IMG/VR virus record: IMGVR_UViG_3300045747_000156
Coordinates: 1-62,611 of that record
Strand: one strand, 5' to 3'
DNA from: a virus
DNA: 62,611 bases
Shown here: positions 1 to 62,611 of the stretch, in pieces
Layout: every line of letters begins with the position of its first letter
How positions within the stretch are numbered: position 1 is the first letter of the stretch
Program-made: the position numbers and the translations under genes
Notes under the pieces: model-generated
Databases searched by the model: none
What the model saw: the letters and a program-made list of their open reading frames with translations, nothing else
Told to the model about the DNA's origin: nothing

Positions 1-127
1 GCAACACTCAAGGCTGCTGGAATGACAGTCATTGTTATTTCTGAATTAGCAACTACTGTTACAACAGGGTCAGCTAGTACGCTAGTACCACAGCTAAGAA
101 CTCTAATCAATGCAAACAGCATGGGGG
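1..127. repeat. Terminal direct repeat, copy A (identical to 62485-62611); circular-assembly overlap or terminal redundancy
   Basis: The string gcaacactcaaggctgctgg...caaacagcatggggg occurs at both window ends with no mismatch over 127 bp. Confidence 0.95.
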
Positions 128-276
128 CCGATGCTATTGTGGATGTGTCTGTGTATGCAGAAATATTAGCCGCATCAAATACAGCTTATTACCCTGATGG
201 ATTACATATGTCTGCTGGCATTCACAGTCTGATTGCTGGTGCTACTGGTGATGCGGTTACTAAGTTGCTTATATAA
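1..276 (+). CDS. 3' end of the junction-spanning SGNH-esterase tailspike 2 (continuation of 60991..62611; unique part 128..276)
   Basis: Base 1 equals base 62485, which is codon position 1 of the frame opened at 60991. Contains SGNH block V DGLHMSAGIH. Stop TAA at 274-276. Confidence 0.85.
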   Translation, partial: ATLKAAGMTVIVISELATTVTTGSASTLVPQLRTLINANSMGADAIVDVSVYAEILAASNTAYYPDGLHMSAGIHSLIAGATGDAVTKLLI

Positions 277-340
277 CCCCATTCACCCAGCCAAATAACT
301 AAACAGGCCAATACATGACCATTGTTTTAACCCCATCAGG
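277..340 (+). repeat. Conserved ~64-bp element directly after the tailspike 2 stop codon (copy of 38700-38764)
   Basis: ccccattcacccagccaaataactaaacaggccaatacatgaccattgttttaaccccatcagg differs from 38700-38764 by one indel and one mismatch. Internal direct repeat AACCCCAT. Confidence 0.9.
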
Positions 341-356
341 TATCTAAGGAGAAGCT

Positions 357-560
357 ATGTTAGAACTCTTACGCCAACGTCTCACATCAAAAACCTACTG
401 GGTAGCCATCATCGGGTCTCTGCTCACAATCATGGAACTAAATAGTGGGTTCATCGGTCAATTTATACCCGCGGAATATCGCAGTTGGGTGATTATGCTT
501 TGGCCTGTCATCATGCTCACACTCCGCGAAGTTACAACCACAGCCCTATCAGCAAAATGA
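357..560 (+). CDS. Putative holin (two predicted TM helices)
   Basis: 67 aa. Hydrophobic stretches WVAIIGSLLTIM and WVIMLWPVIMLTL. RBS aaggagaagct before the ATG. First gene of the lysis block. Confidence 0.6.
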   Translation: MLELLRQRLTSKTYWVAIIGSLLTIMELNSGFIGQFIPAEYRSWVIMLWPVIMLTLREVTTTALSAK

Positions 561-820
561 CAACTCCAGATTTTCAAACATTATTCAACGTAGCGCTTGG
601 TGTCATCAGTTTCCTGCTTGGTGTCATCGTGCAAACACTTCGCGAGAGCATGGCAAAGCTCCAGAAGGTGGATGCTGAACTTGCAGCTAAGGTCCAGGCC
701 ATCGAGCTGTTGGTTGCCGGCACCTACGTCAAACGCGATGACATGGATAAACTCGGCTCAGCCATATTTGCAAAGCTGGATCGCATAGAAAGCAAACTCG
801 ACAGCAAGGTGGACAAATGA
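557..820 (+). CDS. Membrane-anchored coiled-coil protein of the lysis cassette (holin/antiholin-like, function unknown)
   Basis: ATGA overlap with the previous stop. Starts MTTPDFQ; TM segment ALGVISFLLGVIV followed by a charged helical region. The upstream part of the track ORF (485-556) was discarded. Confidence 0.55.
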   Translation: MTTPDFQTLFNVALGVISFLLGVIVQTLRESMAKLQKVDAELAAKVQAIELLVAGTYVKRDDMDKLGSAIFAKLDRIESKLDSKVDK

Positions 821-1227
821 AACTCGAAGTCATACGCGATCAATGCCGCGCAAACTGCACCATCGGCAAACTACTCGTCAACGGCGAGTTCAACTGCTAC
901 ACCTTGGAAGACGTAGTCCGACCTGACGGTGTGAAGGTATACGGCGAAACAGCCATCCCAACAGGGACTTACGTTGTTGACATCACTTTCTCAAACCGCT
1001 TTCAACGTGATCTGCCTATTCTGCTCAGCGTGCCAAACTTTGAAAGCATCCGCATCCACCCAGGCAACACAGCGGCAGATACCCACGGATGCCTGTTGGT
1101 TGGCACAGCGGTGTCCGGCGACACAGTGATCCATAGCCGTGACGCGTTCAACCCGTTGTTCGACATGTTGGTAGTGGCACATGATCGCGGTGAGTTGGTC
1201 ACCATCACCTACCGCGAGGATCAGTAG
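817..1227 (+). CDS. DUF5675-like protein; candidate non-canonical endolysin
   Basis: Pattern TIGKLLVNGEFNCYTLED...GETAIPTGTY...IRIHPGNTAADTHGCLLVG recalls DUF5675 and the His...HGC motif of YkuD-type enzymes. Sits where an endolysin is expected, and no lysozyme or amidase is present elsewhere in the cassette. Confidence 0.45.
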   Translation: MKLEVIRDQCRANCTIGKLLVNGEFNCYTLEDVVRPDGVKVYGETAIPTGTYVVDITFSNRFQRDLPILLSVPNFESIRIHPGNTAADTHGCLLVGTAVSGDTVIHSRDAFNPLFDMLVVAHDRGELVTITYREDQ

Positions 1228-1635
1228 ATGAATACGAAAGCCTATCTCGTTGCTATTGTTGTCATCATCTGGAGCATGGTGATATTCAACAATGCCAAAG
1301 CTCAGACAACACCGATCGTGCTGAGTCCTTACAAGGATTACGCTATGACTGGTCAACCTCCAGCGCGCAATGCTGACGGGAGCATCAAGCGCGACCCCAA
1401 GGTGATCGCCGCATACCGAAAGTTGTATGCATGCCCAAGCACAGACAAGTTCACCGGGCCTTGTCCCGACTGGGCTCTTGACCATACTCGGCCCATCGAT
1501 TGCGGCGGTGTAGATGCTGTGTGGAACCTGACCTGGATGCACAACTCGATCAAATCGGCAAAGGGTCCATTCACCAAGGATCACTACGAGCGCCGCGTGT
1601 ATGGTGGTAAGGGCGTCAGCCCAGGGTGCCCATGA
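1228..1635 (+). CDS. Secreted or periplasmic His-Me finger (HNH-like) protein
   Basis: N-terminal signal-like sequence MNTKAYLVAIVVIIWSMVIFNNAKAQ. Motif LDHTRPIDCGGVDAVWNLTWMHNSIKSAK resembles the HNH core DH..P...GG.D..NL. Confidence 0.45.
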   Translation: MNTKAYLVAIVVIIWSMVIFNNAKAQTTPIVLSPYKDYAMTGQPPARNADGSIKRDPKVIAAYRKLYACPSTDKFTGPCPDWALDHTRPIDCGGVDAVWNLTWMHNSIKSAKGPFTKDHYERRVYGGKGVSPGCP

Positions 1636-1841
1636 GCAGCTTGAGGATTGACTTCGATCAACCAGAATTTACCGTGGCGCAGAAGGTGCTACTCCGAGAA
1701 CTTGCCGATCATCATGAACGGTACGAAGCGCTAGGACGTGACCTCGAAGCGCGTGGTGTCTACAAGTCCATTGTCACCGCATACCGCTTCTGGAAAGGCG
1801 GATTTGTGGATACTGAACCAACTAATTGGGGATCGCTATGA
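1632..1841 (+). CDS. Hypothetical protein (soluble, lysis-cassette embedded)
   Basis: ATG at 1632 overlaps the upstream TGA (ATGA). Open frame of 69 aa. Confidence 0.55.
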   Translation: MSSLRIDFDQPEFTVAQKVLLRELADHHERYEALGRDLEARGVYKSIVTAYRFWKGGFVDTEPTNWGSL

Positions 1842-2149
1842 CCAAATCTCAAATTGAACTTATTTTCCTGACTGTAGCCGCAACGTTGTTTGTGGCGATG
1901 ATTTTACGTTGGCATCTATCAAAAGACTCCAATTTAGATCTTCAATACCTGTTCATTGATACAGAGACAAAGATGTTCTCTATCTTCAAGTTTGGTCAGG
2001 TGGTGGCTCTGTTTGTCAGCACATGGGTGCTGATCCGCGAGACAAGCCACGACCGCCTTGGAGAGTGGCTATTCACCGCCTACATGCTTGCTTGGGGTGG
2101 TGCAAACATTGCCAACCGCATCATCAGCAAACCTTCGGAGCCTAAATGA
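1838..2149 (+). CDS. Multi-pass membrane protein (holin-like, about 3 TM)
   Basis: ATGA overlap at 1838. Hydrophobic segments IELIFLTVAATLFVAMIL, FGQVVALFVSTWVLI and WLFTAYMLAWGGANI. Confidence 0.55.
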   Translation: MTKSQIELIFLTVAATLFVAMILRWHLSKDSNLDLQYLFIDTETKMFSIFKFGQVVALFVSTWVLIRETSHDRLGEWLFTAYMLAWGGANIANRIISKPSEPK

Positions 2150-2493
2150 ACCAATACCTCATCATAGCTGCGCTCCTTGCCATCATGGGCGCGGGGGCTG
2201 GGGGCTTCAAACTTGGCGTTGACCACGAGAAGGCAGGTCAAGTATCTAAGCAGGAGGCCGTGGCCGAAGCTGTCGATGCCGCCAACAACGTGTGGGCAGA
2301 CAAGGTGGCAAGTCTTAAGCCAACGTATACAACAATACAAAATAAGGTGCAACATGAAGTCGAAACTCACACTGTCTACACTGATTGCAAGTTGTCTCCT
2401 GACGGCCTGCTCTTGGCCAATCAAGCCCTCGCCGGTGGAGCCAAGCCCGTTGATCAAAGCAAATTGCCCTCTCCTGACGCCGCTGGAAAGTGA
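2146..2493 (+). CDS. i-spanin (Rz-like)
   Basis: N-terminal TM LIIAALLAIMGAGAGGF followed by a periplasmic helical domain. ATGA overlap with the upstream gene. An o-spanin is embedded or overlapping in the +1 frame. Confidence 0.75.
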   Translation: MNQYLIIAALLAIMGAGAGGFKLGVDHEKAGQVSKQEAVAEAVDAANNVWADKVASLKPTYTTIQNKVQHEVETHTVYTDCKLSPDGLLLANQALAGGAKPVDQSKLPSPDAAGK

Positions 2494-2575
2494 TACGTTT
2501 GGGTCTGTGGTGTCAAAGCTTACAGAGGTCTCAGGCATTTACTACACGTGCAGAGCGTCTGCCGGAGTAAAATAG
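2354..2575 (+). CDS. o-spanin (Rz1-like outer-membrane lipoprotein), overlapping the i-spanin
   Basis: Internal Met of track ORF 2177..2575. MKSKLTLSTLIASCLLTAC carries lipobox LLTAC; the mature part is Pro-rich. Overlaps the 3' half of the i-spanin gene and extends beyond it. Confidence 0.75.
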   Translation: MKSKLTLSTLIASCLLTACSWPIKPSPVEPSPLIKANCPLLTPLESDTFGSVVSKLTEVSGIYYTCRASAGVK

Positions 2576-2594
2576 CCACACAACGGAGGCTACT

Positions 2595-3236
2595 ATGTCT
2601 GCTACCATCACCTACTCAGTCCTGCTAGATCAGATACCAGGATATTGCGAGCGCTCATCAGATACCAGGCTCATAGATCAGCTGCCAACTCTGATCATGT
2701 TGGCGGAGAACCGCTTGGCAACAGACATGAAGCAGCAGGGCTTCCAATCTGTTGTCAGTGGCACGTTCACAGTCGGCGCGGCTGGTGCTGTCATCGCTAA
2801 GCCAGCGTTCTGGCGCGAGACCATCAGCTTTAACTTCAAAGACCCTACGGTAGGTTGGTTGCCTATGCGGTTGAGGGCACTTGAGTACCTTAAGAACTTC
2901 TGGCCTCTGCAATCAGCCACTCAGCCACCGCGCTTTTACGCCGACTACAATTTCACAAATTTCTTGGTGGCGCCTTCACCAGACCAAGCCTACGACTTTG
3001 AGCTGGCTTACTACGCACGTTTGGATCCCCTGGGTCCTGACAACCAAACCAACTGGCTCACTGTGAATGCTCCACAGTGCCTACTGTATGCATGCCTTCT
3101 AGAAGCTCAGTTGTGGTTGAAGAACGAGGCCAAGGCCGCATTCTGGAAAGCCCAGTACGATGATCAAAAGGGTGGTCTCATGCAAGAAACTGCTGAGCGC
3201 TTGGGCGATCGCAGCGAAGTTGTGACGAGGGGCTAA
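2595..3236 (+). CDS. Virion structural protein (possible adaptor / tail tubular A-like, by position only)
   Basis: 213 aa with RBS ggaggctact before the ATG. Followed with a 1-nt gap by a 656-aa protein, like the gp11/gp12 pair of podoviruses. No motif-level support. Confidence 0.4.
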   Translation: MSATITYSVLLDQIPGYCERSSDTRLIDQLPTLIMLAENRLATDMKQQGFQSVVSGTFTVGAAGAVIAKPAFWRETISFNFKDPTVGWLPMRLRALEYLKNFWPLQSATQPPRFYADYNFTNFLVAPSPDQAYDFELAYYARLDPLGPDNQTNWLTVNAPQCLLYACLLEAQLWLKNEAKAAFWKAQYDDQKGGLMQETAERLGDRSEVVTRG

Positions 3237-3237
3237 G

Positions 3238-5208
3238 ATGCCAGATCCTATATTCACGCTGAAGTCTCAACCAGGCGTTCGTCGAGACGGCACTGAGCTT
3301 GACTCCCCGTTTTATTCTAATGTTGTGTGGACTAGGTTCCAGCGCCAGAAACCACGTAAAATTGGTGGGTACTCACGCCTGTCTGGCCAGTTGAATGCCC
3401 CGATCAGGTCTGTGTTTGTAGACGCCCGCAACGGTCTTACAACAGCGCACTACTTTGGTAAGTGGGGTGTTCAACGTCAGCTGCTATCAGACCTTTCTGC
3501 AACAGGCTTGGTTGATCGTACTCCGGTGGATTTTGTAGTCAACGACAACTATACGTGGTCTCACTCCACCATGTACTCCTCAACCGGAGGTGCCTACGCC
3601 GCTATTATTGCAGCATCAACACCAGACCTTTTGGACATCACAAATGACGTAGGTGGCAATGTTTATTCTGGAGACGTTTCTGGAACTGCTCCTCTATCCA
3701 AAGTCAGCGATGGCTCCGGACCCATCTTGACATCCGGCGGTGTGTGCGTACTGCAACCGTTTCTAGTTGTGTACGGCAGCAACGGTCTCATCAGCAACTC
3801 CAATGCAAATGACTTCTCAGCAGGTTCTGGCTGGACTACCGGCACAGGGTACGCAAACAGTGCAAATCCAGCAGGCACAAAAATTGTGTACGGGGCTCCG
3901 ATCCGTGGCGGTGGTCAGTCTCCCGCCGGGCTGTTCTGGGCTTTAGACTCCGTAATCAGGATGTCTTTTGTTGGCGGAACTCGCTTGTTTAGCTACGACA
4001 CATTGTCAAACCCTACATCCATCATGGGTAAGAAGACTGTGGTGGAACATGATGGCAAATTCTTCTGGATTGGCACCGACCGCTTCCTGTTTTACAACGG
4101 TATTGTGCAGGAACTTCCCAACCAAATGAACTGCAATGATTTCTTTGAAAACCTGAATTACGCCCACCGCAATAAGGTTTGGGGAACGTGCGTTGCAAGG
4201 TTTGGAGAAATCTGGTGGTTCTACCCTCGTGGCTCAGATACTGAGTGCCACGATGCCATCATCTTTAATTATGCTGAAAACACGTGGTATGAGGCCAAAT
4301 CAAGTCGCAGCGCCGGGCACACGGTCCAGCTGTATCCAAAACCAGTTTGGGTTGGAGATGAGGACTCTCAGTCTACCATCGCGATCCCAGTAGGATTCTC
4401 TACGCCGACAGTGATTGACAGCGGTGCTACTGATAACAAGTTAACATTTGCATCCACAACGTCTCCAGACACCTTTGTCATCGGATACACGGTCAGCGGC
4501 CATCCTAACATTCCACCAAACTGTGTCATCACGTCTTTGACTGGGACTCAAGCGTTTATCTCCCCGAGCACTACTGGCGTTGTTCCAAGCGGTACGTACG
4601 TAACTCTTAGTGCGACAACAACTGGGTTTGTCACCGGTCAAGTTCTCACTGGAGCGTTCTCAGGAGCGAACGGGACTGTTGTAAGGGCCACCGAGAAATC
4701 CATAAACCTGGTCGATGTCAGCGGAGCATTTGTCCCATTTGAAACTCTGACAGGCGGTTCAGGTGCATCGTCCAGAGCCTTAGCCGCAACCTACTCACAG
4801 ACTTTGTCAGGTGTTTATGCTCATGAGACTGGATGGGACAAAGTGGTTGGCCAAGACGTGACAGCCATACCAGCTAGCTTCAAGACATGCAATTTCGGTT
4901 TAGCAGTCGGCGGACCTTTTGACGATGCGCCACAAACCATTGACACGATGACAAGGTTGGTGAACCTCGAGCCAGATCTTGGCCAAATCGGTGACTTGAC
5001 GATGCGCGTCTATGGCAAGAGCTACGCCGCCCAACCGTATAAAGTGTTGTCCACAGACATTGTTACACCTGACACCGTGTTTGTGGCGCCTAGGGTTCAA
5101 GAGCGAATTCTCCAGATTGAATTCGAGTCGAATACCGTGGGTGGATTCTTTCAGCTTGGACAGACGCTGGTAGAGATTGAACCAGGCGATGAGCGTGGGA
5201 ACACGTAA
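3238..5208 (+). CDS. Large virion structural protein (possible nozzle / tail tubular B-like)
   Basis: 656-aa uninterrupted ORF in the late arm, tightly packed with its neighbours. Function inferred from size and position only. Confidence 0.4.
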   Translation: MPDPIFTLKSQPGVRRDGTELDSPFYSNVVWTRFQRQKPRKIGGYSRLSGQLNAPIRSVFVDARNGLTTAHYFGKWGVQRQLLSDLSATGLVDRTPVDFVVNDNYTWSHSTMYSSTGGAYAAIIAASTPDLLDITNDVGGNVYSGDVSGTAPLSKVSDGSGPILTSGGVCVLQPFLVVYGSNGLISNSNANDFSAGSGWTTGTGYANSANPAGTKIVYGAPIRGGGQSPAGLFWALDSVIRMSFVGGTRLFSYDTLSNPTSIMGKKTVVEHDGKFFWIGTDRFLFYNGIVQELPNQMNCNDFFENLNYAHRNKVWGTCVARFGEIWWFYPRGSDTECHDAIIFNYAENTWYEAKSSRSAGHTVQLYPKPVWVGDEDSQSTIAIPVGFSTPTVIDSGATDNKLTFASTTSPDTFVIGYTVSGHPNIPPNCVITSLTGTQAFISPSTTGVVPSGTYVTLSATTTGFVTGQVLTGAFSGANGTVVRATEKSINLVDVSGAFVPFETLTGGSGASSRALAATYSQTLSGVYAHETGWDKVVGQDVTAIPASFKTCNFGLAVGGPFDDAPQTIDTMTRLVNLEPDLGQIGDLTMRVYGKSYAAQPYKVLSTDIVTPDTVFVAPRVQERILQIEFESNTVGGFFQLGQTLVEIEPGDERGNT

Positions 5209-5450
5209 TGGCCCTCCCAAACTTTGTGAGCTTGCCCACTCCGGACATGCTAAAATTCAACGAGTGGGCGCAAATTGCTGTAGAGCAGTTGGTCGATTAC
5301 GGACTCCCAAACCCTCCCGACGAAAGTATGTGGCAATCCTGGGCCACCAGTTTTACAGATGGAACCATGCCTGGTTATCCAGCTCCAAGTCCGATAGGAT
5401 TTAGTTGCTGGCAAGATTGGGCACACGCCGTTATAGGCACAATTTCGTGA
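5208..5450 (+). CDS. Hypothetical small virion-module protein
   Basis: 80 aa. TAATG overlap with the upstream stop. Confidence 0.5.
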   Translation: MALPNFVSLPTPDMLKFNEWAQIAVEQLVDYGLPNPPDESMWQSWATSFTDGTMPGYPAPSPIGFSCWQDWAHAVIGTIS

Positions 5451-5458
5451 GGTAGAGA

Positions 5459-6397
5459 ATGGCAGCAGTATACGACAACGACGGCAATTACCTGTACGAC
5501 GATTCAATCTTTGATTCGGGCGGCACAGGTGGTGCAATGCAAGGTGATTCACTTGCGGGCATTTATGGAGCAGACCCAACAGCCACGATGGATGGCATGA
5601 CATGGGACCAAGCGCAGGCGTTTGGTTCTGGAAGTCAGGGTGCTCTTTCTGGAGCCGCTTTTGGAGATACGGCACCAACCCCCGCAGCTTTTGGCGGTGA
5701 TGGTAGCGGCGAGGGCAATGCCGCGTATGTGGATCCAAAGACGGGTAAACCACAGACAGGTACGTCTGATCAAGGCGTCTTCACAAAGATTCTGCAGGGT
5801 GCGCGGCTTGCTGATAAAGAAGGCAATATCAACTACTCTGATCCAAAGGTCATGGACCAGATCATGAAGATGGTGGGTGTTGGCGGCAACATTATCGGGA
5901 CACTCATGGGTCCACAGAACAAGAAAACGCCTCAGGAAATGCAGGCTCAGTTCAAAGGACCATTTGATAACTTCAATCCCACTGCACAAGCGGCAGCCAA
6001 TAAGTATTTCAACACTCCACTTCAGCGGCGAGGCCAACAAGCCGCTAGCAGCATGCAGTCTCCTCTAGTGTCTGGACGACGCTATGCAAAAGGTGGCGAT
6101 GTAGAAGGCATAGATGTTGACGACAACAACCCAACCTTTCACAGTCAAGGTGCTTTGAGCTTGGTGCAAGGTCCTGGCGGCGGACAAGACGATTTGATTC
6201 CAGCGCGACTAGGCCGCGGCGAATACGTGTTTGACGCCGACGCGGTGGCTTCATTGGGTGACGGCTCCAACGAGCGAGGTGCTGAGTTGCTTGACAAGTG
6301 GCGCGAAGAACTTCGTAAACATAAGCGGTCTGCTCCCCCATCGAAGATCCCTCCAAAGTCCAAGGCACCAGCTGCCTACATGAAGGGTGGTAAGTAA
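5459..6397 (+). CDS. Putative internal virion / ejection protein with two x-K-G-G motifs
   Basis: 312 aa. Low-complexity Gly/Ala N-terminal half; RRYAKGGDVEG and C-terminal AAYMKGGK; GGGQDDLIPARLGRGEYVFDADAV block. Confidence 0.5.
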   Translation: MAAVYDNDGNYLYDDSIFDSGGTGGAMQGDSLAGIYGADPTATMDGMTWDQAQAFGSGSQGALSGAAFGDTAPTPAAFGGDGSGEGNAAYVDPKTGKPQTGTSDQGVFTKILQGARLADKEGNINYSDPKVMDQIMKMVGVGGNIIGTLMGPQNKKTPQEMQAQFKGPFDNFNPTAQAAANKYFNTPLQRRGQQAASSMQSPLVSGRRYAKGGDVEGIDVDDNNPTFHSQGALSLVQGPGGGQDDLIPARLGRGEYVFDADAVASLGDGSNERGAELLDKWREELRKHKRSAPPSKIPPKSKAPAAYMKGGK

Positions 6398-7386
6398 TGG
6401 CCGATCTTAGTTATCTTTTCGGAGGCAGCCAGCCAAACGCGGTCGATACTACCACAGCCGCTACTAACGGGATGCCTGCGTGGTACCAGCAGTATCTTAG
6501 CGGCATTGCAGGTAAGGCGACAGAGGTTGCCGGCGGTCAAGCAAACATGGACGTGCCAGCTCAGTCAGTGGCTGGGTTCAACCAAGATCAAACAGATGCG
6601 TTCCAGAAGGTGCGCGACAACCAAGGGTCTTGGCAACCTAATCTCCAGGCTGCTACATCAACAGCAGGAAATATTGCTGGTAATGCTGGAGCCTTAGTTG
6701 ACAAGGCCCAGACTGCGGTGGCGGGCCCTGCACAATCGTGGGATAATGCTCAAGCCACCAAGTACATGAGTCCCTACACGACTCAGGTGCTGGACAACAT
6801 CCAACGCCTAGGTGTTCGTAATCTTAACGAAAACCTGCTTCCAGCTGTTCAAGACCAATTCATTGGATCAGGACAGTTTGGGTCTACGCGCAATGCTGAC
6901 ATCCTAGGTCGCACAGTGCGTGATGCTAACACTGATATCACAGGACAGATGACTGGTGCGCTCAACAGCGCTTACACCAATGCTCAAACGGCGTTCACTT
7001 CTGACGCTAACCGAGCTCAGACTCAGCAGCAGACCCAGGCCAACACGGCACTTCAGGGTGCAAACGCTTCTACAACAGCCGGACAGGCTGGTGCAACTGC
7101 TCTAGGTGCTCTTGGACAAACAACTCAGCAGCTTGGCCTGAATGATACTCAGCAGTTGAATGCAGTTGGCACGCAGCAGCAAGGTCTGCAGCAGCAAGGT
7201 CTTGATACCGCGTACACCAACGCAAACAACGTCAACAACTTTGATTGGAACACACTGAACAACCTCAACTCAGTTGTTCGCGGTCTCCAATTGCCCACCA
7301 ATGCTGTTCAGACTACGAATGCCCCTGGTAACACAGGCGCCTCTCCTCTGAGCCAGGTTGGTGCATTATCAACCATCATTAAGTAA
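6397..7386 (+). CDS. Gln/Asn/Thr-rich putative internal virion protein
   Basis: 329 aa. TAATG overlap. Composition is strongly Q/N/T/A-rich (TQQQTQANTALQGANASTT...). Confidence 0.45.
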   Translation: MADLSYLFGGSQPNAVDTTTAATNGMPAWYQQYLSGIAGKATEVAGGQANMDVPAQSVAGFNQDQTDAFQKVRDNQGSWQPNLQAATSTAGNIAGNAGALVDKAQTAVAGPAQSWDNAQATKYMSPYTTQVLDNIQRLGVRNLNENLLPAVQDQFIGSGQFGSTRNADILGRTVRDANTDITGQMTGALNSAYTNAQTAFTSDANRAQTQQQTQANTALQGANASTTAGQAGATALGALGQTTQQLGLNDTQQLNAVGTQQQGLQQQGLDTAYTNANNVNNFDWNTLNNLNSVVRGLQLPTNAVQTTNAPGNTGASPLSQVGALSTIIK

Positions 7387-7390
7387 CACC

Positions 7391-8944
7391 ATGGCAGATG
7401 ATACAGGCGCATTAGGTTCAGCATTTGACGCACCGGGCGGAAAGTCCGTTGCTAGGTCCTTGGCATTCGGTCCTGGATCTATGCAGGGAGATTTGTCTGG
7501 CGTGCTCTCTCAGCTAGTAGACCCAGAGCGCTCGCGCCAAACTGAGAACAAAGCCTTTTGGGCTGGGATGACAGCTCCGAGCATGGGTCCAGGCTTCTCC
7601 ACCGGAAACGCGATGGCTGCTGAGGTGGCTGCTCGTGAGAATCAGGACAAGCTGCGTGCAGCTTACATCCCGATGATCATGCAGTCGATCACGGCCCAAC
7701 GTGCCAACGAGCTTGGCTATGCGAAGTTCGCTCAGGATCGTATGGAGAAGACCACTCCTCTGATCAACTCTGCCCTCTACGGCATGCAGGCAGACGGCAA
7801 GACGCCGTCTATTCAAGAGGCTCATAAGCGTATCGACGATGTCGGCGCCATGTTTGGCATGGGACAGCAAGAGATGTTCCCACATCATATGGCTTTGCAT
7901 CGTGGCGCTGGTGAAGACGGTTCTAAGATCGGTGACTATCTGCAACAGTTGCGAGTCTCCGCCGCTCCTGCAGAGGCTGGCGTCACCAAGTTCAACACCA
8001 ACGCTGCCGGTCAGATCACCCCAACCAATGCCGTCACAGGTACGGTTGGAACAGAAGGTCAAGGCGGACACGGTGCAAACCCTACCAAGACATCGGTTGA
8101 GATCGACAAAATGTACCGCCAAGATCCTGGCAAGTACACTGATGACCTCACTGGAGCTGTTTCGTCTTACAATGATATTCTGCAGCGCGGCAATGCAATC
8201 CAATCTAGCTTGAACACGTTCAACCCTGGTAAGTATGCTGCCAACATTGGCGGAGTTGCTGCTGCCACTAAGGACTTGGCAACTCGCTTCCCCAACGTTG
8301 CTACCAAGACTATAAATGACTATGTGACAAGTCTGATGGGATCCAAAGGTGATAAGGCTGATGCAAATCCTCAGGCAGCTTTGCAGTTTGCTGAGAGCTT
8401 GAAGACACAGGAAACTCTGGCTCAGCTGAAGTCGTCGCTTGAAGGTCAGGGCCGCATCGGCCAACAGGAGTTCACTGCATTGAATCGCGCCATGTTGAGC
8501 TCGGCATCTGACCCGGCTGCGTTCCAGAAGTTCATGGACTTCACGCGTGGTCGCGCAGCCAGCGTCACTAACAAACTAAAGGCTTGGGGTGATCACGCGG
8601 CTAAGCATGGTGACAATCTTTCCGTGCCAGCATTTGAGATCCCATGGCAAGTCAACGAGTCTACTCAGCTGATTGGTGGCGGCGGCAAGGACCCACGTTA
8701 CGGTCAGACAGACGTTCCTGCAGGAACCAAGAACCAGGCTGTTCCAAATCCTGCTCAACCCACCGCAGTGACTCCACCGGCGCCACAACCAGCCGCTCAG
8801 CCGGCGCCCGCAAAGCCTCAGGTCAGGCTTGAGGATTACGAGAAGGGCACGCGCGTTGGTCCCACCGGCGTTCCATACGTGATCGAGAACGGCGTGCCAC
8901 GTCCTGCTAAACGCCGTGGTGTCAGCGGTCAAATTACACAATAG
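7391..8944 (+). CDS. Putative internal virion protein with Pro-rich C-terminus
   Basis: Start chosen at MADDTGALGS (ATG 7391, after the upstream stop) rather than the track start 7358. C-terminus PAQPTAVTPPAPQPAAQPAPAKPQ. Confidence 0.45.
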   Translation: MADDTGALGSAFDAPGGKSVARSLAFGPGSMQGDLSGVLSQLVDPERSRQTENKAFWAGMTAPSMGPGFSTGNAMAAEVAARENQDKLRAAYIPMIMQSITAQRANELGYAKFAQDRMEKTTPLINSALYGMQADGKTPSIQEAHKRIDDVGAMFGMGQQEMFPHHMALHRGAGEDGSKIGDYLQQLRVSAAPAEAGVTKFNTNAAGQITPTNAVTGTVGTEGQGGHGANPTKTSVEIDKMYRQDPGKYTDDLTGAVSSYNDILQRGNAIQSSLNTFNPGKYAANIGGVAAATKDLATRFPNVATKTINDYVTSLMGSKGDKADANPQAALQFAESLKTQETLAQLKSSLEGQGRIGQQEFTALNRAMLSSASDPAAFQKFMDFTRGRAASVTNKLKAWGDHAAKHGDNLSVPAFEIPWQVNESTQLIGGGGKDPRYGQTDVPAGTKNQAVPNPAQPTAVTPPAPQPAAQPAPAKPQVRLEDYEKGTRVGPTGVPYVIENGVPRPAKRRGVSGQITQ

Positions 8945-8951
8945 GATAGCC

Positions 8952-11273
8952 ATGACAGACGTAGCCCTGAGATTGGAGGACCTGGCTCCAGAAGACAGGA
9001 CTTCACTGCCGTACAACCACCCACTGCTAGATGACTACGCGGTGCGCATGGCCAAAGAGCACGGTATTGACCCAAGCGTGGTATTGGCCATCAAGAACGC
9101 CGGCGAACGCTCTGGATCCAAGTCCGTGAGTTCTGCCAAAGCGCGCGGTGTCATGCAGACGATCCCGTCGACTCAGAAGGAGATGGGAGTCGAAGACCCC
9201 ACAGATCCTATGCAATCCATCATGGGTGGCGCTAAGTACTTGGCTCAAATCTCCAAGAAGCTCGGCACCACAGACCCTATGGTCATCGCAGCCGCGTACC
9301 ATGCAGGACCATCTTCTAAGCCTGCAACCGGCAATTTCGACGGTTCCCCGGTGACCAAGGCTTACGCTCAGCGCGTCTCTTCTCATGTTAGCCGCAATCC
9401 TTATAAGGACGCGGCTCCTAGCTCATCTCAGGTCTCCTCTGATGTTCCTACCTTGCCTCCTGGGGTCAGTTTAGACGACCTTACCGACGACGACAAGGCT
9501 GCTTTCTTGGCCTCTGCCCGTAAAAAGGATCCCATGCTGGACCCCACAAGCGGCAGCAGCTTTGGCCAGAACGCTCTTGAAGGCGTTGGCAAGTTCTTCT
9601 CCGACACCGGGTCTGGCATCCGTCAGATTGCAGCCAACGTTGCAAACCCAATAACGCAGGCTCTTAGCGGCAAGGACATACTTCCACAAGATTACGAAGG
9701 CGAACGTGAGCGCAAGATCCTTGATGCTCCTCTGATGGACACTGTTGGCGGTAACGTCGGATACGTCGGTGCCGGTGCTGCATCACTTGCAATACCAGGT
9801 GGCGTAGTATCCAAGTTTGCCGGAGCCGGTGCCGCACCGATTGCATCGGCCATGACCAATCCGATAGCGCGAGCCGCGGCCGCTAGGTATTTGCCCGTGG
9901 CTGCGACGGCCGGTGCTTTGTCTACGCTGACTCCAACCACGGCACCTGGTGAACGTGCCACCAATGCTGCTGTGAGCGCTGCTCTTGGGCCTGTCATGGA
10001 TAAAGGCGGTGAATTGATTGGACGCGTTGCGCGCCCAGCTATCAACTGGCTTGGTGACCGTGCTAACCTGGGTCCTCTGCTCCGTAAGAGCTTCAACGCA
10101 ACTGCAACACCGACCGAGCGCCAAGCCGTTGCTCGCGCAGTCATTGAGGACGTTCCAGTATATCCACAGCAGTTGGATAACCCAGGCTCGACCCTGCCTA
10201 AGGGCAAGGCTGATGCTCAGTCAGAAGCTCTGACACGGGCAATGAACTCTACTCATGGATCGTCGTCCAGCGATATTCCTGGTGCTTTGGCAGATAGCCG
10301 CCAGCGCTTAAGTGATGTATATGACTCCATCCTCAACGGCCGCGTCATTCATCTGAATACTCAATCAGGTCCTGCACCTGCCAACGGCATTACGTCCAAC
10401 GGACCAGCATCCCCAAGTAACTTCGTGCAGGGTCTCCAAGACATTCGCAGAAACTATCTTGGCGCTAAGCCGATGAGCACGCCAGACACTGAGTTGCTGA
10501 ACACTATCGACATGGCTATTGCTCATGCTAACAACAGCGGGACATTGACAGGTCGTCAATTCCAGAATTACCTACGGGACTATGCCGCTGGCGCGTCGCG
10601 TGCTCGCAAGTCTGGCATCAGCAACAACGTCATGACTGGTGCACCCGACCACGAGGCGGCTGATGCCTATCATCAACTGATCGGAGCCCTGGAAAACCAG
10701 GCTATGCCTTCCATCCCACAGTGGCAGCAACACGCTTTCCGCCAAGCCAACCGTCAGTTCCGCAACATGAAGACGTTAGAAGGTTTGGCACCTGCTGACA
10801 TCAGCGCAGACTTCAACCCAACGACTGTTGCCCGTAAGCTGCAGCGCACTCCAGGCATGACGTTTGATCAAGGCGATCCAACACTACAGGACCTCGCTAG
10901 GTTCGGTGCAACGTTCATGGGAATGGACGCCAACACCGGCAAACAGAGTCTGTGGCAGCAAGGTAAGAAGTTCGCCAAGACAGCGGCTCCGTACATTGCC
11001 ACGGGCTTAGGTGAAGGTGCTATCATCGCATCTGGCCAAGGTCACAACGAGGATGATGGCGTCCTGACAAAGGTTGCCAAGGCCTCGGTCCTGCCCCTAG
11101 CTGTCATGGGTGCCGCAGCAGCAGGCCGCGGGTCACTCAACAAGCGCATAGGACTCAGTCAATTGAACGAGCCTCGCGGTGCTCTGGCAGACTTGACTAG
11201 AATTCTGCAGACATCCCCAGGTGTAGCAGCGGCTATAGCCCAGCAACGTGACATGGGAGACCGCGAGCAATGA
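8952..11273 (+). CDS. Internal virion protein with N-terminal lytic transglycosylase (SLT) domain
   Basis: AIKNAGERSGS...ARGVMQTIPSTQKEMGV...GGAKYLAQISKKLG...AAAYHAGP matches the SLT motif order (E-S, GLMQ, AYNAGP). Start MTDVAL at 8952 with agga 5 nt upstream. Confidence 0.7.
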   Translation: MTDVALRLEDLAPEDRTSLPYNHPLLDDYAVRMAKEHGIDPSVVLAIKNAGERSGSKSVSSAKARGVMQTIPSTQKEMGVEDPTDPMQSIMGGAKYLAQISKKLGTTDPMVIAAAYHAGPSSKPATGNFDGSPVTKAYAQRVSSHVSRNPYKDAAPSSSQVSSDVPTLPPGVSLDDLTDDDKAAFLASARKKDPMLDPTSGSSFGQNALEGVGKFFSDTGSGIRQIAANVANPITQALSGKDILPQDYEGERERKILDAPLMDTVGGNVGYVGAGAASLAIPGGVVSKFAGAGAAPIASAMTNPIARAAAARYLPVAATAGALSTLTPTTAPGERATNAAVSAALGPVMDKGGELIGRVARPAINWLGDRANLGPLLRKSFNATATPTERQAVARAVIEDVPVYPQQLDNPGSTLPKGKADAQSEALTRAMNSTHGSSSSDIPGALADSRQRLSDVYDSILNGRVIHLNTQSGPAPANGITSNGPASPSNFVQGLQDIRRNYLGAKPMSTPDTELLNTIDMAIAHANNSGTLTGRQFQNYLRDYAAGASRARKSGISNNVMTGAPDHEAADAYHQLIGALENQAMPSIPQWQQHAFRQANRQFRNMKTLEGLAPADISADFNPTTVARKLQRTPGMTFDQGDPTLQDLARFGATFMGMDANTGKQSLWQQGKKFAKTAAPYIATGLGEGAIIASGQGHNEDDGVLTKVAKASVLPLAVMGAAAAGRGSLNKRIGLSQLNEPRGALADLTRILQTSPGVAAAIAQQRDMGDREQ

Positions 11274-12457
11274 GCAAGACCACTTTATTCAAGAATTTAG
11301 CCGGTGCTTTGTCACGGGCCTATGAAGATGTCGGCAGCAAGTGGGGCGGCAACCACGAAGTGCTATTTGACCGCCTAGGCTCCTTCTACAAAGGGCTGAC
11401 ACATGACCCTGAGTACTTTGCTACTAGCAAGGTGGTCCCTCAATCTGGTGATGACGTGCGCATCATGCGCGAACTTGAGCGGAAGCACGGACTTGGACAG
11501 GGAGATCTCCGCCTAGAATATGATGGTGGTTTACTACATCGACCATCAGGAGCCTCCATAGGAAACACTGGAGAGACACCGAACGAGATCAGATCCTACA
11601 TCTCAAAGAACGCACCTCCACCGTGGGGATACCTATCCCGCGAAGAGAAGCTGAAGTTCTCAGAAGCCGGTCGCTTAAACCCGGAATTGCCATTCTGGGA
11701 AATGGACATGATGGGAGCAGACAAAGGTTCAGGCACCGCTAAAACGCTGTATCCATTGTTTACTGATTGGATCATGGCCCATCCAGGAACCGGTGCGCGC
11801 ACTGTAGGCTTAACTGAGGCCAATGCTCAAAAGCGTGGCGTGTATCAGGCACAGGCTCTTGAGAAGTACGGTCCCGCGATGCTCAATAGAATCCAGAATG
11901 ATGCGGCTCAGCTGGACAACAGCTGGGGAACATCTGGCAACCACGCGACCATGCTTGGGATGGATACTCAGGGTCAGATAGGGGCCTACAATGCTCTTCT
12001 AGCTCAGCGCACCAATGAGAAACTACGTGACCTTCTGAAGCTGGGTAAGGAAGAGCACGGTACGTTGGACTTCAGCAAGGCCATGGAAGCCGAGATGCCA
12101 GAAGACATGCGATCGATGAATGAAAACTCTTTGCTGCGCCATGAGCTTTTAACCAAAGCCTTAGGCCGAGCTAGAATGTTTGGGCTTGACAAGCCGTCGG
12201 TCAACATGGATTTCCCGGCCGCTCAATCTATCATCAACGATCTGTCCAAGGGAATCTCCCAACCCATACCAGTGGGCCAGGATTCTCTGCGCCGTGCTGC
12301 TATCACTAACAGCTACGTGCAGGATCCTGGATTAGACATGGGAGACCTCATGGGAACTCCAATAGTCAAAGCACTTGCTCGCGCTAAAGGAGGTTCCGTG
12401 ACGACTCACCATACACACGCCGGGCCGTTGACACAGTGCTCGTGTGGAGCAAAATAG
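11270..12457 (+). CDS. Hypothetical late protein (last gene of the plus arm; ARAKGGSV motif near the C-terminus)
   Basis: 395 aa. ATGA overlap with the upstream gene. The 3' end overlaps the convergent minus-strand gene by 74 nt. Confidence 0.5.
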   Translation: MSKTTLFKNLAGALSRAYEDVGSKWGGNHEVLFDRLGSFYKGLTHDPEYFATSKVVPQSGDDVRIMRELERKHGLGQGDLRLEYDGGLLHRPSGASIGNTGETPNEIRSYISKNAPPPWGYLSREEKLKFSEAGRLNPELPFWEMDMMGADKGSGTAKTLYPLFTDWIMAHPGTGARTVGLTEANAQKRGVYQAQALEKYGPAMLNRIQNDAAQLDNSWGTSGNHATMLGMDTQGQIGAYNALLAQRTNEKLRDLLKLGKEEHGTLDFSKAMEAEMPEDMRSMNENSLLRHELLTKALGRARMFGLDKPSVNMDFPAAQSIINDLSKGISQPIPVGQDSLRRAAITNSYVQDPGLDMGDLMGTPIVKALARAKGGSVTTHHTHAGPLTQCSCGAK

Positions 12458-13265
12458 TCTTGGTCCCGTTGTAGCCTCCGGCTAGGTTGAAGACGCAAGG
12501 TACTTCGTTGTCGAAGCAGTATTTGAAGATGATCTCATCACGGTACTTCCACTCGTCATCGTTAAGATACCCGGCCATGTACGGGTCATCCTCATGTGAA
12601 TCGGCGCCTGCTTGATAGAGCACCGCGTCCCACTGCTTAAGACCTAGAGCGTGGCGCAGAGCGGCGAAAGACTTTCCTGCGTCACCTCCTGTAGATCCTT
12701 TGTCAAGCGAGCACTGATGCAGCCAATCGCGCCCACCTATTGTGATAAGGTCATCAGTACCGTCACCCCAGTGGCCATCGCCGTCAATGATAAGGACATT
12801 GGCACCGATAATCTTTTTGCGGACGGCGTCAGCAGCTAGTACTAGTCCATTAAAAGTGCAATAACCACCACCGTAAGCATACCCAGAATGATGGAATCCT
12901 GATACTGGAGCAAACACTGGGCTTGGGATACCTGCGTGAGCTGCTGCCAATGCTGTAATAGCCGCGTCGCGCATGATGACGCATGAGTGAGCTGAGTGGT
13001 CGTTGACCTTCGGATTGTCGATTCCATAACCATTGGGCTTAGTCCCGAGAAACACGTCGTGAACATAGCTTGAATCATGGATCTCCATCAGGTCTAAAAT
13101 TGCTTGATCTTCAGCGTATTTGGACGTCAGGATGATGTCCGATACAATATTGCGTGTGACATCGAAGACGGCCTTACCTTTTGATAAGTTAGGCGCGCCT
13201 TCGACTGGTGATGGTGGGTTATAAATGATCATGCATTGATTATAATGCACTTCCATCCGCTGCAA
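12384..13265 (-). CDS. HDAC / AcuC / acetylpolyamine-amidohydrolase family Zn-dependent deacetylase
   Basis: All family signatures occur in order: SGFHHSG (His-His), GYCTFNG, IIDGDGHWGDGT (Asp/His Zn ligands), YQAGADSHEDDP (Asp ligand), LAGGYN (catalytic Tyr). The start may be the internal Met at 13232 (MIIYNPP). Confidence 0.75.
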   Translation of the reverse strand: MQRMEVHYNQCMIIYNPPSPVEGAPNLSKGKAVFDVTRNIVSDIILTSKYAEDQAILDLMEIHDSSYVHDVFLGTKPNGYGIDNPKVNDHSAHSCVIMRDAAITALAAAHAGIPSPVFAPVSGFHHSGYAYGGGYCTFNGLVLAADAVRKKIIGANVLIIDGDGHWGDGTDDLITIGGRDWLHQCSLDKGSTGGDAGKSFAALRHALGLKQWDAVLYQAGADSHEDDPYMAGYLNDDEWKYRDEIIFKYCFDNEVPCVFNLAGGYNGTKTILLHTSTVSTARRVYGESSRNLL

Positions 13266-13734
13266 ATGTGTATTTGAAATCCAATTTCATCCACTTGCGG
13301 CCTGAGCTCTCCCACAGAGCCCTGGCTTCGGAGTGAGGATATTCCTCTAAGAACATGATCGTTTGGCACGATGTGTTCAGCAGCAGTTTAGTACACGTCA
13401 TGCAAGGGCTTGCTGTCACGTACGCGGTGTCTATGGAATAGACGTCTTTACACTGAAGCAGAGCATTCTGCTCGGCGTGTATCGATTGGCACCCGTCAAG
13501 GTTCGCACCACTAGGAGAGTGAGCCCCGGAGCAGGCGTGCGGAAACCCTATTGGATGAAACATGTCATGATGGTTGCAGTGAGGCTGCCCAGAAGCGACC
13601 CCATTGTAGCCGGTAGCAAGCACGTGGCCGCGACCGTTTACCAACACTGCACCAACCTTGCGGCGGATGCAGGTGGCGCGCTGGGCTGTCACCACCGCCA
13701 TGGCCATTGCCCATGAGTGGCGATCAGGCCGCAT
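13240..13734 (-). CDS. dCMP (deoxycytidylate) deaminase
   Basis: HAEQNAL and PCMTCTKLL zinc motifs. N-terminus RHSWAMAMAVVTAQRATCIRRKVGAVLV is typical of ComEB/dCMP deaminases. Start chosen at Met 13734. Confidence 0.85.
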   Translation of the reverse strand: MRPDRHSWAMAMAVVTAQRATCIRRKVGAVLVNGRGHVLATGYNGVASGQPHCNHHDMFHPIGFPHACSGAHSPSGANLDGCQSIHAEQNALLQCKDVYSIDTAYVTASPCMTCTKLLLNTSCQTIMFLEEYPHSEARALWESSGRKWMKLDFKYTFAADGSAL

Positions 13735-14539
13735 CCGTAGCTCCAACACCGGTTGCTTCCCACCACCGATACGCGTCACCAGGACTGGATTCACGTAGGA
13801 GTTTAAGACGCCTCATCAAGGCTTCCTCGTCGGTATAGAGGTGACTAGGAGTCAATGCTATGCGAGGCATGAGCCGGCCATCGGTCTCACTCAGTAGGGT
13901 CTTGGCCTCTTTCCAATTCTTGTCATACAGATGGCAAGAAGCCGCGGTCAAGAACAATGTTCCTGGTTGCACTGCCCGCTCATGCTTCTGCAAAAGGCGT
14001 GCACAGATCAAGTGGGCCAGCATGCTGAAGTTAAACACGTCGTACGGAAGACCGAGCCAAACGTCAGACGAACGCATGAACACGTGCATGTTCAGCTTGC
14101 CATCACGCATCGACGCGAAGATCGACACGGTGCACGGCACGTCCTTTGTCTGAGGTGGATTCTCACGCCAAATTGTCAATCCAGCCTGGCGAGTATCTGG
14201 ATCTTCGTGCAACTTTCGCACCACGTAGTCCAGTTGCCCGATAACCTTTGGGCCGTAGGCGCCAAAGAACGTCGTGCCGTCGTCACTGAAGTTGGCGATA
14301 TGCTTGTTCCAAGGACTGATGCCCGCAACGGTGTCGTCACCGCTGAGAATCCAGTAGGCTTCAGCTGCCAAGAACCGGTAACTGAGTTTGCGCTCGCGGA
14401 TAGTCAAGACTGGGTGCCTCATGTCCACAATGGTCGTGTGTTGAGGTACCTCCAGGGTGTCGTGGTTTCGCGGACTCACCAACGTCCCATGCATGAACAA
14501 CTCAGACAGCGTATTCAACCAAGCTATATTCATGTTCAT
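13724..14539 (-). CDS. Thymidylate-synthase-family pyrimidine C5 transferase; Asp at the base-specificity position predicts dCMP hydroxymethylase or dCMP methylase
   Basis: Gapless match from the catalytic Cys: VPCTVSIFASMRDGKLNMHVFMRSSDVWLGLPYD versus E. coli ThyA [34 protein letters not shown]. Cys136 codon at 14132-14134; Asp167 codon GAC at 14039-14041, where ThyA has Asn177 and T4 gp42 has Asp179. Confidence 0.75.
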   Translation of the reverse strand: MNMNIAWLNTLSELFMHGTLVSPRNHDTLEVPQHTTIVDMRHPVLTIRERKLSYRFLAAEAYWILSGDDTVAGISPWNKHIANFSDDGTTFFGAYGPKVIGQLDYVVRKLHEDPDTRQAGLTIWRENPPQTKDVPCTVSIFASMRDGKLNMHVFMRSSDVWLGLPYDVFNFSMLAHLICARLLQKHERAVQPGTLFLTAASCHLYDKNWKEAKTLLSETDGRLMPRIALTPSHLYTDEEALMRRLKLLRESSPGDAYRWWEATGVGATDAA

Positions 14540-14913
14540 GCTTTGCTCCTTGTATCCGCCAAGAAGAAGCCTGCGTAGTTGATGATGTCCAACGCGGTAT
14601 CGTTCAGCCCTTCGAAGTTGACGTCCTTGCCCTCAGCAACCTTGCGGGTGATCGACACAAAGCGCTCAGACTTCGTATGGAGCATTTGAGCATAGCTCAC
14701 TGCACCAAATGGGAAGTAGCCTGTGCGGTCAATCGTGTGCAGGTTCTGAGACGCACCATGGTTGTAATCGGCAGACTTCTTTGCGCACAGCAGAGCCGCG
14801 TCAGCGAGAGCGCCTGGATGGCCACCACGAATCGAGAGCTCTTGGAGCATCTCGACAGTGGAAAGCCTAGATGCGGCGGTCGGTGCCGCCACTATAGATT
14901 TAGGCGTGGCCAT
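14536..14913 (-). CDS. DUF1599-like (nucleotide-modification-associated, all-alpha) protein
   Basis: Pattern KSADYNHGAS...GAVSYAQMLHTKSERFVSI...LNDTALDIINYAGFF resembles DUF1599 as I recall it. ATGA/TAATG coupling to both neighbours. Confidence 0.5.
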   Translation of the reverse strand: MATPKSIVAAPTAASRLSTVEMLQELSIRGGHPGALADAALLCAKKSADYNHGASQNLHTIDRTGYFPFGAVSYAQMLHTKSERFVSITRKVAEGKDVNFEGLNDTALDIINYAGFFLADTRSKA

Positions 14914-15344
14914 TATTGATCCTTGCAGTGAGCGTTCAGGATTTCATCGGTCTTGGGACCGACCCAGCCCGGAGGCTTAGCGACATCAATGCCGATGTTG
15001 CGGTGCGTACGACCGACAACCTTTGCCATGTTGGCTCGCTGCACATCCATCCAAAGCTCTTCCCATGGGAGGCCCATTTCGATGGCCGTTCCTTTGGCAA
15101 CGTAGACCAGATCAATGAGGGCATCAGCCATCAGAGCGGCATTGTGGCGTTGGAGACCGACTTTGAATTCGTCGAGCTCTTCCTGCATGAAGCGTACGCG
15201 CTCATATCCACGGTCGACAGTGCAAAACATTGCCGATGGGCGTTGGCCCACTGGTTGCTTGAACTTCTCGTAGAAGGCGCGTACGTCTTCCATCTCGTCA
15301 TAGACGAATTTACGTTTGATGAATGAGATGATTGCTTTGATCAT
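14913..15344 (-). CDS. MazG/HisE-like all-alpha NTP pyrophosphohydrolase (candidate dCTPase/dUTPase)
   Basis: EELDEFKVGLQRHNAALMADALIDLVYVAKGTAIEMG fits the EExxE...D..DL.Y metal-binding helices. Start at 15344 overlaps the upstream TGA (ATGA). Confidence 0.65.
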   Translation of the reverse strand: MIKAIISFIKRKFVYDEMEDVRAFYEKFKQPVGQRPSAMFCTVDRGYERVRFMQEELDEFKVGLQRHNAALMADALIDLVYVAKGTAIEMGLPWEELWMDVQRANMAKVVGRTHRNIGIDVAKPPGWVGPKTDEILNAHCKDQ

Positions 15345-16105
15345 GCTGGTTTCCGGCAAATCCACAGGTTGTTACGGGCTTCGTCTGGGTATAGAGGAGC
15401 AAAGATGCAGGAAATCGCATCATTGTCGTAGTACTCAGACAAAGCCTTTTTGACTTCTGCAATGGCTGATTTGTTGGCGCGGTCAGTCTCAGCTTTACCA
15501 ATGTGTTTGATGTCCATGAAGACACCGTAACGCTTCTCAATTTTGAAGCCGGCCTTTTCCGTCGCTTTTTGCAACTCAGGAATTTCATACTCATGGATGT
15601 GGTTTGCGGCATGGCGCACGCCGTCATAGCACGGAGTGGACATCAACATAATGCCGCCTGGTTTCAGAGACGCAAAGCAAGCCTTCAACATCTTTGCACC
15701 GTGCTCTACGCGCATGTGCTCGATCACTTCGTAGTGAACAACAATGTCAAAGCCGCCGGCGTTGTCGCCCTTGAGAAGTTCCTTGTAGCGCTCAACAAAG
15801 TTGAACTCGCCATGGAACTGGAGCTTGGCCGCAGCAGACGGCTTCAGCTTGTTGAGGTCAACACCGGTGTAGTGCAACACATGAGGCGCAGCACCACCGG
15901 TCAGGATCTTGCTCAACGGTTTGTCTTCACCGCAACCGATTTCAAGGACGCGGTCCTTAGTGGTAATGAAGCGGCGGGCAAAGCTCCAGCGAAAAAAGTG
16001 ACCTGAGTAGTCGCGGCCCAAAGTCTTTCCGTGACCGTTGGCGTGGAGTTGGGTCGTGTCGTAGTCGCGATCGTCGCGGTTCTTTTCTTTACGAGTAGTA
16101 GCCAT
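15341..16105 (-). CDS. Class I SAM-dependent methyltransferase (not a recognisable DNA MTase)
   Basis: Motif I VLEIGCGEDKPL, post-I YTGVDLN, FDIVVHYEVIEHM, LKPGGIMLMSTP. No DPPY/NPPY or PCQ motif. Confidence 0.75.
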   Translation of the reverse strand: MATTRKEKNRDDRDYDTTQLHANGHGKTLGRDYSGHFFRWSFARRFITTKDRVLEIGCGEDKPLSKILTGGAAPHVLHYTGVDLNKLKPSAAAKLQFHGEFNFVERYKELLKGDNAGGFDIVVHYEVIEHMRVEHGAKMLKACFASLKPGGIMLMSTPCYDGVRHAANHIHEYEIPELQKATEKAGFKIEKRYGVFMDIKHIGKAETDRANKSAIAEVKKALSEYYDNDAISCIFAPLYPDEARNNLWICRKPA

Positions 16106-16156
16106 GATGTTCTTGGATCCTCAGCAAATTGGTTGACGAAACAGGCTTACGCCCAA

Positions 16157-16762
16157 TTACTTGGCGCCTTTGACGGCCTTGGCAGCAGGAGGGTTCGCGC
16201 CCTTCTTGGTCAAGTCGTTGCGGTACCATGCCACGTAGCTGAACTTTTTGTCGTCCAGACCGTGAGCAGCTTGCACCTTTTCAAAGATCTTCTGATCAGA
16301 CAGATTGCCAGCCATGATGAGGTCTTTGAACATTTGAGCGGCAGACGGACCTTTCTTTTCAGCTTTGGCAGGCTTTTCGGCCGCGACCTTTGGGGTCTTG
16401 ACCGCCTTTGCCGGCTTTTCAGCTGGGACGTCTTTGGTTGCTTTTTCCACTTTGGCAGTGGACGCCTTTTTGGCTGTAGCCATTTCTATTTCCTTTTGGG
16501 ACAGTTTAGTAAGGCGGCCAAGTGCTTCCATGGCCTCCGGTGATGCCCCGACAGTCCGTGCATACTGAGCGTACAGCTGAGCACAACGTTCCACCGGGTA
16601 ATCGTCAAGCGGTTGGTACAGCTCAACGAATGCTTTACTGGGCATGTGTTCGATATTGAAACCGTTCTCAATGCTCAGGGGAATGAATTCTACAGTGGAA
16701 CCGCCACTTAGCGCTAGGCACGTGCGTCGTTGGCGGTCTGCACAAACAGATGGATATGACAT
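16157..16762 (-). CDS. Lys/Ala/Pro-rich (histone H1-like) protein with C-terminal WYRxxLxKKG domain
   Basis: Strong RBS ctgaggatcattaaATG. Central AKKASTAKVEKATKDVPAEKPAKAVKTPKVAAEKPAKAEKK. The C-terminal domain is paralogous to that of 31067..31516. Confidence 0.6.
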   Translation of the reverse strand: MSYPSVCADRQRRTCLALSGGSTVEFIPLSIENGFNIEHMPSKAFVELYQPLDDYPVERCAQLYAQYARTVGASPEAMEALGRLTKLSQKEIEMATAKKASTAKVEKATKDVPAEKPAKAVKTPKVAAEKPAKAEKKGPSAAQMFKDLIMAGNLSDQKIFEKVQAAHGLDDKKFSYVAWYRNDLTKKGANPPAAKAVKGAK

Positions 16763-16814
16763 TTAATGATCCTCAGCAGTTTCGATGATGTATTGTATCA
16801 TGATCATTATGTGA

Positions 16815-18224
16815 TTATGATTTTTGGCGGCGTGATTTTGCAAGTTGCTTGAGCCCATCAAATAACGCATTCTGTGTTTTGCCCTTAGCAGTCAAGCTAT
16901 TCCACACATATAGGTCCACAGTGTTGTCGCACAAAAGAACGTGTACGATGACGCGTTTGCTCTTGTTGCCCTGCCTGAGGACGCGTCTGATGAACTGGTC
17001 GTAGACCTCACCGTCCCACGTTAGAGTAAACCAAGCCACGTTGTGCCCAGCTTCTTGGAGGTTCAAACCGTGGCTAAGACTCTGCGCCTGCGCAAACAAA
17101 ACTGGGATTACACCACTGTTCCACTTGTCTTCCAACTTCTTGAAGTCCTTGGCAGCATAGTCGCCAGCAAAGACCGCGGTTGGGAATGCTTTGCGCAGGC
17201 GCTCAGCTTCGTGGCTGAACTCGTACGCCACCAGCAGCGGAGACCCTTGCAGCTCCTCGATGATCACTTCCAGTGCCTCTATCTTCTCGGTGTGCAATTC
17301 TGCCCACTCGCGCTTGGTCTTTGATGGCTTGAACAGACCTTCAACCTCAGGTGTCAAGAACACAGCCCCCGAAGCCATCTGACGGCATTTGCCCATGGCC
17401 ACACCGCTGTTCTTGGCAACAACGGACCCCTGCTCGATCTCGGCTACGAGGTCATCCTCAACGCTGAGATAAGCTGCTAGAGCGGCGTCTGGCATCTTGA
17501 CCCTGACGATGTTCTCTATCAACTGAGGCATTTCTAGATAGTCTTCTGCCGCCATACGCAGGACCAGCGGGTTCAGCTTCTTGTAGATGAGGTCCTCGGA
17601 TCCTGGCTTTATATCCCACCCAAATCCGTTGTAGGCCTGTGTGAAGTAAGTTTTCTGGTAGTGGGTAATATACTGGCCAAGCGCATTGCCCTGGTCTAGC
17701 ATGTACATCTGTCCAAACAATTGCAGAAGGCCGTTGGCGGCTGGTGACCCCGTCAAACCCCAGCGGCGACGGAATGTATTGATGACCTGCTTCATGGCCT
17801 TGAACCTATCAGACTGATGGTTCTTGAATGCAGTCAGCTCATCAATGACCAGAGTACCAAACCCTAGTTTTTTGAACCGCTTCAGGTCAACTGAGACGGC
17901 GTTCTTGCCTGTCCGCGGTGACTTGACTTTGGTGACTCCTAGCAGCCATTCAAGTCCACCTGGATTGATGACGTAGATGTCAGCTTCCTGCTCCAGCAGC
18001 TTATCCTTGTGGGGACCGTGCAGAACCACGATACGCAAGCCTGCAAAATCCAACCACTTAGCAGCTTCGCCTGGCCATGTTGCATGGGCAACACGCAGTG
18101 GCGCAACAATCAAGACCTTGTCTTCTTTGCCGGCCTTTAGTAGCAGTTTTATAGCGGCTAATGTTATAGAGGTTTTTCCTAAACCTTCACTAACCAGGGT
18201 CGAGAAATAACCCGGCTGAACCAT
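16815..18224 (-). CDS. SNF2-family helicase, main body (motif I onward); N-terminus lies in another frame
   Basis: LVSEGLGKTS (motif I), VIDELTAFKN (motif II), SLSHGLNLQ (V), QFIRRVLRQGN (VI). The Q-motif region is encoded by 18190..18312 in a different frame. Confidence 0.8.
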   Translation of the reverse strand: MVQPGYFSTLVSEGLGKTSITLAAIKLLLKAGKEDKVLIVAPLRVAHATWPGEAAKWLDFAGLRIVVLHGPHKDKLLEQEADIYVINPGGLEWLLGVTKVKSPRTGKNAVSVDLKRFKKLGFGTLVIDELTAFKNHQSDRFKAMKQVINTFRRRWGLTGSPAANGLLQLFGQMYMLDQGNALGQYITHYQKTYFTQAYNGFGWDIKPGSEDLIYKKLNPLVLRMAAEDYLEMPQLIENIVRVKMPDAALAAYLSVEDDLVAEIEQGSVVAKNSGVAMGKCRQMASGAVFLTPEVEGLFKPSKTKREWAELHTEKIEALEVIIEELQGSPLLVAYEFSHEAERLRKAFPTAVFAGDYAAKDFKKLEDKWNSGVIPVLFAQAQSLSHGLNLQEAGHNVAWFTLTWDGEVYDQFIRRVLRQGNKSKRVIVHVLLCDNTVDLYVWNSLTAKGKTQNALFDGLKQLAKSRRQKS

Positions 18225-18312
18225 GCTCCAGTAGGAACTTGATTGCCTTGCGTTGGTACTGGTGAGGTTCCCAAAGCCGGGGTTTCTCGACCCTGAACAG
18301 GGTCATCTCCAT
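18190..18312 (-). CDS. SNF2 helicase N-terminal fragment (Q-motif region), separated from the body by a +1 frame change
   Basis: MEMTLFRVEKPRLWEPHQYQRKAIKFLLEHGSAGLFLDPG then TAG. The body frame is open over the same 35 nt. Start placed just after the HNH stop. Confidence 0.6.
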   Translation of the reverse strand: MEMTLFRVEKPRLWEPHQYQRKAIKFLLEHGSAGLFLDPG

Positions 18313-18313
18313 G

Positions 18314-18826
18314 TTATTTCCTTGACAGAAGAACGCCAGCAGAAATTTTTGCTTTTGCTTCTTCAGTATGATGTTTACCAAACATTGGATGTTTGGTTCC
18401 AGTTCTTCCATAGCCTGGCGCGTCTTCTTTGGCCCTGCCGTACATAGGGTTTCCCTTTCCTGACACTCGTTGACTCATCCTCTCCCGTTTTTCAGGAGTC
18501 CATACAGATTTCCAAATCCCCTTCATAGAGGCGTCTAGCTGATTCTCTTTATTTGTTCCCAACCATAAATGATCAGGATTGATGCAACCCTTATTATCAC
18601 ACGTGTGGCAGACAAAAAGCCCGGTTGGGACTTTCCCTACGTGCAATTGGTATGACGCTATGTTAGCTCTTCTATGGTACGAAGCCCGTTGTAAATGCCT
18701 TGACAGCATTCCATATCCGTTCCAGGATACACTGCCAGACCACATCCAGCAACCACCCACAACTTCGTAGTTTGTCAAAAGTTGAAATACCAAGAAGTCG
18801 TTGATGTCATCCTGTGTTCTAGCCAT
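18314..18826 (-). CDS. Free-standing HNH homing endonuclease with NUMOD3-like repeats
   Basis: [28 protein letters not shown] (HNH_3-type) plus GKGNPMYGR and [20 protein letters not shown] (NUMOD3-like). Confidence 0.8.
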
Positions 18827-18834
18827 AGTCTTCC

Positions 18835-19140
18835 CTATTTGGATCTAATCAATTCTAACACTGTTTTAGATAGGGAGGCTATGGCATCGTCTGCATTTGT
18901 ATGTACCTCTACTTGATAACCTAGGCGAGTGAGCTCTTTATGTATTACAGCCTGCTTGGGCTCAGGCTTGTAGCCTTCACGCTTGAACTCAAATAGAATT
19001 GGGCGACCTCCAGGCATCCAGATAATTCTATCCGGGTATCCAGTATCGCCCAATATCTGAAGTTTACTGACCTTGAGGCTCCAGCGCTTCCAAGCCTCTC
19101 TTACGAACTTGGCTTCTTCGTCTACCTCAAGGTCGCGCAT
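18835..19140 (-). CDS. VRR-NUC domain nuclease
   Basis: [30 protein letters not shown] matches the VRR-NUC core (PD...E.K...Q). Confidence 0.75.
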
Positions 19141-19679
19141 TACGCCATCACTAAAGTCGGATGCAGCTTGAACAGCTCGATGGCGTGCAGTGCCTGAGAC
19201 TTAGCGTCGTCAAGAGCATTGTGGTAAGTACCAACACGGACCAGCTTAGGTCCTGGGGCGATGTTCTTCAGGGTGCGGTAGCAGCGACCGTTCCACGCGA
19301 TCCACGCTTGCTTGAGCTCAGCCACGTCGTAGCAGCAGGCCAACAGAGGGTTGTCGAAGTCGGCACCGTTGCCCCAGACCTTGACGTTGGTATCCTTCTT
19401 GACAAATTTGGTGAAGGCATTCAATGCGTCATGCAGCGATGGTGCGTCTTCAGCCATGGACGCATCAACAACTTTACGCGCCTCAGCGCTTTGCTTAGAC
19501 CACCATTGCTGAGTGCTCTCGCTCTCTTTGAGCCCCATCTCTTCGCTGTGACTGCGGCTGATGACATGATAGAACTCTTCGCCGAGTCCGTCCTCACCAA
19601 AGTAAACGGCACCAATACTAAGTACCACCGAACCTGGGACGGTGCCCATAGTTTCCAAGTCAACCATTATGTGTTTCAT
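19140..19679 (-). CDS. DEDDh 3'-5' exonuclease
   Basis: MVDLETMG (Exo I), WGNGADFDNPLL (Exo II), YHNALDDA (Exo III). Confidence 0.8.
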   Translation of the reverse strand: MKHIMVDLETMGTVPGSVVLSIGAVYFGEDGLGEEFYHVISRSHSEEMGLKESESTQQWWSKQSAEARKVVDASMAEDAPSLHDALNAFTKFVKKDTNVKVWGNGADFDNPLLACCYDVAELKQAWIAWNGRCYRTLKNIAPGPKLVRVGTYHNALDDAKSQALHAIELFKLHPTLVMA

Positions 19680-19681
19680 GT

Positions 19682-19831
19682 TTATTCCTTGTCAAATACA
19701 TGCCAGTCAGCGCTGTCAAATATCAGCACTGTGTAATCATCGCTCATGTGAGTCATGTCTCTTAAGTCTTCGCGATAGCACCACGTACCATCTGGCCAGA
19801 CCATGATGTCTTCAAGACTCAGTACTTGCAT
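19682..19831 (-). CDS. Small conserved-looking phage protein (49 aa, below the ORF-track cutoff)
   Basis: MQVLSLEDIMVWPDGTWCYREDLRDMTHMSDDYTVLIFDSADWHVFDKE. It exactly fills the gap between the Cas4-like and exonuclease genes. I recall the W.DGTWC...MSDDY pattern from other phages. Confidence 0.55.
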   Translation of the reverse strand: MQVLSLEDIMVWPDGTWCYREDLRDMTHMSDDYTVLIFDSADWHVFDKE

Positions 19832-20550
19832 AGTCCAGGTCCGCCTTTGGCCTTACCGCTCTGCCCGTAGAAGCACCAGCGGCATTTGTCATTAGCACGC
19901 GGTGGGAATGTCTTGTCTACAAACATGGGCTTGACGCGCTTCTCCCACAGCTTCTTGAGCCTGGGAATGTCTGAGCGGTCATAGACGATCGGGTCATCAG
20001 GAGCTGGGTAGATCATGCCCTGGTCCAAGTAGACCAAGCGCGGCTTCACGAACTGGACGTGCTCATGCAGGAGCATAGCCGCCAGCGCGTACAGCTGCAA
20101 CTGCTCGAGGTACTCTTCATGCAGTTCGTCACGCATCTTGCCAGTCTTCCAATCAGTGATGACCATGGTGTCATCGCCCTCTTGGTGGGCGGCATCGAGT
20201 TTAATGCGGCACCAGCACTTGATCCAGTTGTTCCACTCAGTGCGGTCCCACGTGTTGGTGAACGCCCAGTTGTCTTCAACCGTGATACCCACAGCGCGCT
20301 TCTTGTAGAGGAGCCGCAGCTTCTTGAACTCGTCCGCAAACAGCTTCAGTTCTACGGGCAGCTTGACAACCATGCCTTTGAGGTACTGCTCAGCAAGCAC
20401 GTGGATGTGAGCCCCACGCTGCATAGCATCGTTTGTCGGTTCGTTGATCTTGTCTAGCGCAGAAAGTTTGAAGGCCAGCGGGCATTTTCTATATAGGGAG
20501 TACTTGCTAAAAGACCAGCTGGTTACAGCTTTAATTTGTTTGGTGACCAA
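19819..20550 (-). CDS. Cas4-like PD-(D/E)XK nuclease with 4-Cys cluster
   Basis: N-terminal Cys (YRKCPLAF), VITDWKTGK, QLQLYALA, C-terminal CRWCFYGQSG...GLCKY. Confidence 0.75.
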   Translation of the reverse strand: MVTKQIKAVTSWSFSKYSLYRKCPLAFKLSALDKINEPTNDAMQRGAHIHVLAEQYLKGMVVKLPVELKLFADEFKKLRLLYKKRAVGITVEDNWAFTNTWDRTEWNNWIKCWCRIKLDAAHQEGDDTMVITDWKTGKMRDELHEEYLEQLQLYALAAMLLHEHVQFVKPRLVYLDQGMIYPAPDDPIVYDRSDIPRLKKLWEKRVKPMFVDKTFPPRANDKCRWCFYGQSGKAKGGPGLCKY

Positions 20551-20957
20551 GATAATTCTCCTTTAAGATATTTAACTGCTCGTTCTACGTTTTTCAATGA
20601 GTCGCTTAGCAAGCCTAGGCCTCTGTTACATCGGTGACAAAGAAGCCCTCTTATTTTGCCGGTTTTGTGGTCATGATCTACGCAAAAGAACCCCTTTCCA
20701 GTCTGGCCTTTGTCTGTTGACTTACAGATTGCACATTTGCCCTTTTGGCTCTTTAGCATGCGTTCGTAATCCTCAGTAGTGATACCGTATGAGAATTTCA
20801 AAGCATTTCGTCTAACTCTTAGGGCAAATCCTACCGGATCTTTAGCCTTGGACTCGCGCATTCTATCTGCGTAGTAAGTGGGGTTCTTTTCCCTAAACTT
20901 CCTAGACGCCTCCCTTCTTGACGCAAGTGCGGCCTCAGTGTATTGGTCAGTTGCCAT
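20523..20957 (-). CDS. Recombination endonuclease VII
   Basis: CAICKSTDKG...FCVDHDHKTGKIRGLLCHRCNRGLGLL is the Endonuclease_7 signature. Start chosen at MATDQY (20957). Confidence 0.85.
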   Translation of the reverse strand: MATDQYTEAALASRREASRKFREKNPTYYADRMRESKAKDPVGFALRVRRNALKFSYGITTEDYERMLKSQKGKCAICKSTDKGQTGKGFFCVDHDHKTGKIRGLLCHRCNRGLGLLSDSLKNVERAVKYLKGELSWSPNKLKL

Positions 20958-22863
20958 ATAGGACTTTTCCTTTCTTGTCGAAATCAATTAGATCGGCCCA
21001 TGACTTGTCTGACCAAGAGCCTTCGCTCAGCATGGGGACGTCAAACTCAACGCCTTCCATAGCAACGCGCAAGCTCTCCATGCTAACTTTGATGGTCTTT
21101 TTAGGCACTGAGCACGTGATCTGGTCGTGAACGTTCAGCAGCAAATACTCACCAGGCTTCTTAGCGCGCCAGTATCTGATGATGGCTGTCTTGGTGCAAT
21201 CAGCAGCAGATCCTTGAATCAAGGCGTTTGGCAGCTTGTAGCTGAACTCCATCATGCGACCGTTGATCATCTTAGGAGCTTCGCAGTAGTACTCACGCCC
21301 ACCCCATGTACGGACTGGAAGATTGTTCTTGGCCCTGCTCTTAGCATCGGCGTACATGTCTTTCAGTCCTGGGTACAGCAGCAGAATAGCCTTCTTAAGT
21401 TCACCGGCTTCCACCACGGACATGTTGTTTCGCTCAGCCAGCTTAGCAGCACCCATGCCGTAAATGAGACCCAAGTTGGTATTCTTCACTGGCTTACGCT
21501 CATAGAACTTGCCCATCTTTGCAAGCTCTGCTTTAGCGTAGTCGTGGAAGTCAATCCAAGGGTCGGCGTTGTACTTGTCCATCAACTCGCCGCCGTCAAA
21601 ATGAGCGAGGATTCGAGGTTCCTGCTGCGAGTAATCTCGGTCAATCAGTACGTGGTCATCAAAGTACGGGATCACGTACCCGCGGCACTGAGGCAGATCT
21701 GGAATGCCTTTCAACGGGCACTTAGGCTTGTTCTTGTCCTGATGCTGCCATAGCGGATCGAAGTCCTTTGGCATGTTCATGAACCAGGTAGCTGACAGAC
21801 GACCTGTGCGCGCTCCAACTGAGCCTGCGCCCTCAGCAGACTTCGTCTGGTTCCACTGGGTGTAAATGTAGCCGTTAGACATTTCTGCCATGGCCAACCA
21901 CGGACCCATAAAGGTTCCGACGCACGTCTTGAGGCCGGCGCGGTACTTCAGCATAGCCAGCAGAACTTTATCCGACACGCCGACCAGCAGAGCATCCTTG
22001 TTGGTTTGGAACTTGCCTGTGGGTGTCCGTGGCATGATGTCTTCATCTACCTTCTTAGCAGCTATCATTGCAGCAATCAGCTGCTCGCCAGAGTTCAGGT
22101 TGATGTCAGCCGGGGCCTTCAGCTCTTTGATGATCCAAGCGTCGACTCTAGACTGCCACTCGACATAGATGGAAACGTCTTCACGTAATCTACCCAAATC
22201 GACCCTGATACCGAGACGTTCGATCTCAAGCAGAATTCTTGAGAGCTCCCGTTCACGGTTATATGCCCCGAGCATGTCACGCTCAACGGTCTTTGGGTAG
22301 AGTAGCTCAAAAATCGCTTCTGTTCGTTCAGTATCGCCGTCTGCATATTCTCCAACAAGACCGCCAGGAGCAAAGGCGATGTATCGTCCGAAGTAGTGGT
22401 CTGAAGCCTTGGATCTTGAGATTTTGACATTTGGAATTGGTTGGTTAGCAATCAGCCACTCGCCAACGGCGTCCTGCTCGTCAGGGGCAATGCCTAAGAG
22501 CCGAGTCGCAGACGGTTTCAGACCTAGCTCTGACTGATTAGGATCATCTAGGAACAACAGAAACAGGGTATCGTGTACTTTGTCCCATGGCAACTCAGGC
22601 ATGCCCATGTGCTTTTCAGCAACGTCTACGTCGAACTTGCCATTCTGGAACAGCACGCCGTCCTTAGAAGCCCACGCCTTGTCAAGCGCCTTCTTGGCTT
22701 CACCCCACGAGCAGTTGTTTCCTGTTACGTGGCCCCATGCGTAGTACTTGGCCTTCTTGCCTGGATACTTGATGGACACTCCCACAGGTGCTGGTGGATA
22801 CAGTGGACGATCTTCGATGCCTATGGTCTCAAAGTCGACTGTTGGTGGCTTTGGGACTTTCAT
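20947..22863 (-). CDS. Family A DNA polymerase with 3'-5' exonuclease domain
   Basis: VDFETIGIE (Exo I), DYSQQEPRILAH (motif A), KNTNLGLIYGMG (motif B), LLNVHDQI (motif C). Confidence 0.9.
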   Translation of the reverse strand: MKVPKPPTVDFETIGIEDRPLYPPAPVGVSIKYPGKKAKYYAWGHVTGNNCSWGEAKKALDKAWASKDGVLFQNGKFDVDVAEKHMGMPELPWDKVHDTLFLLFLDDPNQSELGLKPSATRLLGIAPDEQDAVGEWLIANQPIPNVKISRSKASDHYFGRYIAFAPGGLVGEYADGDTERTEAIFELLYPKTVERDMLGAYNRERELSRILLEIERLGIRVDLGRLREDVSIYVEWQSRVDAWIIKELKAPADINLNSGEQLIAAMIAAKKVDEDIMPRTPTGKFQTNKDALLVGVSDKVLLAMLKYRAGLKTCVGTFMGPWLAMAEMSNGYIYTQWNQTKSAEGAGSVGARTGRLSATWFMNMPKDFDPLWQHQDKNKPKCPLKGIPDLPQCRGYVIPYFDDHVLIDRDYSQQEPRILAHFDGGELMDKYNADPWIDFHDYAKAELAKMGKFYERKPVKNTNLGLIYGMGAAKLAERNNMSVVEAGELKKAILLLYPGLKDMYADAKSRAKNNLPVRTWGGREYYCEAPKMINGRMMEFSYKLPNALIQGSAADCTKTAIIRYWRAKKPGEYLLLNVHDQITCSVPKKTIKVSMESLRVAMEGVEFDVPMLSEGSWSDKSWADLIDFDKKGKVLYGN

Positions 22864-23069
22864 AGCGCACGAATCTCCTCACGTTCACGGTGAGCGCGCA
22901 GGTAGTTGAGGCGTGCGTGAATGCGAAGCATGATGACCTTGCTTTTGCGCGGCCCCTTTTGCTCCAGCTTAATCAGCCGGTCGCACTCTTTCTCGTTGCA
23001 GAGAAGATTGTTTTGGAGGTGCTCATTGAGCCCCTTCCACGTTCTTAGTACTGGGTCTTTATGTTCCAT
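22860..23069 (-). CDS. Hypothetical small protein upstream of the polymerase
   Basis: Start MEHKDPV at 23069 with ggagaactc RBS. The stop overlaps the polymerase ATG (ATGA). Confidence 0.5.
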   Translation of the reverse strand: MEHKDPVLRTWKGLNEHLQNNLLCNEKECDRLIKLEQKGPRKSKVIMLRIHARLNYLRAHREREEIRAL

Positions 23070-23175
23070 GAGTTCTCCGTCTTTTGAAGAGGTCGCTAGC
23101 ACTAAGCCGTCATTGGTTGCGCGTCACCCAGTCTGCCCAGATGCACCACTGATCTCTGGATACCAACAACCTCAT

Positions 23176-23205
23176 CAAAAGACCCTGAGCCCGAAGACCC
23201 AGGGT
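23176..23205 (-). terminator. Intrinsic terminator-like hairpin (second of a tandem pair)
   Basis: Minus strand ACCCTG...CAGGGT stem followed by CTTTTG. Confidence 0.5.
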
Positions 23206-23206
23206 G

Positions 23207-23246
23207 TGAAAAAGGAGCCTGCGTGTGATCACAGCATGCGCTCCTT
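23207..23246 (-). terminator. Intrinsic terminator after the SSB-like gene
   Basis: Minus strand AAGGAGC (21-nt partly paired loop) GCTCCTT followed by TTTTT. Confidence 0.6.
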
Positions 23247-23257
23247 CAGGGAGGTAA

Positions 23258-24091
23258 TCAGTACTTGCGCTTGGCAGCAGGCTTTGCTGGTGTTGCGCCT
23301 TTGCGAGAAGCAGGACCTTTGACTGGCTTCTCTTCAAGTTCACCCAGTTTGTATGGTGACTCGATGGTGCTCACGGCTTCAGGTTTGCGATCCATGATGG
23401 CCTTCATCAATTCGTTTGGCACCAAGCCCAGGGCTTCAAAGGTGACCTTGAACTGGGAGTTGGCATCAGGCACGACCTTGATCTTGGTGAAGACACCCAG
23501 AGGAGGACGCTTCATGGATGCCGCCAATGTCTTGACGTACGCAGCGTAGCCCTTGACCGAAGTGACTGGGAGCTTCAAGAAACCCAGTTGGGCTTCAGTG
23601 TAAGCATCTTCGTCTTCTTCAGGCGTGAACTCACCGGACTTGTCAAACGTACCGGCTGGGATCAGACCGAGGCGGCGGATGTTGCGGCATGCTTTGCCCT
23701 TGCCCTTGTCAGCAGAGCCAAACTCGTTCATTGCGCAACCGTGGCATGTGTCAGAGGGGTTTGTACCAGCTTCCATGACGGACTCGTGCGGTGCCATGTC
23801 CTTTTCTTCGCGACCGAAGGCGAAGCACAGAGGACCTTTGGGTTCATCAGGATCGTAGTCAGAACCGTAATGCACGTTTTCCAAGACGGAGTCAAGGATG
23901 ATGACTGCCATCTCGTTGTTCTTCATTGGAGAGTCGTTCCAAGCGAGAATGCCGCCCTTGAGACTGAAGAAGTTACCGGTCGCCGTGCTGGCTTCGGTTT
24001 GTGCTGCTGCGGCCGCTTGCTTAGCAAGTTCCTCGTCCCAGTTAGCGACTGCACGAGAAGTGCTTGGTGTTGGTTTCTTTGCGGTGGCCAT
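23258..24091 (-). CDS. Putative ssDNA-binding protein with Cys4 element
   Basis: 277 aa. Highly expressed look: strong RBS aaggaacc and tandem terminators. CHGCAMNEFGSADKGKGKACRN, acidic segment EEDEDAYTE, basic tail. Function not motif-proven. Confidence 0.4.
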   Translation of the reverse strand: MATAKKPTPSTSRAVANWDEELAKQAAAAAQTEASTATGNFFSLKGGILAWNDSPMKNNEMAVIILDSVLENVHYGSDYDPDEPKGPLCFAFGREEKDMAPHESVMEAGTNPSDTCHGCAMNEFGSADKGKGKACRNIRRLGLIPAGTFDKSGEFTPEEDEDAYTEAQLGFLKLPVTSVKGYAAYVKTLAASMKRPPLGVFTKIKVVPDANSQFKVTFEALGLVPNELMKAIMDRKPEAVSTIESPYKLGELEEKPVKGPASRKGATPAKPAAKRKY

Positions 24092-24180
24092 TTAAGGTTC
24101 CTTAGAAGTTAGTGGTTAGTACTTAGTTCCAGGCTTTCCAGGATGTCAACCTCAGAATCGCTGAGGTGCCGAGGTTGCGA

Positions 24181-24585
24181 CTATACCTTGTTCAGGGACA
24201 GTGTAACAACGTTGAAGCGGCTCACACCGGGAATTTCTTTACCGGCTTCCCACATCTCTTTGATGCCTGCAGGTGATAGGCGGTTTTGCATCAGATCCCA
24301 GCGTTTGGTCTTGGTGATGTACTTGTGAAAATCATCGGCGTTGCTGATCTGTGGCTCGTCACGAGTCACAATAGTCACGCGAGCAATCTTGCCTGCAACA
24401 CCGGACGCTTCAGACTTGGGCAGTGTGTTAATGATGTGAGCCTTCAGAGCTTTCTCCTCAGCCTCTACTTCGTCTACCAGTTTTTGGCCTGCAAGACGCT
24501 TGGCTTTGAGTTCGTACAGTTTGTCTGCGCACTCGCCAATGGTCTTTGGGAATTTGTACGTCGGTTTAGCTTTTTCTGTTGCCAT
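24181..24585 (-). CDS. Hypothetical early protein
   Basis: Start MATEKAK at 24585 with ctgaggatcaaaatc RBS, directly downstream of promoter P1. Confidence 0.55.
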   Translation of the reverse strand: MATEKAKPTYKFPKTIGECADKLYELKAKRLAGQKLVDEVEAEEKALKAHIINTLPKSEASGVAGKIARVTIVTRDEPQISNADDFHKYITKTKRWDLMQNRLSPAGIKEMWEAGKEIPGVSRFNVVTLSLNKV

Positions 24586-24618
24586 GATTTTGATCCTCAG
24601 CTTGTTGAACAAGGTTTG

Positions 24619-24662
24619 ATTATATCTACAAACTGCCGGCTTGTAAACACTTATTTGTTTAC
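24619..24662 (-). promoter_or_regulatory. Sigma70-type early promoter P1 with upstream dyad
   Basis: Minus strand TGTAAACAAATAAGTGTTTACA-N17-TATAAT. -35 TTTACA at 24642-24647, -10 at 24619-24624. TGTAAACA/TGTTTACA is a perfect inverted repeat. Confidence 0.7.
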
Positions 24663-24848
24663 AGCTTGAGGATTATCTCTCCAAGATGTAGCTGCTGGTT
24701 TAGGGTTAGTCCTGTAGAAGTGAACCAAGTAGTTCACAACCTGGCCGTAAGTCATTTTGATACCGGTGTCACGCTGAAGCATGGACTGGATGGAGATGAA
24801 GTCCGGGTGCACTGGGATGGTGACACGCGGATGTTTGTGATTATTCAC
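24651..24848 (-). CDS. Hypothetical small protein
   Basis: 65-aa ORF. ATGA-type coupling with the upstream gene. Confidence 0.5.
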   Translation of the reverse strand: MNNHKHPRVTIPVHPDFISIQSMLQRDTGIKMTYGQVVNYLVHFYRTNPKPAATSWRDNPQAVNK

Positions 24849-25213
24849 TGAGTTTCTCCAGCTTTAACTAACGTCTCCAGCTCAAAGAGTATTCTGGATC
24901 TTATTTCATGTCTTGTATCGGCTTCTCCATATACTCCTCCGTTGGCCATTTGCACGGTAGCCTTTTCCAGCTCGTAAATGTCACGACTGATTTTGTTTAA
25001 ACTAGATTGATTGATGTGCGCCCGTTTCTCTATTAAATCGACAATTTTTGCTGATTTATCCCTGATGATGGCTTTAAGGTGCCGCACAATCTCAAGTGGG
25101 AATTCGTCGTCAGTCATCAATGTGCTGTCTGCTGGTGGAGGTGGAACCATGTCATCGCTGTATGTCCCGTTCTGCCATGCCTCCAAAATCTCTATTGCGC
25201 GAGACACAGACAT
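24845..25213 (-). CDS. Hypothetical protein
   Basis: 122-aa ORF co-oriented in the early arm. Confidence 0.5.
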   Translation of the reverse strand: MSVSRAIEILEAWQNGTYSDDMVPPPPADSTLMTDDEFPLEIVRHLKAIIRDKSAKIVDLIEKRAHINQSSLNKISRDIYELEKATVQMANGGVYGEADTRHEIRSRILFELETLVKAGETQ

Positions 25214-25287
25214 TTCTCCGGCTTGCAGCGATTGCAGGAAATAGCGTAGATGGCGTGGCTCACGTACTGGCTGCTCAAGTGCTTCCG

Positions 25288-25401
25288 TCAGTGCTGCGTG
25301 GAGTTTTGCTCTGGCTGCATCTGCTCTATCATCGTTACACTCTTTAGATTCCCCAGCATACTCATCGGCCAGCGCCAGAAGTGTGTCTCTACTGTGTTCA
25401 T
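25288..25401 (-). CDS. Micro-ORF (37 aa)
   Basis: MNTVETHFWRWPMSMLGNLKSVTMIEQMQPEQNSTQH. RBS ggagattgaa. The ATG overlaps the upstream TGA (ATGA). Confidence 0.4.
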   Translation of the reverse strand: MNTVETHFWRWPMSMLGNLKSVTMIEQMQPEQNSTQH

Positions 25402-25703
25402 TTCAATCTCCAAGGTATATCGCTGCATCCGGTTTGCTGCCCGCAATTTGGGCATTGAATGCGGCCTTCTAAAACATAGAACAGTTGGCTGCTGCAATGG
25501 CATTCGTACACCAGAGAGTCTGGGTGTGGGCTTACCTCATAGGTACTGCGGCCCATCATCCGTTTGCACTCAGGGCACTCAAGTTCAACTGCTCCCATAG
25601 GCCATACGCCTGTCCAGTGATGTTTGCACCCAAGGCAAAATGCCTCACCAGAGATATGTGGTTCGCGCTCTTTACGTGCGTCTGCTAAAGATATGACGTT
25701 CAT
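25398..25703 (-). CDS. Zinc-ribbon protein (multiple CxxC pairs)
   Basis: Start MNVISLAD at 25703 (ATGA overlap). CLGC, CPEC, CHC and CPNC motifs. Confidence 0.55.
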   Translation of the reverse strand: MNVISLADARKEREPHISGEAFCLGCKHHWTGVWPMGAVELECPECKRMMGRSTYEVSPHPDSLVYECHCSSQLFYVLEGRIQCPNCGQQTGCSDIPWRLK

Positions 25704-26191
25704 ACCCCTCCCTTTGGCGCTGCTAGTAGTGGCATCCAGTGGGTTGGCTCTGTTGACGCCATTCCGTAGCTGACGAACCATCTATTTGCCCACAATCCAG
25801 TCCAAACTTTTCCGCCGTACTGCCCATGGTCAATTGCCAACAGAATACGTTTCCCATCCTTCGGCGCACTCTCAATAGGCAACCATCCTGCTGGCACTGC
25901 TTGCGGTGCTGCGAACAATGGACGCCACTCATAAGTGGTTTCCATTCGTGGGTTATCAGGCTTGACGTAACCATGTACAGGGGAGCGGCAGTCATACCAG
26001 CCAGACCACGATGTAATCACGCCTTGTGGGTTCACATTGCGTGATGCACGCTCTTGCCACGCCACAGGCTCAGCCTGCATCATCCCCCGCACGATTTCGA
26101 TTGCTTCTGCACATTGGACTCGCCCTTGATTTGTATGGCAGTCCTGACGCGCCATAGTGAGCGCATAAAGCGCTGTTTGTAAGTCTTTCAT
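25700..26191 (-). CDS. DUF551-like protein
   Basis: C-terminal WLPIESAPKDGKRILLAIDHGQYGGKVWTGLW resembles the DUF551 repeat common in phages (from memory). Confidence 0.45.
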   Translation of the reverse strand: MKDLQTALYALTMARQDCHTNQGRVQCAEAIEIVRGMMQAEPVAWQERASRNVNPQGVITSWSGWYDCRSPVHGYVKPDNPRMETTYEWRPLFAAPQAVPAGWLPIESAPKDGKRILLAIDHGQYGGKVWTGLWANRWFVSYGMASTEPTHWMPLLAAPKGGV

Positions 26192-26400
26192 GTCTCGTCC
26201 TTCAGTTTGCGGATTGCTTCTTCTCTGCGTGAATTTGTGTCACCGTCATAGCTGTTAAGCCACATTGCTGCTTCCTCCAGCGCATCGCGCCTGAACTGGA
26301 GCAGTTGGGCTTCTGAGAAAAGTGGTTCAGACGGGCCGTCTTTATCGCCACATACATCGTGGTACTTCCAATGCGTTACTGATTCAGGTAGCTTGGTCAT
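26188..26400 (-). CDS. Hypothetical small protein
   Basis: 70 aa. 4-nt overlaps with both neighbours. Confidence 0.5.
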   Translation of the reverse strand: MTKLPESVTHWKYHDVCGDKDGPSEPLFSEAQLLQFRRDALEEAAMWLNSYDGDTNSRREEAIRKLKDET

Positions 26401-26720
26401 GCTGCGCCTTTCATAGCTGCGTCAATGGCTGCGTCCATATCTTGTTTGGTAACTGAATCGGCATCACCAAGCGGTTCAAAAGCCTTTTCAAGAATCTCCA
26501 GTTCACCGCTTTCGATGATCTCAACCCACCAGACGTAACGCTCCGCATCACGCTGCACTGTCTCAATCTGTGCGCGGAGTGCGTTTATCTCTGCTTGCAA
26601 GTCGCACTGGTTGGAAAGGTTTTCGCGCTGGTCAGCTTTCCAGCCAACTATCTCCGCTTCAAGCTCCGCAATGCGCTTTGCTTGCTGGAGTTCGTTGTCT
26701 GTTAGGTTGGTGATGGTCAT
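26397..26720 (-). CDS. Coiled-coil hypothetical protein
   Basis: 107 aa with heptad-like LQQAKRIAELEAEIVGWKADQRENLSNQCDLQAEINALRAQIETVQ. Confidence 0.5.
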   Translation of the reverse strand: MTITNLTDNELQQAKRIAELEAEIVGWKADQRENLSNQCDLQAEINALRAQIETVQRDAERYVWWVEIIESGELEILEKAFEPLGDADSVTKQDMDAAIDAAMKGAA

Positions 26721-26721
26721 A

Positions 26722-27063
26722 TCAAAGCCCTTCGTCGGCCAGTGCTTCGGCCAGAATTAAGAGGAATAGAGAGCGGTGGAGTTCGTTGTCGCAGTCATGC
26801 GCAACGCGCAGACTGTCTTCAGGCCGCATCCAGTAGCTGCCGTTCGGGATTGCGAACGCATCAGCTGGCGGGTCATCACCAGTGGCGTTCTCCCGCAACT
26901 CCGAACTGATCGGCCCGTATTGCAGGTGCTCGTCGTCGGGATGGATGCGGCAGTCGTTGCTGATCAACTCCAGGTCTGTCACCGCTATCCAAGCTTGGCG
27001 GATACTTCCCCACCGTTGGGTCGTTGCGCCGCGTGCTGCGGCAAAGAGTAGGCGTTTTCTCAT
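26722..27063 (-). CDS. Hypothetical protein
   Basis: 113 aa. RBS aaggaagagca before the ATG. Confidence 0.5.
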   Translation of the reverse strand: MRKRLLFAAARGATTQRWGSIRQAWIAVTDLELISNDCRIHPDDEHLQYGPISSELRENATGDDPPADAFAIPNGSYWMRPEDSLRVAHDCDNELHRSLFLLILAEALADEGL

Positions 27064-27126
27064 TGCTCTTCCTTGTTTGCTTTCAAATAGATTTCACAGA
27101 GTTCGCCGAAGCGAGCCCACCTAGCT

Positions 27127-27303
27127 TTAATCCAGTTTGATAATGTCATCTTTAGGCCGTGTCTGGTTAATTAGGTCACGAACCGCAAGCATCTCATTAG
27201 AGCCACGTCCAATAGGATCACCGGGTTCATAGTTGTCAAACGTGGCTTCCCAATCGAAGTTCCGGTTGGGCACTGGAGGATTCACAAAGGTGGTGTTGAT
27301 CAT
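27127..27303 (-). CDS. Small ORF (58 aa), apparently leaderless
   Basis: MINTTFVNPPVPNRNFDWEATFDNYEPGDPIGRGSNEMLAVRDLINQTRPKDDIIKLD. The ATG lies 6 nt after the TATAAT of promoter P2 and has no SD. Confidence 0.45.
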   Translation of the reverse strand: MINTTFVNPPVPNRNFDWEATFDNYEPGDPIGRGSNEMLAVRDLINQTRPKDDIIKLD

Positions 27304-27309
27304 ATGTAG

Positions 27310-27350
27310 ATTATACCGAACATCGCTAACTTTGTAAATAGCTATTTAAG
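27310..27350 (-). promoter_or_regulatory. Sigma70-type early promoter P2
   Basis: Minus strand TAAATAGCTATTTACA-N17-TATAAT. -35 at 27333-27338, -10 at 27310-27315. TAAATAG/CTATTTA is a perfect palindrome. Confidence 0.7.
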
Positions 27351-27363
27351 GGCCGAAGCCCTT
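27348..27363 (-). terminator. Short GC hairpin after the DUF932 gene stop
   Basis: AAGGGC-TTCG-GCCCTT on the minus strand, followed by AAATAG. Only a weak U-tract. Confidence 0.45.
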
Positions 27364-27366
27364 TAT

Positions 27367-28344
27367 TTAAGCTGATATCGCCAGGGCGCGTTCCAAAGCC
27401 GTGGTCTTCAGTGCGTCGCCACGACCGAACCAAGCAGAAGCCAGACGGGCATCAACTGTCTGAGAGCGAGCAGAATGATCCACAAACTCGGTCGTCGCAT
27501 TCACAAGACCCCACATAGTACCTTCAGCACCGAGCAGAGTACCGCCCATCGCGGAACCGTTGAAGAGGTCCATGATCTTGTTGAACTGGCGGCTCTTGCG
27601 CACGTCTTCACCAAGAACTGTCTTGGTGTCTGCCAACAGAGACTCGATGAACTCGCCTGCGGCCATCTTGCTGACGGACTTCTTGGCCAGTACGCGAGCA
27701 GCACCCATGAACTCAGCAAACTGTCCAGTGGCCAATCCAAGGTTGTCCTTAGCTTCGCGTGGGTCGAACTTGCTTGTGTGCTTCAGAGTGAATGTGCCCT
27801 TGCTGCCCATGCTCTTGCTCAAAGCCATGGACAATGTGTTGTTGCAGACGACACGCACGGTTGTGAACTTGGCGGTTGTAGCCAGAGTACCATCGCAAGA
27901 GGTAGACAGAAGCAAGTAACCACCGACGCGGTCTTCGCCCATGACCACTGCGTCGTCACCGACTTTAGCCAGCGCCCAGAAGCGTTTGCCGTCAAACAGA
28001 GTGCCCGCAGTATTGAGCACATAACCGTTGGTTTCAGTAAGATCGCGGAAGAACTCGAGGACTTCGCCAGGCTGAACAGTCTTGTACTTGGGCGATACGA
28101 TTCCAAGAGCCGCTTTAGTGTCAGAGCGAAAGAGCACATGAGCGTCCTCAAAGATTTGTTGGTTAGCACCTTCACCGTAACGAACACGGCTGCGGTTGAT
28201 TTTCCAGTCCATGCCAGCAGCTTGTTTCCAGGTCTCGATCGAAGCACCAGCTTCAAGAGCTTGGCCCAGGCCATGCCAAGGCGTAGCGCCAACATAAGCC
28301 ATTTCAGCGAAACCGTTTTTACGTGTAGATACTGCAGCAACCAT
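27367..28344 (-). CDS. DUF932 (phage/plasmid-like protein, TIGR03299-type)
   Basis: N-terminus NGFAEMAYVGATPWHGLGQAL...WKQAAGMDWKINRSRVRY and overall length fit the DUF932 family as I recall it. Confidence 0.65.
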   Translation of the reverse strand: MVAAVSTRKNGFAEMAYVGATPWHGLGQALEAGASIETWKQAAGMDWKINRSRVRYGEGANQQIFEDAHVLFRSDTKAALGIVSPKYKTVQPGEVLEFFRDLTETNGYVLNTAGTLFDGKRFWALAKVGDDAVVMGEDRVGGYLLLSTSCDGTLATTAKFTTVRVVCNNTLSMALSKSMGSKGTFTLKHTSKFDPREAKDNLGLATGQFAEFMGAARVLAKKSVSKMAAGEFIESLLADTKTVLGEDVRKSRQFNKIMDLFNGSAMGGTLLGAEGTMWGLVNATTEFVDHSARSQTVDARLASAWFGRGDALKTTALERALAISA

Positions 28345-28399
28345 GGTAATCCTCAGCTTTCTTAAGTTGACCGTAGCACGATTGCCGCGGTATGGATGA

Positions 28400-28443
28400 A
28401 TTATAGTGAGCTTTCAAGTATTTGTAAACAACTATTTGCAAAA
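28400..28443 (-). promoter_or_regulatory. Sigma70-type early promoter P3
   Basis: Minus strand TTGCAAATAGTTGTTTACA-N17-TATAAT. -35 at 28423-28428, -10 at 28400-28405. Confidence 0.75.
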
Positions 28444-28595
28444 TAGTGAAAATATTTATCTCCATGGGCTTTGCTTCGGTCTCCTGACGAGAGCAGGAAG
28501 ACCGTGTGGCCTCGTCCTCCGCCCGTTGACCCATACGCCAGGTTTCAGCGGCTTTGGTTTAGTGAGCGTCTTCACAAGAGCTTCGATGGCGTCCA

Positions 28596-29486
28596 TCACA
28601 TATCGCCCTTGGTTCTGAATCCTTTGAACACTGGAAAGCGGGGCGCGTCCAGGCACCCGATCGGAAAATATTTGAACGTCACAACTTTCCCAATCAGCTT
28701 GCGGTCTGCCCAGATAGCGTCGCGTTGAGCCGCATCGAAACCCGTTCCGATACTGAACTCCACTCCTTTGAAAGTCCCATTGATTCCGCGGACCTTGAGA
28801 GCACCCATTGTGTTCTTTCCCACCATGCCTGCTTTGCTGCTTGAGCGTTCGAGTTGCCCAAGAGCGTTTTTGACTGCCGTATTTCCATTGTGGAGTTGTT
28901 CCTCGATACCGATGACTTCAGCTTCGGCATCCTTGAATTGTTTCAGTTTCAGCAGCCAACCCTGCTTTGCGGTCGATCTTCCTTCTTTGTATAGACCGTC
29001 TAGAGACCTTACCATCAGACCCTCGTAACCTTGCTTGAGGAACTCCGCTTCGACGCGTCTGAGGTCCTTCTCGTGAGAGCAAATAGCGTGAGGAACTACC
29101 TGTACGACGGATAGCTTTGCCGCTGCGACTTCTTTCTGAAGTCTAACGTAACGAGCCCCAAACCCCATATTGGGAATGTGGATGTCGAAGACGTGGAAAT
29201 TGTAATTTGGATAGCCGGCTCTGCTCATGACACCACTTGTTGTGGTGTTGAAGACGTTCTTGTCCGTGGCAGAACCTACTATCAGTTCGCCATCCCAACC
29301 ATTGAGCTTGACCAGCCCAAGGTCTTGCTGAATGCCCTCATTTGGAATGGGCTTACCATTGCGTGAGACCAGCTTTCCACCTTGCACCATGGCACGTATT
29401 CCGTCAAGCTTTGGGCTGATCATCAGCGGGTAGCGCAGACTAGACGTGTCGTCGATCGATGCTGCTAACATGGGCTTGAACATCAT
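28596..29486 (-). CDS. ATP-dependent DNA ligase
   Basis: Adenylation motif SPKLDGIRAM (KxDG); later EGLMVRS and LLKLK motifs. Confidence 0.85.
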   Translation of the reverse strand: MMFKPMLAASIDDTSSLRYPLMISPKLDGIRAMVQGGKLVSRNGKPIPNEGIQQDLGLVKLNGWDGELIVGSATDKNVFNTTTSGVMSRAGYPNYNFHVFDIHIPNMGFGARYVRLQKEVAAAKLSVVQVVPHAICSHEKDLRRVEAEFLKQGYEGLMVRSLDGLYKEGRSTAKQGWLLKLKQFKDAEAEVIGIEEQLHNGNTAVKNALGQLERSSSKAGMVGKNTMGALKVRGINGTFKGVEFSIGTGFDAAQRDAIWADRKLIGKVVTFKYFPIGCLDAPRFPVFKGFRTKGDM

Positions 29487-29590
29487 GGCCTCCAGATGAA
29501 AAGGTCTATGACGATAGCGATGCCAGCAGTCAGATAGACCACCAACAGGGCAATAAGCACTGGGCTCATGGGTTTCAGTTTTGGTTTCAT
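29483..29590 (-). CDS. Micro-ORF encoding a 35-aa single-pass membrane peptide
   Basis: MKPKLKPMSPVLIALLVVYLTAGIAIVIDLFIWRP. ATGA overlaps at both ends (J-domain stop and ligase start). Confidence 0.5.
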   Translation of the reverse strand: MKPKLKPMSPVLIALLVVYLTAGIAIVIDLFIWRP

Positions 29591-29868
29591 TTTTGTCCGC
29601 TCCCCCTGCAGTTAGGGCATGTCAAAAGAATTTGGTTAAAGCCACGACCAGTTGGGATCTTGCCAATGCCTTGGCACACAGAGCAAACTGCTTCCAGTTT
29701 CCGTTCGTACTTCTCCACGTTCAGATAAGCGTTGCGAAGGGTGCTGAATTCACTTGGGAACCCACCACGGTCTGGGTGGTGGATAGAAGCGAGTTCGCGC
29801 CATTTAGCTTTTGCGGCGGCTGTTCCGCATTCTGGTTTGACCCCAAGCAGGTCGTGGTGCTTTGTCAT
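29587..29868 (-). CDS. Minimal DnaJ-like protein (J-domain plus CxxCxGxG zinc-finger pair)
   Basis: DLLGVKPECGTAAAKAKWRELASIHHPDRGG (HPD motif), then CSVCQGIG and CPNCRGSG. Confidence 0.8.
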   Translation of the reverse strand: MTKHHDLLGVKPECGTAAAKAKWRELASIHHPDRGGFPSEFSTLRNAYLNVEKYERKLEAVCSVCQGIGKIPTGRGFNQILLTCPNCRGSGQK

Positions 29869-29869
29869 G

Positions 29870-30103
29870 CTAGTCCTCAGAGCCTTCGCTGACGTCTTGC
29901 TTGATCAGCAGGACATTGAGGTATTCGATCAATTCGGATTTGGCCAACGGGACCTCATGGGCCTCGATGTCAACATCCTTCTTCTTGACCTCAAACGTGG
30001 TCATGAGATCTTCGCGTACTTCGCGAGCATCGGCATTGGTGCTGGCGATACGAGATCCCAACACTTCTCCGCCTGATTTGGCAGTCACTAGATAACAACG
30101 CAT
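29870..30103 (-). CDS. Hypothetical small protein
   Basis: 77-aa ORF, co-oriented. Confidence 0.45.
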   Translation of the reverse strand: MRCYLVTAKSGGEVLGSRIASTNADAREVREDLMTTFEVKKKDVDIEAHEVPLAKSELIEYLNVLLIKQDVSEGSED

Positions 30104-30154
30104 GTAAACCCTTTCAAGGTTAGTTAAGGAAAACGTATTCTACGCTGCAGCAGC

Positions 30155-30388
30155 TTAGCTTTTGCCACGTTTGGAGGCCATCTTGTCATGGTGAACCAAC
30201 AGGTCCAACAGGCCAATGATGATAGGACGCGCTTGCTCAATGTCCAGAGGACCACGCATCTGGAAGACGAGATTCACGTTAGATCCTTTTTGGCGTAGGA
30301 CTGCTTGAACGTGGTCGTCAACAATTAAGTCAAAGCCCTCGACGTCCTTGTAATAGGGGTCGACATGTTTGACAATTTCATAGTTCAT
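30155..30388 (-). CDS. Hypothetical small protein
   Basis: 77-aa ORF. 4-nt overlap with the upstream gene. Confidence 0.45.
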   Translation of the reverse strand: MNYEIVKHVDPYYKDVEGFDLIVDDHVQAVLRQKGSNVNLVFQMRGPLDIEQARPIIIGLLDLLVHHDKMASKRGKS

Positions 30389-30591
30389 GGTTTTGCTTTC
30401 TTATGTTTGGAGCAGACCCAATGGCGTCCACCCATGACGTGTTGAATTGTTCCGCCCAACTGGGCTTTATGAGTGCCGCAGATGGCACACCACTTCACGA
30501 TGCCGAGGCCAAGGTACTCCTTGCTGCCCTCGTACATCTTGCCTTCAGTGGTTACTGCGGAGCTGTAGTTGTCAGATGGTTTATTTGGCAC
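30385..30591 (-). CDS. Small Cys/His-rich (zinc-binding-like) protein
   Basis: WCAICGTHK...HWVCSKHKK. Confidence 0.45.
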   Translation of the reverse strand: MPNKPSDNYSSAVTTEGKMYEGSKEYLGLGIVKWCAICGTHKAQLGGTIQHVMGGRHWVCSKHKKAKP

Positions 30592-30869
30592 TATCTTTGG
30601 CTTTCAAGAATTAGTTCTTCAATGTCTGCTTTTTCGGCGTTTGTCATCTTACCCTCTAGCCATCTTGCTGGGTAGCCTTTGCGATCAAGCACATTGAACT
30701 CGATCTCGGTGTAGCCGTGGTAGTCGTGATCACTTGCAGCGTTGTAACTAAAGCTGCCTTTAACAACGTTGCAGGTTTTCACTTCGATCAAGCATGGAAT
30801 GCCACAAATGGTCGTTTCCAGTGCTCCGCTAATACGGTTAGCGCGACGAATGCTAGCTTGTGTGTTCAT
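30591..30869 (-). CDS. Hypothetical early protein
   Basis: Start MNTQASIRR at 30869 with gctgaggaccatc RBS, just downstream of promoter P4. Confidence 0.5.
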   Translation of the reverse strand: MNTQASIRRANRISGALETTICGIPCLIEVKTCNVVKGSFSYNAASDHDYHGYTEIEFNVLDRKGYPARWLEGKMTNAEKADIEELILESQR

Positions 30870-30897
30870 GATGGTCCTCAGCGTTGTTGAAGATTCA

Positions 30898-30940
30898 ATT
30901 ATACTGTGGTTCACAACATTTGTAAACAGTTATTTGCAAT
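30898..30940 (-). promoter_or_regulatory. Sigma70-type early promoter P4
   Basis: Minus strand TTGCAAATAACTGTTTACA-N17-TATAAT. -35 at 30921-30926, -10 at 30898-30903. Confidence 0.75.
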
Positions 30941-31036
30941 CTCTTCGATGAGGGTTGAATTTGACGGCTAGCAAATGCCCTCCCTAAATGGGATGACCAT
31001 GATGCTTTTGGTGGCTCATCAACCCTCATCGAAGAG
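30941..31036. repeat. 18-bp perfect inverted repeat flanking a 60-nt spacer
   Basis: CTCTTCGATGAGGGTTGA (30941-30958) is the exact reverse complement of TCAACCCTCATCGAAGAG (31019-31036). A CCCTC-ATCC-GAGGG hairpin is adjacent at 31037-31050. Confidence 0.85.
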
Positions 31037-31066
31037 CCCTCATCCGAGGGTCTTCCATCGCGGCTC

Positions 31067-31516
31067 TTAGACTGCGTGACCTTTACGACGCAGCTCGCAA
31101 CGGTACCAGCTGCCGTAGTGCTTTTGGTTCTCGCCCAAAGTGCCTGCGCCCTTAGGACCAAGCGTATCCCACACTTGTTGGTTGGTGAAACCGTCGAGAA
31201 TCATCTCGCGAATCAGAGCAGACACAGACTGGCCTTTTTCTGTCTTTGGTTTGGCAACTGGAGCAACCTTCACAGAGCCATCAGCTTGAACTTGAGCTTT
31301 GAGCTTTGGTGCAGGCACTTGAGTGAGCGTCATGTTGGCCACAGCTTTTTCAGCTTGCTTGTAGACGAAGGACTTAGCACCTTCGATGTCACAGTAGAAA
31401 ACGCCATCACGCTTGATGATGAAGTCGTCGTAGTCAGCTTTGACGATACCGATTTTGCGCAGAGCAGAAGTAGCAGAGTCGCGAGCGGCGTATTTGGTGG
31501 CGTTAGACATGTTCAT
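31067..31516 (-). CDS. Lys/Ala/Pro-linker protein with C-terminal WYRxxLxRKG domain (paralog of the 16157..16762 C-terminus)
   Basis: Start MNMSNATKY at 31516 (RBS ctgaggatcaaatc). Linker APKLKAQVQADGSVKVAPVAKPKTEK. C-terminus SVSALIREMILDGFTNQQVW...YGSWYRCELRRKG. Confidence 0.55.
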   Translation of the reverse strand: MNMSNATKYAARDSATSALRKIGIVKADYDDFIIKRDGVFYCDIEGAKSFVYKQAEKAVANMTLTQVPAPKLKAQVQADGSVKVAPVAKPKTEKGQSVSALIREMILDGFTNQQVWDTLGPKGAGTLGENQKHYGSWYRCELRRKGHAV

Positions 31517-31577
31517 GATTTGATCCTCAGACTTGGTTAAGTGGTTAGCACATTCAGGACTGTTTGTGCATAGATGT

Positions 31578-31620
31578 ATTGTACTGTGGCTAGGTGGCGT
31601 TGTAAACAACTATTTGCAAT
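31578..31620 (-). promoter_or_regulatory. Sigma70-type early promoter P5
   Basis: Minus strand TTGCAAATAGTTGTTTACA-N17-TACAAT. -35 at 31601-31606, -10 at 31578-31583. Confidence 0.7.
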
Positions 31621-31895
31621 TATTTTGCGCTATTTTCACTATCACAAATACTAGTGTACATCTTCAATGCTTGTTCAATTGCTTCACGCAGTTCATACTG
31701 GTACTTCGCACGACGACGCGATTCCTTAGCAGCGGAGTTCAGCTTCATGGTGGAGAACTCACGCGACTTCGCGCTTTCTATTTCTCCAACGTGTTGTGCT
31801 TGCCTAGCCTTAGATTCCATAGCCTTTGCACCAACTACCCCTGCCCTCAGGTTCTTGTAGATGGTGTTGCAGGTGCGGATTTGGTGTGGCTTCAT
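31620..31895 (-). CDS. Hypothetical basic protein
   Basis: 91-aa ORF. RBS gctgaggaccgt before the ATG. Confidence 0.5.
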   Translation of the reverse strand: MKPHQIRTCNTIYKNLRAGVVGAKAMESKARQAQHVGEIESAKSREFSTMKLNSAAKESRRRAKYQYELREAIEQALKMYTSICDSENSAK

Positions 31896-31923
31896 ACGGT
31901 CCTCAGCAGGTGTTGAAAGTGAG

Positions 31924-31957
31924 ATTATACCACGCTTTCAAACACCTATTTGCAGAC
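31924..31957 (-). promoter_or_regulatory. Possible promoter P6 (extended -10, degenerate copy of the shared motif)
   Basis: Minus strand CTGCAAATAGGTGTTTGAAAGCGTGGTATAAT. TGgTATAAT is present, but no correctly spaced -35. Confidence 0.4.
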
Positions 31958-31959
31958 GC

Positions 31960-34002
31960 TCAATACTTCTTCTTGACCACGGGTCCTGTGTCATTTAAGT
32001 GGCCTTGTATGGCAGCCAAGTCTGCCTTCTCCCATACTGCTTTGTTGCGCACTATATAGAAGCGGTTCACCTCCTTCTTCGTCTTCACCGTGCGTCCATC
32101 CAGTGCATAGTGGACACCAACTCGGCGGAGTTCTCGACCCAACCCGTTGGCAGTCACCTTGCTCTTACCTTCTGGATCGTAGAGAGCAAGGAGCTCCTTG
32201 TTGGTAAACATGTCATGATGCAGCTTGACTTGGCCAACCTTGAGAATCTCTTCTGGGTTCGTCAGCAGCATGTTTACCCACTCGCCGAGGTCAGACCGTA
32301 CGTCCGCGATCATCCGCTCCTTGGCCTCTGTACGGAACGCAGGGGCTGCCGGATTAAACGCCGAGCAGTCGATCTCGTTGACTAGGTAGTGGAATAACGC
32401 TTTCGGTCCGTCGCCATGGAGCCACTTGTCGTACTTCTTGTAGAAGGCTTCACCCATTGGATCGGCTGTTATTTCGTGGACGAAAGAGCGTCGGTCATCG
32501 TCTTCAAGGAAAAGTGCAGTGGGTCCGTTGGCGGTGAAATAGTAGTTGATACAGTCGGGGATGACGAACGACTGCACGTGCTTGATGTTAAGTCGTATTT
32601 CCTTTTGGGTGATGAGCTTCTTAAGACGGTCTGAGTCATGACGCTTGTCAGTTCCTGTGACGTCGTCTCCCATAACAAATTGTTTGTTCTCCGCCCACTC
32701 ATTGAATGCTCCATCAATATTCTGCTGGTTGAGCTCAGTGAAGTTTTTGCCGTAGATCTTCCCCATGGTGTATCCGATGATCGACTTACCAGTGCCGTGG
32801 CGGACACCCCAGAGAAGCACTGAAGTAAACAACTTAGTTCCAGGGTGTTGGAGAGGATACGCAAGCCACCGTAGAAACCACTGCTTCGCGTCATCTGATG
32901 CTCCTGTGAATAAATGATTGATCAAGTCTAAGAACGGCTTCACGTCGCCTTTAACAGGCTCACAGCCCCATCCGCTCCACGTGTTCCATGCCGATTGGTA
33001 TGTTCCTGGCTCCAAGACCTGATCCTTACCCGGCGCGTACGTCAAGGTTTCAACCTCGTGGCGCATCGGCCACTTAATCCACGCTGATGATGTAGAGACC
33101 GCGCGTATGGCCACTCCGTTAGTCGTGACGTACTTCTCCGTGTATCCCAGCGTGTTGTACGAATTGCTGAACAGCGTCGGACTAATCTTCTGCCCAGTGG
33201 GTTTTTTGAAAATTATTCCAGGGTTGGCGATGTAGACGTGAGTCTTGTTGTATTCAAGCAGCACTTTCGCCGATGTAAGAAGCTGGGACGCTGTGGCCAA
33301 GAGTTCTTCTAGTTCTGCTGGCTTATGCTCCAACAGGAAGTCGTCAAGGCCAGTCTTCTTGTAGCCCTCCATCTCAGGCAGCGGCAATACATGTGGAAGG
33401 GCACCCTTGCGCATGAGTACTTCAGCCAGCTCGTTGAGTGCGTTGCAGACGTTCTCATTGGTCTTGGTATCTGAGTCGTAGCAGATGTAGACGTTGCGCT
33501 TGACCCAGTTGATGGAATCGAGTTCTTTCAGCAGTAGCATGCCGTGCTTGACGCTTCTAAAGGAGTGCACGCCTCCAAGGCCGATGGTGGGAAACCCTTC
33601 CTTGCATGCCTTAGATGCCTTTAGTTCACCCTCAGTGATGATGATGGACTCGCCGACATCTGCAAGGATAGGCTTCCAGTCGATGTTAGTAGGAAAGTAA
33701 GCGGCTACTCCAGAATCCTTGGGCTGAAGGTATCTGGTAGGCTTCTTGGTAGTCTGCGCCGCGAACCCTGATGGGTCCTTCAGCATGCGGACCCGCTTGT
33801 GATCTGGCCAACATGGGAGGAATTGGAATGGCTTGCCGGTGTGAACGTCCATGTAGTTAAACACAAGGACAGGAACCTTTGGATAGACTGGATCGATCTT
33901 AGATCCGTCTTCTTCTACCGTGATATTGAGTTTCTTCGCATCGGCCATAGTGAGGCCGGAGGATTCTAGCTTCTCAGCTGCTAGAGTCTTTGCATCAGAC
34001 AT
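31960..34002 (-). CDS. Bifunctional primase-helicase (Toprim-type N-terminus, P4/D5-type SF3 NTPase C-terminus)
   Basis: IIITEGELKA and GLDDFLL (Toprim acidic residues). Walker A GVRHGTGKS, Walker B FVMGDD. Start MSDAKTL at 34002 with aggagcatca RBS. Confidence 0.8.
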   Translation of the reverse strand: MSDAKTLAAEKLESSGLTMADAKKLNITVEEDGSKIDPVYPKVPVLVFNYMDVHTGKPFQFLPCWPDHKRVRMLKDPSGFAAQTTKKPTRYLQPKDSGVAAYFPTNIDWKPILADVGESIIITEGELKASKACKEGFPTIGLGGVHSFRSVKHGMLLLKELDSINWVKRNVYICYDSDTKTNENVCNALNELAEVLMRKGALPHVLPLPEMEGYKKTGLDDFLLEHKPAELEELLATASQLLTSAKVLLEYNKTHVYIANPGIIFKKPTGQKISPTLFSNSYNTLGYTEKYVTTNGVAIRAVSTSSAWIKWPMRHEVETLTYAPGKDQVLEPGTYQSAWNTWSGWGCEPVKGDVKPFLDLINHLFTGASDDAKQWFLRWLAYPLQHPGTKLFTSVLLWGVRHGTGKSIIGYTMGKIYGKNFTELNQQNIDGAFNEWAENKQFVMGDDVTGTDKRHDSDRLKKLITQKEIRLNIKHVQSFVIPDCINYYFTANGPTALFLEDDDRRSFVHEITADPMGEAFYKKYDKWLHGDGPKALFHYLVNEIDCSAFNPAAPAFRTEAKERMIADVRSDLGEWVNMLLTNPEEILKVGQVKLHHDMFTNKELLALYDPEGKSKVTANGLGRELRRVGVHYALDGRTVKTKKEVNRFYIVRNKAVWEKADLAAIQGHLNDTGPVVKKKY

Positions 34003-34094
34003 TGATGCTCCTAAATGAGGGTGCCAACGCGTCGGCAATTTGCTGAGGACCACCTGTTTGGGCGGCAGTGAAGAGTTCAATCATCAGGCCGCCG

Positions 34095-34601
34095 TCACGG
34101 ACGCGTTGGCGATGCTGATTGTATGCTATTTTGCGCAATGGAGCCGCTTTTGATTTTCTCGTTGAGAATTCTTAGCTGCTCATCGAGTTCGTCTTGGCTC
34201 ATTTTTGAGCAAACGTACCGGCCCGAAATGTGGTCCTTGCCACGATATTCTGAGACCGTTATTTCCTTTTCGAACGCACGGACGGACGAAACGCGAACTT
34301 TTAAAGAAGTCTCGGTGACCTTCATGAGGCTCGCAGCTTCGGCCAAAGTACAGGCTTTCGGAACGGTTTGCCCCTCGATGTAAACCCAGTAGCGTGGCAT
34401 GTGGTCCTTCTTTACCACAGCTTTTGCTGAGATTACTTCAGCCCGCTTCTGGGCATTGAAGGAAAGCTGGTTAACCATGAAGACGTTTTCTATCTTGATA
34501 TTCTCACACAGAATTTGGATCTGCGCTGATAATTCACGCCTCTTCTGTAAGGGGATGCTTCTTAGCACATCGCTGAGAGCCCCTGAAAGTATATTTGACA
34601 T
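34095..34601 (-). CDS. Hypothetical first gene of the minus arm
   Basis: 168-aa ORF next to the divergent control region. Confidence 0.5.
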   Translation of the reverse strand: MSNILSGALSDVLRSIPLQKRRELSAQIQILCENIKIENVFMVNQLSFNAQKRAEVISAKAVVKKDHMPRYWVYIEGQTVPKACTLAEAASLMKVTETSLKVRVSSVRAFEKEITVSEYRGKDHISGRYVCSKMSQDELDEQLRILNEKIKSGSIAQNSIQSASPTRP

Positions 34602-34670
34602 AACTCTACCTTATCTAATTCGCTAATAGAGGAAGGATTCTAGCTTGGTTTATAGGTGATGCTTGGTGCT

Positions 34671-34698
34671 TAGCGCTTAGCTCGTAGCACATAGCGTA
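34671..34698. promoter_or_regulatory. Four TAGC heptamers in exact 7-bp register (candidate protein-binding array)
   Basis: TAGCGCT TAGCTCG TAGCACA TAGCGTA, with TAGC at 34671, 34678, 34685 and 34692. Confidence 0.5.
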
Positions 34699-34775
34699 AC
34701 GCAACTCAGATATTCGTTAGCAACTTCTCCTAGGACAAATGGGCTTCCTAACTACTACTATATAAACTTCTCTTT

Positions 34776-34812
34776 AAGAAGTAGCCCTTTTAAAAGAGAA
34801 GTAGACGCACTT
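34776..34812. promoter_or_regulatory. 10-bp inverted repeat in the divergent control region
   Basis: ACTTCTCTTT (34776-34785) pairs with AAAGAGAAGT (34803-34812) across a 17-nt spacer. The direct repeat AGAAGTAG also occurs twice. Confidence 0.5.
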
Positions 34813-34971
34813 ATTTCGTCTTCTGCGTTTCTTGTGGTTTATGTGGATATTTACCGGAGCATAGGCGCGACCTTCCCACGGCGTCAAGGTTATTGGTGTG
34901 CGCACGCCACGCACATAGTGGAGTGGGCCAGGTACAATGCGCTCTGTTCAAATCCACTACGAGGAATCCAC

Positions 34972-35787
34972 GTGGCAACCACTACAAAGCAGCAGGCTGT
35001 AAAGCCCGCGGCCAAGGCAAAACCTGGCAAGCCGGTATCCAAAGACCCCAAGTACATTGAAAAGGCCACTAAGCGCAAAGCGGCAGCACCAGCTCCATTG
35101 GCTCCTAGTAGATACGGGCCGACAGCCTATGCACCTGAGGGCTACGCATCACGGCAAAGCACGCGGGTCGTCCGCCAGCCGCCGGTCATCGTCAAAGGAC
35201 CTGACGGTAAGAAGATCAAGGTCATTCCTATGAAGCACGCGCCTGGAGGCCAGGACGTCATCATCCACAAGGATAGCTATCTGCTCAATGGCGTCCAAGC
35301 GTTCACACCACTGGACTCGGTCACCTTGCCCGCTCTATTGGCGGCCATCGCATCCACGGGGAACTTGACCCTGTCTTGTGAGCGCCTCAACATCAGCCGG
35401 CTTGCCGTCTACGCCTTCAAGGCCGAGAACCCTGAGTTCGCCAAGCGGCTCAATGAAGCCCAACAGTATGGAGTCGAGGCTTGGAAGGACGAGGCTGCGC
35501 GCAGAGCATTCCAAGGCTGGGAAGATCCCATCTACCAACAGGGCTTGCAGGTCGGAGCCCGCCGCAACTTCAGCGACTCACTGGCTCTCGCCTTGCTGAA
35601 GGCTGCGGACCCTGAACACTTCCAAGACAAGGCACGCTTCGAGCTTGGCCCAACGGGCAACCCTTTGCAGGGCATGTTCGCCACCAAGACCGATGAGCAA
35701 CTCAACGAAGAGCTTGACAACAAGCTGAAGTCCTTAGCAGTCATTGCTAGGCGCTCTCAGAAGGGCAGCGAGGTCATCGACGTATGA
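34972..35787 (+). CDS. terS: Terminase small subunit
   Basis: GTG start at 34972 preceded by gaggaatccac. Lys/Pro-rich N-terminus, then LPALLAAIASTGNLTLSCERLNISRLAVYAFKAENPEFAKRLNEA (HTH-like). Immediately precedes terL with ATGA overlap. Confidence 0.65.
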   Translation: MATTTKQQAVKPAAKAKPGKPVSKDPKYIEKATKRKAAAPAPLAPSRYGPTAYAPEGYASRQSTRVVRQPPVIVKGPDGKKIKVIPMKHAPGGQDVIIHKDSYLLNGVQAFTPLDSVTLPALLAAIASTGNLTLSCERLNISRLAVYAFKAENPEFAKRLNEAQQYGVEAWKDEAARRAFQGWEDPIYQQGLQVGARRNFSDSLALALLKAADPEHFQDKARFELGPTGNPLQGMFATKTDEQLNEELDNKLKSLAVIARRSQKGSEVIDV

Positions 35788-37454
35788 AGGTACCTAAGAG
35801 CCTTCAGTCCACAAAGGTCAAGTCGAAGTTCAACCTACCACCGCTCAGCCAGTGCATCGCAGGACCTAACACACGCGAGGAGAAGATCAAGGCTTACCAG
35901 CACGCACACGAGATGGAGAGGCGGCTGTGCGAGTCTTCGCTCCACGCCTTCTTGCAGTTTGCTTGGCCGATCATGGAGCCCGGTCGCGAGTTCGTAGACA
36001 ACTGGCATCTGCGCGCCATCGCTGAGCACCTCGAGGCCGTGAGCCGTCGCGAGATTACTAGGCTCGTCATCAACGTGCCCTTCCGTACGTCTAAGTCCAC
36101 AATCACTAGTGTGGCTTGGCCAGCATGGACCTGGATCCACGATCCTAGCCATCAGTGGTTGTGCGGGTCGTATGCGTCTAAGCTCGCCATTCGCGACAAC
36201 TTGAAGATGCGTCGGCTCGTCACCAGCGATTGGTTCAAGAGCCACTGGGGCGACAAGGTACGTCTGGCATCGGACCAGAACGAGAAGCTAAGGTTCCAGA
36301 ATACCGAGATGGGCTACCGCATTGCCTTCGGTATGACTGGTGGCGTGATGGGCGACGGTGGTGACACCATACTTATCGATGACCCGCACGACAGGCAGGG
36401 TGCCCACTCCGAGGCTGAACGCGAGACCGCTCTCACCACATACGACGAGGCTCTCATCTCCCGGCTCAACGACCCGATCAGTGGGGCCATCGTCATCATC
36501 ATGCAGCGGCTCCACCAGAAGGACCTGAGCGGCCACGTCTTGGCGCAAGGTAACTTCGACCACCTCATGCTGCCGATGGAGTACGAGCCGCTGAGGTCTA
36601 AGCCCACAAGCATTGGCTTCAAGGACCCGCGCCGCAAAGAAGGCGAGTTACTATGGCCTCAGCGCTTCGATGTGGCTACCGTGAAGAACCTGAAGAAGTC
36701 TTTGGGAGACTACGGATCAGCAGGGCAGTTGCAGCAACGGCCTTCGCCAGCAGGTGGTGGTATCTTGCAGCCCAAGTACTTCGTGCTGTGGCCTGCGAAC
36801 CGGGACCTTCCAGATCTGTTCTTCGTGCTGCAGTCCTACGACACCGCATTCACTGAGAGGACCGAGGGCGATCCAACGGCGTGCACGGTGTGGGGCATCG
36901 GTGAACACGAGACCGGAGAGAACAAAGGCAAGCGCTTTGCCATCCTGCTCGATGCGTGGGCCGACCACCTCAGTTACCCCAAGCTGAAGAAGAAGGTGAT
37001 GGAAGACTGGAAGGCTCCGTACGGCGGCATCAAGAACGATCCACTGCACCCAGCTCGCAAGCCTGACATCATCCTTGTGGAGGCTAAGGGCTCAGGTCAA
37101 AGCCTCTTGCAAGACCTTCGTGTGGCCAACATCCCCGTTTCTGGCTACAATCCTGGAAAAGCGGACAAGATTGCTAGAGCCCACATGGTGGCTCCAATGC
37201 TCGAAGTTGACCTGTTCTACGTCCTGGAATCAAAGAAAGACGCAGGACAGCCCGTCACGTGGGCGCGTCCGCTCATGGCGCAGTGCGAGGAGTTTCCAAA
37301 TGGCGAGCACGACGATCTTGTGGATACGTTCACGCAAGCTGGCATCTACCTGCGCGACGCTCAATTCCTCGAAGTCGAACGCGTCCCTGACGACGTGGCA
37401 GACGAAGTCGACTACAACGCGCTGAGACACGGCCGCACAAACCCATACGCATAG
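35784..37454 (+). CDS. terL: Terminase large subunit
   Basis: ATPase: VINVPFRTSKST (Walker A-like), DTILIDDPHD (Walker B). C-terminal nuclease acidic motif GEHDDLVDTFTQA. Confidence 0.85.
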   Translation: MKVPKSLQSTKVKSKFNLPPLSQCIAGPNTREEKIKAYQHAHEMERRLCESSLHAFLQFAWPIMEPGREFVDNWHLRAIAEHLEAVSRREITRLVINVPFRTSKSTITSVAWPAWTWIHDPSHQWLCGSYASKLAIRDNLKMRRLVTSDWFKSHWGDKVRLASDQNEKLRFQNTEMGYRIAFGMTGGVMGDGGDTILIDDPHDRQGAHSEAERETALTTYDEALISRLNDPISGAIVIIMQRLHQKDLSGHVLAQGNFDHLMLPMEYEPLRSKPTSIGFKDPRRKEGELLWPQRFDVATVKNLKKSLGDYGSAGQLQQRPSPAGGGILQPKYFVLWPANRDLPDLFFVLQSYDTAFTERTEGDPTACTVWGIGEHETGENKGKRFAILLDAWADHLSYPKLKKKVMEDWKAPYGGIKNDPLHPARKPDIILVEAKGSGQSLLQDLRVANIPVSGYNPGKADKIARAHMVAPMLEVDLFYVLESKKDAGQPVTWARPLMAQCEEFPNGEHDDLVDTFTQAGIYLRDAQFLEVERVPDDVADEVDYNALRHGRTNPYA

Positions 37455-37628
37455 GACACCAAAATGGCAACTGAAGTAGAACTCTTTGAACAGTATGACC
37501 TACCTGGTCGTGAGTCTATCAGAGGACTGATCGACTCCAATGGTAAAGCTCAAATCCAATTAGGAGGACGTCCTGTCGCGTCTTACTCCACAGACGGTAG
37601 TGGCAACGTTACTGGGTTGGCGGGGCCG
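37452..37628 (+). repeat. ~177-bp near-identical 5' module shared by the two tailspike genes (copy A)
   Basis: From taggacaccaaaATGgcaactgaag... to ...actgggttgg. About 7 mismatches versus 60979-61155. Covers the RBS plus about 55 codons. Confidence 0.9.
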
Positions 37629-38699
37629 GGGGGTGGAGTAATTACGGCTAACCAGCCAATCAGGAAAACATATTCCGATGCTGTGTCAGTTCTTGCAGTT
37701 CCTCCGACAATTGCGCAAGTAACTCAAACGGCTACAACTATTGCCAGTGGCGTTCTGTTTTCAGTGCAGAGCGCTGGAGTTTTACGTTCAGACTACTATG
37801 ACTATATTGGTACACCACTTTTCACTTGGTCGGCTGCACCAGCGTTTATGGTTCCAGGCTCTGTAACTGGTTCGTACCTTGGACGAAATTGCATTTATAG
37901 GTTTTGGTCAGACTCTACCGATGTTGAGTTTTACCTTAATAACTTCAATTCACGATTCAATATCAGAGTAGACGGACAGCCAATTCAGTTAACACAGTTC
38001 ACGTTTTCTGCTGCTGGAACTGCTCAACAGGTAAAACTGACTTTCGTAACTGCGCAGCCTCGTTTGTATGAGATTGATGGCTACAACATGCCATTTGCTG
38101 GTGTGTATGTCACCGCAACGGCTAGTGTGTGGGCAGCTAGAAAACAATCGCAGTTAGTTGCTGTAGTAGGAGACTCCTACACTCAAGGCACAGGGTCTGA
38201 TTCACCAGATCAAACATGGTTTGCAACAGCAATGCGAATACTTGGTCATAGATACTTTCCAGAGGGTATAGGGAGCACAGGGTATTTGACAGCATCTCCA
38301 GCAGACCCAACAACGCGTTTGGCTAACTATCTGAATGTACTTTCTGCGCGTCCGGATACGATTATTTTGGCGCTTGGTTACAACGACAGTGCTGGAAGTC
38401 AGTCATCAATTCTTGCATCTGCAACATCTGCAATAACTGCTGCAAAAGCTATTGCATCAAGAGTGTGTGTTCTTGGGCCTTGGACTCCTCTCGGCGCAAC
38501 TGCCAATCTGACATCAACAAAAAACACACTGATTAGTGCGGCTGCAACTGGTGGAGTTCCTTTCATAGATATTGAGAATGTTATCAACTCCGTGAACAAA
38601 ACTGCATATACGGGCGGGGATAACGTTCATCCAGTTGCGGCGGGGCACTATTTCTTAGGGCATGTGATTGCTGAAAAGCTAGCTGTGATAAACCTGTAA
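37464..38699 (+). CDS. Tailspike/receptor-binding protein 1 with C-terminal SGNH (GDSL-like) esterase domain
   Basis: Block I VAVVGDSYTQGTG, block II GSTG, block III LALGYNDS, block V GDNVHPVAAGH. The N-terminal 55 aa are shared with 60991... Confidence 0.75.
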   Translation: MATEVELFEQYDLPGRESIRGLIDSNGKAQIQLGGRPVASYSTDGSGNVTGLAGPGGGVITANQPIRKTYSDAVSVLAVPPTIAQVTQTATTIASGVLFSVQSAGVLRSDYYDYIGTPLFTWSAAPAFMVPGSVTGSYLGRNCIYRFWSDSTDVEFYLNNFNSRFNIRVDGQPIQLTQFTFSAAGTAQQVKLTFVTAQPRLYEIDGYNMPFAGVYVTATASVWAARKQSQLVAVVGDSYTQGTGSDSPDQTWFATAMRILGHRYFPEGIGSTGYLTASPADPTTRLANYLNVLSARPDTIILALGYNDSAGSQSSILASATSAITAAKAIASRVCVLGPWTPLGATANLTSTKNTLISAAATGGVPFIDIENVINSVNKTAYTGGDNVHPVAAGHYFLGHVIAEKLAVINL

Positions 38700-38764
38700 C
38701 CCCAATTCACCAAGCCAAATAACTAAACAGGCCAATACATGACCATTGTTTTAACCCCATCAGG
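38700..38764 (+). repeat. Conserved post-tailspike element, copy 2 (see 277-340)
   Basis: ccccaattcaccaagccaaataactaaacaggccaatacatgaccattgttttaaccccatcagg. Confidence 0.9.
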
Positions 38765-38782
38765 CACAGGAGAGTAGGACTG

Positions 38783-41700
38783 ATGGATAAGCGCAACACA
38801 AAGATGCTCCCACGGGCCGAGCACAACGAACTCACTCAGCAGTATCCGAAGCTCAGTGGCTTCTTGCAGGCTGCTCTGCTTGGTGACGCCCCTGACGAAC
38901 TTGGCGGCTCAGTGCTCGATCCGCTGACTGCTGACCGCCAGACTGGAGCACGCGCAGGCTACCCGCTTGGACTTGCTGCCCAAGTGGCTCCCGTGCTTGG
39001 TCCATTGACTAAGTGGGCAGCCTCTGGGTCTGCTGGTGCAAAGCTCGCAGATGCTGTGGGCGAAGTTGGAAAGAGCTACGTGGTGAAGAACAAAGGCGGC
39101 AACTGGGTTGGCGGCCAGGTCGAAGACACACTGAAGCAGCTGAAGCGAGCCGTACGTGATGACGACTACTTGGCAAGGCTAGCAAGAGATGAGCAGCGTG
39201 GTATCATGATGCCAGGCACCCATCAGGAAATTCTTCGCCAAAATGGCGAGGCTAGTGCGCTCAACAACTGGGTTGACAAGCAGCTCACTCGCTACGTCAA
39301 GAACGACATGGCAACGCCTGAAGACCCTATCCGTGCAATGGCTGAGCGTGGGCCAATCCACACCGACCCCGGTCTCGACCTCTACTCGTCAAGGCATCGT
39401 GAACATCGTAACTCTGCCGGCACGGGCCTTGAAGGACTTGGCCAATCAAGGATTGCCAAAGACTGGGAGAACGTAACTGACGGTGCTATCGTGCCGCAGA
39501 CAATTGACGACCTGTGGCCTCAGTTTCCAGAGCTTAAGGCCCAGAATCCATGGATGGAGACGGCTCCTGCCGATACCAAAATCAACTGGGCTAGCGATGG
39601 GGTCCGCACACGCTTAGGCTTTGACCACTTACTTGATGAGTTGCGCAACGCGACCAATCCAGCCTCAGGTCTGCCAGCTCACTTGCAGTGGGATCCAAAG
39701 AACATGGACCGGGTGTCTGTACCTCAAGCTGTGCAGCGTGTTGCTGACATCAACGCTTGGAGAGCTGAGCAGAAAGCGGCTGCTGATGCTGCAAGGGCCA
39801 ACAACGCAGCCACAACGCTTCACAAGGACTACCCAGACCAAGGCTACAAATGGGTACAACTAAAGAAGCCCCAAGCTTCTGCCACTGATACGCTGCCAGA
39901 TGGATACAAACTTGACCAGAACAAAAACGGATTCTTTGTACGTGGTCCTGACAACAAAATGGCCAAGTCAATCTGGAACACACCAGAAGAGGCTGTGTCA
40001 GAGATGCTCGACGCGTCAAACACCTCTAAGCTATCTGACGCTCTCAAGTACGAGGGCGACACTATGGGCCACTGTGTTGGCGGTTACTGCCCAGACGTTA
40101 CATCTGGCCGCAGCAACATCTACAGCCTCCGCAACTCAAAGACCGGTGAGCCTCACATCACGGTTGAGACTCGACCAAGCAAGGTAAGCCGCGAGTACCT
40201 CAACTCTCTTCCAGACCCTGACAATCCTGGCGGCCCTGACTCATTTGGCGTAGCAAACACAATGTATGACTACGTTCATCGCCATCGCAAGGGAAACGGC
40301 GACTTTGACAACTTTGCACTTCAAGCACTGAAGCAGCACGGTCACGACTTGCCTCCTGAAGAGGTCGTGCAGATCAAAGGCAAGGGCAATGCTGCACCTG
40401 CTGACAAATACAAGCCATTTGCTCAGGACTTTGTCAAGTCCGGTAAGTGGGCGCGCGTCGGAGACCTCAGCAACACAGGCTTGGTTGAAGCGCAAGGAAA
40501 ATACTGGACACCGCAGGAACTCAGTGATGCAGTAGGCCCAGTCCCGACACCGCCAGAATACGCAGAAGGAGGCCGTGTGAGCCCAACAGATGGTATCCCA
40601 TACCCGGGAATTGGTAAACGACGCCACAACGATCGTCAAGCAAGTGCCGACATACCGGTACAAGCACTTCGCGGTTGGGCTGCGGGCACGGCCGGACTCC
40701 CCGGAGACCTCGAGGGACTAGTCAGGAGCTTAATTCCTGGTGTCAGCAACACCTCGTTCTGGCCTACGAGTGATTTCTACAAGGAATGGCTCCCCGGCGC
40801 GTCTGAGACCCCTCAGGCGAGGGCTGCCCAAGAGCTAGGGAGCTTCTTCGGAGGAGCTGGCTCCACAAAACTGGCTAAACCGATTGCCTCCACAGGCAAA
40901 GCGGCTGCAAGGTTCGCTGGTGAAGCCATCGATGCTGGCATGCACGGGGAAGGAGCATTGGCTAGGGTCTTAGCGCCTGCAGCTCCGGCCTTTGCCGTGA
41001 AGCCTAAGGGCGGCAATTGGACCGTCGCAAGCGGCCATGCCCCTGAAGACGCCTTGGAATTCCACGACATAGCTGCTCGCAACTCGTCTGAGGCCAACCG
41101 CTGGCGCGACAAGCAGTTGTTGAACTACATGAAGAACCAGATGGGGACAGTTGACGACCCACTACTGAAGCTCGAGCAAGAAGGCCGTCTGCACATGACA
41201 CCTCAGCAGATGATAGAGTCGTCGCGGGAGTTTGGGGTGGCTCCACACCCGCTTCGTGGAACTGAGGAGTTTGGGTTGAGAACTGGTTTAGGTACTGCCG
41301 ATAAGTTCCACTACGAGACTACGGGTAGGTCAACAAGAACGCCGTGGGAGAATCTCTCTGACCAAGCAATCGGCACTCATACGCCAGGCGAAGAAGTCAA
41401 CAACCTTCTGGATTATCACGGCGTCACTGACGGCCCCAACACAATCGGCGAAGGCGTTGAGCACTTGACAAACCAAGGTGGGATCTCAGCGCAGGCGGCA
41501 GAGCTCTTGAAGCGACACTCTTGGCTTGACAAGGCAGATCCAAAAACACCAATCTACGGACTGGGTGAACCACAAGGCCTCGGCTTCCAGCACATGATGG
41601 ACTACCTGGACCAAGCCAACGGGGCAGGTCAAGCTCTTGAGCATCACGGATCCTTAGAGGCCATGCGAGCCGCTGCTCAAGGAGCCGTTCAAAATGCTCC

Positions 41701-43891
41701 AATCCACGACTTCATTCCATTGGTTGAGCGCAACCTGCATCTGACAGACGCCGACGTCGGCCGGTCATCAGTCTCAGACATCGCGGCAAAGACCGGTGAG
41801 TGGAACAAAGTGCTTGGTGCACAGAAGCAGATGGCGGACCTCAATAAAGGTATTGCCAAAGTGCATCGCGCTTACGACAACGGACACCAGTGGGTTGAGG
41901 TTGCACCTGAGGGCTTGAAAGCCGAAGGTCAAGCCATGAAGCATTGCGTCGGTGGGTACTGCAACTCAGTTGAGGGTGGAGGCACCAAGATCCTAAGTCT
42001 TCGGGACTCTGATGGGCGTCCTCGCGCCACCGTAGAACTTCGCAAGCAGTCAAATCTAAAGCCAACTAACGACGACGGTATTCTTCCAGATGAATACGGT
42101 GATTTTCATAAGGCCGAGAAATTTTCGGACTTTCTTCAAGAGCGTGGAATTGCTGAGAACGAAGCCTTTGGGCGTGGCGAGACTTACATGGACCACCCTG
42201 AAAGAGCATTTACCGGTCTTGAGAATCTTCAGCAGCCATTTGAAGACTGGTACAAAACCAAGTTTCTGAACCCCGCAGCTGAAGCGCCAGATGTTTGGAG
42301 TATTGCGCAGATTAAAGGTCCGTCTAACCGAGCCCCATCTCCTGACGTCCTTCCACATATCCAAGACCTGGTGAAGAATGGACTGGGCGACGGCCTGAGC
42401 GGTTGGGACGACGTCAATGACCTGCATAACGCTGGCATGCACGACATGGAGACGGTCCATCGGGCAGGTGCTGAGCACATTCCAGGCTACACACCTGAAG
42501 ACTACAAGATCGTCGGACCTAAGTACGAGAGTGCCGCGGACATGATCAACGCCTACTCGCAGAAGCAGCTTGGTGGCGGCCAATACGGAACACCAGAAGA
42601 CTGGAGAGCCTTTGTTGACTCGCACAAAGAGGCTCCAGAGGGCTTCAAGCGTGGTGGCTTGGTCAATGGCAAGAGGGTGAGGCACTTTGAGGATGGTGGA
42701 TCAGACAGCGGGAGCAGTAGCTCAGACAGCGGGAGCAGTAGCTCAGACAGCGGGAGCAGTAGCTCAGACAGCGGGAGCAGTAGCTCAGACAGCGGGAGCA
42801 GTAGCTCAGACAGTTCAGATAGCTCAGACAATAGCGAGGGCGGGTATCAAACATGGTCGCCTCAAACTCCAGCTCCAACGCTGACAGTACCGTCTGTTAC
42901 AACACCGAACTACGGTCTTGGCAACGGGACTGGAACAGGTGATCCAAGCATGGGCGGCGGAACTGGTTTGACAGCAACACCAGGCACCGGGTCGGATCCA
43001 GGCGGCTCTCTGACAGGCGGCACAGGGACTGGAGGCGGAGTCTCAGTCGGCAGCAGCGGCGTCAACATGGGCGGCGGTACTGGTCTGACACCATCAGCCG
43101 GTTGGACGGCAAACAACCCAGGAACCAGCCTTGGAACCACAGGATTGGGCGGAGGGACCACCGGCATTAGCTCGTCTCAGTCTACTCACTACTCTCCAGA
43201 CGTAACCTACGGCATGCTCAATGAGCTCAAAAACCTCGGTCTTGGACAGCAGGACGCACCTGGAAATGCCGGACAGACCATCAACCAAGCTTTAGCAGCA
43301 AAAACCACCGGGAATTTCTTAGAGAAGGCCATACCGGCAATCATCCAAATGGTACCAGGCGGTGGAACCATGATGACTGTAGGAAAGGTGTTGGCTGCCG
43401 TAGACGGTGGTATGTCTCTTGGAGACGCACTGAAACACGCCATGGTCGACGTTGGCGGAAACCTACTGTCTGGAAGCATCAACAAAGGAGTTGGACAAGC
43501 TCTAGGACCGGACTTTGCTAAGGCCCTGGGCATGTACAACATGGGAAGCTCTGCGGCCAATCTGTTTGGGGCCGGCTTACCGACGCTAAACCCAGGTGGT
43601 ATGGCAGTCAACGCCCTGAAGAACGGTCTCGGAGCCTCAGGATTCGGGTCCTCTTCCATACCAGGCGTTGTGGATGTCGGAGGATCGTCCATACCAGACA
43701 TTCAGCCGTGGCACGGAGGTAGTTCTGGCTCAGGACTTGGTGCTCTTTCCACGTCTCAGATTCCACAAACCACTTCGGGTAATAATCAACCGGTTGTGAA
43801 CCAAGCCTCGTACGACCCCATGGCTTTAGGATCTCACTCACTGAGAGTCTACGATCCAGTATTCAAACAAGGTAAACGCGCCCATGAGTAA
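38783..43891 (+). CDS. 1702-aa putative virion/ejection protein with two tandem paralogous modules, each ending in a PcfJ-like HCVGGYC motif, then an SDSGSSS repeat and a Gly-rich tail
   Basis: Module 1: VVKNKGGNW...NNWVDKQLTRYVKNDMATPEDP...YEGDTMGHCVGGYC...IYSLRNSKTGEPHITVE. Module 2: AVKPKGGNW...NRWRDKQLLNYMKNQMGTVDDP...AEGQAMKHCVGGYC...ILSLRDSDGRPRATVE. Confidence 0.6.
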   Translation: MDKRNTKMLPRAEHNELTQQYPKLSGFLQAALLGDAPDELGGSVLDPLTADRQTGARAGYPLGLAAQVAPVLGPLTKWAASGSAGAKLADAVGEVGKSYVVKNKGGNWVGGQVEDTLKQLKRAVRDDDYLARLARDEQRGIMMPGTHQEILRQNGEASALNNWVDKQLTRYVKNDMATPEDPIRAMAERGPIHTDPGLDLYSSRHREHRNSAGTGLEGLGQSRIAKDWENVTDGAIVPQTIDDLWPQFPELKAQNPWMETAPADTKINWASDGVRTRLGFDHLLDELRNATNPASGLPAHLQWDPKNMDRVSVPQAVQRVADINAWRAEQKAAADAARANNAATTLHKDYPDQGYKWVQLKKPQASATDTLPDGYKLDQNKNGFFVRGPDNKMAKSIWNTPEEAVSEMLDASNTSKLSDALKYEGDTMGHCVGGYCPDVTSGRSNIYSLRNSKTGEPHITVETRPSKVSREYLNSLPDPDNPGGPDSFGVANTMYDYVHRHRKGNGDFDNFALQALKQHGHDLPPEEVVQIKGKGNAAPADKYKPFAQDFVKSGKWARVGDLSNTGLVEAQGKYWTPQELSDAVGPVPTPPEYAEGGRVSPTDGIPYPGIGKRRHNDRQASADIPVQALRGWAAGTAGLPGDLEGLVRSLIPGVSNTSFWPTSDFYKEWLPGASETPQARAAQELGSFFGGAGSTKLAKPIASTGKAAARFAGEAIDAGMHGEGALARVLAPAAPAFAVKPKGGNWTVASGHAPEDALEFHDIAARNSSEANRWRDKQLLNYMKNQMGTVDDPLLKLEQEGRLHMTPQQMIESSREFGVAPHPLRGTEEFGLRTGLGTADKFHYETTGRSTRTPWENLSDQAIGTHTPGEEVNNLLDYHGVTDGPNTIGEGVEHLTNQGGISAQAAELLKRHSWLDKADPKTPIYGLGEPQGLGFQHMMDYLDQANGAGQALEHHGSLEAMRAAAQGAVQNAPIHDFIPLVERNLHLTDADVGRSSVSDIAAKTGEWNKVLGAQKQMADLNKGIAKVHRAYDNGHQWVEVAPEGLKAEGQAMKHCVGGYCNSVEGGGTKILSLRDSDGRPRATVELRKQSNLKPTNDDGILPDEYGDFHKAEKFSDFLQERGIAENEAFGRGETYMDHPERAFTGLENLQQPFEDWYKTKFLNPAAEAPDVWSIAQIKGPSNRAPSPDVLPHIQDLVKNGLGDGLSGWDDVNDLHNAGMHDMETVHRAGAEHIPGYTPEDYKIVGPKYESAADMINAYSQKQLGGGQYGTPEDWRAFVDSHKEAPEGFKRGGLVNGKRVRHFEDGGSDSGSSSSDSGSSSSDSGSSSSDSGSSSSDSGSSSSDSSDSSDNSEGGYQTWSPQTPAPTLTVPSVTTPNYGLGNGTGTGDPSMGGGTGLTATPGTGSDPGGSLTGGTGTGGGVSVGSSGVNMGGGTGLTPSAGWTANNPGTSLGTTGLGGGTTGISSSQSTHYSPDVTYGMLNELKNLGLGQQDAPGNAGQTINQALAAKTTGNFLEKAIPAIIQMVPGGGTMMTVGKVLAAVDGGMSLGDALKHAMVDVGGNLLSGSINKGVGQALGPDFAKALGMYNMGSSAANLFGAGLPTLNPGGMAVNALKNGLGASGFGSSSIPGVVDVGGSSIPDIQPWHGGSSGSGLGALSTSQIPQTTSGNNQPVVNQASYDPMALGSHSLRVYDPVFKQGKRAHE
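42701..42813 (+). repeat. Perfect 21-bp tandem repeat, 5.4 copies, in frame (SDSGSSS)x5
   Basis: Unit tcagacagcgggagcagtagc at 42701, 42722, 42743, 42764 and 42785, plus a partial sixth copy. Confidence 0.95.
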
Positions 43892-46826
43892 CGACATCAT
43901 CTACCCGATGGCAGACCTGCCGCCAAATGCTTCTCTGACAGACGTGACAGACGAAGAGCTGAAAGCACTTGACTCTGAGGAAGAGTCTTCGTCCATTGAT
44001 GACGAGGATCTTGAGGAACTTGAAGACGGCTCGGTCATTGTCCACGACAAGAAACGTGAAGAGGAGGGTGAATCGCCTGACTTTGACGACAACTTGGCAG
44101 ACGTGTTCGATGAGTCTGAGGTGTCCAGTCTCGGTAGAAAGCTTTGCGAACTAATTGAAGCAGACAAAGAGGCGCGCACTGAGCGTGACAAGCAATATGC
44201 TGAAGGCATTCAAAAGACTGGTCTTGCTGGCAATAAGAACGTTGGAGCTGATTTTGACGGTGCTAGCTCTGTTGTCCATCCTATGCTTGCTAAAGGTTGC
44301 GTCGATTTTGCGTCCAAAGCGGTAAAGGAACTCTTTCCATCGTCGGGACCTGTCCGCACTCAGATCATGGGTGATCAAACAGACTCCAAGATCGACCGGG
44401 CAGAACGCAAGAAGACGTACATGAACTGGCAGCTCACTGAGCAGATCCCAGAACACCGTCCTGAATTCGAGAAGATGCTGAGCCAGCTGCCGCTGGGCGG
44501 ATCTCAGTACAAGCGCTGGTGGTATGACCAGAAGTTGGGGCGACCACGCACAATGGCCGTCTACATCGATGACATCTTCTTGCCGTTTGATCAGAATGAC
44601 TTTTACACAACGCCACGGTTGACGCACCGCGAGTTTGTTGGCATTGCTGAGTTTGAAGCGCGCACCAAGTCAGGTCTGTACCGCGAGATCGACGGTGCAA
44701 AGTCTGGCGAGCAACCTGAGCGCTCGAAGTCTGATAAGGCTGCACGCGAAGTAGAAGGCGTCACCGATGACTCGGCTGCCTATGATCAGACAGGCGGAAC
44801 GCGTGAAGTCTACACGGTGTACGTTGACCTTGCTTTGGAAGACGACAAACTGACCAAGGGCGAGCTTGCTCCTTACATCGTCCACGTCGAAGAGTTTGGC
44901 AGCAAGGTTCTTGGTATCTATCGCAACTGGGCTGAGAAAGACGAACGTCAGTCCAAACTGCATTGGATTGTAGAATACAACTTCATCCCATGGCGCGGTG
45001 CTTACGCCATTGGCCTTGCTCATTTGATCGGTTCAATGAGCACAGCTTCTACAGGTGCACTCAATGCTCTTCTTGACTCTGCTCATATCAATAATTTTCC
45101 TGGCGGTCTTAAGCTAAAGGGTGGGCGTACCAGCGGCCAGACAATCTCTGTCAACGCGACAGAATTGCGTGAAATTGATGCGCCTCCTGGCGTAGATGAC
45201 ATCCGCAAGTTGGTTATGGCATTCCCATTCAACGGGCCGTCCAACGTTTTGTACCAGTTGATGGAGTGGCTGACTCAACAGGCTGAGATGGTGGTCTCTA
45301 CGGCTTCAGAGAAGATCGCGGATGCTGGCGCCAACATGCCTATGGGTACCGCTTTGGCCTTGATCGAAGGCGGAAGCACAAACTTTTCAGCTATCCACGC
45401 TCGACTGCACCACTCTGCGCGCCGCGAATTGGAAATTCTGCACCGTTTGAACAGCGTCTACCTTAATGACGAAGAGACGGTGGAAGAACTTGGCGAGCTG
45501 ATTGTGTATCGCTCCGACTTCAAGGGTCCGATGGACATCCTGCCAGTTAGCGACCCCAACATCTTCAGTGAAGCCCAACGTTACGCTCAGTTGCAAGCTG
45601 TGATGCAGCTCGAAGCAATGCCTGAGTTCAAGCCATTCTTCAAACCTGAGAAATTGCTGATTCGGGCTCTCAGGTTGTTGCAGGTTCCATATGCGGAAGA
45701 CATCGCCAACTTACCGCGGGATGCAAAGCGTCTTGACCCAGTTGCTGAGAATTCGGCTGCCGCTCTTGATGACGGAACACCTCTGAAGGTGTATGAAGAA
45801 CAGGACGACTTAAGCCACCTTGAAAGCCACGCAACTTTCATGACAAGCCCTTTGCTTGGCGCAAATCCTCTCATTGGACCAGTGGCCCTTCCAAAGCTGT
45901 TGGCTCACTGCAAAGAGCACTTGATTGCTTACTACCGCAAGCATCATGAAGCCGCCGCAAAAGCCATCCACGTTGTCATGAAGATGCAGGGGCACGACAT
46001 GACTGAAGAGCAGGCTCAGAGCAAAGGCCATGCTTTTGCGGACAAAGCTATGGCCACTCAACTTGGCCAAATGGTTGCCCCAGCCCTTGATCAAGCCGTA
46101 AAGCTCATGCAGCAGTTTGCCCCTAAGCCTCCTGCAGACGGAAACACAACTGCGACTCTGGCGGCTCAGACTCAAATGGCAATGCAGAAAGGCCAGGCAG
46201 AACAGCAAGCTCTTCAGATTACCACAATGGAAAATCAGAAGAAGTTCCAGGCGGAGCTCGCTTGGAAGTCTCAAGAGGCCGACAAGGAGCGCGCATTCAA
46301 GATCCAAATACGCCAAATGGAAATCGCTGCCGAAAGCGAGTCCAAAGAGCGTGATCGTCAGCTCACTCAAGGAACTGCAATGCTTGCGGCTAACATTGAG
46401 AAGATGCAAGCTGAGAACGAGAACCGCATGGCCAACTTGACCTTGATGGTGCAGAACCAACAGATTGAATCTGGAGAAGAGAACAAGCGTGTCCTTGCAG
46501 ACATGAAGGCTCAGAGCGATCAGGCTCTTGTGGTACTTAAAGCAATGCTTGAAGACCAGGCAGAATCTACCAAGGTTCAAGAAGCCGCGAAGCCAGACTT
46601 GACAGCCATCATCACTCCACTGCTTGAGCGTGTTCAATCAAGTTCTGACCAGTTGGCCAAGTTCATGGCAGAACAGTCGCAAGCGTCTAACGGAATGATG
46701 GGACAGATCGCAGAGGGCATGCAGGCTATTCACAAAGCGCACTCGGCTCCACGTATAGCACAATACGTCCGCGACCCACTGGGGAACGTCCTCGGGGTAA
46801 AATCCACAATTGAAGGCCAAGAATGA
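43884..46826 (+). CDS. Portal protein (980 aa, acidic N-terminus, long C-terminal helical region)
   Basis: Size, position and late-arm context. The conserved-looking core (VVHPMLAKGCVDFASKAVKELFPSSGPVRTQ...) and the ~200-aa heptad-rich C-terminus are reminiscent of portals with a barrel. Not motif-proven. Confidence 0.6.
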   Translation: MSNDIIYPMADLPPNASLTDVTDEELKALDSEEESSSIDDEDLEELEDGSVIVHDKKREEEGESPDFDDNLADVFDESEVSSLGRKLCELIEADKEARTERDKQYAEGIQKTGLAGNKNVGADFDGASSVVHPMLAKGCVDFASKAVKELFPSSGPVRTQIMGDQTDSKIDRAERKKTYMNWQLTEQIPEHRPEFEKMLSQLPLGGSQYKRWWYDQKLGRPRTMAVYIDDIFLPFDQNDFYTTPRLTHREFVGIAEFEARTKSGLYREIDGAKSGEQPERSKSDKAAREVEGVTDDSAAYDQTGGTREVYTVYVDLALEDDKLTKGELAPYIVHVEEFGSKVLGIYRNWAEKDERQSKLHWIVEYNFIPWRGAYAIGLAHLIGSMSTASTGALNALLDSAHINNFPGGLKLKGGRTSGQTISVNATELREIDAPPGVDDIRKLVMAFPFNGPSNVLYQLMEWLTQQAEMVVSTASEKIADAGANMPMGTALALIEGGSTNFSAIHARLHHSARRELEILHRLNSVYLNDEETVEELGELIVYRSDFKGPMDILPVSDPNIFSEAQRYAQLQAVMQLEAMPEFKPFFKPEKLLIRALRLLQVPYAEDIANLPRDAKRLDPVAENSAAALDDGTPLKVYEEQDDLSHLESHATFMTSPLLGANPLIGPVALPKLLAHCKEHLIAYYRKHHEAAAKAIHVVMKMQGHDMTEEQAQSKGHAFADKAMATQLGQMVAPALDQAVKLMQQFAPKPPADGNTTATLAAQTQMAMQKGQAEQQALQITTMENQKKFQAELAWKSQEADKERAFKIQIRQMEIAAESESKERDRQLTQGTAMLAANIEKMQAENENRMANLTLMVQNQQIESGEENKRVLADMKAQSDQALVVLKAMLEDQAESTKVQEAAKPDLTAIITPLLERVQSSSDQLAKFMAEQSQASNGMMGQIAEGMQAIHKAHSAPRIAQYVRDPLGNVLGVKSTIEGQE

Positions 46827-47026
46827 CGCAAGAAGTACCTCTGATCTACACAAGCAAGGGCAATTTACCTGTTGCCGACCTTGAGGAGAAAGTTGTCTGG
46901 ACAGACAATGCTGATGAGACAATCTGCGCAGTTGAGCACTGGCTCAGTGGTGAGTGCGTGCGCCGCCAAGTCAATATCATGAAACGTACCGGGAACCACG
47001 TTCTCGGATCCATCAGTCAATTTTAA
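46823..47026 (+). CDS. Hypothetical small protein
   Basis: 67 aa. ATGA overlap with the portal stop. Confidence 0.5.
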   Translation: MTQEVPLIYTSKGNLPVADLEEKVVWTDNADETICAVEHWLSGECVRRQVNIMKRTGNHVLGSISQF

Positions 47027-47035
47027 GGGTCAATC

Positions 47036-47503
47036 ATGGCTAATACAGCGGGTATTGCAAATTCATTCAAATCAGAAGTTTTGCTAGGAAACCATCAACT
47101 AGGTGCTGTCACACTTGTGAGCCGAACGAGTTTGACGGCTCCAACTACAGATTCGGTGAAAGCAGCGCTTTATCTGTCTAGCGCCACAATCTCTCCGTCT
47201 ACAGCGGCTTACACAGCAACAGGTGAAGTGACAGGCGCCGGTTACACGGCCGGTGGCATTGCAGTGACAAACGCCAACCCACCTACAACACAGGGAACCA
47301 CTGGCACGTGGACACCGTCCGCGTCGCTGGTGTTTAACACCGTGACTATTGGACCGACAGATTGTGCGCTGATCTACAACTCCACCCAAAGCAACAAGGC
47401 GATTGAGGTGTGCACGTTTACCGCGCAAACACCGGTGGCTGCAACACTGACTCTGACAATGCCAGCCGGCGGTGCAGGTACGTCTCTGATCAACCTAGCG
47501 TAA
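47036..47503 (+). CDS. Hypothetical virion protein
   Basis: 155-aa ORF, Thr/Ala/Gly-rich, tightly packed. Confidence 0.45.
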   Translation: MANTAGIANSFKSEVLLGNHQLGAVTLVSRTSLTAPTTDSVKAALYLSSATISPSTAAYTATGEVTGAGYTAGGIAVTNANPPTTQGTTGTWTPSASLVFNTVTIGPTDCALIYNSTQSNKAIEVCTFTAQTPVAATLTLTMPAGGAGTSLINLA

Positions 47504-47506
47504 GCC

Positions 47507-47875
47507 ATGCCAGTTTTCCGTGATCGCGTCAAAGACACCACTACCAGCACTGGTACGGGTTCGATAACCCTGTCCGGCACTGCGCCAACGGGGTATCAGA
47601 GCTTTGGGACTGCCTTTGCATTGGGTGACAGCAACGTGTTTACCTATTGCATCGTAGACAACACATCCGGCCAATGGGAAACAGGTGCGGGGTATCTGAG
47701 TGCCAGCACAACACTGGTTCGTTATGAACCCATGGATGGGTCAAGTGGTCAGTACACGCTGGTTAACTTCAGCGCAGGCACTAAAGATGTGTTCGTCACT
47801 GCGGTGGCGCACTACATGGAAGATGTGGACACGGGCGCAATTTTGCACCGCTCCACTGGAATGGCAATGCCATAA
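47507..47875 (+). CDS. Hypothetical virion protein
   Basis: 122-aa ORF. Confidence 0.45.
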   Translation: MPVFRDRVKDTTTSTGTGSITLSGTAPTGYQSFGTAFALGDSNVFTYCIVDNTSGQWETGAGYLSASTTLVRYEPMDGSSGQYTLVNFSAGTKDVFVTAVAHYMEDVDTGAILHRSTGMAMP

Positions 47876-47884
47876 AGGACAGAT

Positions 47885-48625
47885 ATGCCCGGAAATAACG
47901 ACCCTATTTATTCAAAACGTGGTGCGATCACACGCGCCATTCTCTTAAAGACCGCTGCGGCTGATTACTTCGGTGTGTCCGAGTTCAACAAGGAAGCGTT
48001 TGCGGCAGACCCAACGAATGGCTCCTACATCCAGCGTCTGCGATTTAAGGCCGTAGGTACGAACGTTGCAACCGTTGCGCGTATATACATCAACAACGGT
48101 GGTCCAAACCAAAACTTTGCGGCGGCTCCAGCTGCGCCGACAGGTACGCCATCCGGCACTGGCGGCACGATTCTTTCCGGCTCCTACTACGGAACAATCA
48201 TCGCCATTGATGCACAGGGCCAACAGTCCGTTATCGGTACGTTGTCGGCTGCGGTGGCTGTGACAGGCCCAACAGGTTCTATTGCATGGTCATGGACTGC
48301 GGTTGCTGGTGCTGTATCGTATCGCATCTATGTGACTTCCAACGCCACGGCAGGTAATGCGGTGCGGTACTTCACCAGTGCGACAAACAGTTACTCGCAA
48401 GTGTCTATGCCAGCGGCAGGTACGTTCGATGACCCGATGATTGGTAATACAAAGCTATACGGTGAGATTTCTTTGCCTGCAACTACTGCTATCGCAACGG
48501 CAGCAACGTCTGACATTGACTACCCCATGAACTTCGCCCTTCCTCCGGGATATGAGGTGTATGTAGGTTTAGGAACTACTGTGGCGGCTGGCTGGATTGT
48601 TCTGGCAGTGGCCGGGGACTACTAA
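47885..48625 (+). CDS. Hypothetical virion protein with FN3/Ig-like segment
   Basis: TGPTGSIAWSWTAVAGAVSYRIYVTS resembles FN3-type repeats. Confidence 0.4.
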   Translation: MPGNNDPIYSKRGAITRAILLKTAAADYFGVSEFNKEAFAADPTNGSYIQRLRFKAVGTNVATVARIYINNGGPNQNFAAAPAAPTGTPSGTGGTILSGSYYGTIIAIDAQGQQSVIGTLSAAVAVTGPTGSIAWSWTAVAGAVSYRIYVTSNATAGNAVRYFTSATNSYSQVSMPAAGTFDDPMIGNTKLYGEISLPATTAIATAATSDIDYPMNFALPPGYEVYVGLGTTVAAGWIVLAVAGDY

Positions 48626-49557
48626 TGCTTGATTTCGGGTTTCTACCCACTCCCTACGGCAACGCTGATGTGCAGTTGTTCACTGTCCCTTCGACAGTCA
48701 ACCAATTGCAATGGCATACATGGTTAAAGCCTCGCGGTAAGACCATGATGCACGCGGTTCTGGCATCTGGCGGTGGCGGTGGCGGCGGTGGATTCACACG
48801 CGCTGCAGCAGCGGCAGGTGGTGGTGGTGGATCTGGTGGTTCATCAGGACTGACCCGGCTAACTATGCCTTTGATGTTTGTGCCAGATACCTTGTATCTA
48901 CAGGTGGGTGCAGGCGGTCAGGGTGCAGCATCAGGCGGTACTGCTACGGCAGGTCAACTATCCTACATCGCAGCCAAGTATTCGGCAGCAACTCCGGGAA
49001 CGGTCAACGCAAGCAACGTGCTGGCAGTCTCCGGAGCAGCGGCTCCAACGGCAGGTGGTACAGGTACAGGCGCGGCAGTAGGTGCATTGGGTGCAGCTGG
49101 AACGATTGCAACGATTGCAGCTATGCCATTGGCACACATGGCCCAATTCGACCTTATTGCAGGAACTGCAGGCGTGGCAGGCGGTGCTGTAGCTGGTGCG
49201 ATTGGCACAGCCCAAGCAATCCCAACGGCTACCCCATTTTGGGGTGCAACAGGTGGCGCTGGGACTACAGCGGCAGACTTTGCAGGCGGTGCTTTCACAG
49301 CATCAGCAGATTCGTACATCAGCGAACAACGCCCAGCAACTCCGGCGGCTGGAAGTTTTGATGGTTCTACAGGTCGCACACTTTGGGCACCATTCTTTTC
49401 GTTTGGTGGCGGCGGCGGTTCATCGTCTAACGCTGCGGCTGGTGGCAACGGCGGCAATGGTGGCCTAGCATGCGGTGGTGGTGGAGGCGGTGCTGGCACT
49501 ATCGGGGGCCGTGGCGGTGACGGTGGTAGCGGATTCATCCTGATAATTTGCTGGTAA
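48625..49557 (+). CDS. Glycine-rich domain protein
   Basis: SGGGGGGGGF...AGGGGGSGGSSG...GGGGGSSSNAAAGGNGGNGGLACGGGGGGAGTIGGRGGDGGSG. TAATG overlap with the upstream gene. Confidence 0.5.
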   Translation: MLDFGFLPTPYGNADVQLFTVPSTVNQLQWHTWLKPRGKTMMHAVLASGGGGGGGGFTRAAAAAGGGGGSGGSSGLTRLTMPLMFVPDTLYLQVGAGGQGAASGGTATAGQLSYIAAKYSAATPGTVNASNVLAVSGAAAPTAGGTGTGAAVGALGAAGTIATIAAMPLAHMAQFDLIAGTAGVAGGAVAGAIGTAQAIPTATPFWGATGGAGTTAADFAGGAFTASADSYISEQRPATPAAGSFDGSTGRTLWAPFFSFGGGGGSSSNAAAGGNGGNGGLACGGGGGGAGTIGGRGGDGGSGFILIICW

Positions 49558-49560
49558 ACC

Positions 49561-50850
49561 ATGCTTGGATTTGACCCACTCGCAGCGGGGCCGATAAGTT
49601 CCATACCGACCGCTTCAGCACCGTCAGGAAACACGGCAGCTCTCAACAGCAACTCAGCACCGTTCTCACAGAGTCCTCTGAGTGCCGCAATCTCGGTTGC
49701 ACTCAACGGTAACTCTTCAGCGTTCAGTGCAGACGTCCTGACTCCAGCTGCTGGAGGGGTTACCGCAGCATTGTCAGGAAACTCAGCGTCGACGTCTGTT
49801 GGAGCGCTGTTAGCGTCTCTGTCAACCGGTCTCCAACAGCAGAGCTCTACTTCATCTGCTGGACAAATCACCCCAAGTCTTTCACTTGGGTTGGCATCTC
49901 AGACAGTCACCTCTAGTCAGGCTCAGCCATCTCCGTCATTGTCGCTTCAGGTGACTGGGCAGACTGCCACGACGTCTGTATCAAGCCCAACTGCGTCCAT
50001 ATCAACTCCACTGTCTGCACAGACGTCGACATTTGCCGTCGGAGCAGTTACACCAGTTGGTGCGTACTCTGCCCAGTTGACCGCGCAAACGTCAACATTC
50101 TCAACCGCGCAAGTATCTGCAGACTTGTCTGTAGGTATTACCTGGCAGACGTCAACATTTAGCCAAGACCAACTGACGCCAGCTGGCACATTCTCAGCTG
50201 GGTTAGGTTCGCAATCATCGTCATTTGCTGCAGGTCAGCTGACGCCTTCGATAGACGTGCAACTAAATTCTCAGACGTCTGCATTTAACGTGGGTTCTGT
50301 AACGCCGTCTGTTGGCACGTCGGCTTCTCTGACAGCTCAGACATCAGCGTTCTCCCAGTCGCAAGTCACACCTGCAATCAGCGTTCAACTGCAGTCGCAG
50401 ACGTCTGCGTTCAGCTCAGGTACTCTAGGCGTCGGTGGAGATGTAACCTTACAATTGTCTGGAAACACATCATCGTTCTTTGCCGGACAACTCACTCCGG
50501 TCATCGCAGGAACTGGCAAGAGTCACACAAGTCTGTACATCAAGCAAGTCCTTGTTGACTACTACACAGAGGCATTCAAGAGGCCTGAGGTAATAGAGAA
50601 GGTTCGCGCTGAATCATTACGGAAGTCTACCAAGCTGATCCGCCAAGCGGAAGTAGATGATTTGCCAAAGATCGAGGCTCTGATCGAGAAAGCTGAAAAG
50701 GAGCTTGCAGAACAACCTGACGTGGTTGTGGCAAACCTGGTGGAATCCGCGCTAAAATTCAACTCTCTTGTGACAGATTTCAATGACTTCGCCAAAAAGC
50801 GCCGTCAACAGGAAGATCTAGAACTGCTTCTATTTTCAATGGTCCTTTAA
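49561..50850 (+). CDS. Ser/Thr-rich repeat protein (~14 degenerate 20/22-aa repeats) with charged helical C-terminus
   Basis: Repeats of the form QTS(T/A)F(S/A)xxQ(V/L)TPxxxxxxxLxx between about residues 20 and 315. Confidence 0.5.
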   Translation: MLGFDPLAAGPISSIPTASAPSGNTAALNSNSAPFSQSPLSAAISVALNGNSSAFSADVLTPAAGGVTAALSGNSASTSVGALLASLSTGLQQQSSTSSAGQITPSLSLGLASQTVTSSQAQPSPSLSLQVTGQTATTSVSSPTASISTPLSAQTSTFAVGAVTPVGAYSAQLTAQTSTFSTAQVSADLSVGITWQTSTFSQDQLTPAGTFSAGLGSQSSSFAAGQLTPSIDVQLNSQTSAFNVGSVTPSVGTSASLTAQTSAFSQSQVTPAISVQLQSQTSAFSSGTLGVGGDVTLQLSGNTSSFFAGQLTPVIAGTGKSHTSLYIKQVLVDYYTEAFKRPEVIEKVRAESLRKSTKLIRQAEVDDLPKIEALIEKAEKELAEQPDVVVANLVESALKFNSLVTDFNDFAKKRRQQEDLELLLFSMVL

Positions 50851-50859
50851 GGAGTCATC

Positions 50860-51051
50860 ATGGCAAAAGCACCTATCAACCAACACAAAAGCATGGCTAT
50901 GGGAACAAACCCCAAAGTCGGTGGAATCGGATCAATTGACCGGTACGCGCGCGGAGGTTCTGTCAAGGGCATCCCTACCAGCCCCATCACCGATGTCAAA
51001 CGCGGTAACGGCATTCCAGGTATCAAAAAAGGCGGCAAGGTAGGCTGCTAA
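50860..51051 (+). CDS. Small basic Gly-rich protein with two x-[KR]-G-G motifs
   Basis: Strong RBS aaggagtcatc. RYARGGSVKG and C-terminal IKKGGKVGC. Confidence 0.55.
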   Translation: MAKAPINQHKSMAMGTNPKVGGIGSIDRYARGGSVKGIPTSPITDVKRGNGIPGIKKGGKVGC

Positions 51052-51228
51052 GTGTTTGAAAAGTATCTCAAGACGCTAATTGAGCGTCGAGACGAGTTGC
51101 AAGAAGCGGTGTTCACACATCCACCAAGCAACTGGGACGAGTTCCAAAAGCGGTTAGGCCGCTGGATAGAGCTCAATTTCTTAATCGATGACATCTCAGG
51201 AAAGATGAAGGACGAAGACAATGGCTAA
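51052..51228 (+). CDS. Micro-ORF (58 aa, GTG start)
   Basis: VFEKYLKTLIERRDELQEAVFTHPPSNWDEFQKRLGRWIELNFLIDDISGKMKDEDNG. Starts immediately after the upstream TAA and overlaps the next ATG. Confidence 0.4.
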   Translation: MFEKYLKTLIERRDELQEAVFTHPPSNWDEFQKRLGRWIELNFLIDDISGKMKDEDNG

Positions 51229-51436
51229 ATTCAAAATCACTTACACATCCGGTCTCACTGAAGAAGTTGACCTGACAGACGCCAACACGGTGGATGAGTG
51301 CATTTCCACAAAGTTCGGTATTGATGCCGCAGCAGTTGCAGAGCATGGAACCACGGTCGAATTGGTGGCTGAAGAAGCCGCCGAAGCTGTGGTTGAGGCC
51401 GAACCAGTCGCCGCTGAAGAAACACCCGCCGAGTAA
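51221..51436 (+). CDS. Small acidic protein
   Basis: 71 aa. C-terminus VAEEAAEAVVEAEPVAAEETPAE. Confidence 0.5.
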   Translation: MAKFKITYTSGLTEEVDLTDANTVDECISTKFGIDAAAVAEHGTTVELVAEEAAEAVVEAEPVAAEETPAE

Positions 51437-51490
51437 TCGGCCAGCTCCCGGGACTGATTCCCGGTAACAAAGCATTGCTGAAGGAGCATT

Positions 51491-51967
51491 ATGAGCTTTG
51501 CAGACTCCCTTGAAATCACCGATCAATTGCCAGGTGTAAACCCCTATTCCACAGGGTTTGAAGCCGAAGGCACCATGGAAGAATTCTTCCCTGACGGTAT
51601 TGACCCAGGATTTACCCCGTTTGGCAGCCGTGTCGTGGTGCAGCTGCGCCGCGTCAAGAACGCAACCAAGAGCGGCATCATCCTGTCCACCTCCACCAAA
51701 GAGACCGAAGCCTGGAATACACAGGTTGCTCGTCTTGTCAAGGTCGGTCCTCTGGCATTCAAGAAGCGCGATAGCGGCGAAGAATGGCCTGAAGGCATCT
51801 GGGCAAAAATCGGAGACTTCGTTCGAGTACCTCGCTGGGGTGGTGATCGCTGGTCTGTGAAAGCAGACGACAAACTGTCTGACGTTGTGTTCCTCACGTT
51901 AAACGATCATGAGCTCATCGGTCGTGTTGACGGCGATCCCCTGAAAGTGCGTGCGTATGTTCTTTAA
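51491..51967 (+). CDS. GroES (Cpn10)-like co-chaperonin with ~45-aa N-terminal extension
   Basis: FTPFGSRVVVQLRRVKNATKSGIILSTSTKETEAWNTQVARLVKVG...AKIGDFVRVPRWGG...FLTLNDHELIGRVD aligns with GroES [42 protein letters not shown]...VKVGDIVIF...LIMSESDILAIVE. Confidence 0.65.
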   Translation: MSFADSLEITDQLPGVNPYSTGFEAEGTMEEFFPDGIDPGFTPFGSRVVVQLRRVKNATKSGIILSTSTKETEAWNTQVARLVKVGPLAFKKRDSGEEWPEGIWAKIGDFVRVPRWGGDRWSVKADDKLSDVVFLTLNDHELIGRVDGDPLKVRAYVL

Positions 51968-52280
51968 GAAAGGACCTGTCGTCACCGCTGAGCTAGCCGA
52001 GAGCTTGGTTGCAGGCATTGACTACTATTTGGTTCCGTCAACAACTCTAATGAATTGCACGCTGCGCTTGAAGAACGGTTTTGCCGTTGTCGGCACCTCA
52101 GCGTGCCTACCAACAACCAACTTCGACCTGAAGGTTGGCATGGAGTGGTCCCGCAAGGACGCCATTTCCAAACTCATGAACTTGCTTGCATTCCAGGCAA
52201 ATGACATGATGACAAACGGGGCTGTTCACGCGGCTATTCTTACAACACTCGATGCACTGAAGGAGAGCAAAGATGAGTGA
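51957..52280 (+). CDS. N4 gp49 / Sf6 gp66-family-like protein
   Basis: VTAELAESLVAGIDYYLVPSTTLMNCTLRLKNGFAVVGTSACLPTTNFDLKVGMEWSRKDAISKL fits my recollection of the Phage_gp49_66 family. Confidence 0.5.
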   Translation: MFFKKGPVVTAELAESLVAGIDYYLVPSTTLMNCTLRLKNGFAVVGTSACLPTTNFDLKVGMEWSRKDAISKLMNLLAFQANDMMTNGAVHAAILTTLDALKESKDE

Positions 52281-53277
52281 TCTGACAACAGTAGGTGATG
52301 TGGATCTAGCATCCTCATCTCCAGAAGATGAACGCCAGCTTGAAAAAGAGCTCGGTGTAGGCGAAGATCAACCGCGTAAAAGCGAAAGCCAGGACGACGG
52401 CGATGATCATGAAGATGATGACCGCTCGACCAAAGGCGACCAAGAACTTGACGATGCCCAAGACGACGCGGCTCGTGAGGCCATCAAAGAACGCCGCCGC
52501 AATGAGCGCCAGCGCCGCAAGCAGAACCGTGTTGAAAAGGTGGAAACACTGGAACGCTCAGTTGAAAGTCTTGCAGCTCAAAACCGCAAGATGGCTGAAG
52601 AGCTGATGCGCCTGACGCAAAGCGACTCATCGGCAAAACTCGGTCAGTTGGACGCGGCCATCAGTGAAGCCGATAGCGTCTTCAACCACTATAAGACTTT
52701 GCACGCTGAAGCTGTTACCAAATCTGATGGCGCAACTGCTGCCCAGGCCATGGACCTCATGCTCAAGGCTCGTGATCGCCATACCCAATTGACTGGTGTC
52801 AAAGAATCTTTTGTGCAGTCGTCTCGCCAACCAGCTCCCATCGATCCTCGCGTTCGCAAGTCAGCCTCTGATTTTGCAGCCAAGAATGCCTGGTACAAAG
52901 GCCCACAAGCTGCGGATCCTGACAGTCAGGTCATGACGATGCTTGACAACTCTATCGCTCGTGAGGGCTTCGACCCGACATCGCAAGAGTATTGGTCTGA
53001 ACTTGAATCTCGCGCCAAGAAATATCTTCCACATCGTTTTAGCGCCACAAATAGTGGTGACCAAGATGATGGCTATAATCGCTCACAAGAACGCAAACCT
53101 CGCACTCCGGTGGCCGGAGCGAGCCAGCGTGGAAGTCAGTCATCTGATTCTGAAGGGGGCTTTAAGCTGTCAACTGAACGTGTGAAGGCAATGAAAGAGG
53201 CAGGCATTTGGGATGATCCCGCGCGCCGCCAGAAAATGATTGCCAGCTACCGCAAAATCGATCGTGACAACGCTTAA
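52273..53277 (+). CDS. Putative scaffolding protein
   Basis: Acidic N-terminus (SESQDDGDDHEDDDRS), basic coiled coil (KERRRNERQRRKQNRVEKVETLERSVESLAAQNRKMAEELMRL). Located upstream of the capsid gene. Confidence 0.55.
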   Translation: MSDLTTVGDVDLASSSPEDERQLEKELGVGEDQPRKSESQDDGDDHEDDDRSTKGDQELDDAQDDAAREAIKERRRNERQRRKQNRVEKVETLERSVESLAAQNRKMAEELMRLTQSDSSAKLGQLDAAISEADSVFNHYKTLHAEAVTKSDGATAAQAMDLMLKARDRHTQLTGVKESFVQSSRQPAPIDPRVRKSASDFAAKNAWYKGPQAADPDSQVMTMLDNSIAREGFDPTSQEYWSELESRAKKYLPHRFSATNSGDQDDGYNRSQERKPRTPVAGASQRGSQSSDSEGGFKLSTERVKAMKEAGIWDDPARRQKMIASYRKIDRDNA

Positions 53278-53294
53278 ACTCTTGGAGAATCAAC

Positions 53295-53873
53295 ATGGCT
53301 AAAAATCAAACTTCCACATCTGACGACCGTTTGCGTCGGGATCAAGCTCCTACCGTGCGTGGGGAGCGTAGCGTCGTTGAAGACGCTGCACGCACAAATG
53401 AGACCGGGTTGATCGATGATCTCAGCGAGCTGAATAAATTGCTTGCGAGTGAGTTTGATCAGGTGGCGTTGCCAACGCCCCCTCAGATTCCGGGTTGGCA
53501 TGTTTGCTGGTTAACAACCGGTTCTACGTATGACAGCGTGCAAAAACGCCAGCGGTTGGGATATATCCCTGTGACTGCGGCTGATGTTCCTGGATTCGAG
53601 ACTGGTGGTCCTGCTTCGGCTCAGTTTGAGGGCGCGATTACTTGCAACGAGATGATCCTGTTCAAAATTCAGGAACCTCGTTATCAGGCAATCATGAAGA
53701 TGTTCCATCACCAACGTCCGTTGGATGAAGAGAACAGCATCTACGAACGGATCCAGGCACAAACCAGTGAAGAAGACAGCTCCGGAAACCAACTGGGTAA
53801 ACCAGAAGGTGACGGTTTCACACAACTCGGCAAGAATATCGAGCGGGCCCGGTCGGGAGCCCCTCAGTTTTAG
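53295..53873 (+). CDS. Hypothetical head-module protein
   Basis: 192-aa ORF between scaffold and capsid. Motif PQIPGWHVCWLTTGSTYDSVQKRQRLGYIPV. Confidence 0.45.
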   Translation: MAKNQTSTSDDRLRRDQAPTVRGERSVVEDAARTNETGLIDDLSELNKLLASEFDQVALPTPPQIPGWHVCWLTTGSTYDSVQKRQRLGYIPVTAADVPGFETGGPASAQFEGAITCNEMILFKIQEPRYQAIMKMFHHQRPLDEENSIYERIQAQTSEEDSSGNQLGKPEGDGFTQLGKNIERARSGAPQF

Positions 53874-53897
53874 CCGTAATCCGCAAGGAGAAGATCT

Positions 53898-54461
53898 ATG
53901 AGCGCAACTAGTGCACCGTTTGGTCTCCGTCCCGTTTACCATCCTTCTGGATTGGAACGTGCTCGTGAGTACTCCATGTTGGCCGCTTACGCAACGCCTA
54001 TTTACAAGAATAGTCCTGTTGCTCTGGTGTCCAATAACATCAACATTGCAGCTTTTCAAGCTGACTTCCTGGGTTCGTTTGATGGTGTCACTTATACTGA
54101 CTCCACCGGCAAGCCAACCGTATCGAACTTCTGGCCAGGCGCTTTGACAGGTGCAACCAACATCACAGCGTGGGTGTGGGATGATCCTCTGACAGTGTTT
54201 GAAATCCAGGCCAACGGCTCCATTGCCCAAAGCGCCGGCCGTCAGATCGATCTAGATTCCGGCTCCATTGCTTCTGGCTCTGCTGCAACAGGTCTCAGCA
54301 CCGCCATGGCAGCCTCTGCTTTGGTTGGCGCCGGTACACAAGCTCAGCTCCGCGTTGTGGACGTCAATCTGGCGCCTACCAATGCTTGGGGTGATGCTTT
54401 CACCGTTCTTCAAGTAACCATTGCGCGTCACCAGTTCGTGACAAGCAAAGTATCCGTCTAA
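53898..54461 (+). CDS. Hypothetical head-module protein (possible decoration or minor capsid protein)
   Basis: 187-aa ORF immediately upstream of the major capsid gene. RBS ggagaagatct. Confidence 0.4.
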   Translation: MSATSAPFGLRPVYHPSGLERAREYSMLAAYATPIYKNSPVALVSNNINIAAFQADFLGSFDGVTYTDSTGKPTVSNFWPGALTGATNITAWVWDDPLTVFEIQANGSIAQSAGRQIDLDSGSIASGSAATGLSTAMAASALVGAGTQAQLRVVDVNLAPTNAWGDAFTVLQVTIARHQFVTSKVSV

Positions 54462-54475
54462 GGAGTAACAGGATC

Positions 54476-55588
54476 ATGAAAAAACTTCTCAACTCCTTTG
54501 GCTTTATGTTGGTTGTGGTTCTGACCACGGTCTTCAGCTTTGCCGCAGTTGTCGCCCCTGAAGCGGTGATGCCAACCTTCTCCGAGTTTGCTCCTCTTGC
54601 TGGCGTCGCCCTTCTGGTCGGTGCAGCTTTGGGTGGTCTTGGTGCCTGGTTGAACCCTTCCAGTCTGATGAGCGCGGCTGCTCCTATGCGCAGCCAAGAC
54701 TTCCGCGCGATTGTTGAACCCATCTTGAATGAAGCATTCGACGGTGTGTACGACCAACGCAAGGACGAGTGGAAACAGATCTTCAAGGAACGTGACGGCA
54801 TTGCGCGTGCGTACCACGAAGAGCCTGTGATGTATGGTTTCGGAACAGCACCGCAATTGCCTGATGGCCAAGCTGTTACGTACCAACAGGGTGGTGTGTT
54901 GTTCAATCAACGTTACTACTACCAAGTGTTCGGTCTGGCTTACGCCTTGACCAAAGTGCTGGTGGAAGACGGCGATCACATCCGTATCGGTCGCATCTTT
55001 GCAGAACACTTGGCTCAATCTCTGGTGGAAACACAAGAGACTCTGGCAGCCAACATTTTGAACCGTGCGTTCAACGCTTCCTACACCTTCGGCGATGGCG
55101 TGTCTTTGACAAACACCTCTCACCCGATCGTTGGTGGCTCGTTCTCCAACCGCTTGGCAGTGGATGCTGCTCTGAGCCAGACTTCTCTGGAACAGATGTT
55201 GATCCAAATCCGCAAGTCTGTGGACAACACCGGCAAGAAGATTCGTCTGGAGCCCAAGAAATTGGTGGTTGCTCCTGACAACATCTTCCAAGCTGAAGTG
55301 CTGTTGAAATCTGTGCTGCGCGCAGGTACAAACAACAACGACATCAACCCAGTGAAATCCATGGGTGTGTTGGATGCAGATCCGGCAGTCTTGTCTCGTT
55401 TGACCTCGCCTACAGCCTGGTGGATCCAGACTAACGCGCCTCGTGGTTTGAACATGATGATGCGCCGCCGCTTGGAGAAATCCATGGAAGGTGACTTCGA
55501 GACTGACTCCATGCGCTACAAGGCCACCATGCGTTACATCCCTGGTGTGACCGATCCTCGTGCCGTGTTCGGTACCGCAGGCGCCTAA
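54476..55588 (+). CDS. Major capsid protein (HK97-fold type, by position, size and expression signals) with hydrophobic ~60-aa N-terminal extension
   Basis: Strong RBS aaggagtaacaggatc and a strong terminator downstream. The core starts near RSQDFRAIVEPILNEAFDGVYDQRKDEWKQIF. The N-terminus has two TM-like segments. Confidence 0.65.
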   Translation: MKKLLNSFGFMLVVVLTTVFSFAAVVAPEAVMPTFSEFAPLAGVALLVGAALGGLGAWLNPSSLMSAAAPMRSQDFRAIVEPILNEAFDGVYDQRKDEWKQIFKERDGIARAYHEEPVMYGFGTAPQLPDGQAVTYQQGGVLFNQRYYYQVFGLAYALTKVLVEDGDHIRIGRIFAEHLAQSLVETQETLAANILNRAFNASYTFGDGVSLTNTSHPIVGGSFSNRLAVDAALSQTSLEQMLIQIRKSVDNTGKKIRLEPKKLVVAPDNIFQAEVLLKSVLRAGTNNNDINPVKSMGVLDADPAVLSRLTSPTAWWIQTNAPRGLNMMMRRRLEKSMEGDFETDSMRYKATMRYIPGVTDPRAVFGTAGA

Positions 55589-55602
55589 TCAGCGCTAAAC
55601 AT

Positions 55603-55625
55603 CCCGGGGCTTCGGCCCCGGTTTC
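55603..55625 (+). terminator. Rho-independent terminator after the capsid gene
   Basis: CCGGGGC-TTCG-GCCCCGG followed by TTTCGT. Confidence 0.8.
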
Positions 55626-55657
55626 GTATCCCGGTCAAGCTTTTCAAGGAGAAGACC

Positions 55658-56386
55658 ATGCAAGTTTCTGATGACATCCGTCTAGGTCCAGTCAATCTTC
55701 CAAATAACATCAATGCAGGTCCATCTCCGATGGAACTCGGTGTTGGCCCCATGGGTCGCGTCTACGTGTTCGACGTGGTTCCAGTGACAGCAAATACTGC
55801 TGGCATTGCTGCTTCGCAGACTCCAGGCGCCGCAGGCAATCTGACTTTGACCGCAGGCACTGGCGCAACGGCGGCAACACGCGGCGACGGCACTTCAGCA
55901 ATCGCATTGGACACTCCTCGCTGTGTCACAGTGACTGCAGCTGGCGCCAATACAGCTACATTCACGATCTATGGCTTCGACCAGTACGGCCAGGCCATGA
56001 GCCAGTTGATCGCCGCTCCTTCAACAAGCACTGTTGCCACCACCAAAGCCTTTGCCCAAGTGACGCGTATTGCAATCTCCGGTGCTGCCGGTTCTGCAAT
56101 CACAGCTGGTTTCAATGACAAACTTGGTTTGCCGTTCCGTGTAACTGATGCAGGTTACGTGGCCGGTGTCAAGTGGGCCGGCGCATTTGCAACCGATGCC
56201 GGCACGTTTGTCGCGGCTGATACAACCAGCCCAGCCACTACGTCCACTACTGACGTGCGCGGCTGCTACACACCGTCGTCTGCGTCCAACGGCGCACGCC
56301 GCTTGGTCATGCTGATTGCGTTGGCTGGTATAGCAGCAGGCCCCAATGCTACCCGCCTTGGTGCTGGTGGTGTTGACCAAGTCTAA
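55658..56386 (+). CDS. Hypothetical virion structural protein
   Basis: 242-aa Ala/Thr/Gly-rich ORF. RBS aaggagaagacc. Confidence 0.45.
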   Translation: MQVSDDIRLGPVNLPNNINAGPSPMELGVGPMGRVYVFDVVPVTANTAGIAASQTPGAAGNLTLTAGTGATAATRGDGTSAIALDTPRCVTVTAAGANTATFTIYGFDQYGQAMSQLIAAPSTSTVATTKAFAQVTRIAISGAAGSAITAGFNDKLGLPFRVTDAGYVAGVKWAGAFATDAGTFVAADTTSPATTSTTDVRGCYTPSSASNGARRLVMLIALAGIAAGPNATRLGAGGVDQV

Positions 56387-56403
56387 CCATCTAAGAAGCC
56401 GTA

Positions 56404-57405
56404 ATGACCTCCACCACCTCAGGGACGGTGGGTCTTACCACAGTTGACGTCACAACTGCCATCGAGCATGCGTTTCGTCGCTGTGGGAAGATGCCATCAA
56501 CGGTGTCTAGTGAGCAACAGCTGGCGGCAAAGGAATCACTGTTTTTCCTGTTGACTGATCTCGTCAATGATGGCGTCAGTCTGTGGTGCATTCAAAAGGT
56601 ATGCATACCACTATCTACCGGTAAAGCTGTGTACATTCTGCCGCCAGGCACGAGTGACGTCTTAAGCTCCACATATAAAACGCAGACGGCGCTGTCAGGC
56701 TCCACAATAACTGGCGCCGGGTACCAAGGCCTTTCTTTTACTGTTGCGACGTCGCCGACTAACGTCCAGGTTGCGTTCTCAACTGCGTCTCAACCGGCTC
56801 TGGTTGTGGAATCATCTCAAGACAATACCACATGGGTGCAGGTTGCAGCGTTTGACAAGCAGCAGTCTACTTTGCCTGCCGGCTCAGCCATCGCTGAGGA
56901 CATCGATAATTCCATCCCAGCTCTGTACTGGAGGGTCCGAGACACCTCAGGAACGCTTCCGTCTGTATCCTCCTTGGTCTTCAGTAGTAACCCATCTGAG
57001 GTTCCCATGACGCCTTTCAACAGGGATGATTACTTCTCTCTGCCGAACAAGACGTCTCAGGCCTCGAAGTCCCTGCAATACTGGTTTGACAAGCAACTAT
57101 CTCCACAAATGTGGTTGTGGCCTGTTCCGTCAACCGCAGACCAGATGGTTGTGGAATACCACCGACAAATCCAAGACGTTGGATCATTCAGTAATCTGCT
57201 GGAAGTACCTCAGCGCTGGTACGAGTACGTGATTTACGCACTGGCGGAAAAGGTGGGGCTTGAATTGCCCACCGGTGAGCTTCCACCAGGCAGGTTAGAA
57301 TACCTTGGTGCAAAGGCTGAGTATCACTCTCAGCGTGCTTCCGACGGTGAATCTGATGGTGCACCAATCAAGTTGCAGCCCTCGATCAGAGGATACACGC
57401 GATGA
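56404..57405 (+). CDS. Hypothetical virion structural protein (possible head-tail joining)
   Basis: 333-aa ORF downstream of the capsid module. Confidence 0.4.
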   Translation: MTSTTSGTVGLTTVDVTTAIEHAFRRCGKMPSTVSSEQQLAAKESLFFLLTDLVNDGVSLWCIQKVCIPLSTGKAVYILPPGTSDVLSSTYKTQTALSGSTITGAGYQGLSFTVATSPTNVQVAFSTASQPALVVESSQDNTTWVQVAAFDKQQSTLPAGSAIAEDIDNSIPALYWRVRDTSGTLPSVSSLVFSSNPSEVPMTPFNRDDYFSLPNKTSQASKSLQYWFDKQLSPQMWLWPVPSTADQMVVEYHRQIQDVGSFSNLLEVPQRWYEYVIYALAEKVGLELPTGELPPGRLEYLGAKAEYHSQRASDGESDGAPIKLQPSIRGYTR

Positions 57406-57626
57406 GCAGGTGGCTAAACACTCTAGGCGATAAGACTCTGTCTATAGCAGTCTGTGACCGGTGCAAATTCAAAGTCAAACTGTCCAGCTTGGTCAGTGAT
57501 CCAAATGCTCAGGGTCTTCGTGTATGCGAAACCTGCGCAGACGAATTCGATCCTTGGAGACTGCCGATGAGGGCGTCAGACAAGATCACCATTGAATACC
57601 CAAGGCCTGAAGAGCCACTTTTGTAG
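57402..57626 (+). CDS. Small zinc-ribbon protein
   Basis: CDRCKF...VCETCADEF. ATGA overlap with the upstream gene. Confidence 0.5.
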   Translation: MSRWLNTLGDKTLSIAVCDRCKFKVKLSSLVSDPNAQGLRVCETCADEFDPWRLPMRASDKITIEYPRPEEPLL

Positions 57627-57635
57627 GAGTCCGCC

Positions 57636-57953
57636 ATGCGCCCAGCAGTACTTAGTTCCACAACCACAGGCACAACAGCTTGGCTCCCTCTAGACATCAC
57701 CGAGAACCCATCAAGCTTGGCCATCGGTGTCACCATCTCGGCAACCGCGTCGTACGGCGTTGAATACACGTATGACGACCCATTTGTCACTTCACCAGCT
57801 CCAGTAGCTTTTGGCTTCTTGACTGGAATCCCATCTGGGACAACCACCAATAAGGAACACGTTTCAACTACCCCAGTGCGCGCAGTTCGTCTGAATATCG
57901 CATCGAACACTGGGACTGTGAAACTCACGGCATTGACCGGCTTGGGAGGTTAA
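57636..57953 (+). CDS. Hypothetical small structural protein
   Basis: 105-aa ORF. Confidence 0.45.
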   Translation: MRPAVLSSTTTGTTAWLPLDITENPSSLAIGVTISATASYGVEYTYDDPFVTSPAPVAFGFLTGIPSGTTTNKEHVSTTPVRAVRLNIASNTGTVKLTALTGLGG

Positions 57954-57956
57954 CCA

Positions 57957-60395
57957 ATGTCAGGTTTCACCGATGTATTTGGTGGGTCTCCAGTACAACC
58001 GTCGAACGTTGCGTACAACGCCGTTACTATTGGCGCAAACCTGACGTTTCAGTGGCCAGCGTTCTGTACCGGTACCCAAGAACCTCTGGCTAGAATCACA
58101 GTAGTAACTCCTGCTGCAGCGTCCCTATCCATTACTCTGCCAGATGTCACAGTTGTCGGCACCGGCCAGGATGTTCTGCTCATCAACACCGGCGCCTACA
58201 CATTCACCGTGTACAACAGTGTTGGATCAGTCATCACGACTGTAGCCCCAGGCCAGCAGAAATACCTGTACGTCGCGGATAATAGCAGTCCAGCAGGCGC
58301 TTGGGGTGTCACCTTGTTTGGCGTTGGTACGTCGGCACTTGATGCCGGTCAACTCTCAGGTTATGGCGTGAAGGCCATAGGTGCCACGCTCAATCAATCA
58401 TCTCCAACTGCTTTGTTGGCGTCCAACTACACAGTCTTAGCGTCGGACCGCGCAAAGGTCTACGTCAATAGTGTTGGCGCAATCACTCTGACCTTGCCGT
58501 CTACGTCGACAGTCTCCAACGACTTCTTCTTTGAGTTTCGCAATCAGGGCACGGGTACAGTCACCATCGCCCCGGTAGGCGGGGAGCTCATTGATGGTAG
58601 CGGGACAGTAGTTTTGCAGGTCAATGAGTCATGCGCAATACACTCAGGCCTCGGTGCGTGGTACACAATTGGTCGCGGCAGAAATGCAAGTTTCAACTTT
58701 ACTCAGCTGTTGAAGACCGTTACTGGTGGCACCACAATCCTGTCACTGACAGAAGCTAGTAACGTAGTTCAGACGTACTCAGGAACTGCCGTATCGCCAA
58801 ACATCATCGTGCTTCCTTCGGTTGTCCAGGTGTATTACATCCGCAACAACGTGCTTGGAGGTTACACATTCACTGTCAAGTCACCAACCACAGGTGCCAC
58901 ACTAGACATCCCATATAGCCAAAGCGCCGTGGTCTTCTGCGATGGCGTGAACGTTACCAACGCATCTACAACCATCACCGGGATCTCCGCACTTCTCCTA
59001 TCAGGCGGATCAGCGTCTTCACCATCACTCGCTCTTGCGCAGGTTAATAATGGACTTTATGCCCCGACCAGCACCACCATTGGTGTCAGCGCAAATGGGA
59101 CAAACGTTGCAACATTTGGTGCTAATGGTCTGAGAACTCAGATAGGGTTCGACCTGCAGGAGTCAGGCGCATTTACTTCTCTAGAGGCTACAGACGGGTT
59201 TAAGGCTAGGCTTGGCACGGTTTTGTCGGCCTCGTACGCAGACGACTTTAATTTCAACTCAGCCAACAATCACGGCGTTGGTGTCAACGCAGACGGTGGC
59301 GGCCAAGTACGTATGTACAACTCCAGTCTCTACTCAGGCGGTATGTACGCCGGAGCCGGTGGTTTATCTCTGAAGGTTGGTGCCGCTAGTGACACATATA
59401 CGCAGTGGCACGACCTAGCTAGTGCTTACTCTGGAGCGGTGCGCACATTTGTAAACAGCGTTGAAGTGGCTAGGTTTACGTCTACCGGTCTGGAGCAATG
59501 CGCTATAGGAGCGACAACTCCATCAACTGGAAAGTTCACCGTAGCGGAGACGACTGGAAACTTCGGTGTTGGTATAACTCCTACGTACAGACTTCACACA
59601 TCTGTGACTGGCGCTAATAACGAAGCTAGATTTGAGACCGTAACATCCGGTAGCCCAATCCTGACTCTAAGTGCTAACGGCGCAGGCTCAGGCTCGCTGA
59701 CAAGTGACAGAGCCACTGGCAGTCTGCTGATAGGCGTCAACGGAGGCGAAGTATGTAGGTTCACCAACACGGGATCCTTTTACTTAGGGCAGACCACTAG
59801 CGGATACGTGAACTCGTACTCGATGTCCATCAGCACCGGTGCCGAGATCATCAACCATGCTTCTGGTTCAGCATCTGGCAACGCGTACCTCGGGTTTGGA
59901 TACTCGGGGTCAAGCATAGGAACCATAGAGCAAGACGGCACGGTTGGTGTGAGGATCACTGGTGTCACCGGTGTTAAATTTCTTGCAACTCAGGTACCGT
60001 CTGCCGACGCAAATACTTTAGATGACTATGAGGAGGGTACTTTCACAGCAACCCTCATGGGAAGTGTTACCAATCCTACAATTCCTGTAACAACCACCGG
60101 CTACTACACCAAGATAGGCAGGCAAGTAACCGTAAGTATATACTTCAGCGGATTCACAACCACTGGGGCCTCAGGTAATTTAATGGTATCCGGTCTGCCA
60201 TTTGCTGCGCACTCCACTGCAGGGGCCTCAGTAGGAAGTGCTCAGATGGCAAATAACGGCACCATCGCCGGGCTTACTACCACAACTAATAGCAGCACAA
60301 CTCTTGCAATACAGGATGCTTTTGGTGTACCTATCGCCATCAGCGCCGGTACGTCCCGCACGTATATTATGAGCAGCACCTATAATGCCGCATAA
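57957..60395 (+). CDS. Tail fibre-like protein (812 aa)
   Basis: Long Gly/Ser/Thr/Ala/Val-rich beta-type sequence without charged clusters. Located in the tail module just before tailspike 2. Confidence 0.5.
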   Translation: MSGFTDVFGGSPVQPSNVAYNAVTIGANLTFQWPAFCTGTQEPLARITVVTPAAASLSITLPDVTVVGTGQDVLLINTGAYTFTVYNSVGSVITTVAPGQQKYLYVADNSSPAGAWGVTLFGVGTSALDAGQLSGYGVKAIGATLNQSSPTALLASNYTVLASDRAKVYVNSVGAITLTLPSTSTVSNDFFFEFRNQGTGTVTIAPVGGELIDGSGTVVLQVNESCAIHSGLGAWYTIGRGRNASFNFTQLLKTVTGGTTILSLTEASNVVQTYSGTAVSPNIIVLPSVVQVYYIRNNVLGGYTFTVKSPTTGATLDIPYSQSAVVFCDGVNVTNASTTITGISALLLSGGSASSPSLALAQVNNGLYAPTSTTIGVSANGTNVATFGANGLRTQIGFDLQESGAFTSLEATDGFKARLGTVLSASYADDFNFNSANNHGVGVNADGGGQVRMYNSSLYSGGMYAGAGGLSLKVGAASDTYTQWHDLASAYSGAVRTFVNSVEVARFTSTGLEQCAIGATTPSTGKFTVAETTGNFGVGITPTYRLHTSVTGANNEARFETVTSGSPILTLSANGAGSGSLTSDRATGSLLIGVNGGEVCRFTNTGSFYLGQTTSGYVNSYSMSISTGAEIINHASGSASGNAYLGFGYSGSSIGTIEQDGTVGVRITGVTGVKFLATQVPSADANTLDDYEEGTFTATLMGSVTNPTIPVTTTGYYTKIGRQVTVSIYFSGFTTTGASGNLMVSGLPFAAHSTAGASVGSAQMANNGTIAGLTTTTNSSTTLAIQDAFGVPIAISAGTSRTYIMSSTYNAA

Positions 60396-60455
60396 CATCG
60401 GCAAGCACGCTGTATATTTCAGTCTCTTACACCGCATCATAATCATAGGAATATC

Positions 60456-60665
60456 ATGGCACTATCAGAACAACGCGTATTGAAGCAGGTCACAATCTTA
60501 GCTCAGCAGTCAGCTGTTAACGTGCAGTGGGCAAACCAAGTGCTGCGCGATGGAGAAGTCATCAGCGAGGTGTACGAGCGCAAGGCGTATAACCAAGACC
60601 AAAAAACCGAATTCTTAGCTGAGGTCACAAATGCTGCGAGTTATGTTTCAGCGCTTGGTTGGTAG
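60456..60665 (+). CDS. Hypothetical small protein
   Basis: 69-aa ORF. RBS aggaatatc. Confidence 0.45.
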   Translation: MALSEQRVLKQVTILAQQSAVNVQWANQVLRDGEVISEVYERKAYNQDQKTEFLAEVTNAASYVSALGW

Positions 60666-60786
60666 AGCGCTTAACCGCGTCTACAGCATGGAGCCACACA
60701 TAACGTGGCGTTGGATTTTCACCGGTCTATCATTGTTCTGGGCTCTGATGTTTTACATTATGCATAAGGTGTTAATCAAATGGTAA
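60631..60786 (+). CDS. Micro-ORF encoding a 51-aa single-pass membrane protein
   Basis: MLRVMFQRLVGRALNRVYSMEPHITWRWIFTGLSLFWALMFYIMHKVLIKW. RBS gaggtcacaa. Bridges two annotated ORFs with overlaps. Confidence 0.4.
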   Translation: MLRVMFQRLVGRALNRVYSMEPHITWRWIFTGLSLFWALMFYIMHKVLIKW

Positions 60787-61001
60787 ATGAAAAGTTAAGG
60801 GTCAAGAATCCGCTATCAGTGTGCGGAGTTGAGTACCCGCTGTCCACATTGACTGAGCGCCAACTAGTTCTTGCAAGCCACGTTGCTGACTTGGATAGGA
60901 AGATAGCCGCAATGAAGTTTAACATTGAGCAGCTGCAGTACGGGCGTGAAGCCATACACTCAGCTCTTCATCACTCGTTAGGACACCAAAATGGCAACTG
61001 A
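60780..61001 (+). CDS. Hypothetical small protein
   Basis: 73-aa ORF. Its 3' end lies inside the conserved tailspike 5' module. Confidence 0.45.
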   Translation: MVNEKLRVKNPLSVCGVEYPLSTLTERQLVLASHVADLDRKIAAMKFNIEQLQYGREAIHSALHHSLGHQNGN

Positions 61002-61155
61002 AGTAGAACTCTTTGAACAGTATGACCTACCTGGTCGTGAGTCTATCAGAGGACTGATAGACTCCAATGGTAAAGCTCAAATCCAATTAGGAGGACGTCC
61101 TGTCGCGTCTTACTCGGTTGACGGTAGTGGCAACGTTACTGGGTTGGTGGGGCCG
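60979..61155 (+). repeat. ~177-bp tailspike 5' module, copy B (see 37452-37628)
   Basis: Near-identical nucleotide sequence including the RBS and the first ~55 codons. Confidence 0.9.
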
Positions 61156-62611
61156 AGTGGTACTAACGAGGTATTTTTTGCAAAGTCTAAATATGATCGC
61201 GCACCAACACCGAAAGATAATTCATCGTTAGGTTATGACATTAATTCAGTGTGGCAATATAATGGTGACTTATATCAGCCGATTGTGGCACCAACTTCTA
61301 CATCTGCTGTATGGGGTGTAAACCAACGGTCTACTGCTACGGTAGTCGATATTGTTGGTGTGACTAATACCAAGTTTGCAGGTGGCACAGTTGCAATGAA
61401 AGGTGGCTTTACTGGGCCTGCAATTGATATATCAGTCACTATTTCAGCGACACCCACTACATTCACAATCAATGTTCTAAGCACTGGTGAACTTGATAAT
61501 GTCTCATGCAATGCCGCGATTGGTCAAAGAGACTCAGGGACATTTGTAACAGTCATAAAGATTTATGACCAATCAGGTAACGGCAATCATGTATTGAAAG
61601 ATGCATCGTTTGCTGCTCCATTCATTGATTGGGATTCTGAGTGTGGCAGGTTTGTAATCACATCGTCCTATGACTATCTTGGTGTTGCAAGACAGTTAAG
61701 AATCCCAAACACATTAACTACCAATCGTAGTGCGCTTTCAATGTTTGCGCTTGGTAGGTCTGTGAATGCGGCAGACGGTAATGGTTCTAGGATATTGGCA
61801 ACTGCTGGTGATTACTTGGGTGGTGCAGGGCAAATAGCAGCATGGCAACCATTGCAAAGCGGTTCTATGAGTGTAGCCAATAATCCAGCAGGTGGGACTC
61901 AGACACCTACAACACCAGTTCCATTCATTTCAACTATATGTATTTCTGGTTTTACTGCCGGGACAGCACAAAATAATTATTTCTGCAATGACATTACTGG
62001 ATCGAAAACAATAGCTAACGCATCTGTAGTCCTTACAGGGGGTTGGATATTTACAGATACTGGTTCATCTGCTGCACGTAGAAGCCCAGTTCGATTATTC
62101 GGATTCGCTATATGCGATCAAGAGGTAAGCGCAGCCAAAGTTACAGCCATCAAAAATGGTTTTTATGCACAGTTCAATGCGCTTCCTCAAGCGCAGGATA
62201 GGGTTTTTCTAATCGGAGACTCGCGTTTTGCTGGAGCATTTGCAAATCTTGACAGATCATTTGCGGTTCATCTAACCCAATACTTACCAACCAAGCCAAA
62301 AGTTATAAACCTATCAAGTGGTGGGCATACAAATGCACTAGCGGCGACATACTCTATCCCAACGGCAGTTTCACTCTACAAATCAGGTGTCAAAAACGTT
62401 GCTATTGTTCTTCTTGGCGTAAATGACTTCATGGTTAGCAGTCTGACTGTTGCACAGTCCTTGGCTGCACTGACATCAAATGTTGCAACACTCAAGGCTG
62501 CTGGAATGACAGTCATTGTTATTTCTGAATTAGCAACTACTGTTACAACAGGGTCAGCTAGTACGCTAGTACCACAGCTAAGAACTCTAATCAATGCAAA
62601 CAGCATGGGGG
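60991..62611 (+). CDS. Tailspike/receptor-binding protein 2 with C-terminal SGNH esterase domain; runs off the window end and continues at 128..276 (589 aa in total)
   Basis: I translated the frame from ATG 60991 to 62611 and found no stop. Block I VFLIGDSRFAG, block II LSSGGH, block III LLGVNDF, block V (in 1..276) DGLHMSAGIH. Absent from the ORF track because it has no in-window stop. Confidence 0.8.
   Translation, partial: MATEVELFEQYDLPGRESIRGLIDSNGKAQIQLGGRPVASYSVDGSGNVTGLVGPSGTNEVFFAKSKYDRAPTPKDNSSLGYDINSVWQYNGDLYQPIVAPTSTSAVWGVNQRSTATVVDIVGVTNTKFAGGTVAMKGGFTGPAIDISVTISATPTTFTINVLSTGELDNVSCNAAIGQRDSGTFVTVIKIYDQSGNGNHVLKDASFAAPFIDWDSECGRFVITSSYDYLGVARQLRIPNTLTTNRSALSMFALGRSVNAADGNGSRILATAGDYLGGAGQIAAWQPLQSGSMSVANNPAGGTQTPTTPVPFISTICISGFTAGTAQNNYFCNDITGSKTIANASVVLTGGWIFTDTGSSAARRSPVRLFGFAICDQEVSAAKVTAIKNGFYAQFNALPQAQDRVFLIGDSRFAGAFANLDRSFAVHLTQYLPTKPKVINLSSGGHTNALAATYSIPTAVSLYKSGVKNVAIVLLGVNDFMVSSLTVAQSLAALTSNVATLKAAGMTVIVISELATTVTTGSASTLVPQLRTLINANSMG
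62485..62611. repeat. Terminal direct repeat, copy B (identical to 1-127)
   Basis: Exact 127-bp identity with the window start. Confidence 0.95.

Follow-up and report, generated by a model that had tools for sequence, protein, structure and literature searches.

Within the window analyzed here (the whole stretch of viral DNA, 62,611 nucleotides long), five adjacent genes at 13240-16105 make up a widespread and mobile phage cassette, not a one-off arrangement. The cassette probably replaces dC, prior to replication, by 5-hydroxymethyl-dC or by a methylated derivative of it, with a neighboring HDAC-like gene and its partner, p395, belonging to a separate unit. The genes follow each other in the order methyltransferase (MTase), MazG-like pyrophosphatase, either p125 or a kinase, ThyA homologue with Asp in the active site, ThyA(Asp), and dCMP deaminase. 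We saw this cassette in about 280 IMG/VR viral contigs as well as in the published phages Stenotrophomonas AXL3 and Pseudoxanthomonas PW916; the gene order is conserved in AXL3, PW916, MW202621, the distant MW202510 (with an MTase only 33% identical) and at 79 MTase and 80 ThyA loci of IMG/VR. The earlier note on this DNA could not match the combination of genes to any characterized hypermodification system; however, GenBank already contains the cassette with MTase (AXL3, PW916, MW202621 and MW202510), labeled there as thymidylate metabolism or 'pyrimidine hmase'. Furthermore, the triad of PF00303, PF01503 and PF00383 was reported on metagenomic contigs experimentally selected for cytosine modification (PMC8670742).

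Gene packing

The earlier note described a run of six translationally coupled genes, with a deacetylase as the sixth. All six ORFs were recovered on the minus strand at the coordinates given there (12384-16105), densely packed at the end of the replication arm, and Pfam matches for five of the six proteins agree with the earlier domain calls. As read from the sequence, the MTase/MazG and p125/ThyA-like junctions are ATGA, the MazG/p125 junction is TAATG, and the ThyA-like and deaminase genes overlap by 11 nt. The deacetylase start, placed earlier at 13265, needs correcting, as the conserved Met is ATG 13232. Close packing by itself is unremarkable, since phage operons commonly show overlaps of this kind and the same arm has further ones, for example PolA/EndoVII. 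Upstream of the cassette there is a conserved neighbor, p201 (16157-16762, minus strand; AXL3 gp32), with a Lys/Ala/Pro-rich C-terminal half and no Pfam match; it precedes the MTase gene in 75 of 81 loci.

Core enzymes

The gene at 14913-15344 (minus strand) codes for a MazG/PRA-PH-type all-alpha NTP pyrophosphohydrolase (Pfam PRA-PH, 1.3e-13), presumed to be a dCTPase producing dCMP, with dCTP specificity assumed. Next to it, p125 (14536-14913, minus strand; 125 aa) is a helical Nmad1/DUF1599-like protein with nothing above the Pfam threshold. Its earlier designation as 'DUF1599-like' is plausible but weak: DUF1599 ('Nucleotide modification associated domain 1') was matched by 12 of 12 family members tested, always below threshold (best E 0.0019). 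In other phages the two proteins are fused, the N-terminal half of phrog_18404 (264 aa) matching the MazG-like protein and the C-terminal half p125; p125 is a probable partner of the pyrophosphatase. In other cassettes the slot of p125 holds a dNMP-kinase-like gene; the kinase is present at 49 loci and p125 at 25, with zero loci having both, and hhalign detected no similarity of p125 to MazG or to the kinase. The dCMP deaminase (13240-13734, minus strand; PF00383 dCMP_cyt_deam_1, 6.7e-19; phrog_174 dCMP deaminase, 4.7e-38) has both zinc motifs, HAE and PCxxC, and accompanies 78 of the 80 ThyA(Asp) loci.

The ThyA-family enzyme (13724-14539, minus strand; Pfam Thymidylat_synt PF00303, 2.5e-24) bears the signature of a dCMP hydroxymethylase (5hmdCMP synthase). 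We read its active site by the residue rule of PMC13326640: D133, C136, D159 and D167 correspond to L143D, C146, D169 and N177D, the Asp at the Asn177 position being confirmed. This DCDD signature is invariant at 164 related loci; as an internal control, ThyA genes adjoining a 5-hmdU DNA kinase are DCDN, with Asn177 kept. Judging by these residues, the active-site signature of the predicted dCMP hydroxymethylase is complete, from which we infer the activity. The top PDB sequence match is the CMP hydroxymethylase MilA (of mildiomycin synthesis), which has the DVxC and Asp motifs in common with the ThyA-like protein.

In T-even phages dC is replaced by means of T4 gp56 dCTPase, gp42 dCMP hydroxymethylase, cd dCMP deaminase, gp1 dNMP kinase and glucosyltransferases. 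Domain matches and the signature bear out the earlier view of the pyrophosphatase, the hydroxymethylase-type ThyA homologue and the deaminase as a T-even-like cytosine-directed pre-replicative core: the logic and the three (here predicted) core activities are the same, as are Asp177 and the acidic residue 143 of the ThyA homologue. Unlike T-even phages, the window has a pyrophosphatase of PRA-PH/MazG type, an extra Nmad1-like protein, a SAM methyltransferase and an unrelated phage backbone of ~62 kb with an SU10-like adaptor; it also has neither dNMP kinase nor glycosyltransferase. Pfam scans of the larger ORFs in both arms of the window gave no kinase or glycosyltransferase, and the relatives' kinases, used as tblastn queries, matched nowhere in the window; within the reach of these methods the earlier statement that the genome has neither is supported.

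The layout of AXL3 gp27-gp31, also that of PW916 and MW202621, is MTase, NTP-PPase, X, ThyA(Asp) and dCMP deaminase. These phages and the window have the entire replication module in common, with identities of 72-80% for MTase (73% in AXL3), 54-63% for the ThyA-like protein and 66-67% for PolA (66% in AXL3). On the other hand, slot X is a ~300-aa kinase-like protein there and p125 here, and the three phages are siphoviruses with other structural modules, having neither the HDAC-like gene nor p395.

Proposed pathway

The MazG-like pyrophosphatase, probably with the Nmad1-like p125, would convert dCTP to dCMP, which the ThyA homologue, by its signature, would hydroxymethylate at C5. If T4 biology is a guide, the deaminase would route a part of dCMP to dUMP, to be turned into dTMP by a host enzyme. 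As the window has no kinase, the modified dNMP would have to be phosphorylated by a host kinase or by an unrecognized function. Finally, the SAM MTase, dependent on the cassette product, would most likely methylate hydroxymethyl-cytosine, either at the nucleotide stage or once in DNA, with the hydroxyl or N4 as candidate sites; such a tailoring role, similar to that of carbamoyltransferases and glycosyltransferases capping 5hmC, is suggested because the genetic dependence on the cassette is one-way.

T4 requires its own kinase for hmdCMP. The missing recognizable dNMP kinase counts against the proposal, as it leaves the route to the modified triphosphate unexplained.

Methyltransferase

The gene at 15341-16105 (minus strand) encodes a small-molecule-type class I SAM-dependent methyltransferase (Pfam Methyltransf_23, 2.6e-14; also Methyltransf_12/11/25) with no match to a DNA-MTase family. 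Foldseek, run on the AF2 model (pLDDT 78), retrieved generic small-molecule MTases, FPP-MT, RebM, CmoM and PEAMT, with TM of 0.5-0.6. Homologues in AXL3, PW916 and IMG/VR contigs are 68-89% identical. The earlier note had tied this MTase to the pathway and, indeed, all MTase loci of sufficient length have ThyA(Asp) downstream. The MTase is present in 56 of 69 cassettes, with 13 (~19%) doing without; being bound to the cassette yet missing from some copies, it behaves as an optional tailoring enzyme would, and one-way dependence is what one expects of an enzyme tailoring the cassette product.

Still, the MTase could act outside DNA and merely travel with the cassette, as the fold matches are generic and do not identify the substrate. 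Linked by position only, it would have a target such as RNA, a protein or a metabolite, leaving plain 5hmC in the DNA. A fold resembling those of UbiG, phosphoethanolamine, terpene and tRNA-side-chain MTases, with no DNA-MTase features, would suit this role, as would the 13 cassettes without MTase; however, all family members, whether 68-89% identical and in unrelated backbones or the 33% identical homologue of MW202510, are situated directly upstream of the same cassette. We consider a purely positional link rather unlikely.

Small-molecule biosynthesis offers a precedent for the pairing of the two enzymes: the bacimethrin pathway likewise combines a CMP hydroxymethylase with a SAM methyltransferase. 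Unlike the phage cassette, the MilA and bacimethrin enzymes work on ribonucleotides, in antibiotic synthesis by bacteria. Among phages, the MetaGPA 5-carbamoyloxymethylcytosine cassette likewise has a ThyA homologue, PRA-PH, dCMP deaminase and one tailoring enzyme; there a carbamoyltransferase fills this place, its action on the hydroxyl of 5hmC in DNA being proven (PMC8670742), whereas the predicted tailoring enzyme here is a SAM methyltransferase.

Restriction pattern and the proposed modified base

Among 37 enzymes only AATT and TTAA cutters work on AXL3 DNA, which is refractory to each tested enzyme with G/C in its site, including KpnI and Eam1105I, an AhdI isoschizomer (PMC7504290). The pattern would fit guanine modification too. 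Could the ThyA homologue be a dCMP methylase, with 5-methylcytosine taking the place of all C as in XP12? An Asp in place of Asn177 suits any dCMP-specific ThyA homologue, and Xp12 is likewise heavily restriction-resistant; however, KpnI and AhdI cut Xp12 5mC DNA completely, while both are blocked on T4gt 5hmC DNA (PMC7653180), as KpnI and Eam1105I are on AXL3 DNA. In addition, Asp at the Leu143 position correlates with hydroxymethyl, not methyl, products (PMC13326640). We regard 5mC replacement as highly improbable and retain 5-hydroxymethyl-dC or its methylated derivative.

HDAC-like gene and p395

The HDAC-family Zn-dependent deacylase (12384-13232, minus strand; ~282 aa; PF00850 Hist_deacetyl, 4.6e-21) has a start conserved among 32 homologues, located 7 nt past the deaminase stop; the JGI gene call has an alternative start, ATG 13256, with a 17-nt overlap, and TTG 13265 gives only the longest ORF. 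These homologues all keep the catalytic His-His and Tyr as well as the Asp/His/Asp Zn ligands, by which the active site of the predicted enzyme is intact. Fold family and full catalytic set are those of bacterial class IV/HDAC11-like deacylases and acetylpolyamine amidohydrolases (PF00850); unlike them, the protein is shorter (about 282 aa), phage-encoded and paired with p395. Its kinship to solved structures is at most distant (best E 3e-12).

The constant neighbor, p395 (11270-12457, plus strand), is convergent with the HDAC-like gene, the 3' ends overlapping by 74 nt. Neighbor-protein clustering finds a p395 homologue adjoining the HDAC-like gene at 51 of the 67 loci (tblastn at 43 of 80), and the pairing persists across an inversion. 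The p395 family is small (73 clusters among 1.84 billion proteins), with no match in Pfam, PHROG, NCBIfam, PDB or BFVD.

We found the HDAC-like gene in 203 IMG/VR viral contigs, next to C, T or PurZ-type cassettes or with no cassette. Thymidine hypermodification clusters (5-hmdU DNA kinase / amino acid:DNA transferase) and PurZ-type aminoadenine clusters, in phages related to that of the window or similarly organized, occupy the same slot upstream of it; unlike the cassette here, they modify other bases with other enzymes, and none of their genes was found in the window. The earlier assignment of the deacetylase to the same pathway fails on these data, the gene being missing from 76 of 79 MTase-bearing loci. 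In that proposal all six genes formed one pathway, with MTase and deacetylase both modifying the C5 adduct into a novel hydroxymethyl derivative, methylated or deacylated. The genes are contiguous and closely packed, and the HDAC-like gene comes directly after the deaminase in the lineage of the window itself; however, only 3 of 79 MTase loci carry it, AXL3, PW916 and MW202621 have the cassette without it, its slot is the same beside 5-hmdU-kinase/ADDT and PurZ/MazZ/HD genes, which make bases of unrelated chemistry, it is constantly partnered by p395, and its GC3 (0.53) is unlike that of the cassette genes (0.61-0.64). A single six-gene pathway is thus very doubtful. The earlier note would have abandoned its scheme had MTase and deacetylase both proved dispensable and unlinked in related phages; by this standard the deacetylase gene is unlinked, and the MTase is dispensed with in a minority of relatives (13 of 69).

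The HDAC-like gene and p395 are a separate two-gene unit outside the C-modification pathway, which in many phages closes the nucleotide-metabolism module. Since the unit occurs whatever base the phage modifies, the deacylase would not have the C5 adduct as its substrate but most likely acetylpolyamine or an acetylated lysine of a protein. As the gene always directly follows the nucleotide cassette in C, T and PurZ-type lineages, it may conceivably serve nucleotide or DNA metabolism more generally.

Thymidylate supply and thymine analogues

The cassette would serve ordinary thymidylate supply if the deaminase produced dUMP and the ThyA-like enzyme dTMP, as annotated in AXL3, where the GenBank labels are 'thymidylate synthase' and 'thymidylate kinase'; the PF00303 match agrees with such labels. 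However, Asp is present at both the Asn177 and Leu143 positions in 164 of 164 loci, the ThyA-like protein scores 61 bits with the NCBIfam thymidylate synthase models against a cut-off of 327 bits, AXL3 also encodes ThyX, and enzymes with G/C in the site fail on AXL3 DNA; this reading is hardly tenable.

Certain dCMP deaminases take 5-substituted dCMP, and here the deaminase and ThyA-like genes overlap; one could speculate that the deaminase acts after the hydroxymethylase, on 5hmdCMP to give 5hmdUMP, the modified base being a thymine analogue. We give this almost no credence, as AXL3 DNA is cut at pure A/T sites only with every G/C-containing site blocked, SP8 5hmdU DNA resists just about 8% of enzymes (PMC7653180), and T-modifying lineages instead pair an Asn177 ThyA with a 5-hmdU DNA kinase.

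Partition of the gene block

The window is a complete JGI contig of 62,611 bp. Six minus-strand ORFs, read in the earlier note as one translationally coupled operon, were confirmed in the sequence at the coordinates proposed for them, and the domain identities of five were borne out by clear Pfam matches: Methyltransf_23 (15341-16105), PRA-PH/MazG-like (14913-15344), Thymidylat_synt (13724-14539), dCMP_cyt_deam_1 (13240-13734) and Hist_deacetyl (12384-13265); the remaining ORF, p125, occupies 14536-14913. The proposed chain of overlapping junctions holds for the first four (ATGA, TAATG, ATGA and an 11-nt overlap) but not for the deacetylase: comparison with homologues puts its conserved Met at ATG 13232, 7 nt beyond the deaminase stop (the JGI gene call starts at 13256). 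Phage operons are normally tightly packed, and packing is by itself no evidence.

Intrinsic terminators on the coding strand within the block did not exceed chance expectation, nor did anything in a promoter and terminator scan of the region. A promoter-like TTTGCA-16 nt-TATAAT (10 of 12 matches) is located at 13239-13266 (-), overlapping the stop codon of the deaminase gene, and 7 nt separate its end from the conserved start of the HDAC-like gene; such sites are regionally no more frequent than expected by chance. A near-leaderless separate transcript of the HDAC-like gene could start from it. A megablast search of the region against GenBank phages gave no match.

The finding is real, but it has to be re-cut into a five-gene cassette (methyltransferase to deaminase) and a separate two-gene unit made of the HDAC-like gene and its convergent neighbor p395 (11270-12457, +).

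The ThyA-like enzyme

The ThyA-like protein matches PF00303 with 86 bits (E-value 2.5e-24; cut-off 24.3), and its best sequence match among solved structures is the CMP hydroxymethylase MilA. The diagnostic residues of the ThyA family, in E. coli numbering, were summarized in a 2026 paper (PMC13326640): the catalytic residue is Cys146; cytosine specificity comes with Asn177→Asp; Leu143→Asp/Glu correlates, through water access, with a hydroxymethyl product in place of a methyl one; and 5-hydroxy-dCMP synthases of the RB69 gp48 type are marked by Asp169→Asn. In the window's protein the invariant catalytic Cys is C136, in the motif TKDVPCT. D167 (position 177) aligns with the Asn of M. tuberculosis ThyA and with the Asp of both MilA and the L. 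casei N229D mutant; D133 (position 143) stands three residues ahead of the catalytic Cys, as in MilA (DVAC); D159 (position 169), in RSSDVW, is kept as Asp. The same residues at these four positions (Asp143, Cys146, Asp169, Asp177) were seen in all 164 related loci collected, while in sister phages the ThyA homologues that adjoin a 5-hmdU DNA kinase retain Asn177, an internal control. Because of the four signature residues, along with a best score of 61 bits to NCBIfam thymidylate synthase models (cut-offs >300), we predict that the protein is a dCMP hydroxymethylase, i.e. a 5hmdCMP synthase.

Three other activities were considered for this protein. A dCMP 5-methyltransferase of the XP12 type would share the cytosine substrate, but position 143 is Asp and not a hydrophobic residue; it is further disfavored by the resistance of DNA of a relative, Stenotrophomonas phage AXL3, to KpnI and an AhdI isoschizomer, enzymes that cut 5mC DNA. 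A 5-hydroxy-dCMP synthase of the RB69 gp48 type was rejected, as the Asp169 position is still Asp throughout the 164 loci. A canonical thymidylate synthase was dismissed on Asp at both 143 and 177 and on the 61 bits obtained against a cut-off of 327.

Restriction data available for AXL3 bear on the nature of the base. Of 37 enzymes tried, only two, with the sites AATT and TTAA, cut its DNA, and all enzymes with G/C in the site failed, KpnI, Eam1105I and XbaI included (PMC7504290). In a reference survey, Xp12 (5mC) DNA was fully cut by KpnI and AhdI, while T4gt (5hmC) DNA was resistant to both, yet cut by AATT and TTAA enzymes (PMC7653180). Eam1105I being an isoschizomer of AhdI, the AXL3 pattern fits hmC or a bulkier base and not 5mC, since resistance to KpnI and Eam1105I matches T4gt, unlike Xp12. 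Also, PF00303, PF01503 and PF00383 occur together on metagenomic contigs experimentally selected for modified cytosine, where the tailoring enzyme is a carbamoyltransferase shown to act at the 5hmC hydroxyl (PMC8670742).

Distribution of the cassette

By tblastn, the order methyltransferase – NTP-PPase – X – ThyA(Asp) – dCMP deaminase was found in several phages, where ThyA(Asp) denotes a homologue with Asp at position 177 and X a variable gene: Stenotrophomonas phage AXL3, Pseudoxanthomonas phage PW916 and the spring-water phage MW202621. The unrelated podovirus MW202510 has this order too, with a methyltransferase only 33% identical. The cassette is already present, mis-annotated, in published phages. 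The window's DNA polymerase is 66-67% identical to those of AXL3 and PW916, so that the entire replication module is common to the three.

A scan of IMG/VR with the methyltransferase gave 79 loci, and one with the ThyA-like protein matched 283 contigs, the best 80 of which were retained. A ThyA(Asp) gene was present in every methyltransferase locus that reached far enough downstream. In the opposite direction, among those best 80 of 283, the methyltransferase was found in 56 of the 69 ThyA loci whose contigs extended 3.5 kb or more upstream; the remaining 13 had pyrophosphatase – kinase – ThyA – deaminase only. The cassette is conserved, mobile and widespread.

A gene upstream of the cassette, p201 (16157-16762, -), accompanies it in 75 of 81 loci and corresponds to AXL3 gp32; the C-terminal half of its product is Lys/Ala/Pro-rich and histone-H1-like, with no family match. 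In the relative L004 an HNH gene (4812-5321) sits between methyltransferase and pyrophosphatase, interrupting the coupled chain; a different HNH/NUMOD homing-endonuclease gene is located in the window's replication arm (18314-18826, -).

The methyltransferase

The product of 15341-16105 (-) belongs to the class I SAM enzymes and carries an N-terminal extension that is very conserved; its identity remains at 68-89% across differing phage backbones. Its Pfam matches are all generic (Methyltransf_11/12/23/25/31), and the AF2 model (pLDDT 78) gave Foldseek matches only to generic small-molecule, tRNA-side-chain and cap methyltransferases. Neither a DNA-methyltransferase family match nor a target-recognition domain was found by Pfam, Foldseek or family searches. 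A DNA (cytosine or adenine) methyltransferase was rejected on these generic family and small-molecule, tRNA and cap fold matches.

The methyltransferase was never found without the cassette, while the cassette sometimes occurs without it. This one-way dependence fits an accessory enzyme acting on the cassette product. With modest confidence we propose that the enzyme would methylate the hmC nucleotide or hmC within DNA. Alternatively, its target would be something else, and it would simply travel with the cassette. If tailoring of hydroxymethyl-cytosine is indeed its role, phage DNA would have a new natural base, obtained cheaply by capping 5hmC in one step; literature searches returned no report of methoxymethyl-cytosine in phages. 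Methylated hmC would then serve, as glucosylated or carbamoylated hmC does, to evade hmC-dependent restriction; the enzyme would be an added tool for 5hmC chemistry. It would also matter for phage therapy, AXL3 being a candidate against S. maltophilia. AXL3 is in culture and has the cassette, which opens the question to direct testing.

Pyrophosphatase, p125 and the kinase gap

The protein encoded at 14913-15344 (-) is, by Pfam, a PRA-PH/MazG-type NTP-PPase and a presumed dCTPase. For p125 (14536-14913, -) the earlier note had suggested a DUF1599-like protein, a family now named 'Nucleotide modification associated domain 1'. The match recurs in all 12 family members tested, each time below threshold: p125 itself scores 14.1 bits to Nmad1/DUF1599 (PF07659; cut-off 25), and the best E-value among the 12 members is 0.0019. 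In a PHROG family of 264-aa 'hydrolases' the first half matches the MazG-like protein and the second half p125; therefore the two are fused in other phages, and p125 is probably a partner of the pyrophosphatase. Its reading as a diverged MazG domain or as a piece of the relatives' kinase was rejected (hhalign probability <1%), and a profile search of PDB gave no match.

The position held by p125, between the pyrophosphatase and ThyA-like genes, is taken in 49 loci by a ~300-aa kinase-like protein and in 25 by p125, never by both (L090-L168); the AXL3-type kinase in this slot bears a ~130-aa C-terminal extension. The earlier note had seen no dNMP kinase or glycosyltransferase, and indeed Pfam scans of 38 larger ORFs in the window detected none; a Walker-A scan and a tblastn search that used the kinases of relatives gave no kinase in the window either. 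A complete T-even-type hmC system would include a phage dNMP kinase accepting hmdCMP and a DNA glycosyltransferase. A kinase is present in 49 related cassettes; the window's scanned ORFs match no glycosyltransferase family. The main gap of the model concerns p125-type cassettes: the window has no recognizable dNMP kinase to carry the modified monophosphate to the triphosphate. Overall, the five-gene cassette is most likely a variant of the known T-even-type hmC logic with an uncharacterized, perhaps novel, methylation step.

The HDAC-like gene and p395

The HDAC-like protein matches PF00850 with 75.9 bits (cut-off 27.9). Residues H122, H123, D158/D160, H162, D219 and Y262, which make up the His-His dyad, the Asp-His-Asp zinc ligands and the catalytic Tyr, do not vary among 32 homologues. 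For this member of the HDAC/acetylpolyamine amidohydrolase family the candidate substrates are a protein acyl-lysine and an acetylpolyamine. Homologues were found in 203 viral contigs of IMG/VR, but GenBank phages gave just one weak match; literature searches found no report of phage-encoded HDACs.

The earlier assignment of this gene to the cytosine pathway did not hold: it is present at just 3 of the 79 methyltransferase loci, all of the window's own lineage. In close relatives it comes after the cytosine cassette. Sister lineages that share the structural arm have it at the same position, but behind a thymidine-hypermodification cassette (5-hmdU DNA kinase, amino acid:DNA transferase, FAD oxidase, Asn177 ThyA, sometimes GNAT). 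In another 31 loci it is preceded by an aminoadenine-type cluster of PurZ-like, dATP/dGTP-pyrophosphatase and HD genes. In 34 loci there was no cytosine, thymidine or PurZ-type cassette within 10 kb, and several recurrent neighbors in this group resemble, on a by-eye reading, ribonucleotide reductase, ThyX and thymidylate kinase. A single deacylation step could not serve three base modifications of unrelated chemistry; the HDAC-like enzyme is therefore no tailoring enzyme of the C5 adduct but has an accessory role of its own, tied to p395.

A p395 homologue is the most constant neighbor of the HDAC-like gene, adjacent in 51 of 67 loci by clustering of neighbor proteins and in 43 of 80 by tblastn. 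The two genes are co-directional in PurZ-type loci and convergent in the cytosine and thymidine lineages. In each cytosine- or thymidine-type locus examined, six in all, the convergent genes share 25-116 nt at their 3′-ends: 12384-12457 in the window (74 nt), and in relatives L004 8776-8870, L005 8800-8876, L007 8848-8963, L249 8828-8852 and L250 8827-8909; thus early and late transcripts would be mutually antisense there. The C-termini of both proteins are conserved. GC3 is 0.53 for the HDAC-like gene and 0.55 for p395, lower than for the cassette genes (0.61-0.64).

Searches with p395 in Pfam, PHROGs and NCBIfam gave no match, and a Foldseek comparison of its AF2 model with PDB and BFVD brought up nothing significant, as did a profile search of PDB sequences. 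The only structural matches that recur, all very weak, are several to HAT1 acetyltransferases, at probability ∼0.2 or less; reading p395 as a GNAT-type acetyltransferase is a guess. Were p395 an acetyltransferase, the two proteins would make an acetylation/deacetylation pair. A 'polyvalent'-protein domain (sub-threshold LPD37 match in one homologue) was rejected, the family consisting of stand-alone ~350-aa proteins. An invariant loop, D-M-M-x-A-x-x-G-x-G-x-A-K-x-x-Y, follows a predicted strand in p395.

In one thymidine-type relative (L249, 1933-2487) a GNAT acetyltransferase gene lies beside the FAD oxidase gene, and the HDAC-like gene ends the same block. The gene set is that expected for acetylated aminomethyl-uracil, and a link between deacetylase and acetylated base is possible for that lineage only. 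More broadly, the HDAC-like and p395 genes would represent, as predicted from sequence, an unstudied phage pair of a deacylase and p395 in >200 viral contigs.

Apparent exchange of cassettes at one locus

Related contigs of ~50-68 kb carry differing nucleotide-modification cassettes at one locus, between the SNF2 helicase gene and the HDAC-like gene (window 12384-16762 compared with loci L007, L011-L015, L249, L250 and L020-L087). The types are cytosine, thymidine-hypermodification (HMUDK, ADDT, DAO, ± GNAT) and PurZ/MazZ/HD, the last in a group with another gene arrangement. It looks like modular swapping of DNA-modification modules, and the comparative result is that related phages exchange cytosine-, thymidine- and aminoadenine-type cassettes at a single locus.

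One could speculate, tentatively and with the odds against the whole, that the methyltransferase turns 5-hydroxymethyl-cytosine (nucleotide or DNA) into a methylated base new to natural DNA, e.g. 5-methoxymethylcytosine or N4-methyl-5hmC, replacing C completely in widespread phages, cultured AXL3 included, and that, separately, the HDAC-like/p395 pair is a new conserved module preferentially placed beside cassettes for non-canonical nucleotides (cytosine, thymidine and aminoadenine types).

The structural arm (+) encodes, at 2595-3236, 37464-38699, 38783-43891 and 56404-57405, two SU10-adaptor-like proteins, a 411-aa protein with a GDSL-esterase domain and a 1702-aa PcfJ-like protein; this gene content points to an SU10-like podovirus whose internal or ejected proteins are large.

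What the first reader, a model, noticed from the sequence alone, without database searches (positions are those of the whole stretch)
12384..13265. Phage-encoded HDAC/acetylpolyamine-amidohydrolase-like deacetylase with an intact catalytic set
The ~282-293 aa protein keeps every hallmark of the arginase-deacetylase fold in the right order: GFHH (tandem His), GYCTFNG, IIDGDGHWGDGT (Asp and His Zn ligands), YQAGADSHEDDP (third Zn ligand) and AGGY (transition-state Tyr). It is shorter than cellular homologues (typically 340 aa or more). It is the terminal, overlapping gene of the nucleotide-metabolism operon. HDAC-family enzymes are unusual in phage genomes and I know of no assigned phage role. 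Possible roles are deacylation of a DNA-base or nucleotide intermediate, release of polyamines from acetylpolyamines for DNA condensation or base adducts, or deacetylation of a host protein or defence-related metabolite.
Basis: partly seen in the sequence, partly recalled or inferred. Interest (0 to 1): 0.7.

Follow-up and report, generated by a model that had tools for sequence, protein, structure and literature searches.

The report
Phage deacylase paired with orphan protein
This uncultivated podophage encodes an apparently active zinc deacylase of the HDAC11-like branch; it belongs to a widespread, unstudied viral clade that usually sits next to the same orphan protein, and its substrate is unknown.

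Summary
ORF 12384-13265(-) scores 75.9 bits against Pfam Hist_deacetyl (cutoff 27.9). It folds confidently (pLDDT 95) and keeps both catalytic His, the Asp-His-Asp zinc ligands and the catalytic Tyr. All 65 distinct viral relatives I collected keep them too.

The nearest solved structures are class IV enzymes, Leptospira HDAC11 and Vibrio HdaH. Both are lysine fatty-acid deacylases of 300-319 aa. APAH and AcuC are more distant. The protein is therefore not unusually short. GTDB genomes hold 387 loci encoding relatives; the ORFs I called in the 80 fetched are about 270-390 aa.

It is rare in cultured phages: 1 tblastn hit in 50,697 records and no PHROG. IMG/VR, however, holds at least 194 related loci.

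The gene always ends a DNA or nucleotide-metabolism module, but the chemistry of that module varies. I saw a probable C5-modified dC pathway here, 5-hmdU hypermodification, PurZ/dZ, and RNR/ThyX. A dedicated base-modification step is therefore unlikely.

The new result is a conserved partner. In 41 of 65 viral loci the HDAC abuts one orphan family, here 11270-12457(+), with a 74-nt overlap of the two 3' ends. That family is related to LPD37.

My best guess, at low confidence, is a protein N-acyl-lysine deacylase working with or on that partner. The substrate is untested.

The parts
12384..13265 (-). HDAC-superfamily (class IV-like) Zn deacylase gene. Possible starts are 13265 (TTG), 13256 (ATG) and 13232 (ATG); the stop is TAG at 12386-12384.
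   Evidence: ORF and motifs. Pfam PF00850 4.6e-21. AF2 pLDDT 95.1. Foldseek best matches 9gz5, 9gky and 9gkv with TM 0.77-0.79. Catalytic H125, H126, D161, D163, H165, D222 and Y265 are invariant in 65 of 65 viral relatives. Start analysis.
11270..12457 (+). Orphan 'partner' protein of 395 aa and last gene of the late adaptor-nozzle-ejection-protein operon. It belongs to a small family related to LPD37 with an invariant C-terminal Gly-Gly.
   Evidence: No Pfam, PHROG, NCBIfam, PADLOC or PDB match for this protein itself. The family has 73 representatives among 1.84 billion proteins. Homology of the three neighbour clusters rests on hhalign probabilities of 98.7 and 95.9 and on jackhmmer. It is adjacent to the HDAC in 41 of 65 distinct viral loci. 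LPD37 hits occur in 3 of 52 members. Motifs.
12384..12457 (.). 74-nt stretch where the 3' ends of the convergent HDAC and partner genes overlap, so it codes on both strands.
   Evidence: Sequence. All 10 distinct convergent pairs overlap, by 33-116 nt. Gene tables.
13240..13794 (-). dCMP deaminase gene, immediately upstream of the HDAC.
   Evidence: Pfam dCMP_cyt_deam_1 6.7e-19 and phrog_174 4.7e-38.
13724..14539 (-). Divergent thymidylate-synthase homologue. It is probably a pyrimidine C5-(hydroxy)methylase that prefers dCMP.
   Evidence: Pfam Thymidylat_synt 2.5e-24, but NCBIfam ThyA scores lie far below their cutoffs. Best GenBank phage hits are annotated 'pyrimidine hmase' and 'dUMP hydroxymethyltransferase'. 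It has Asp (LPYD) where HMUDK-linked homologues have Asn.
14536..16762 (-). Rest of the conserved nucleotide cluster: a 125-aa unknown (14536-14913), a MazG-like NTP pyrophosphohydrolase (14913-15365), a SAM-dependent methyltransferase (15341-16105) and a 201-aa unknown (16157-16762).
   Evidence: Pfam and PHROG results. The same order occurs in relatives L003, L005 and L188 and in the cultured phages AXL3 and PW916.
8916..11273 (+). 785-aa SLT-domain protein just upstream of the partner. By my own knowledge of T7 gp16, it is probably an ejection (internal virion) protein.
   Evidence: Orthologues in L003, L005 and L007 carry PF01464 SLT. The 656-aa ORF at 3238-5208 matches podovirus nozzle proteins. 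The adaptor orthologue carries PF24175 SU10_adaptor.

Best explanation
The ORF encodes an active, compact zinc-dependent amidohydrolase of the HDAC superfamily, on the class IV (HDAC11/HdaH-like) branch. It is transcribed as the last gene of the phage's DNA-replication and nucleotide-metabolism operon.

It forms an inherited two-gene unit with the neighbouring orphan protein at 11270-12457(+). That protein is related to LPD37, ends the ejection-protein operon, and carries an invariant C-terminal Gly-Gly.

The most likely chemistry is the standard HDAC mechanism. Zinc-activated water, the His-His pair and the Tyr remove an acyl group from the epsilon-amine of a protein lysine. By analogy with class IV enzymes the acyl group may be longer than acetyl. 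The target would be the partner protein itself or host proteins that the pair acts on during takeover or conflict with the host.

Shown: the fold, the catalytic residues, the class IV affinity, the operon position and the partner linkage. Inferred: the substrate, the acyl-chain length and the biological role.
For: Enzyme identity:
- Pfam PF00850 4.6e-21 and AF2 pLDDT 95.1.
- All seven catalytic and metal residues are invariant in 65 of 65 viral relatives and in 41 of 41 sequences of alignment A1.

Class IV affinity:
- The best PDB sequence hits are V. cholerae HdaH 9gkv (3.4e-12) and HDAC11 homologues 9rje and 9gz5. APAH reaches only 5e-5 and HDAC8 only 8e-4.
- The best Foldseek hits are 9gz5, 9gky and 9gkv at TM 0.77-0.79, against 0.67-0.74 for HDAC4/6/7/8 and APAH.
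- The motif VSGFHH replaces the class I RPP motif, as SGGYHH does in HdaH and GGGFHH in HDAC11. Graf et al. link this replacement to a foot pocket that accepts long acyl chains (PMC11532494).
- YQAGADSHEDDP aligns to YDAGVDIHNDDE in HdaH.

Partner linkage:
- The neighbour clusters c17, c67 and c1 are homologous.
- The partner is adjacent in 41 of 65 distinct HDAC loci. Ten pairs are convergent with 33-116 nt overlap and 31 are co-directional and abutting. These are two different genome architectures.
- HDACs linked to a partner form one clade with its own active-site signature, DGDGH instead of DLDMH.
- Look-ups seeded with the partner find a convergent HDAC in 5 of 7 cases.
- Partner relatives match LPD37, a domain of phage 'polyvalent' proteins that are predicted to be injected with the DNA.

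The neighbouring nucleotide modules differ in chemistry, which argues against one dedicated small-molecule pathway.
Against: - No substrate evidence of any kind exists.
- Identity to characterised class IV enzymes is only about 20%, so specificity cannot be transferred.
- The Lys before the partner's invariant Gly-Gly is not itself invariant. A simple 'acyl-Lys on the partner tail' model is therefore not supported.
- Partner-family genes occur without an HDAC in 2 of 7 sampled loci. 24 of 65 viral HDACs have no partner.
- In the window-type genomes the adjacency could partly reflect the meeting point of two operon ends.
- The partner AF2 model is mediocre (pLDDT 73.7, only 1 of 5 models good) and matches no known fold.
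- The phage lineages that carry the pair share replication genes (PolA, DUF932), so the contexts are not fully independent.
Confidence: 0.35

Rival explanations
1. It is an acetylpolyamine amidohydrolase. It would free putrescine or spermidine from the host's N-acetylated pool to support replication, condensation and packaging of phage DNA.
For: HDAC-fold APAHs exist, and giant-virus APAHs have been shown to be active (PMC9992855). The gene is co-transcribed with DNA-metabolism genes in every context seen. APAH structures are significant Foldseek and sequence matches.
Against: APAHs are clearly more distant than class IV lysine deacylases: E = 5e-5 against 3e-12, and TM 0.67-0.72 against 0.77-0.79. 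The motifs are of the class IV type. The neighbours annotated in the window and in the representative loci include no polyamine genes. The conserved partner is left unexplained. The published virome survey found APAH homologues only in Imitervirales.
Confidence: 0.17
2. It deacylates a nucleic-acid-linked amide, that is, an acylated base, nucleotide intermediate or DNA adduct such as 5-acetylaminomethyl-dU. This would make it an accessory of non-canonical DNA synthesis or repair.
For: - The partner-linked clade was found only in phages with base-replacement clusters. Here that is a probable C5-modified dC pathway. Type B loci carry AADT, a FAD oxidoreductase, HMUDK and a GNAT, as in PaMx11, which makes 5-AcNmdU. 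Type C loci carry PurZ, MazZ and a DatZ-like HD protein.
- Bacterial relatives often sit next to WYL regulators and UvrD/PD-(D/E)XK genes.
- The loop that follows the strand after the Zn-binding His is about 20 residues shorter than in HdaH. If it is the loop that carries the tunnel-wall Phe in HDAC8 (my knowledge of that enzyme), the active site would be more open.
Against: The same enzyme clade accompanies chemistries that have no acyl step, such as dZ. AXL3, PW916 and MW202621 carry the window's nucleotide cluster without any HDAC. The window has no HMUDK, AADT or GNAT. No HDAC-fold enzyme is known to act on nucleic acids (my own knowledge).
Confidence: 0.12
3. It is a counter-defence or general host-reprogramming enzyme that acts alone. 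It would strip acetyl or acyl marks from many host proteins, or hydrolyse an acylated defence-related metabolite. On this view the neighbouring orphan is only a structural or ejection protein that happens to lie at the operon boundary.
For: 24 of 65 viral HDACs lack the partner, and the partner exists without an HDAC. Partnerless phage HDACs are interleaved with bacterial ones in the tree, which suggests repeated capture of a self-sufficient enzyme. The gene sits at the end of an operon, as accessory genes typically do.
Against: Co-directional, abutting HDAC-partner pairs lie in a non-structural region of the type C phages. The partner-linked HDACs are monophyletic with their own active-site signature. 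There is no PADLOC match or other link to a defence system.
Confidence: 0.2

Closest known systems
Vibrio cholerae HdaH (Graf et al. cluster 5b; PDB 9GKV/9GKY) and Leptospira interrogans HDAC11 (PDB 9GZ5), which are bacterial class IV deacylases
   Same: Single-domain arginase/deacetylase fold of about 300 aa. Identical catalytic set. A G-G/S-[FY]-H-H motif in place of RPP. A Y-x-A-G-x-D-x-H-x-D-D motif. Best sequence and structure matches.
   Different: Only about 20% identity. About 20-30 residues shorter, mainly in the loop after the Zn-His strand. DGDGH instead of D-hydrophobic-D-hydrophobic-H. Phage-encoded, with a conserved orphan partner. De-fatty-acylase activity is untested.
Acetylpolyamine amidohydrolases (M. 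ramosa APAH; giant-virus APAHs of Klosneuvirus, Tupanvirus and Hyperionvirus)
   Same: Same superfamily and mechanism. These are the only virus-encoded HDAC-fold enzymes with a demonstrated activity (PMC9992855).
   Different: A more distant branch. About 340 aa and dimeric. Reported in eukaryotic giant viruses, not in phages.
Bacillus subtilis AcuC in the acuABC operon (the label JGI gives this gene)
   Same: An HDAC-fold deacetylase encoded next to the proteins it works with. The JGI name is 'AcuC-like'.
   Different: AcuC is class I-like and larger (my own knowledge). No AcuA (GNAT) or AcuB is present here. The partner showed no GNAT homology in profile-profile tests.
Legionella LphD (HDAC effector) working with the methyltransferase RomA
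   Same: An HDAC-fold enzyme deployed by an invader against host proteins. I recall from memory, untested here, that it works in tandem with a second effector. LphD itself is mentioned in PMC11532494.
   Different: A eukaryotic histone target, a different HDAC cluster, and no sequence relation between RomA and the partner.
LPD37 and other solo 'large polyvalent-protein-associated domains' (Iyer et al. 2017), for the partner protein
   Same: 3 of 52 partner-family members match Pfam LPD37. Such solo domains are described as lying next to phage structural genes and are predicted to act early after injection (PMC5512222).
   Different: The window's own partner does not reach the Pfam model. LPD37 has no known function. 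No HDAC is mentioned in that survey.

Membership tests
HDAC / arginase-deacetylase superfamily (Pfam PF00850) | Profile match above the curated threshold | tested here: met
   75.9 bits against a cutoff of 27.9, E = 4.6e-21
HDAC / arginase-deacetylase superfamily (Pfam PF00850) | Tandem catalytic His, Asp-His-Asp zinc ligands and the transition-state Tyr | tested here: met
   H125, H126, D163, H165, D222 and Y265, plus D161, are invariant in 65 of 65 viral relatives and aligned to HdaH
HDAC / arginase-deacetylase superfamily (Pfam PF00850) | Alpha/beta deacetylase fold | tested here: met
   AF2 pLDDT 95.1; 460 PDB matches with E <= 1e-3, and all 50 listed are HDAC-superfamily enzymes
HDAC / arginase-deacetylase superfamily (Pfam PF00850) | Zinc-dependent amide hydrolysis | not testable with these tools
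   Needs an enzyme assay
Class IV (HDAC11/HdaH-like; cluster 5 of Graf et al. 2024) | Nearest characterised relatives are class IV enzymes | tested here: met
   Top sequence hits 9gkv, 9rje and 9gz5; top Foldseek hits 9gz5, 9gky and 9gkv
Class IV (HDAC11/HdaH-like; cluster 5 of Graf et al. 2024) | RPP motif replaced by a G/S-G-[FY]-H-H motif, and an x-G-G-Y motif (foot-pocket lining) | tested here: met
   VSGFHH and AGGY, compared with SGGYHH/GGGY in HdaH and GGGFHH/SGGY in HDAC11 (PMC11532494)
Class IV (HDAC11/HdaH-like; cluster 5 of Graf et al. 2024) | Placement inside cluster 5 in a rooted phylogeny that includes all HDAC classes | not tested
   My NJ tree contains only this clade and its bacterial relatives
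Class IV (HDAC11/HdaH-like; cluster 5 of Graf et al. 2024) | Preference for long-chain acyl-lysine | not testable with these tools
   Needs an assay. No model coordinates were available to measure the pocket.
Acetylpolyamine amidohydrolase (APAH / HDAC10-like) | Closest similarity to APAH enzymes | tested here: not met
   APAH E = 5e-5 to 4e-4 and TM 0.67-0.72, below the class IV hits
Acetylpolyamine amidohydrolase (APAH / HDAC10-like) | Acidic gatekeeper and constricted tunnel for the polyamine cation; dimer-formed active site | not tested
   No coordinates or reference sequences were at hand
Thymidine-hypermodification pathway (5-HMUDK / AADT systems) | Co-encoded 5-hmdU DNA kinase and amino-acid:DNA transferase | tested here: not met
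   Neither is found among the window's operon genes. Both are present in more distant HDAC-bearing relatives: L007 and L008 carry HMUDK and AADT, and L170 carries HMUDK.
Polyvalent-protein-associated domain LPD37 (for the partner 11270-12457) | Match to Pfam PF18853 | tested here: inconclusive
   The window protein has no hit. 3 of 52 family members hit, best E = 7e-9. P0192 carries a precomputed LPD37 hit.
GNAT acyltransferase (considered for the partner) | Profile or fold similarity to GNATs | tested here: not met
   hhalign probability 0.1-0.3% against a phage GNAT family. Foldseek HAT1 hits are only E = 1.7-4.8.

The most novel reading that the evidence does not exclude
The HDAC and the LPD37-related orphan form a previously unrecognised two-component phage cassette. 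In this reading a class IV-type deacylase matures, activates or cooperates with an effector that may be injected with the DNA. The cassette would be carried preferentially by phages with non-canonical DNA (modified dC, hypermodified dT, dZ). It would be the first acyl-lysine, or other amide, 'eraser' used in phage-host conflict.
Probability: 0.2. Interest if true: 0.8.

Novelty: new variant of a known kind. Interest (0 to 1): 0.6.

Why it matters
I found no assigned function for an HDAC-fold enzyme in any phage in the literature searched. Bacterial class IV deacylases also lack known physiological substrates.

This work defines a viral clade with fully conserved catalytic residues: 65 distinct proteins among the 80 IMG/VR loci fetched, out of at least 194 related loci. 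It also identifies a conserved partner gene. Together these give a concrete, testable system: two small genes, clear catalytic mutants, and candidate substrates.

If the pair acts on proteins, reversible lysine acylation would become a phage takeover or counter-defence mechanism. If it acts on polyamines or DNA adducts, the known chemistry of phage DNA metabolism would be extended.

The context also flags an uncultivated podophage lineage that swaps between three base-replacement pathways.

Tried and rejected
- **Partner as a GNAT acyltransferase.** A motif resemblance (GxGxAK..Y and EKYG) suggested a writer-eraser pair. Foldseek gave only weak HAT1 hits, E = 1.7-4.8. hhalign against a phage GNAT family gave probabilities of 0.1-0.3%. 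PDB profile searches found nothing. The idea is rejected as unsupported.
- **HDAC as a step of thymidine hypermodification.** The window lacks HMUDK and AADT. The key papers mention no deacetylase.
- **HDAC as part of dZ synthesis.** Neither the association-study preprint (0 occurrences) nor the other PurZ/dZ papers returned by the search (0 occurrences each) mention a deacetylase. dZ chemistry has no acyl step.
- **Defence-system membership.** No PADLOC hit for the HDAC or the partner.
- **Partner fold.** Searches against PDB and BFVD found nothing significant. PHROG and Pfam scans of 52 members returned only the LPD37 hits.
- **DNA similarity to cultured phages.** None.
- **Promoter and terminator scans around the gene.** Not above the shuffled background.
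- **Partner-seeded IMG/VR scans.** One failed for lack of conserved stretches. The others returned only contigs already known to carry the HDAC.
- **Pocket measurements.** Not possible, because model coordinates are not exposed.
Full report
**1. Observation**

The ORF listing gives a 293-aa ORF at 12384..13265 on the minus strand. Its translation contains SGFHH, GGYCTFNG, IIDGDGHWGDGT, YQAGADSHEDDP and AGGY in that order.

Pfam assigns it to Hist_deacetyl (PF00850) with E = 4.6e-21 and 75.9 bits, against a cutoff of 27.9. PHROGs, NCBIfam and PADLOC give nothing.

The start codon is ambiguous. TTG at 13265 gives 293 aa, ATG at 13256 gives 290 aa (the JGI call, P0001), and ATG at 13232 gives 282 aa. 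Most homologues begin at the third site, with 'MII..', 7 nt after the dCMP-deaminase stop.

An AlphaFold2 model built on 41 sequences is very confident, with pLDDT 95.1 and pTM 0.93. I collected 65 distinct viral relatives. All seven catalytic or metal residues (H125, H126, D161, D163, H165, D222, Y265 in ORF numbering) are invariant in them.

**2. Which kind of HDAC**

By sequence, the best solved relatives are:
- V. cholerae HdaH, 9gkv, E = 3.4e-12.
- HDAC11 homologues 9rje and 9gz5.
- Lysine deacylase 5zmp and the uncharacterised HDAC-superfamily protein 5ji5.

All of these are 305-319 aa (chain lengths). APAH reaches only 5e-5 and HDAC8 only 8e-4.

Foldseek ranks L. interrogans HDAC11 (9gz5, solved with dodecenoic acid) and HdaH (9gky, solved with decanoic acid) first, at TM 0.77-0.79. 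HDAC4/6/7/8 and APAH score 0.67-0.74.

The motifs fit class IV. VSGFHH stands where class I enzymes have RPP, next to the His pair. HdaH has SGGYHH there and human HDAC11 has GGGFHH. Graf et al. connect this replacement with an extended foot pocket and de-fatty-acylase activity (PMC11532494). YQAGADSHEDDP aligns with YDAGVDIHNDDE of HdaH.

Identity to these enzymes is only about 20%. The loop that follows the strand after the zinc-binding His is about 20 residues shorter than in HdaH. I could not measure the pocket because model coordinates are not exposed.

The label 'acetylpolyamine-amidohydrolase-like' is therefore not the best one. 'Class IV/HDAC11-like' is.

The claim that the protein is shorter than cellular homologues is wrong. 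387 loci in GTDB species genomes encode relatives. The HDAC ORFs I called in the 80 loci fetched are about 270-390 aa, most of them 270-340 aa.

**3. Genome context in the window**

The minus-strand operon runs as follows:
- primase/helicase-like protein, DNA ligase, DUF932
- PolA (20947-22863), endonuclease VII, PD-(D/E)XK exonuclease, VRR-NUC
- an HNH homing endonuclease
- SNF2 helicase (16815-18224)
- a 201-aa unknown, a SAM methyltransferase, MazG, a 125-aa unknown
- the TS homologue, dCMP deaminase, and finally the HDAC

The plus-strand late operon converges on it. It encodes the adaptor, the nozzle (the 656-aa ORF matches nozzle proteins), four unknowns, a 785-aa SLT-type protein and a 395-aa orphan at 11270-12457. 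The orphan's last 74 nt overlap the 3' end of the HDAC gene.

The window carries an exact 127-bp terminal repeat, so it is probably a complete genome. It shows no DNA similarity to any cultured phage.

**4. Relatives elsewhere**

The protein search gave more than 6000 hits. The closest 120 are 198-322 aa, and many lie on contigs of 50-66 kb.

Only one of 50,697 GenBank phage records has a tblastn match, the uncultured jumbo phage LR756511. A pattern scan of IMG/VR found 194 viral loci, of which I fetched 80.

I called ORFs in all loci, clustered them and annotated cluster representatives. The contexts fall into these types:
- **Type A**, like the window: MTase, MazG, TS-like, dCMP deaminase, HDAC, with the orphan and the SLT protein convergent.
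- **Type B**: AADT (PF18724), a FAD oxidoreductase, 5-HMUDK (PF18723), a 350-aa TS homologue, an HD protein, DUF3310, HDAC, with the orphan convergent. A GNAT lies upstream. This is the gene set that Lee et al. showed makes 5-AcNmdU in PaMx11 (PMC8989533).
- **Type C**, 31 distinct loci with all genes on one strand: UvrD, PolA, PurZ-like (PF00709), MazZ-like (PF04447), an HD (DatZ-like) protein, an NrdR-type zinc ribbon, HDAC, then the orphan.
- **Type D**: DnaB, ribonucleotide reductase, HDAC, ThyX, thymidylate kinase, MT-A70.
- **Type E**: DNA ligase, HDAC, an AAA_5 ATPase.
- **Type F**: tail sheath genes, HDAC.

In all types except F the HDAC lies in a DNA or nucleotide-metabolism block. 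The chemistry next to it changes from type to type.

Cultured phages that share the window's cluster at 54-63% identity of the TS homologue have no HDAC. These are Stenotrophomonas AXL3, Pseudoxanthomonas PW916 and MW202621.

This pattern argues against a dedicated step in any one base-modification pathway. It is what one expects of an accessory gene expressed together with the replication genes.

**5. The partner**

The gene next to the HDAC belongs to cluster c17 in the window type, c67 in some type B loci and c1 in type C.
- hhalign relates the clusters: c17 to c67 with probability 98.7, c1 to c67 with probability 95.9, and c1 to c17 with E = 3e-4 over 211 collinear columns.
- jackhmmer started from the window protein recovers all members.
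- Of 65 distinct viral HDACs, 41 have this protein immediately adjacent. Ten pairs are convergent with 33-116 nt of 3' overlap. Thirty-one are co-directional, with the partner start at or overlapping the HDAC stop, in a non-structural region.
- In a rough NJ tree the partner-linked HDACs form one clade. The partnerless phage HDACs are interleaved with bacterial ones.
- The partner-linked clade has its own signature around the metal ligands, DGDGH against DLDMH.

The partner family is small and evolves fast, with 73 representatives among 1.84 billion proteins.

I looked up seven of those representatives. Five have a convergent, overlapping HDAC (P0170, P0192, P0135, P0149, P0161). Two have none (P0177, P0188). 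The partner can therefore exist alone.

The conserved features of the partner are:
- G-x-G-x-[AG]-K-x-x-Y
- L-T-x-x-N-x-x-R-R
- G-x-x-S-L-R-R
- an invariant Gly-Gly about 10-25 residues from the C-terminus, usually preceded by Lys or Arg, though not always

Its AF2 model is moderate (pLDDT 73.7, one good model of five). It has no significant match in PDB or BFVD.

Three of 52 members match Pfam LPD37, with a best E of 7e-9. LPD37 is one of the uncharacterised domains of 'polyvalent proteins'. Iyer et al. predict these proteins are injected with phage or plasmid DNA to act in the first phase of infection. They note that solo versions lie beside structural genes (PMC5512222). That fits the window, where the partner follows the SLT-type protein.

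**6. Bacterial relatives**

In the 80 genome loci the neighbourhoods look cellular and are varied. The only recurring neighbours are:
- WYL-WCX regulators, directly adjacent in at least 8 loci.
- In three of those loci, a UvrD-like helicase and a PD-(D/E)XK nuclease.
- In Comamonadaceae, a VWA protein and a protein with a weak MerR_1 match.

Only one genome locus contains a partner-like ORF.

**7. Interpretation**

Shown:
- An intact class IV-like HDAC-fold enzyme.
- Its position as last gene of the replication and nucleotide operon.
- Membership of a sizeable uncultivated-phage clade.
- Conserved linkage to an LPD37-related orphan.

Inferred:
- It removes an acyl group from a lysine of a protein, either the partner or a host target of the pair. 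The group may be longer than acetyl.

I give this a confidence of 0.35. The rivals are:
- Polyamine deacetylase (0.17). This is plausible biology, but the enzyme is on the wrong branch, the annotated neighbours include no polyamine genes, and the partner is unexplained.
- Deacylation of a DNA- or nucleotide-linked amide (0.12). The association with non-canonical-DNA phages and with bacterial DNA-repair neighbourhoods is attractive. The enzyme is nevertheless dispensable for those pathways, and it also accompanies chemistries that have no acyl group.
- A stand-alone host-reprogramming or counter-defence deacylase whose neighbour is incidental (0.2).

**8. Literature**

Searches for phage HDAC, deacetylase with thymidine hypermodification, PurZ/dZ, AcuC and polyvalent proteins found no described phage HDAC function. 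Virus-encoded APAHs have been characterised only in Imitervirales.

**9. Verdict**

The finding is real and the enzyme call is right. The subfamily and the 'short' argument need correction, and the nucleotide-pathway role is unlikely. What is new is a viral class IV-like deacylase clade with a conserved partner. I rate it a new variant of a known kind with moderately high interest, because it turns an unannotated, widespread phage gene pair into a directly testable system.

Noticed in passing
window 13724-14539 (-): The TS homologue has Asp in the motif RSSDVWLGLPYD. HMUDK-linked homologues have Asn at that position (GANS), and so, from my knowledge, does canonical ThyA (Asn177). In T4 dCMP hydroxymethylase and in TS N177D mutants (my own knowledge), Asp switches the substrate to dCMP. 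This phage may therefore make 5-methyl- or 5-hydroxymethyl-dC rather than dTMP. The related cultured phage AXL3 has DNA that resists 35 of 37 restriction enzymes (PMC7504290).
   Followed up: partly
window 14536-16762 (-): The block of a 201-aa unknown, a UbiG-like SAM methyltransferase, MazG and a 125-aa unknown is conserved with the TS homologue and dCMP deaminase in metagenomic relatives. AXL3 (which has a 199-aa hypothetical at the matching position), PW916 and MW202621 share the methyltransferase/MazG part with the TS homologue and dCMP deaminase. It looks like an uncharacterised base-modification pathway in which the methyltransferase may further modify the C5 substituent.
   Followed up: partly
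window 1-127 and 62485-62611: An exact 127-bp direct repeat at the two ends of the window. The contig is probably a complete genome, either circularly assembled or with a terminal repeat.
   Followed up: partly
window 18314-18826 (-); L003 7371-7853: An HNH homing endonuclease (HNH_3 + NUMOD3) lies between the SNF2 helicase and VRR-NUC genes here. A relative has an HNH (NUMOD4 + HNH_3) at a different place, between the methyltransferase and MazG. Mobile endonucleases appear to be hopping within the operon.
   Followed up: no
L022, L025, L045, L048, L053, L054, L057, L060-L063, L067, L072, L080, L089 and others (about 9000-12000): 31 distinct IMG/VR loci carry a PurZ-like, MazZ-like and HD (DatZ-like) cluster with PolA, a predicted 2-aminoadenine DNA system. 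An NrdR-type zinc-ribbon gene, the HDAC and the partner follow immediately. The dZ papers I checked mention no deacetylase.
   Followed up: partly
L007 15-10963, L002, L015, L170: Podophage genomes with a PaMx11-like set (GNAT, AADT, FAD oxidoreductase, 5-HMUDK, a 350-aa dUMP hydroxymethylase homologue, an HD protein, DUF3310) plus the HDAC. An acetyltransferase and a deacylase thus coexist in a predicted 5-AcNmdU pathway.
   Followed up: partly
L094, L100, L120, L134, L148, L161, L164, L168 (around 8000): Bacterial homologues of the HDAC lie directly beside WYL-WCX transcription regulators. In L120, L167 and L168 they are also near a UvrD-like helicase and a PD-(D/E)XK nuclease. This hints at a DNA-damage or defence-island context for the cellular clade.
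   Followed up: partly
window 12386-12457 (+), C-terminus of the 395-aa protein: The tail ARAKGGSVTTHHTHAGPLTQCSCGAK has a Gly-Gly that is invariant across the whole partner family and a clade-specific CxCG near the end. It is encoded entirely within the overlap with the HDAC gene. The meaning is unknown; a processing site, a docking peptide or a modification site are possible.
   Followed up: partly
window 38783-46826 (+): Two very large ORFs of 1702 and 980 aa. The 1702-aa one has no PDB sequence match. Neither was examined further.
   Followed up: no
L115, L122, L132, L141, L155: A small Comamonadaceae/Polaromonas group of HDACs nests inside the partner-linked phage clade in the NJ tree. 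Its conserved neighbours are a VWA-domain protein, a protein with a weak MerR_1 match and a 229-aa unknown. This could be a captured phage gene or a prophage remnant.
   Followed up: no

Follow-up and report, generated by a model that had tools for sequence, protein, structure and literature searches.

The virus genome analysed here, a complete circular sequence of 62,611 nucleotides taken at its full length (the window), encodes a ThyA homologue that is probably a deoxycytidylate-specific member of the thymidylate synthase (TS) superfamily, with 5-hydroxymethyl-dCMP as its predicted product. An earlier sequence-only reading had proposed that this protein acts on dCMP and makes no dTMP, a proposal that sequence, predicted structure, gene context and the literature all support. 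It had offered hydroxymethylase and methylase as alternatives; the evidence favours a hydroxymethylase without proving it, and a methylase is the main rival. The start codon of the gene shares nucleotides with the stop of the preceding gene (ATGA). The gene and its diagnostic codons are as follows:

13724..14539, minus strand: ThyA-family enzyme of 271 residues, predicted dCMP C5-hydroxymethylase (5hmdCMP synthase), from the ORF, Pfam, AF2 and Foldseek.
14186..14191, minus strand: Arg117-Gln118 (CGC CAG), equivalent to E. coli R126-R127, with Gln in place of the second phosphate-binding Arg.
14141..14143, minus strand: Asp133 (GAC), three residues before Cys136, equivalent to E. coli Leu143 and T4 Asp145, the water-activating residue of hydroxymethylases.
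14132..14134, minus strand: catalytic Cys136 (TGC), equivalent to E. coli C146 and T4 C148, invariant in the homologue alignments.
14039..14041, minus strand: Asp167 (GAC), equivalent to E. coli Asn177 and T4 Asp179, the determinant of cytosine specificity.

The protein belongs to the TS superfamily, with a match to Pfam PF00303 at 2.5e-24 (86 bits; cut-off 24.3). The Cys, Glu58, Tyr94, Arg166, His207 and Tyr209 of the superfamily are all present and invariant in the clade. An AF2 model, the kind of check that the sequence-only reading had suggested, had a pLDDT of 94.4 and matched TS and MilA structures in Foldseek with TM scores of 0.66–0.78. The best PDB matches were to MilA, both by sequence (HMMER, 1.2e-16) and by structure (Foldseek, TM 0.75–0.78). 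Arg117 and Ser157, the determinants of 2'-deoxyribose preference, are both in place. The residues of canonical ThyA are replaced, Leu143, His147 and Gln165 by Asp133, Thr137 and Met155, and the ThyA-like C-terminal tail is absent, with an unrelated C-terminus instead. All NCBIfam thymidylate synthase equivalog cut-offs were missed widely (best score 61.3 bits versus 327). Because characterised enzymes reach at most 33% identity (22–33% across six characterised reference sequences), the product has to be judged from a handful of signature residues.

The residue in the column of E. coli Asn177 is Asp167. The codon proposed for the catalytic Cys reads directly as TGC (14134..14132), and the Asp said to lie exactly 31 residues after it is Asp167 (GAC, 14041..14039), at +31. 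The gapless alignment to E. coli ThyA also held: both 33-residue strings match real sequences, and 14 of the 33 positions are identical by our own count. The placement of T4 dCMP hydroxymethylase Asp179 in the same column was likewise correct, the C148–D179 spacing being the same as C146–N177 in E. coli and C136–D167 here. A profile alignment could have assigned a different residue to the Asn177 position, but every method placed Asp167 there: Pfam PF00303, HMMER against MilA and M. tuberculosis ThyA, hhalign with a 47-sequence profile (probability 98.6 versus E. coli ThyA and 95.7 versus T4 gp42) and MAFFT. The column assignment, which draws on profile alignments together with the match in overall fold, is therefore independent of the hand alignment. 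Asp occupies column 177 in 119 of 119 homologues at 55–68% identity and in all 150 representatives of clusters at 50% identity, so it is no chance substitution. More distant phage homologues such as Ab19 gp14 and Send513 gp76 carry Asn here, Ab19 gp14 in an Asp143/Asn177 pattern. The appeal of the sequence-only reading to Asn/Asp mutagenesis agrees with a published determinant of dUMP or dCMP preference: mutagenesis by Hardy & Nalivaika, Liu & Santi, and Graves et al., which PMC8670742 and PMC13326640 cite, shows that Asp at 177 sets cytosine specificity. Asp is found in MilA, BcmA and T4 CH, and Asn in TS and SPO1 dUMP hydroxymethylase (PMC5175136).

One further argument of that reading, that the change from the ThyA motif DSRR to DTRQ loses the second phosphate-binding Arg and accompanies action on dCMP, stood in part. 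The loss is real and invariant in the clade, with Gln in 119 of 119 close homologues and in most of the 150 representatives, but a link to cytosine specificity is not upheld, because T4 gp42 and Xp12 keep RR and MilA has KR. In ThyA this Arg is reportedly dispensable, from L. casei R179 mutagenesis by the Santi laboratory. We considered that Arg127Gln might reflect another phosphate state of the substrate (dCDP or dCTP) and set this aside; a natural ThyA–MazG fusion (P0121) points to a monophosphate.

The ThyA homologue is part of a conserved cassette consisting of a SAM methyltransferase, MazG, X125 or a kinase, ThyA and dCMP deaminase. The genes of this region other than ThyA are:

12384..13265, minus strand: HDAC-family (arginase/deacetylase fold) protein, directly downstream of the deaminase (Pfam Hist_deacetyl, 4.6e-21).
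13240..13734, minus strand: dCMP deaminase-family protein (Pfam dCMP_cyt_deam_1, 6.7e-19; its PDB matches are dCMP deaminases).
14536..14913, minus strand: X125, a protein of 125 residues with homology to the NTP pyrophosphatases of Xp12 and PaMx74 in their C-terminal half.
14913..15365, minus strand: MazG/PRA-PH-type nucleoside triphosphate pyrophosphohydrolase (Pfam PRA-PH, 1.3e-13), start codon uncertain.
15341..16105, minus strand: class I SAM-dependent methyltransferase, beside this ThyA clade in 74 of 74 informative loci.
16157..16762, minus strand: Lys/Ala-rich protein of 201 residues at the upstream end of the cassette.

The deaminase probably starts with the ATG at 13734, inside the last 11 nt of the ThyA gene; its longest ORF opens at 13794. 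Among 80 related loci, the deaminase is downstream of ThyA in 77, MazG is present in 72 and the Lys/Ala-rich protein in 65. The X125 slot holds X125 in 25 of these loci and a P-loop kinase-like gene in 54, never both. The HDAC-family gene, found in only 3 of the 80, is accessory and lies outside the conserved cassette. ThyA, PRA-PH and dCMP deaminase fall within about 3 kb (13240..15365), as in metaviromic cytosine-modification cassettes, and published work describes the MazG–ThyA–deaminase cluster as typical of cytosine-modified metaviromic contigs. N-terminal extensions of the proteins P0143, P0155 and P0185 were considered as pathway partners and rejected, as they look like GIY-YIG endonuclease fusions.

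Megablast of positions 12000–17000 against a phage collection gave no match, so there is no close cultured relative at the DNA level. Stenotrophomonas phage AXL3 has a ThyA homologue with 54% identity and the cassette in common (gp27–gp32), and none of 35 tested enzymes with a G/C-containing site cuts AXL3 DNA, which is cut only at A/T-only sites. The homologue from Manatee Spring (63% identity) carries the depositor annotation 'pyrimidine hmase'. Other homologues are annotated as thymidylate synthase (JGI; AXL3, HTVC200P) or dUMP hydroxymethyltransferase (PW916), which for AXL3 and PW916 conflicts with the residues; all these homologue annotations are purely computational.

By analogy with T4 gp42 and MilA, Cys136 would attack C6 of dCMP, with Asp167 hydrogen-bonding and protonating cytosine N3/N4. 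The one-carbon unit of 5,10-methylene-THF would be transferred to C5, THF would leave, and a water activated by Asp133 would then add to the exocyclic methylene. No hydride would come from the folate, and the products would therefore be 5hm-dCMP and THF, not DHF. We infer a nucleotide flow through the cassette, which would be co-transcribed and translationally coupled. Following this logic, MazG and X125 would hydrolyse dCTP to dCMP, both removing competing dCTP and supplying substrate. The ThyA homologue would modify dCMP, and the deaminase would divert part of the pool to dUMP for host dTMP synthesis. The path to the triphosphate would be completed by a kinase, either of the host or an unrecognised one of the phage, and the phage polymerase could then build modified-cytosine DNA that resists restriction.

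Our best call for the product is 5-hydroxymethyl-dCMP, because of Asp133, Thr137/Met155 and Asp159, the lack of a ThyA tail, the negative searches for DHFR and ThyX, and MilA as the closest structure. Asp133 aligns with T4 Asp145, whereas Asn takes this place in Xp12 and PaMx74, both verified methylases; the T4 D145N substitution abolishes 5hm-dCMP formation, and the residue activates the substrate water (PMC6400193). Thr137/Met155 are as in T4 gp42 and MilA, compared with Pro/Leu in Xp12/PaMx74 and His/Gln in ThyA. The ThyA-like C-terminal tail is kept in Xp12 and PaMx74 and missing here. All eight Pamexviruses (Xp12 type) encode DHFR, and Pfam gave no DHFR match in the ORFs scanned from this complete circular genome. 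There was also no Pfam match to ThyX (Thy1) in the scanned ORFs, and every RHRxxS motif match fell in stop-containing frames. Several observations count against a hydroxymethylase. The published hydroxymethylase signature also includes a Ser or Thr at −2 from the catalytic Tyr (Ser94-x-Tyr96 in the T4 gp42 type), and this is missing: the protein has Gly93-Ala94-Tyr95, with Gly93 invariant in the clade, and the methylase Xp12 has Ser there. The gene order around the deaminase is like that of Xp12 and PaMx74, and in the NEB screen five of seven deaminase-linked Asp177 ThyA homologues made 5-methyl-dCMP. No dNMP kinase turned up in the window, either by a Walker-A regular expression or by tblastn using the kinase-like proteins of AXL3, Manatee and L011; a further query with an approximate T4 gp1 sequence, which has no evidential weight, had no match either. 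Nor was a glycosyl- or carbamoyl-transferase, which would need a hydroxyl acceptor, detected when about 70 ORFs of the window were scanned with Pfam and PHROGs.

The missing Ser/Thr and the five of seven homologues that made 5-methyl-dCMP also speak for an Xp12-type dCMP methylase, which would take a hydride from folate and yield 5-methyl-dCMP and a 5mC genome; we regard this main rival as rather doubtful. Asp167 suits dCMP methylation equally well, the order NTP pyrophosphatase, ThyA, deaminase is that of Xp12 and PaMx74, and their pyrophosphatases have a C-terminal domain homologous to X125. The window was also found to lack a second ThyA as well as ThyX, and a 5mC-selective deaminase (5mdCTP to dTTP) would explain a genome with no other thymidylate synthase. 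However, the Asn143/Pro147/Leu165 residues and ThyA-like tail of the Xp12/PaMx74 type are replaced here by Asp/Thr/Met and no tail, a DHFR like that of the Pamexviruses was not found, and MilA matches the structure better than any reductive methylase does. The window deaminase, moreover, is only 24–29% identical to its Xp12 and PaMx74 counterparts, and AXL3 has an additional ThyX, as expected if the ThyA homologue and deaminase give no dTMP through 5mC. A 5-hydroxy-dCMP synthase like RB69 gp48 or DLP3 gp80, which would depend on flavin and use O2 to place a hydroxyl on C5, is very unlikely even though it belongs to the same superfamily and RB69 gp48 shares Asp177, an acidic residue at 143 and Thr147/Met165. 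All tested 5hodCMP synthases carry the diagnostic D169N substitution (PMC13326640); here the position is Asp159, invariant in the close clade, and the window yielded no arabinose or hexose nucleotide-sugar genes and no glycosyltransferases. Equally improbable is an enzyme directed at dUMP, whether canonical thymidylate synthase or dUMP hydroxymethylase, that is fed by the adjoining dCMP deaminase. The database annotations of homologues would suit it, but these are computational, and TS has Asn at 177, as do SPO1 gp29-type dUMP hydroxymethylases, which combine it with an acidic 143, whereas the residue here is Asp. The ThyA residues at 143, 147 and 165 and the tail are all replaced, the NCBIfam score is far under the cut-offs, and the cutting of AXL3 DNA at A/T-only sites alone is the opposite of what thymine replacement would give.

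The methyltransferase raises a further reading, in which 5hm-dCMP is only an intermediate and the virion base is hypermodified. The SAM methyltransferase would tailor the hydroxymethyl group or another position, at the nucleotide or DNA level (for example by O-methylation to 5-methoxymethylcytosine), giving an undescribed cytosine hypermodification, and relatives without the methyltransferase would use alternative cassette enzymes. We consider this unlikely. In its favour, the methyltransferase family occurs in IMG/VR only with this ThyA clade (74/74 informative loci), an association that looks like a new lead, although the synteny may just reflect common descent of the phages. It is also the best-conserved gene of the cassette, with a median identity of 71% versus 56% for ThyA across related loci. 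Thirteen informative ThyA loci lack it, and ten of these carry other candidate tailoring enzymes, either HtrL_YibB-like or PLP-enzyme-like together with SGNH-like. None of the 35 G/C-site enzymes cut AXL3 DNA, whereas phage DNAs with plain 5hmC and 5mC resist 82% and 90%, a comparison that is statistical and mixes different enzyme panels. On the other side, the methyltransferase matches only generic, non-diagnostic class I proteins (SpnF, CmoM, cap N7-MTase and UbiG; PDB sequence search, NCBIfam, AF2 and Foldseek), the UbiG sequence matches being weak, and a virion base of this kind is not known.

Phage ThyA homologues with Asp177 have already been published (MetaGPA, NEB), and the enzyme class is established and well documented in phage metagenomes. 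The present finding mainly adds to it a large clade with a clear signature, with homologues in about 600 clusters at 50% identity (E<=1e-30). In these phages, annotation as 'thymidylate synthase' or 'dUMP hydroxymethyltransferase' hides a probable replacement of cytosine. Correct assignment predicts resistance to restriction enzymes and to some of the CRISPR and other defences, and bears on how phage DNA behaves in sequencing and cloning and on which phages, AXL3 for example, are chosen for therapy. The potential novelty lies in the cassette, where a methyltransferase is strictly associated and one slot is filled by a kinase-like gene or a MazG-related domain. AXL3, being in culture, would allow direct identification of the base.

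Among characterised systems, T4 gp42 (EC 2.1.2.8; PDB 1B5E/6A9A family) shares with the window protein the TS fold, the Cys with Asp at +31 and Asp at −3, Thr after the Cys, Met at the Gln165 position, a kept Asp169, the Arg/Ser deoxyribose determinants and the lack of a ThyA C-terminal tail, and it works in a phage pathway with dCTPase and dCMP deaminase. However, identity is only about 27% over 135 residues, and the window protein has Gly for Ser two before the catalytic Tyr, Gln in place of the second phosphate-binding Arg and a distinct conserved C-terminal 'RWWE' segment, in a genome with no glucosyltransferases and no gp1-like kinase. MilA, the CMP 5-hydroxymethylase of mildiomycin biosynthesis (PDB 5B6D/5JP9), shares the Asp/Asp/Thr/Met signature at 33% identity. 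It prefers a ribonucleotide through Lys133 and Ala176, where the window protein has the deoxy-type Arg and Ser, and it serves bacterial secondary metabolism, whereas the window enzyme is of the phage DNA-precursor type. The Xp12/PaMx74 dCMP methylases (28–30% identity) resemble the window in Asp at 177, the motif 'RSSD..GLPYD', a MazG-type pyrophosphatase and a dCMP-deaminase family gene flanking ThyA, and similar phage size and architecture. They differ in Asn at −3 from the Cys, Pro/Leu in place of Thr/Met, a ThyA-like tail, an adjoining DHFR and no SAM methyltransferase.

Compared by description and not by sequence, the window protein is exactly of the Asp177 class in MetaGPA (Yang et al. 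2021 eLife; NEB 2024 preprint): it shares N177D, a non-His residue at 147, and PRA-PH, dCMP deaminase and PolA genes nearby. The available MetaGPA/NEB text does not describe this clade, Arg127Gln, the linked SAM methyltransferase or the kinase/X125 alternation. The window also resembles AXL3, Pseudoxanthomonas phage PW916 and the Manatee Spring virus MW202621, whose ThyA homologues (54–63% identity) have the identical signature and whose cassettes keep the same order of methyltransferase, MazG, ThyA and deaminase. These three have a P-loop kinase-like gene of 320 residues where the window has X125, and AXL3 carries a ThyX besides, whereas the window has the extra HDAC-like gene.

The ThyA homolog of this virus, taken in the sequence-only reading to act on dCMP and not to make dTMP, is encoded on the minus strand, and its diagnostic residues could be read directly from the sequence:

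13724..14539, minus strand: ThyA homolog, ORF of 271 aa
14134..14132, minus strand: codon TGC, Cys136
14041..14039, minus strand: codon GAC, Asp167, 31 residues downstream of Cys136
14191..14186, minus strand: Arg117-Gln118, 'DTRQ' in place of ThyA 'DSRR'

Compared with the reference sequences (NC_000913 and NC_000866), the strings aligned in that reading proved to be the true E. coli ThyA and T4 gp42 (dCMP hydroxymethylase) sequences, and its placement of an Asp at the ThyA Asn177 position, 31 residues past the Cys, was borne out by every method applied. Asp167 stayed in the Asn177 column in the match to Pfam PF00303 (2.5e-24), in HMMER searches against PDB chains, in several MAFFT alignments and in hhalign with a 47-sequence clade profile (probability 98.6 against E. 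coli ThyA and 95.7 against T4 gp42). Asp occupies this position in 119 of 119 close homologs and in 150 of 150 representatives of 50% identity clusters; the residue is thus fixed throughout a large clade. Asn is found there in the more distant phage homologs Pseudomonas phage Ab19 gp14 and mycobacteriophage Send513 gp76. Loss of the second Arg (DTRQ) is likewise real and nearly universal in the clade, but it does not go with cytosine specificity, since RR is kept in T4 gp42 and in the dCMP methylase of Xp12, and the CMP hydroxymethylase MilA has KR. We therefore treat Arg127Gln (E. coli numbering) as a clade marker with no functional consequence assigned.

According to PMC8670742 and PMC13326640, mutagenesis in ThyA and T4 gp42 links Asn at position 177 to uracil and Asp to cytosine; Asp is present in MilA, BcmA and the T4 enzyme, and Asn in thymidylate synthases and the SPO1 dUMP hydroxymethylase (PMC5175136). 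At position 143, which precedes the Cys by three residues, water is shut out by a bulky hydrophobic residue and the product is methyl, whereas Asp or Glu activates water and gives a hydroxymethyl product (PMC13326640, PMC6400193); T4 gp42 D145N is dead (PMC6400193). Asp to Asn at position 169 marks flavin-dependent 5-hydroxy-dCMP synthases (PMC13326640), and Arg126 with Ser167 marks deoxyribose-specific enzymes (PMC5175136).

Table. Residues numbered by E. coli ThyA position (126, 127, 143, 146, 147, 165, 168, 169, 177).
Window protein: R, Q, D, C, T, M, S, D, D
T4 gp42: R, R, D, C, T, M, N, D, D
MilA: K, R, D, C, T, M, N, D, D
Xp12 and PaMx74 (verified 5mdCMP synthases): R, R, N, C, P, L, S, D, D
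RB69 gp48: R, R, E, C, T, M, Q, N, D
E. coli ThyA: R, R, L, C, H, Q, C, D, N

Across positions 143, 147, 165, 169 and 177 the window protein equals both proven cytidylate hydroxymethylases (T4 gp42 and MilA) and is unlike the methylases, the hydroxylase (RB69 gp48) and ThyA. Xp12 and PaMx74 retain a ThyA-like C-terminal tail (…PEVIE), whereas the C-terminus of the window clade is unrelated and has RWW as an invariant motif; the T4 enzyme is without the tail that ThyA uses in THF recognition (PMC6400193). The Ser/Thr two residues before the catalytic Tyr, one part of the published hydroxymethylase signature, is replaced by an invariant Gly in the clade, in contrast to Ser in Xp12.

Non-ThyA signatures also occur in three phage genes annotated as thymidylate synthase, each in a locus retrieved for comparison: Ab19 gp14 (L094, 2980-4026) has Asp143/Asn177 and is dUMP hydroxymethylase-like; Send513 gp76 (L096, 2971-3975) has Asp143/Asn169/Asn177 and fits no class compared; and the full dCMP hydroxymethylase signature is present in Enterococcus phage 9183 ORF44 (L095, 2986-3819), whose neighbours are a kinase gene and an NDP-sugar pyrophosphorylase-like gene.

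An AlphaFold model of the window protein was confident (pLDDT 94.4, pTM 0.92), and its best PDB structure matches were seven MilA chains (E ~1e-18, TM 0.71-0.78), ahead of ThyA structures (E ~1e-15, TM 0.62-0.70). MilA was also the top PDB match by sequence. Identities were 33% to MilA, 30% to Xp12, 27% to T4 gp42 (partial alignment) and 22% to E. coli ThyA, so that none of the characterised enzymes compared is close, and the protein fell far below the cut-off of every NCBIfam thymidylate synthase model.

The ThyA homolog sits in a tight minus-strand operon of overlapping genes, in this order:

16157-16762, minus strand: 201-aa Lys/Ala-rich protein
15341-16105, minus strand: class I SAM methyltransferase
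minus strand: MazG/PRA-PH pyrophosphatase
14536-14913, minus strand: X125, a 125-aa protein
13724..14539, minus strand: ThyA homolog
minus strand: dCMP-deaminase family protein
12384-13265, minus strand: HDAC-family (Zn deacetylase) protein

The same gene order was found in Stenotrophomonas phage AXL3, Pseudoxanthomonas phage PW916, a Manatee Spring virus and metagenomic contigs. Among 80 IMG/VR loci bearing the Asp177 ThyA clade, the deaminase lies downstream of ThyA in 77, MazG upstream in 72, the Lys/Ala-rich protein at the upstream cassette edge in 65 and the SAM methyltransferase in 62. Directly upstream of ThyA is either a ~320-aa P-loop kinase-like gene (54/80) or X125 (25/80), never both (L013-L092). 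X125, 118-125 aa long across loci, corresponds in alignment to the C-terminal half of the NTP pyrophosphatases of Xp12 and PaMx74. The trio of ThyA, PRA-PH and dCMP deaminase is the hallmark published for cytosine-modified metaviromic contigs. One representative homolog (P0121) is a natural fusion of ThyA and MazG/PRA-PH domains, which ties dCTP hydrolysis to the ThyA reaction and favours a monophosphate substrate; in another (P0147) the ThyA sequence is broken by an intein carrying an HNH endonuclease. The HDAC-family gene, directly after the deaminase, is unusual in a phage nucleotide module. It was present in only three of the 80 related loci (L015, L018, L026) and had no PHROG match, and by eye it seems to keep the HH, D-x-H, D and GGY motifs. 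PW916 (L002, ~2300-3300) and the Manatee Spring virus MW202621 (L001, 6061-6980) both carry a ~310-aa P-loop kinase-like ORF, unannotated in the public records, between the pyrophosphatase and the ThyA homolog, which the PW916 record names dUMP hydroxymethyltransferase despite Asp at position 177.

The methyltransferase is the most conserved cassette gene (median 71% identity), exceeding the ThyA homolog, and its fold matches are generic. In 80 IMG/VR loci retrieved with the methyltransferase family, the Asp177 ThyA clade lay within 6 kb in 74, that is, in 74 of 74 informative loci; in the other six the contig ends <640 nt past the methyltransferase gene. Thirteen informative ThyA loci lack it. 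Six of these have an HtrL_YibB-like ORF after the deaminase (L074-L076, L080-L082, ~7742-8920), four a weak PLP-enzyme-like ORF (L064, L066, L070, L089, ~1750-5000; three with an SGNH-like and an uncharacterised ORF), one a C5 DNA methylase and two nothing recognisable. A C5 cytosine DNA methylase occurs in seven loci (L024, L036, L060, L062, L067, L068, L086), six of which also have the SAM methyltransferase. Alternative tailoring enzymes for the new base, held in this slot, would give such a pattern, a reading to which we assign a low probability; the phages' common descent could give it too.

The terminal 127 nt are identical (1-127 and 62485-62611), a k-mer overlap showing that the assembly is circular and that the contig is a complete phage genome of ~62.5 kb. 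Terminase, head, tail and lysis functions are on the plus strand, and the replication and nucleotide-metabolism block is on the minus strand. ARAGORN found no tRNA genes in the window, and the window ORFs scanned included no DHFR, ThyX, second ThyA, recognisable dNMP kinase, glycosyltransferase or carbamoyltransferase. Downstream of the terminase and of an SGNH/GDSL-domain head-decoration-like protein come two very large plus-strand ORFs: one of 1702 aa (38783-43891), whose sole match is short and PcfJ-like, and one of 980 aa (43884-46826) without any family match. An HNH/NUMOD3 homing-endonuclease-like gene (18314-18826, minus) is inserted between SNF2 helicase and exonuclease genes, and a Cpn10 (GroES)-like protein (51491-51967, plus) lies among structural genes. 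By eye, the proteins at 16157-16762 and 31067-31609 (both minus) resemble each other in a C-terminal segment (…W[Y]R..L.[KR]KG…) after Lys/Ala/Pro-rich linkers and may be DNA-binding.

Residue signature, predicted fold, cassette and the AXL3 restriction pattern together support action on dCMP; the substrate is very probably dCMP rather than dUMP, and we lean towards a hydroxymethyl product. In the proposed pathway, MazG with X125 would convert dCTP to dCMP. With Cys136 as nucleophile and Asp167 binding and protonating cytosine, the ThyA homolog would move the CH2-THF methylene onto C5, and a water guided by Asp133 would add to the exocyclic methylene, with 5hm-dCMP and THF as products. dUMP from the deaminase would feed dTMP synthesis by the host, and 5hm-dCMP would be phosphorylated by a host kinase, or by a phage kinase that went unrecognised, before the phage PolA builds it into DNA.

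The chief competing reading is a methylase of the Xp12 type, with an adjacent deaminase that makes dTTP from 5mdCTP. It would neatly account for the lack of any other thymidylate synthase, and it agrees with an NEB result in which 5mdCMP was the product of five of seven deaminase-linked homologs. However, the active-site signature and the clade's lack of a ThyA-like C-terminal tail speak against it. All Pamexviruses (Xp12 type, 5mC) have a DHFR gene adjoining the deaminase, which fits a reductive methylase yielding DHF, whereas the lack of DHFR among the window ORFs scanned fits the THF-releasing hydroxymethylase; host FolA could substitute. AXL3, moreover, encodes ThyX, and its ThyA homolog is therefore not needed for dTMP synthesis.

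Phage Asp177 ThyA homologs are already established, as are their tie to modified cytosine and the rules for the residues (T4 gp42, Xp12, MilA, MetaGPA 2021, NEB 2024 preprint, NAR 2026); the sequence-only reading thus recognised a known kind of enzyme correctly and would not surprise a specialist. The clade itself is uncharacterised, very abundant and wrongly named in public annotation, and its cassette methyltransferase and the kinase/X125 alternation merit follow-up. A cultured system able to settle the identity of the base is AXL3, whose enzyme is 54% identical to the window protein and shares its signature in full, and which has the same cassette. AXL3 DNA was cut by two of 37 restriction enzymes, both with A/T-only sites, and all 35 with G/C in the site failed, whereas SP8 DNA, which contains 5hmdU, resisted 8% of enzymes. 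The AXL3 pattern, as indirect support, is what one would expect if cytosine were replaced, and the reverse of what replacement of thymine would give.
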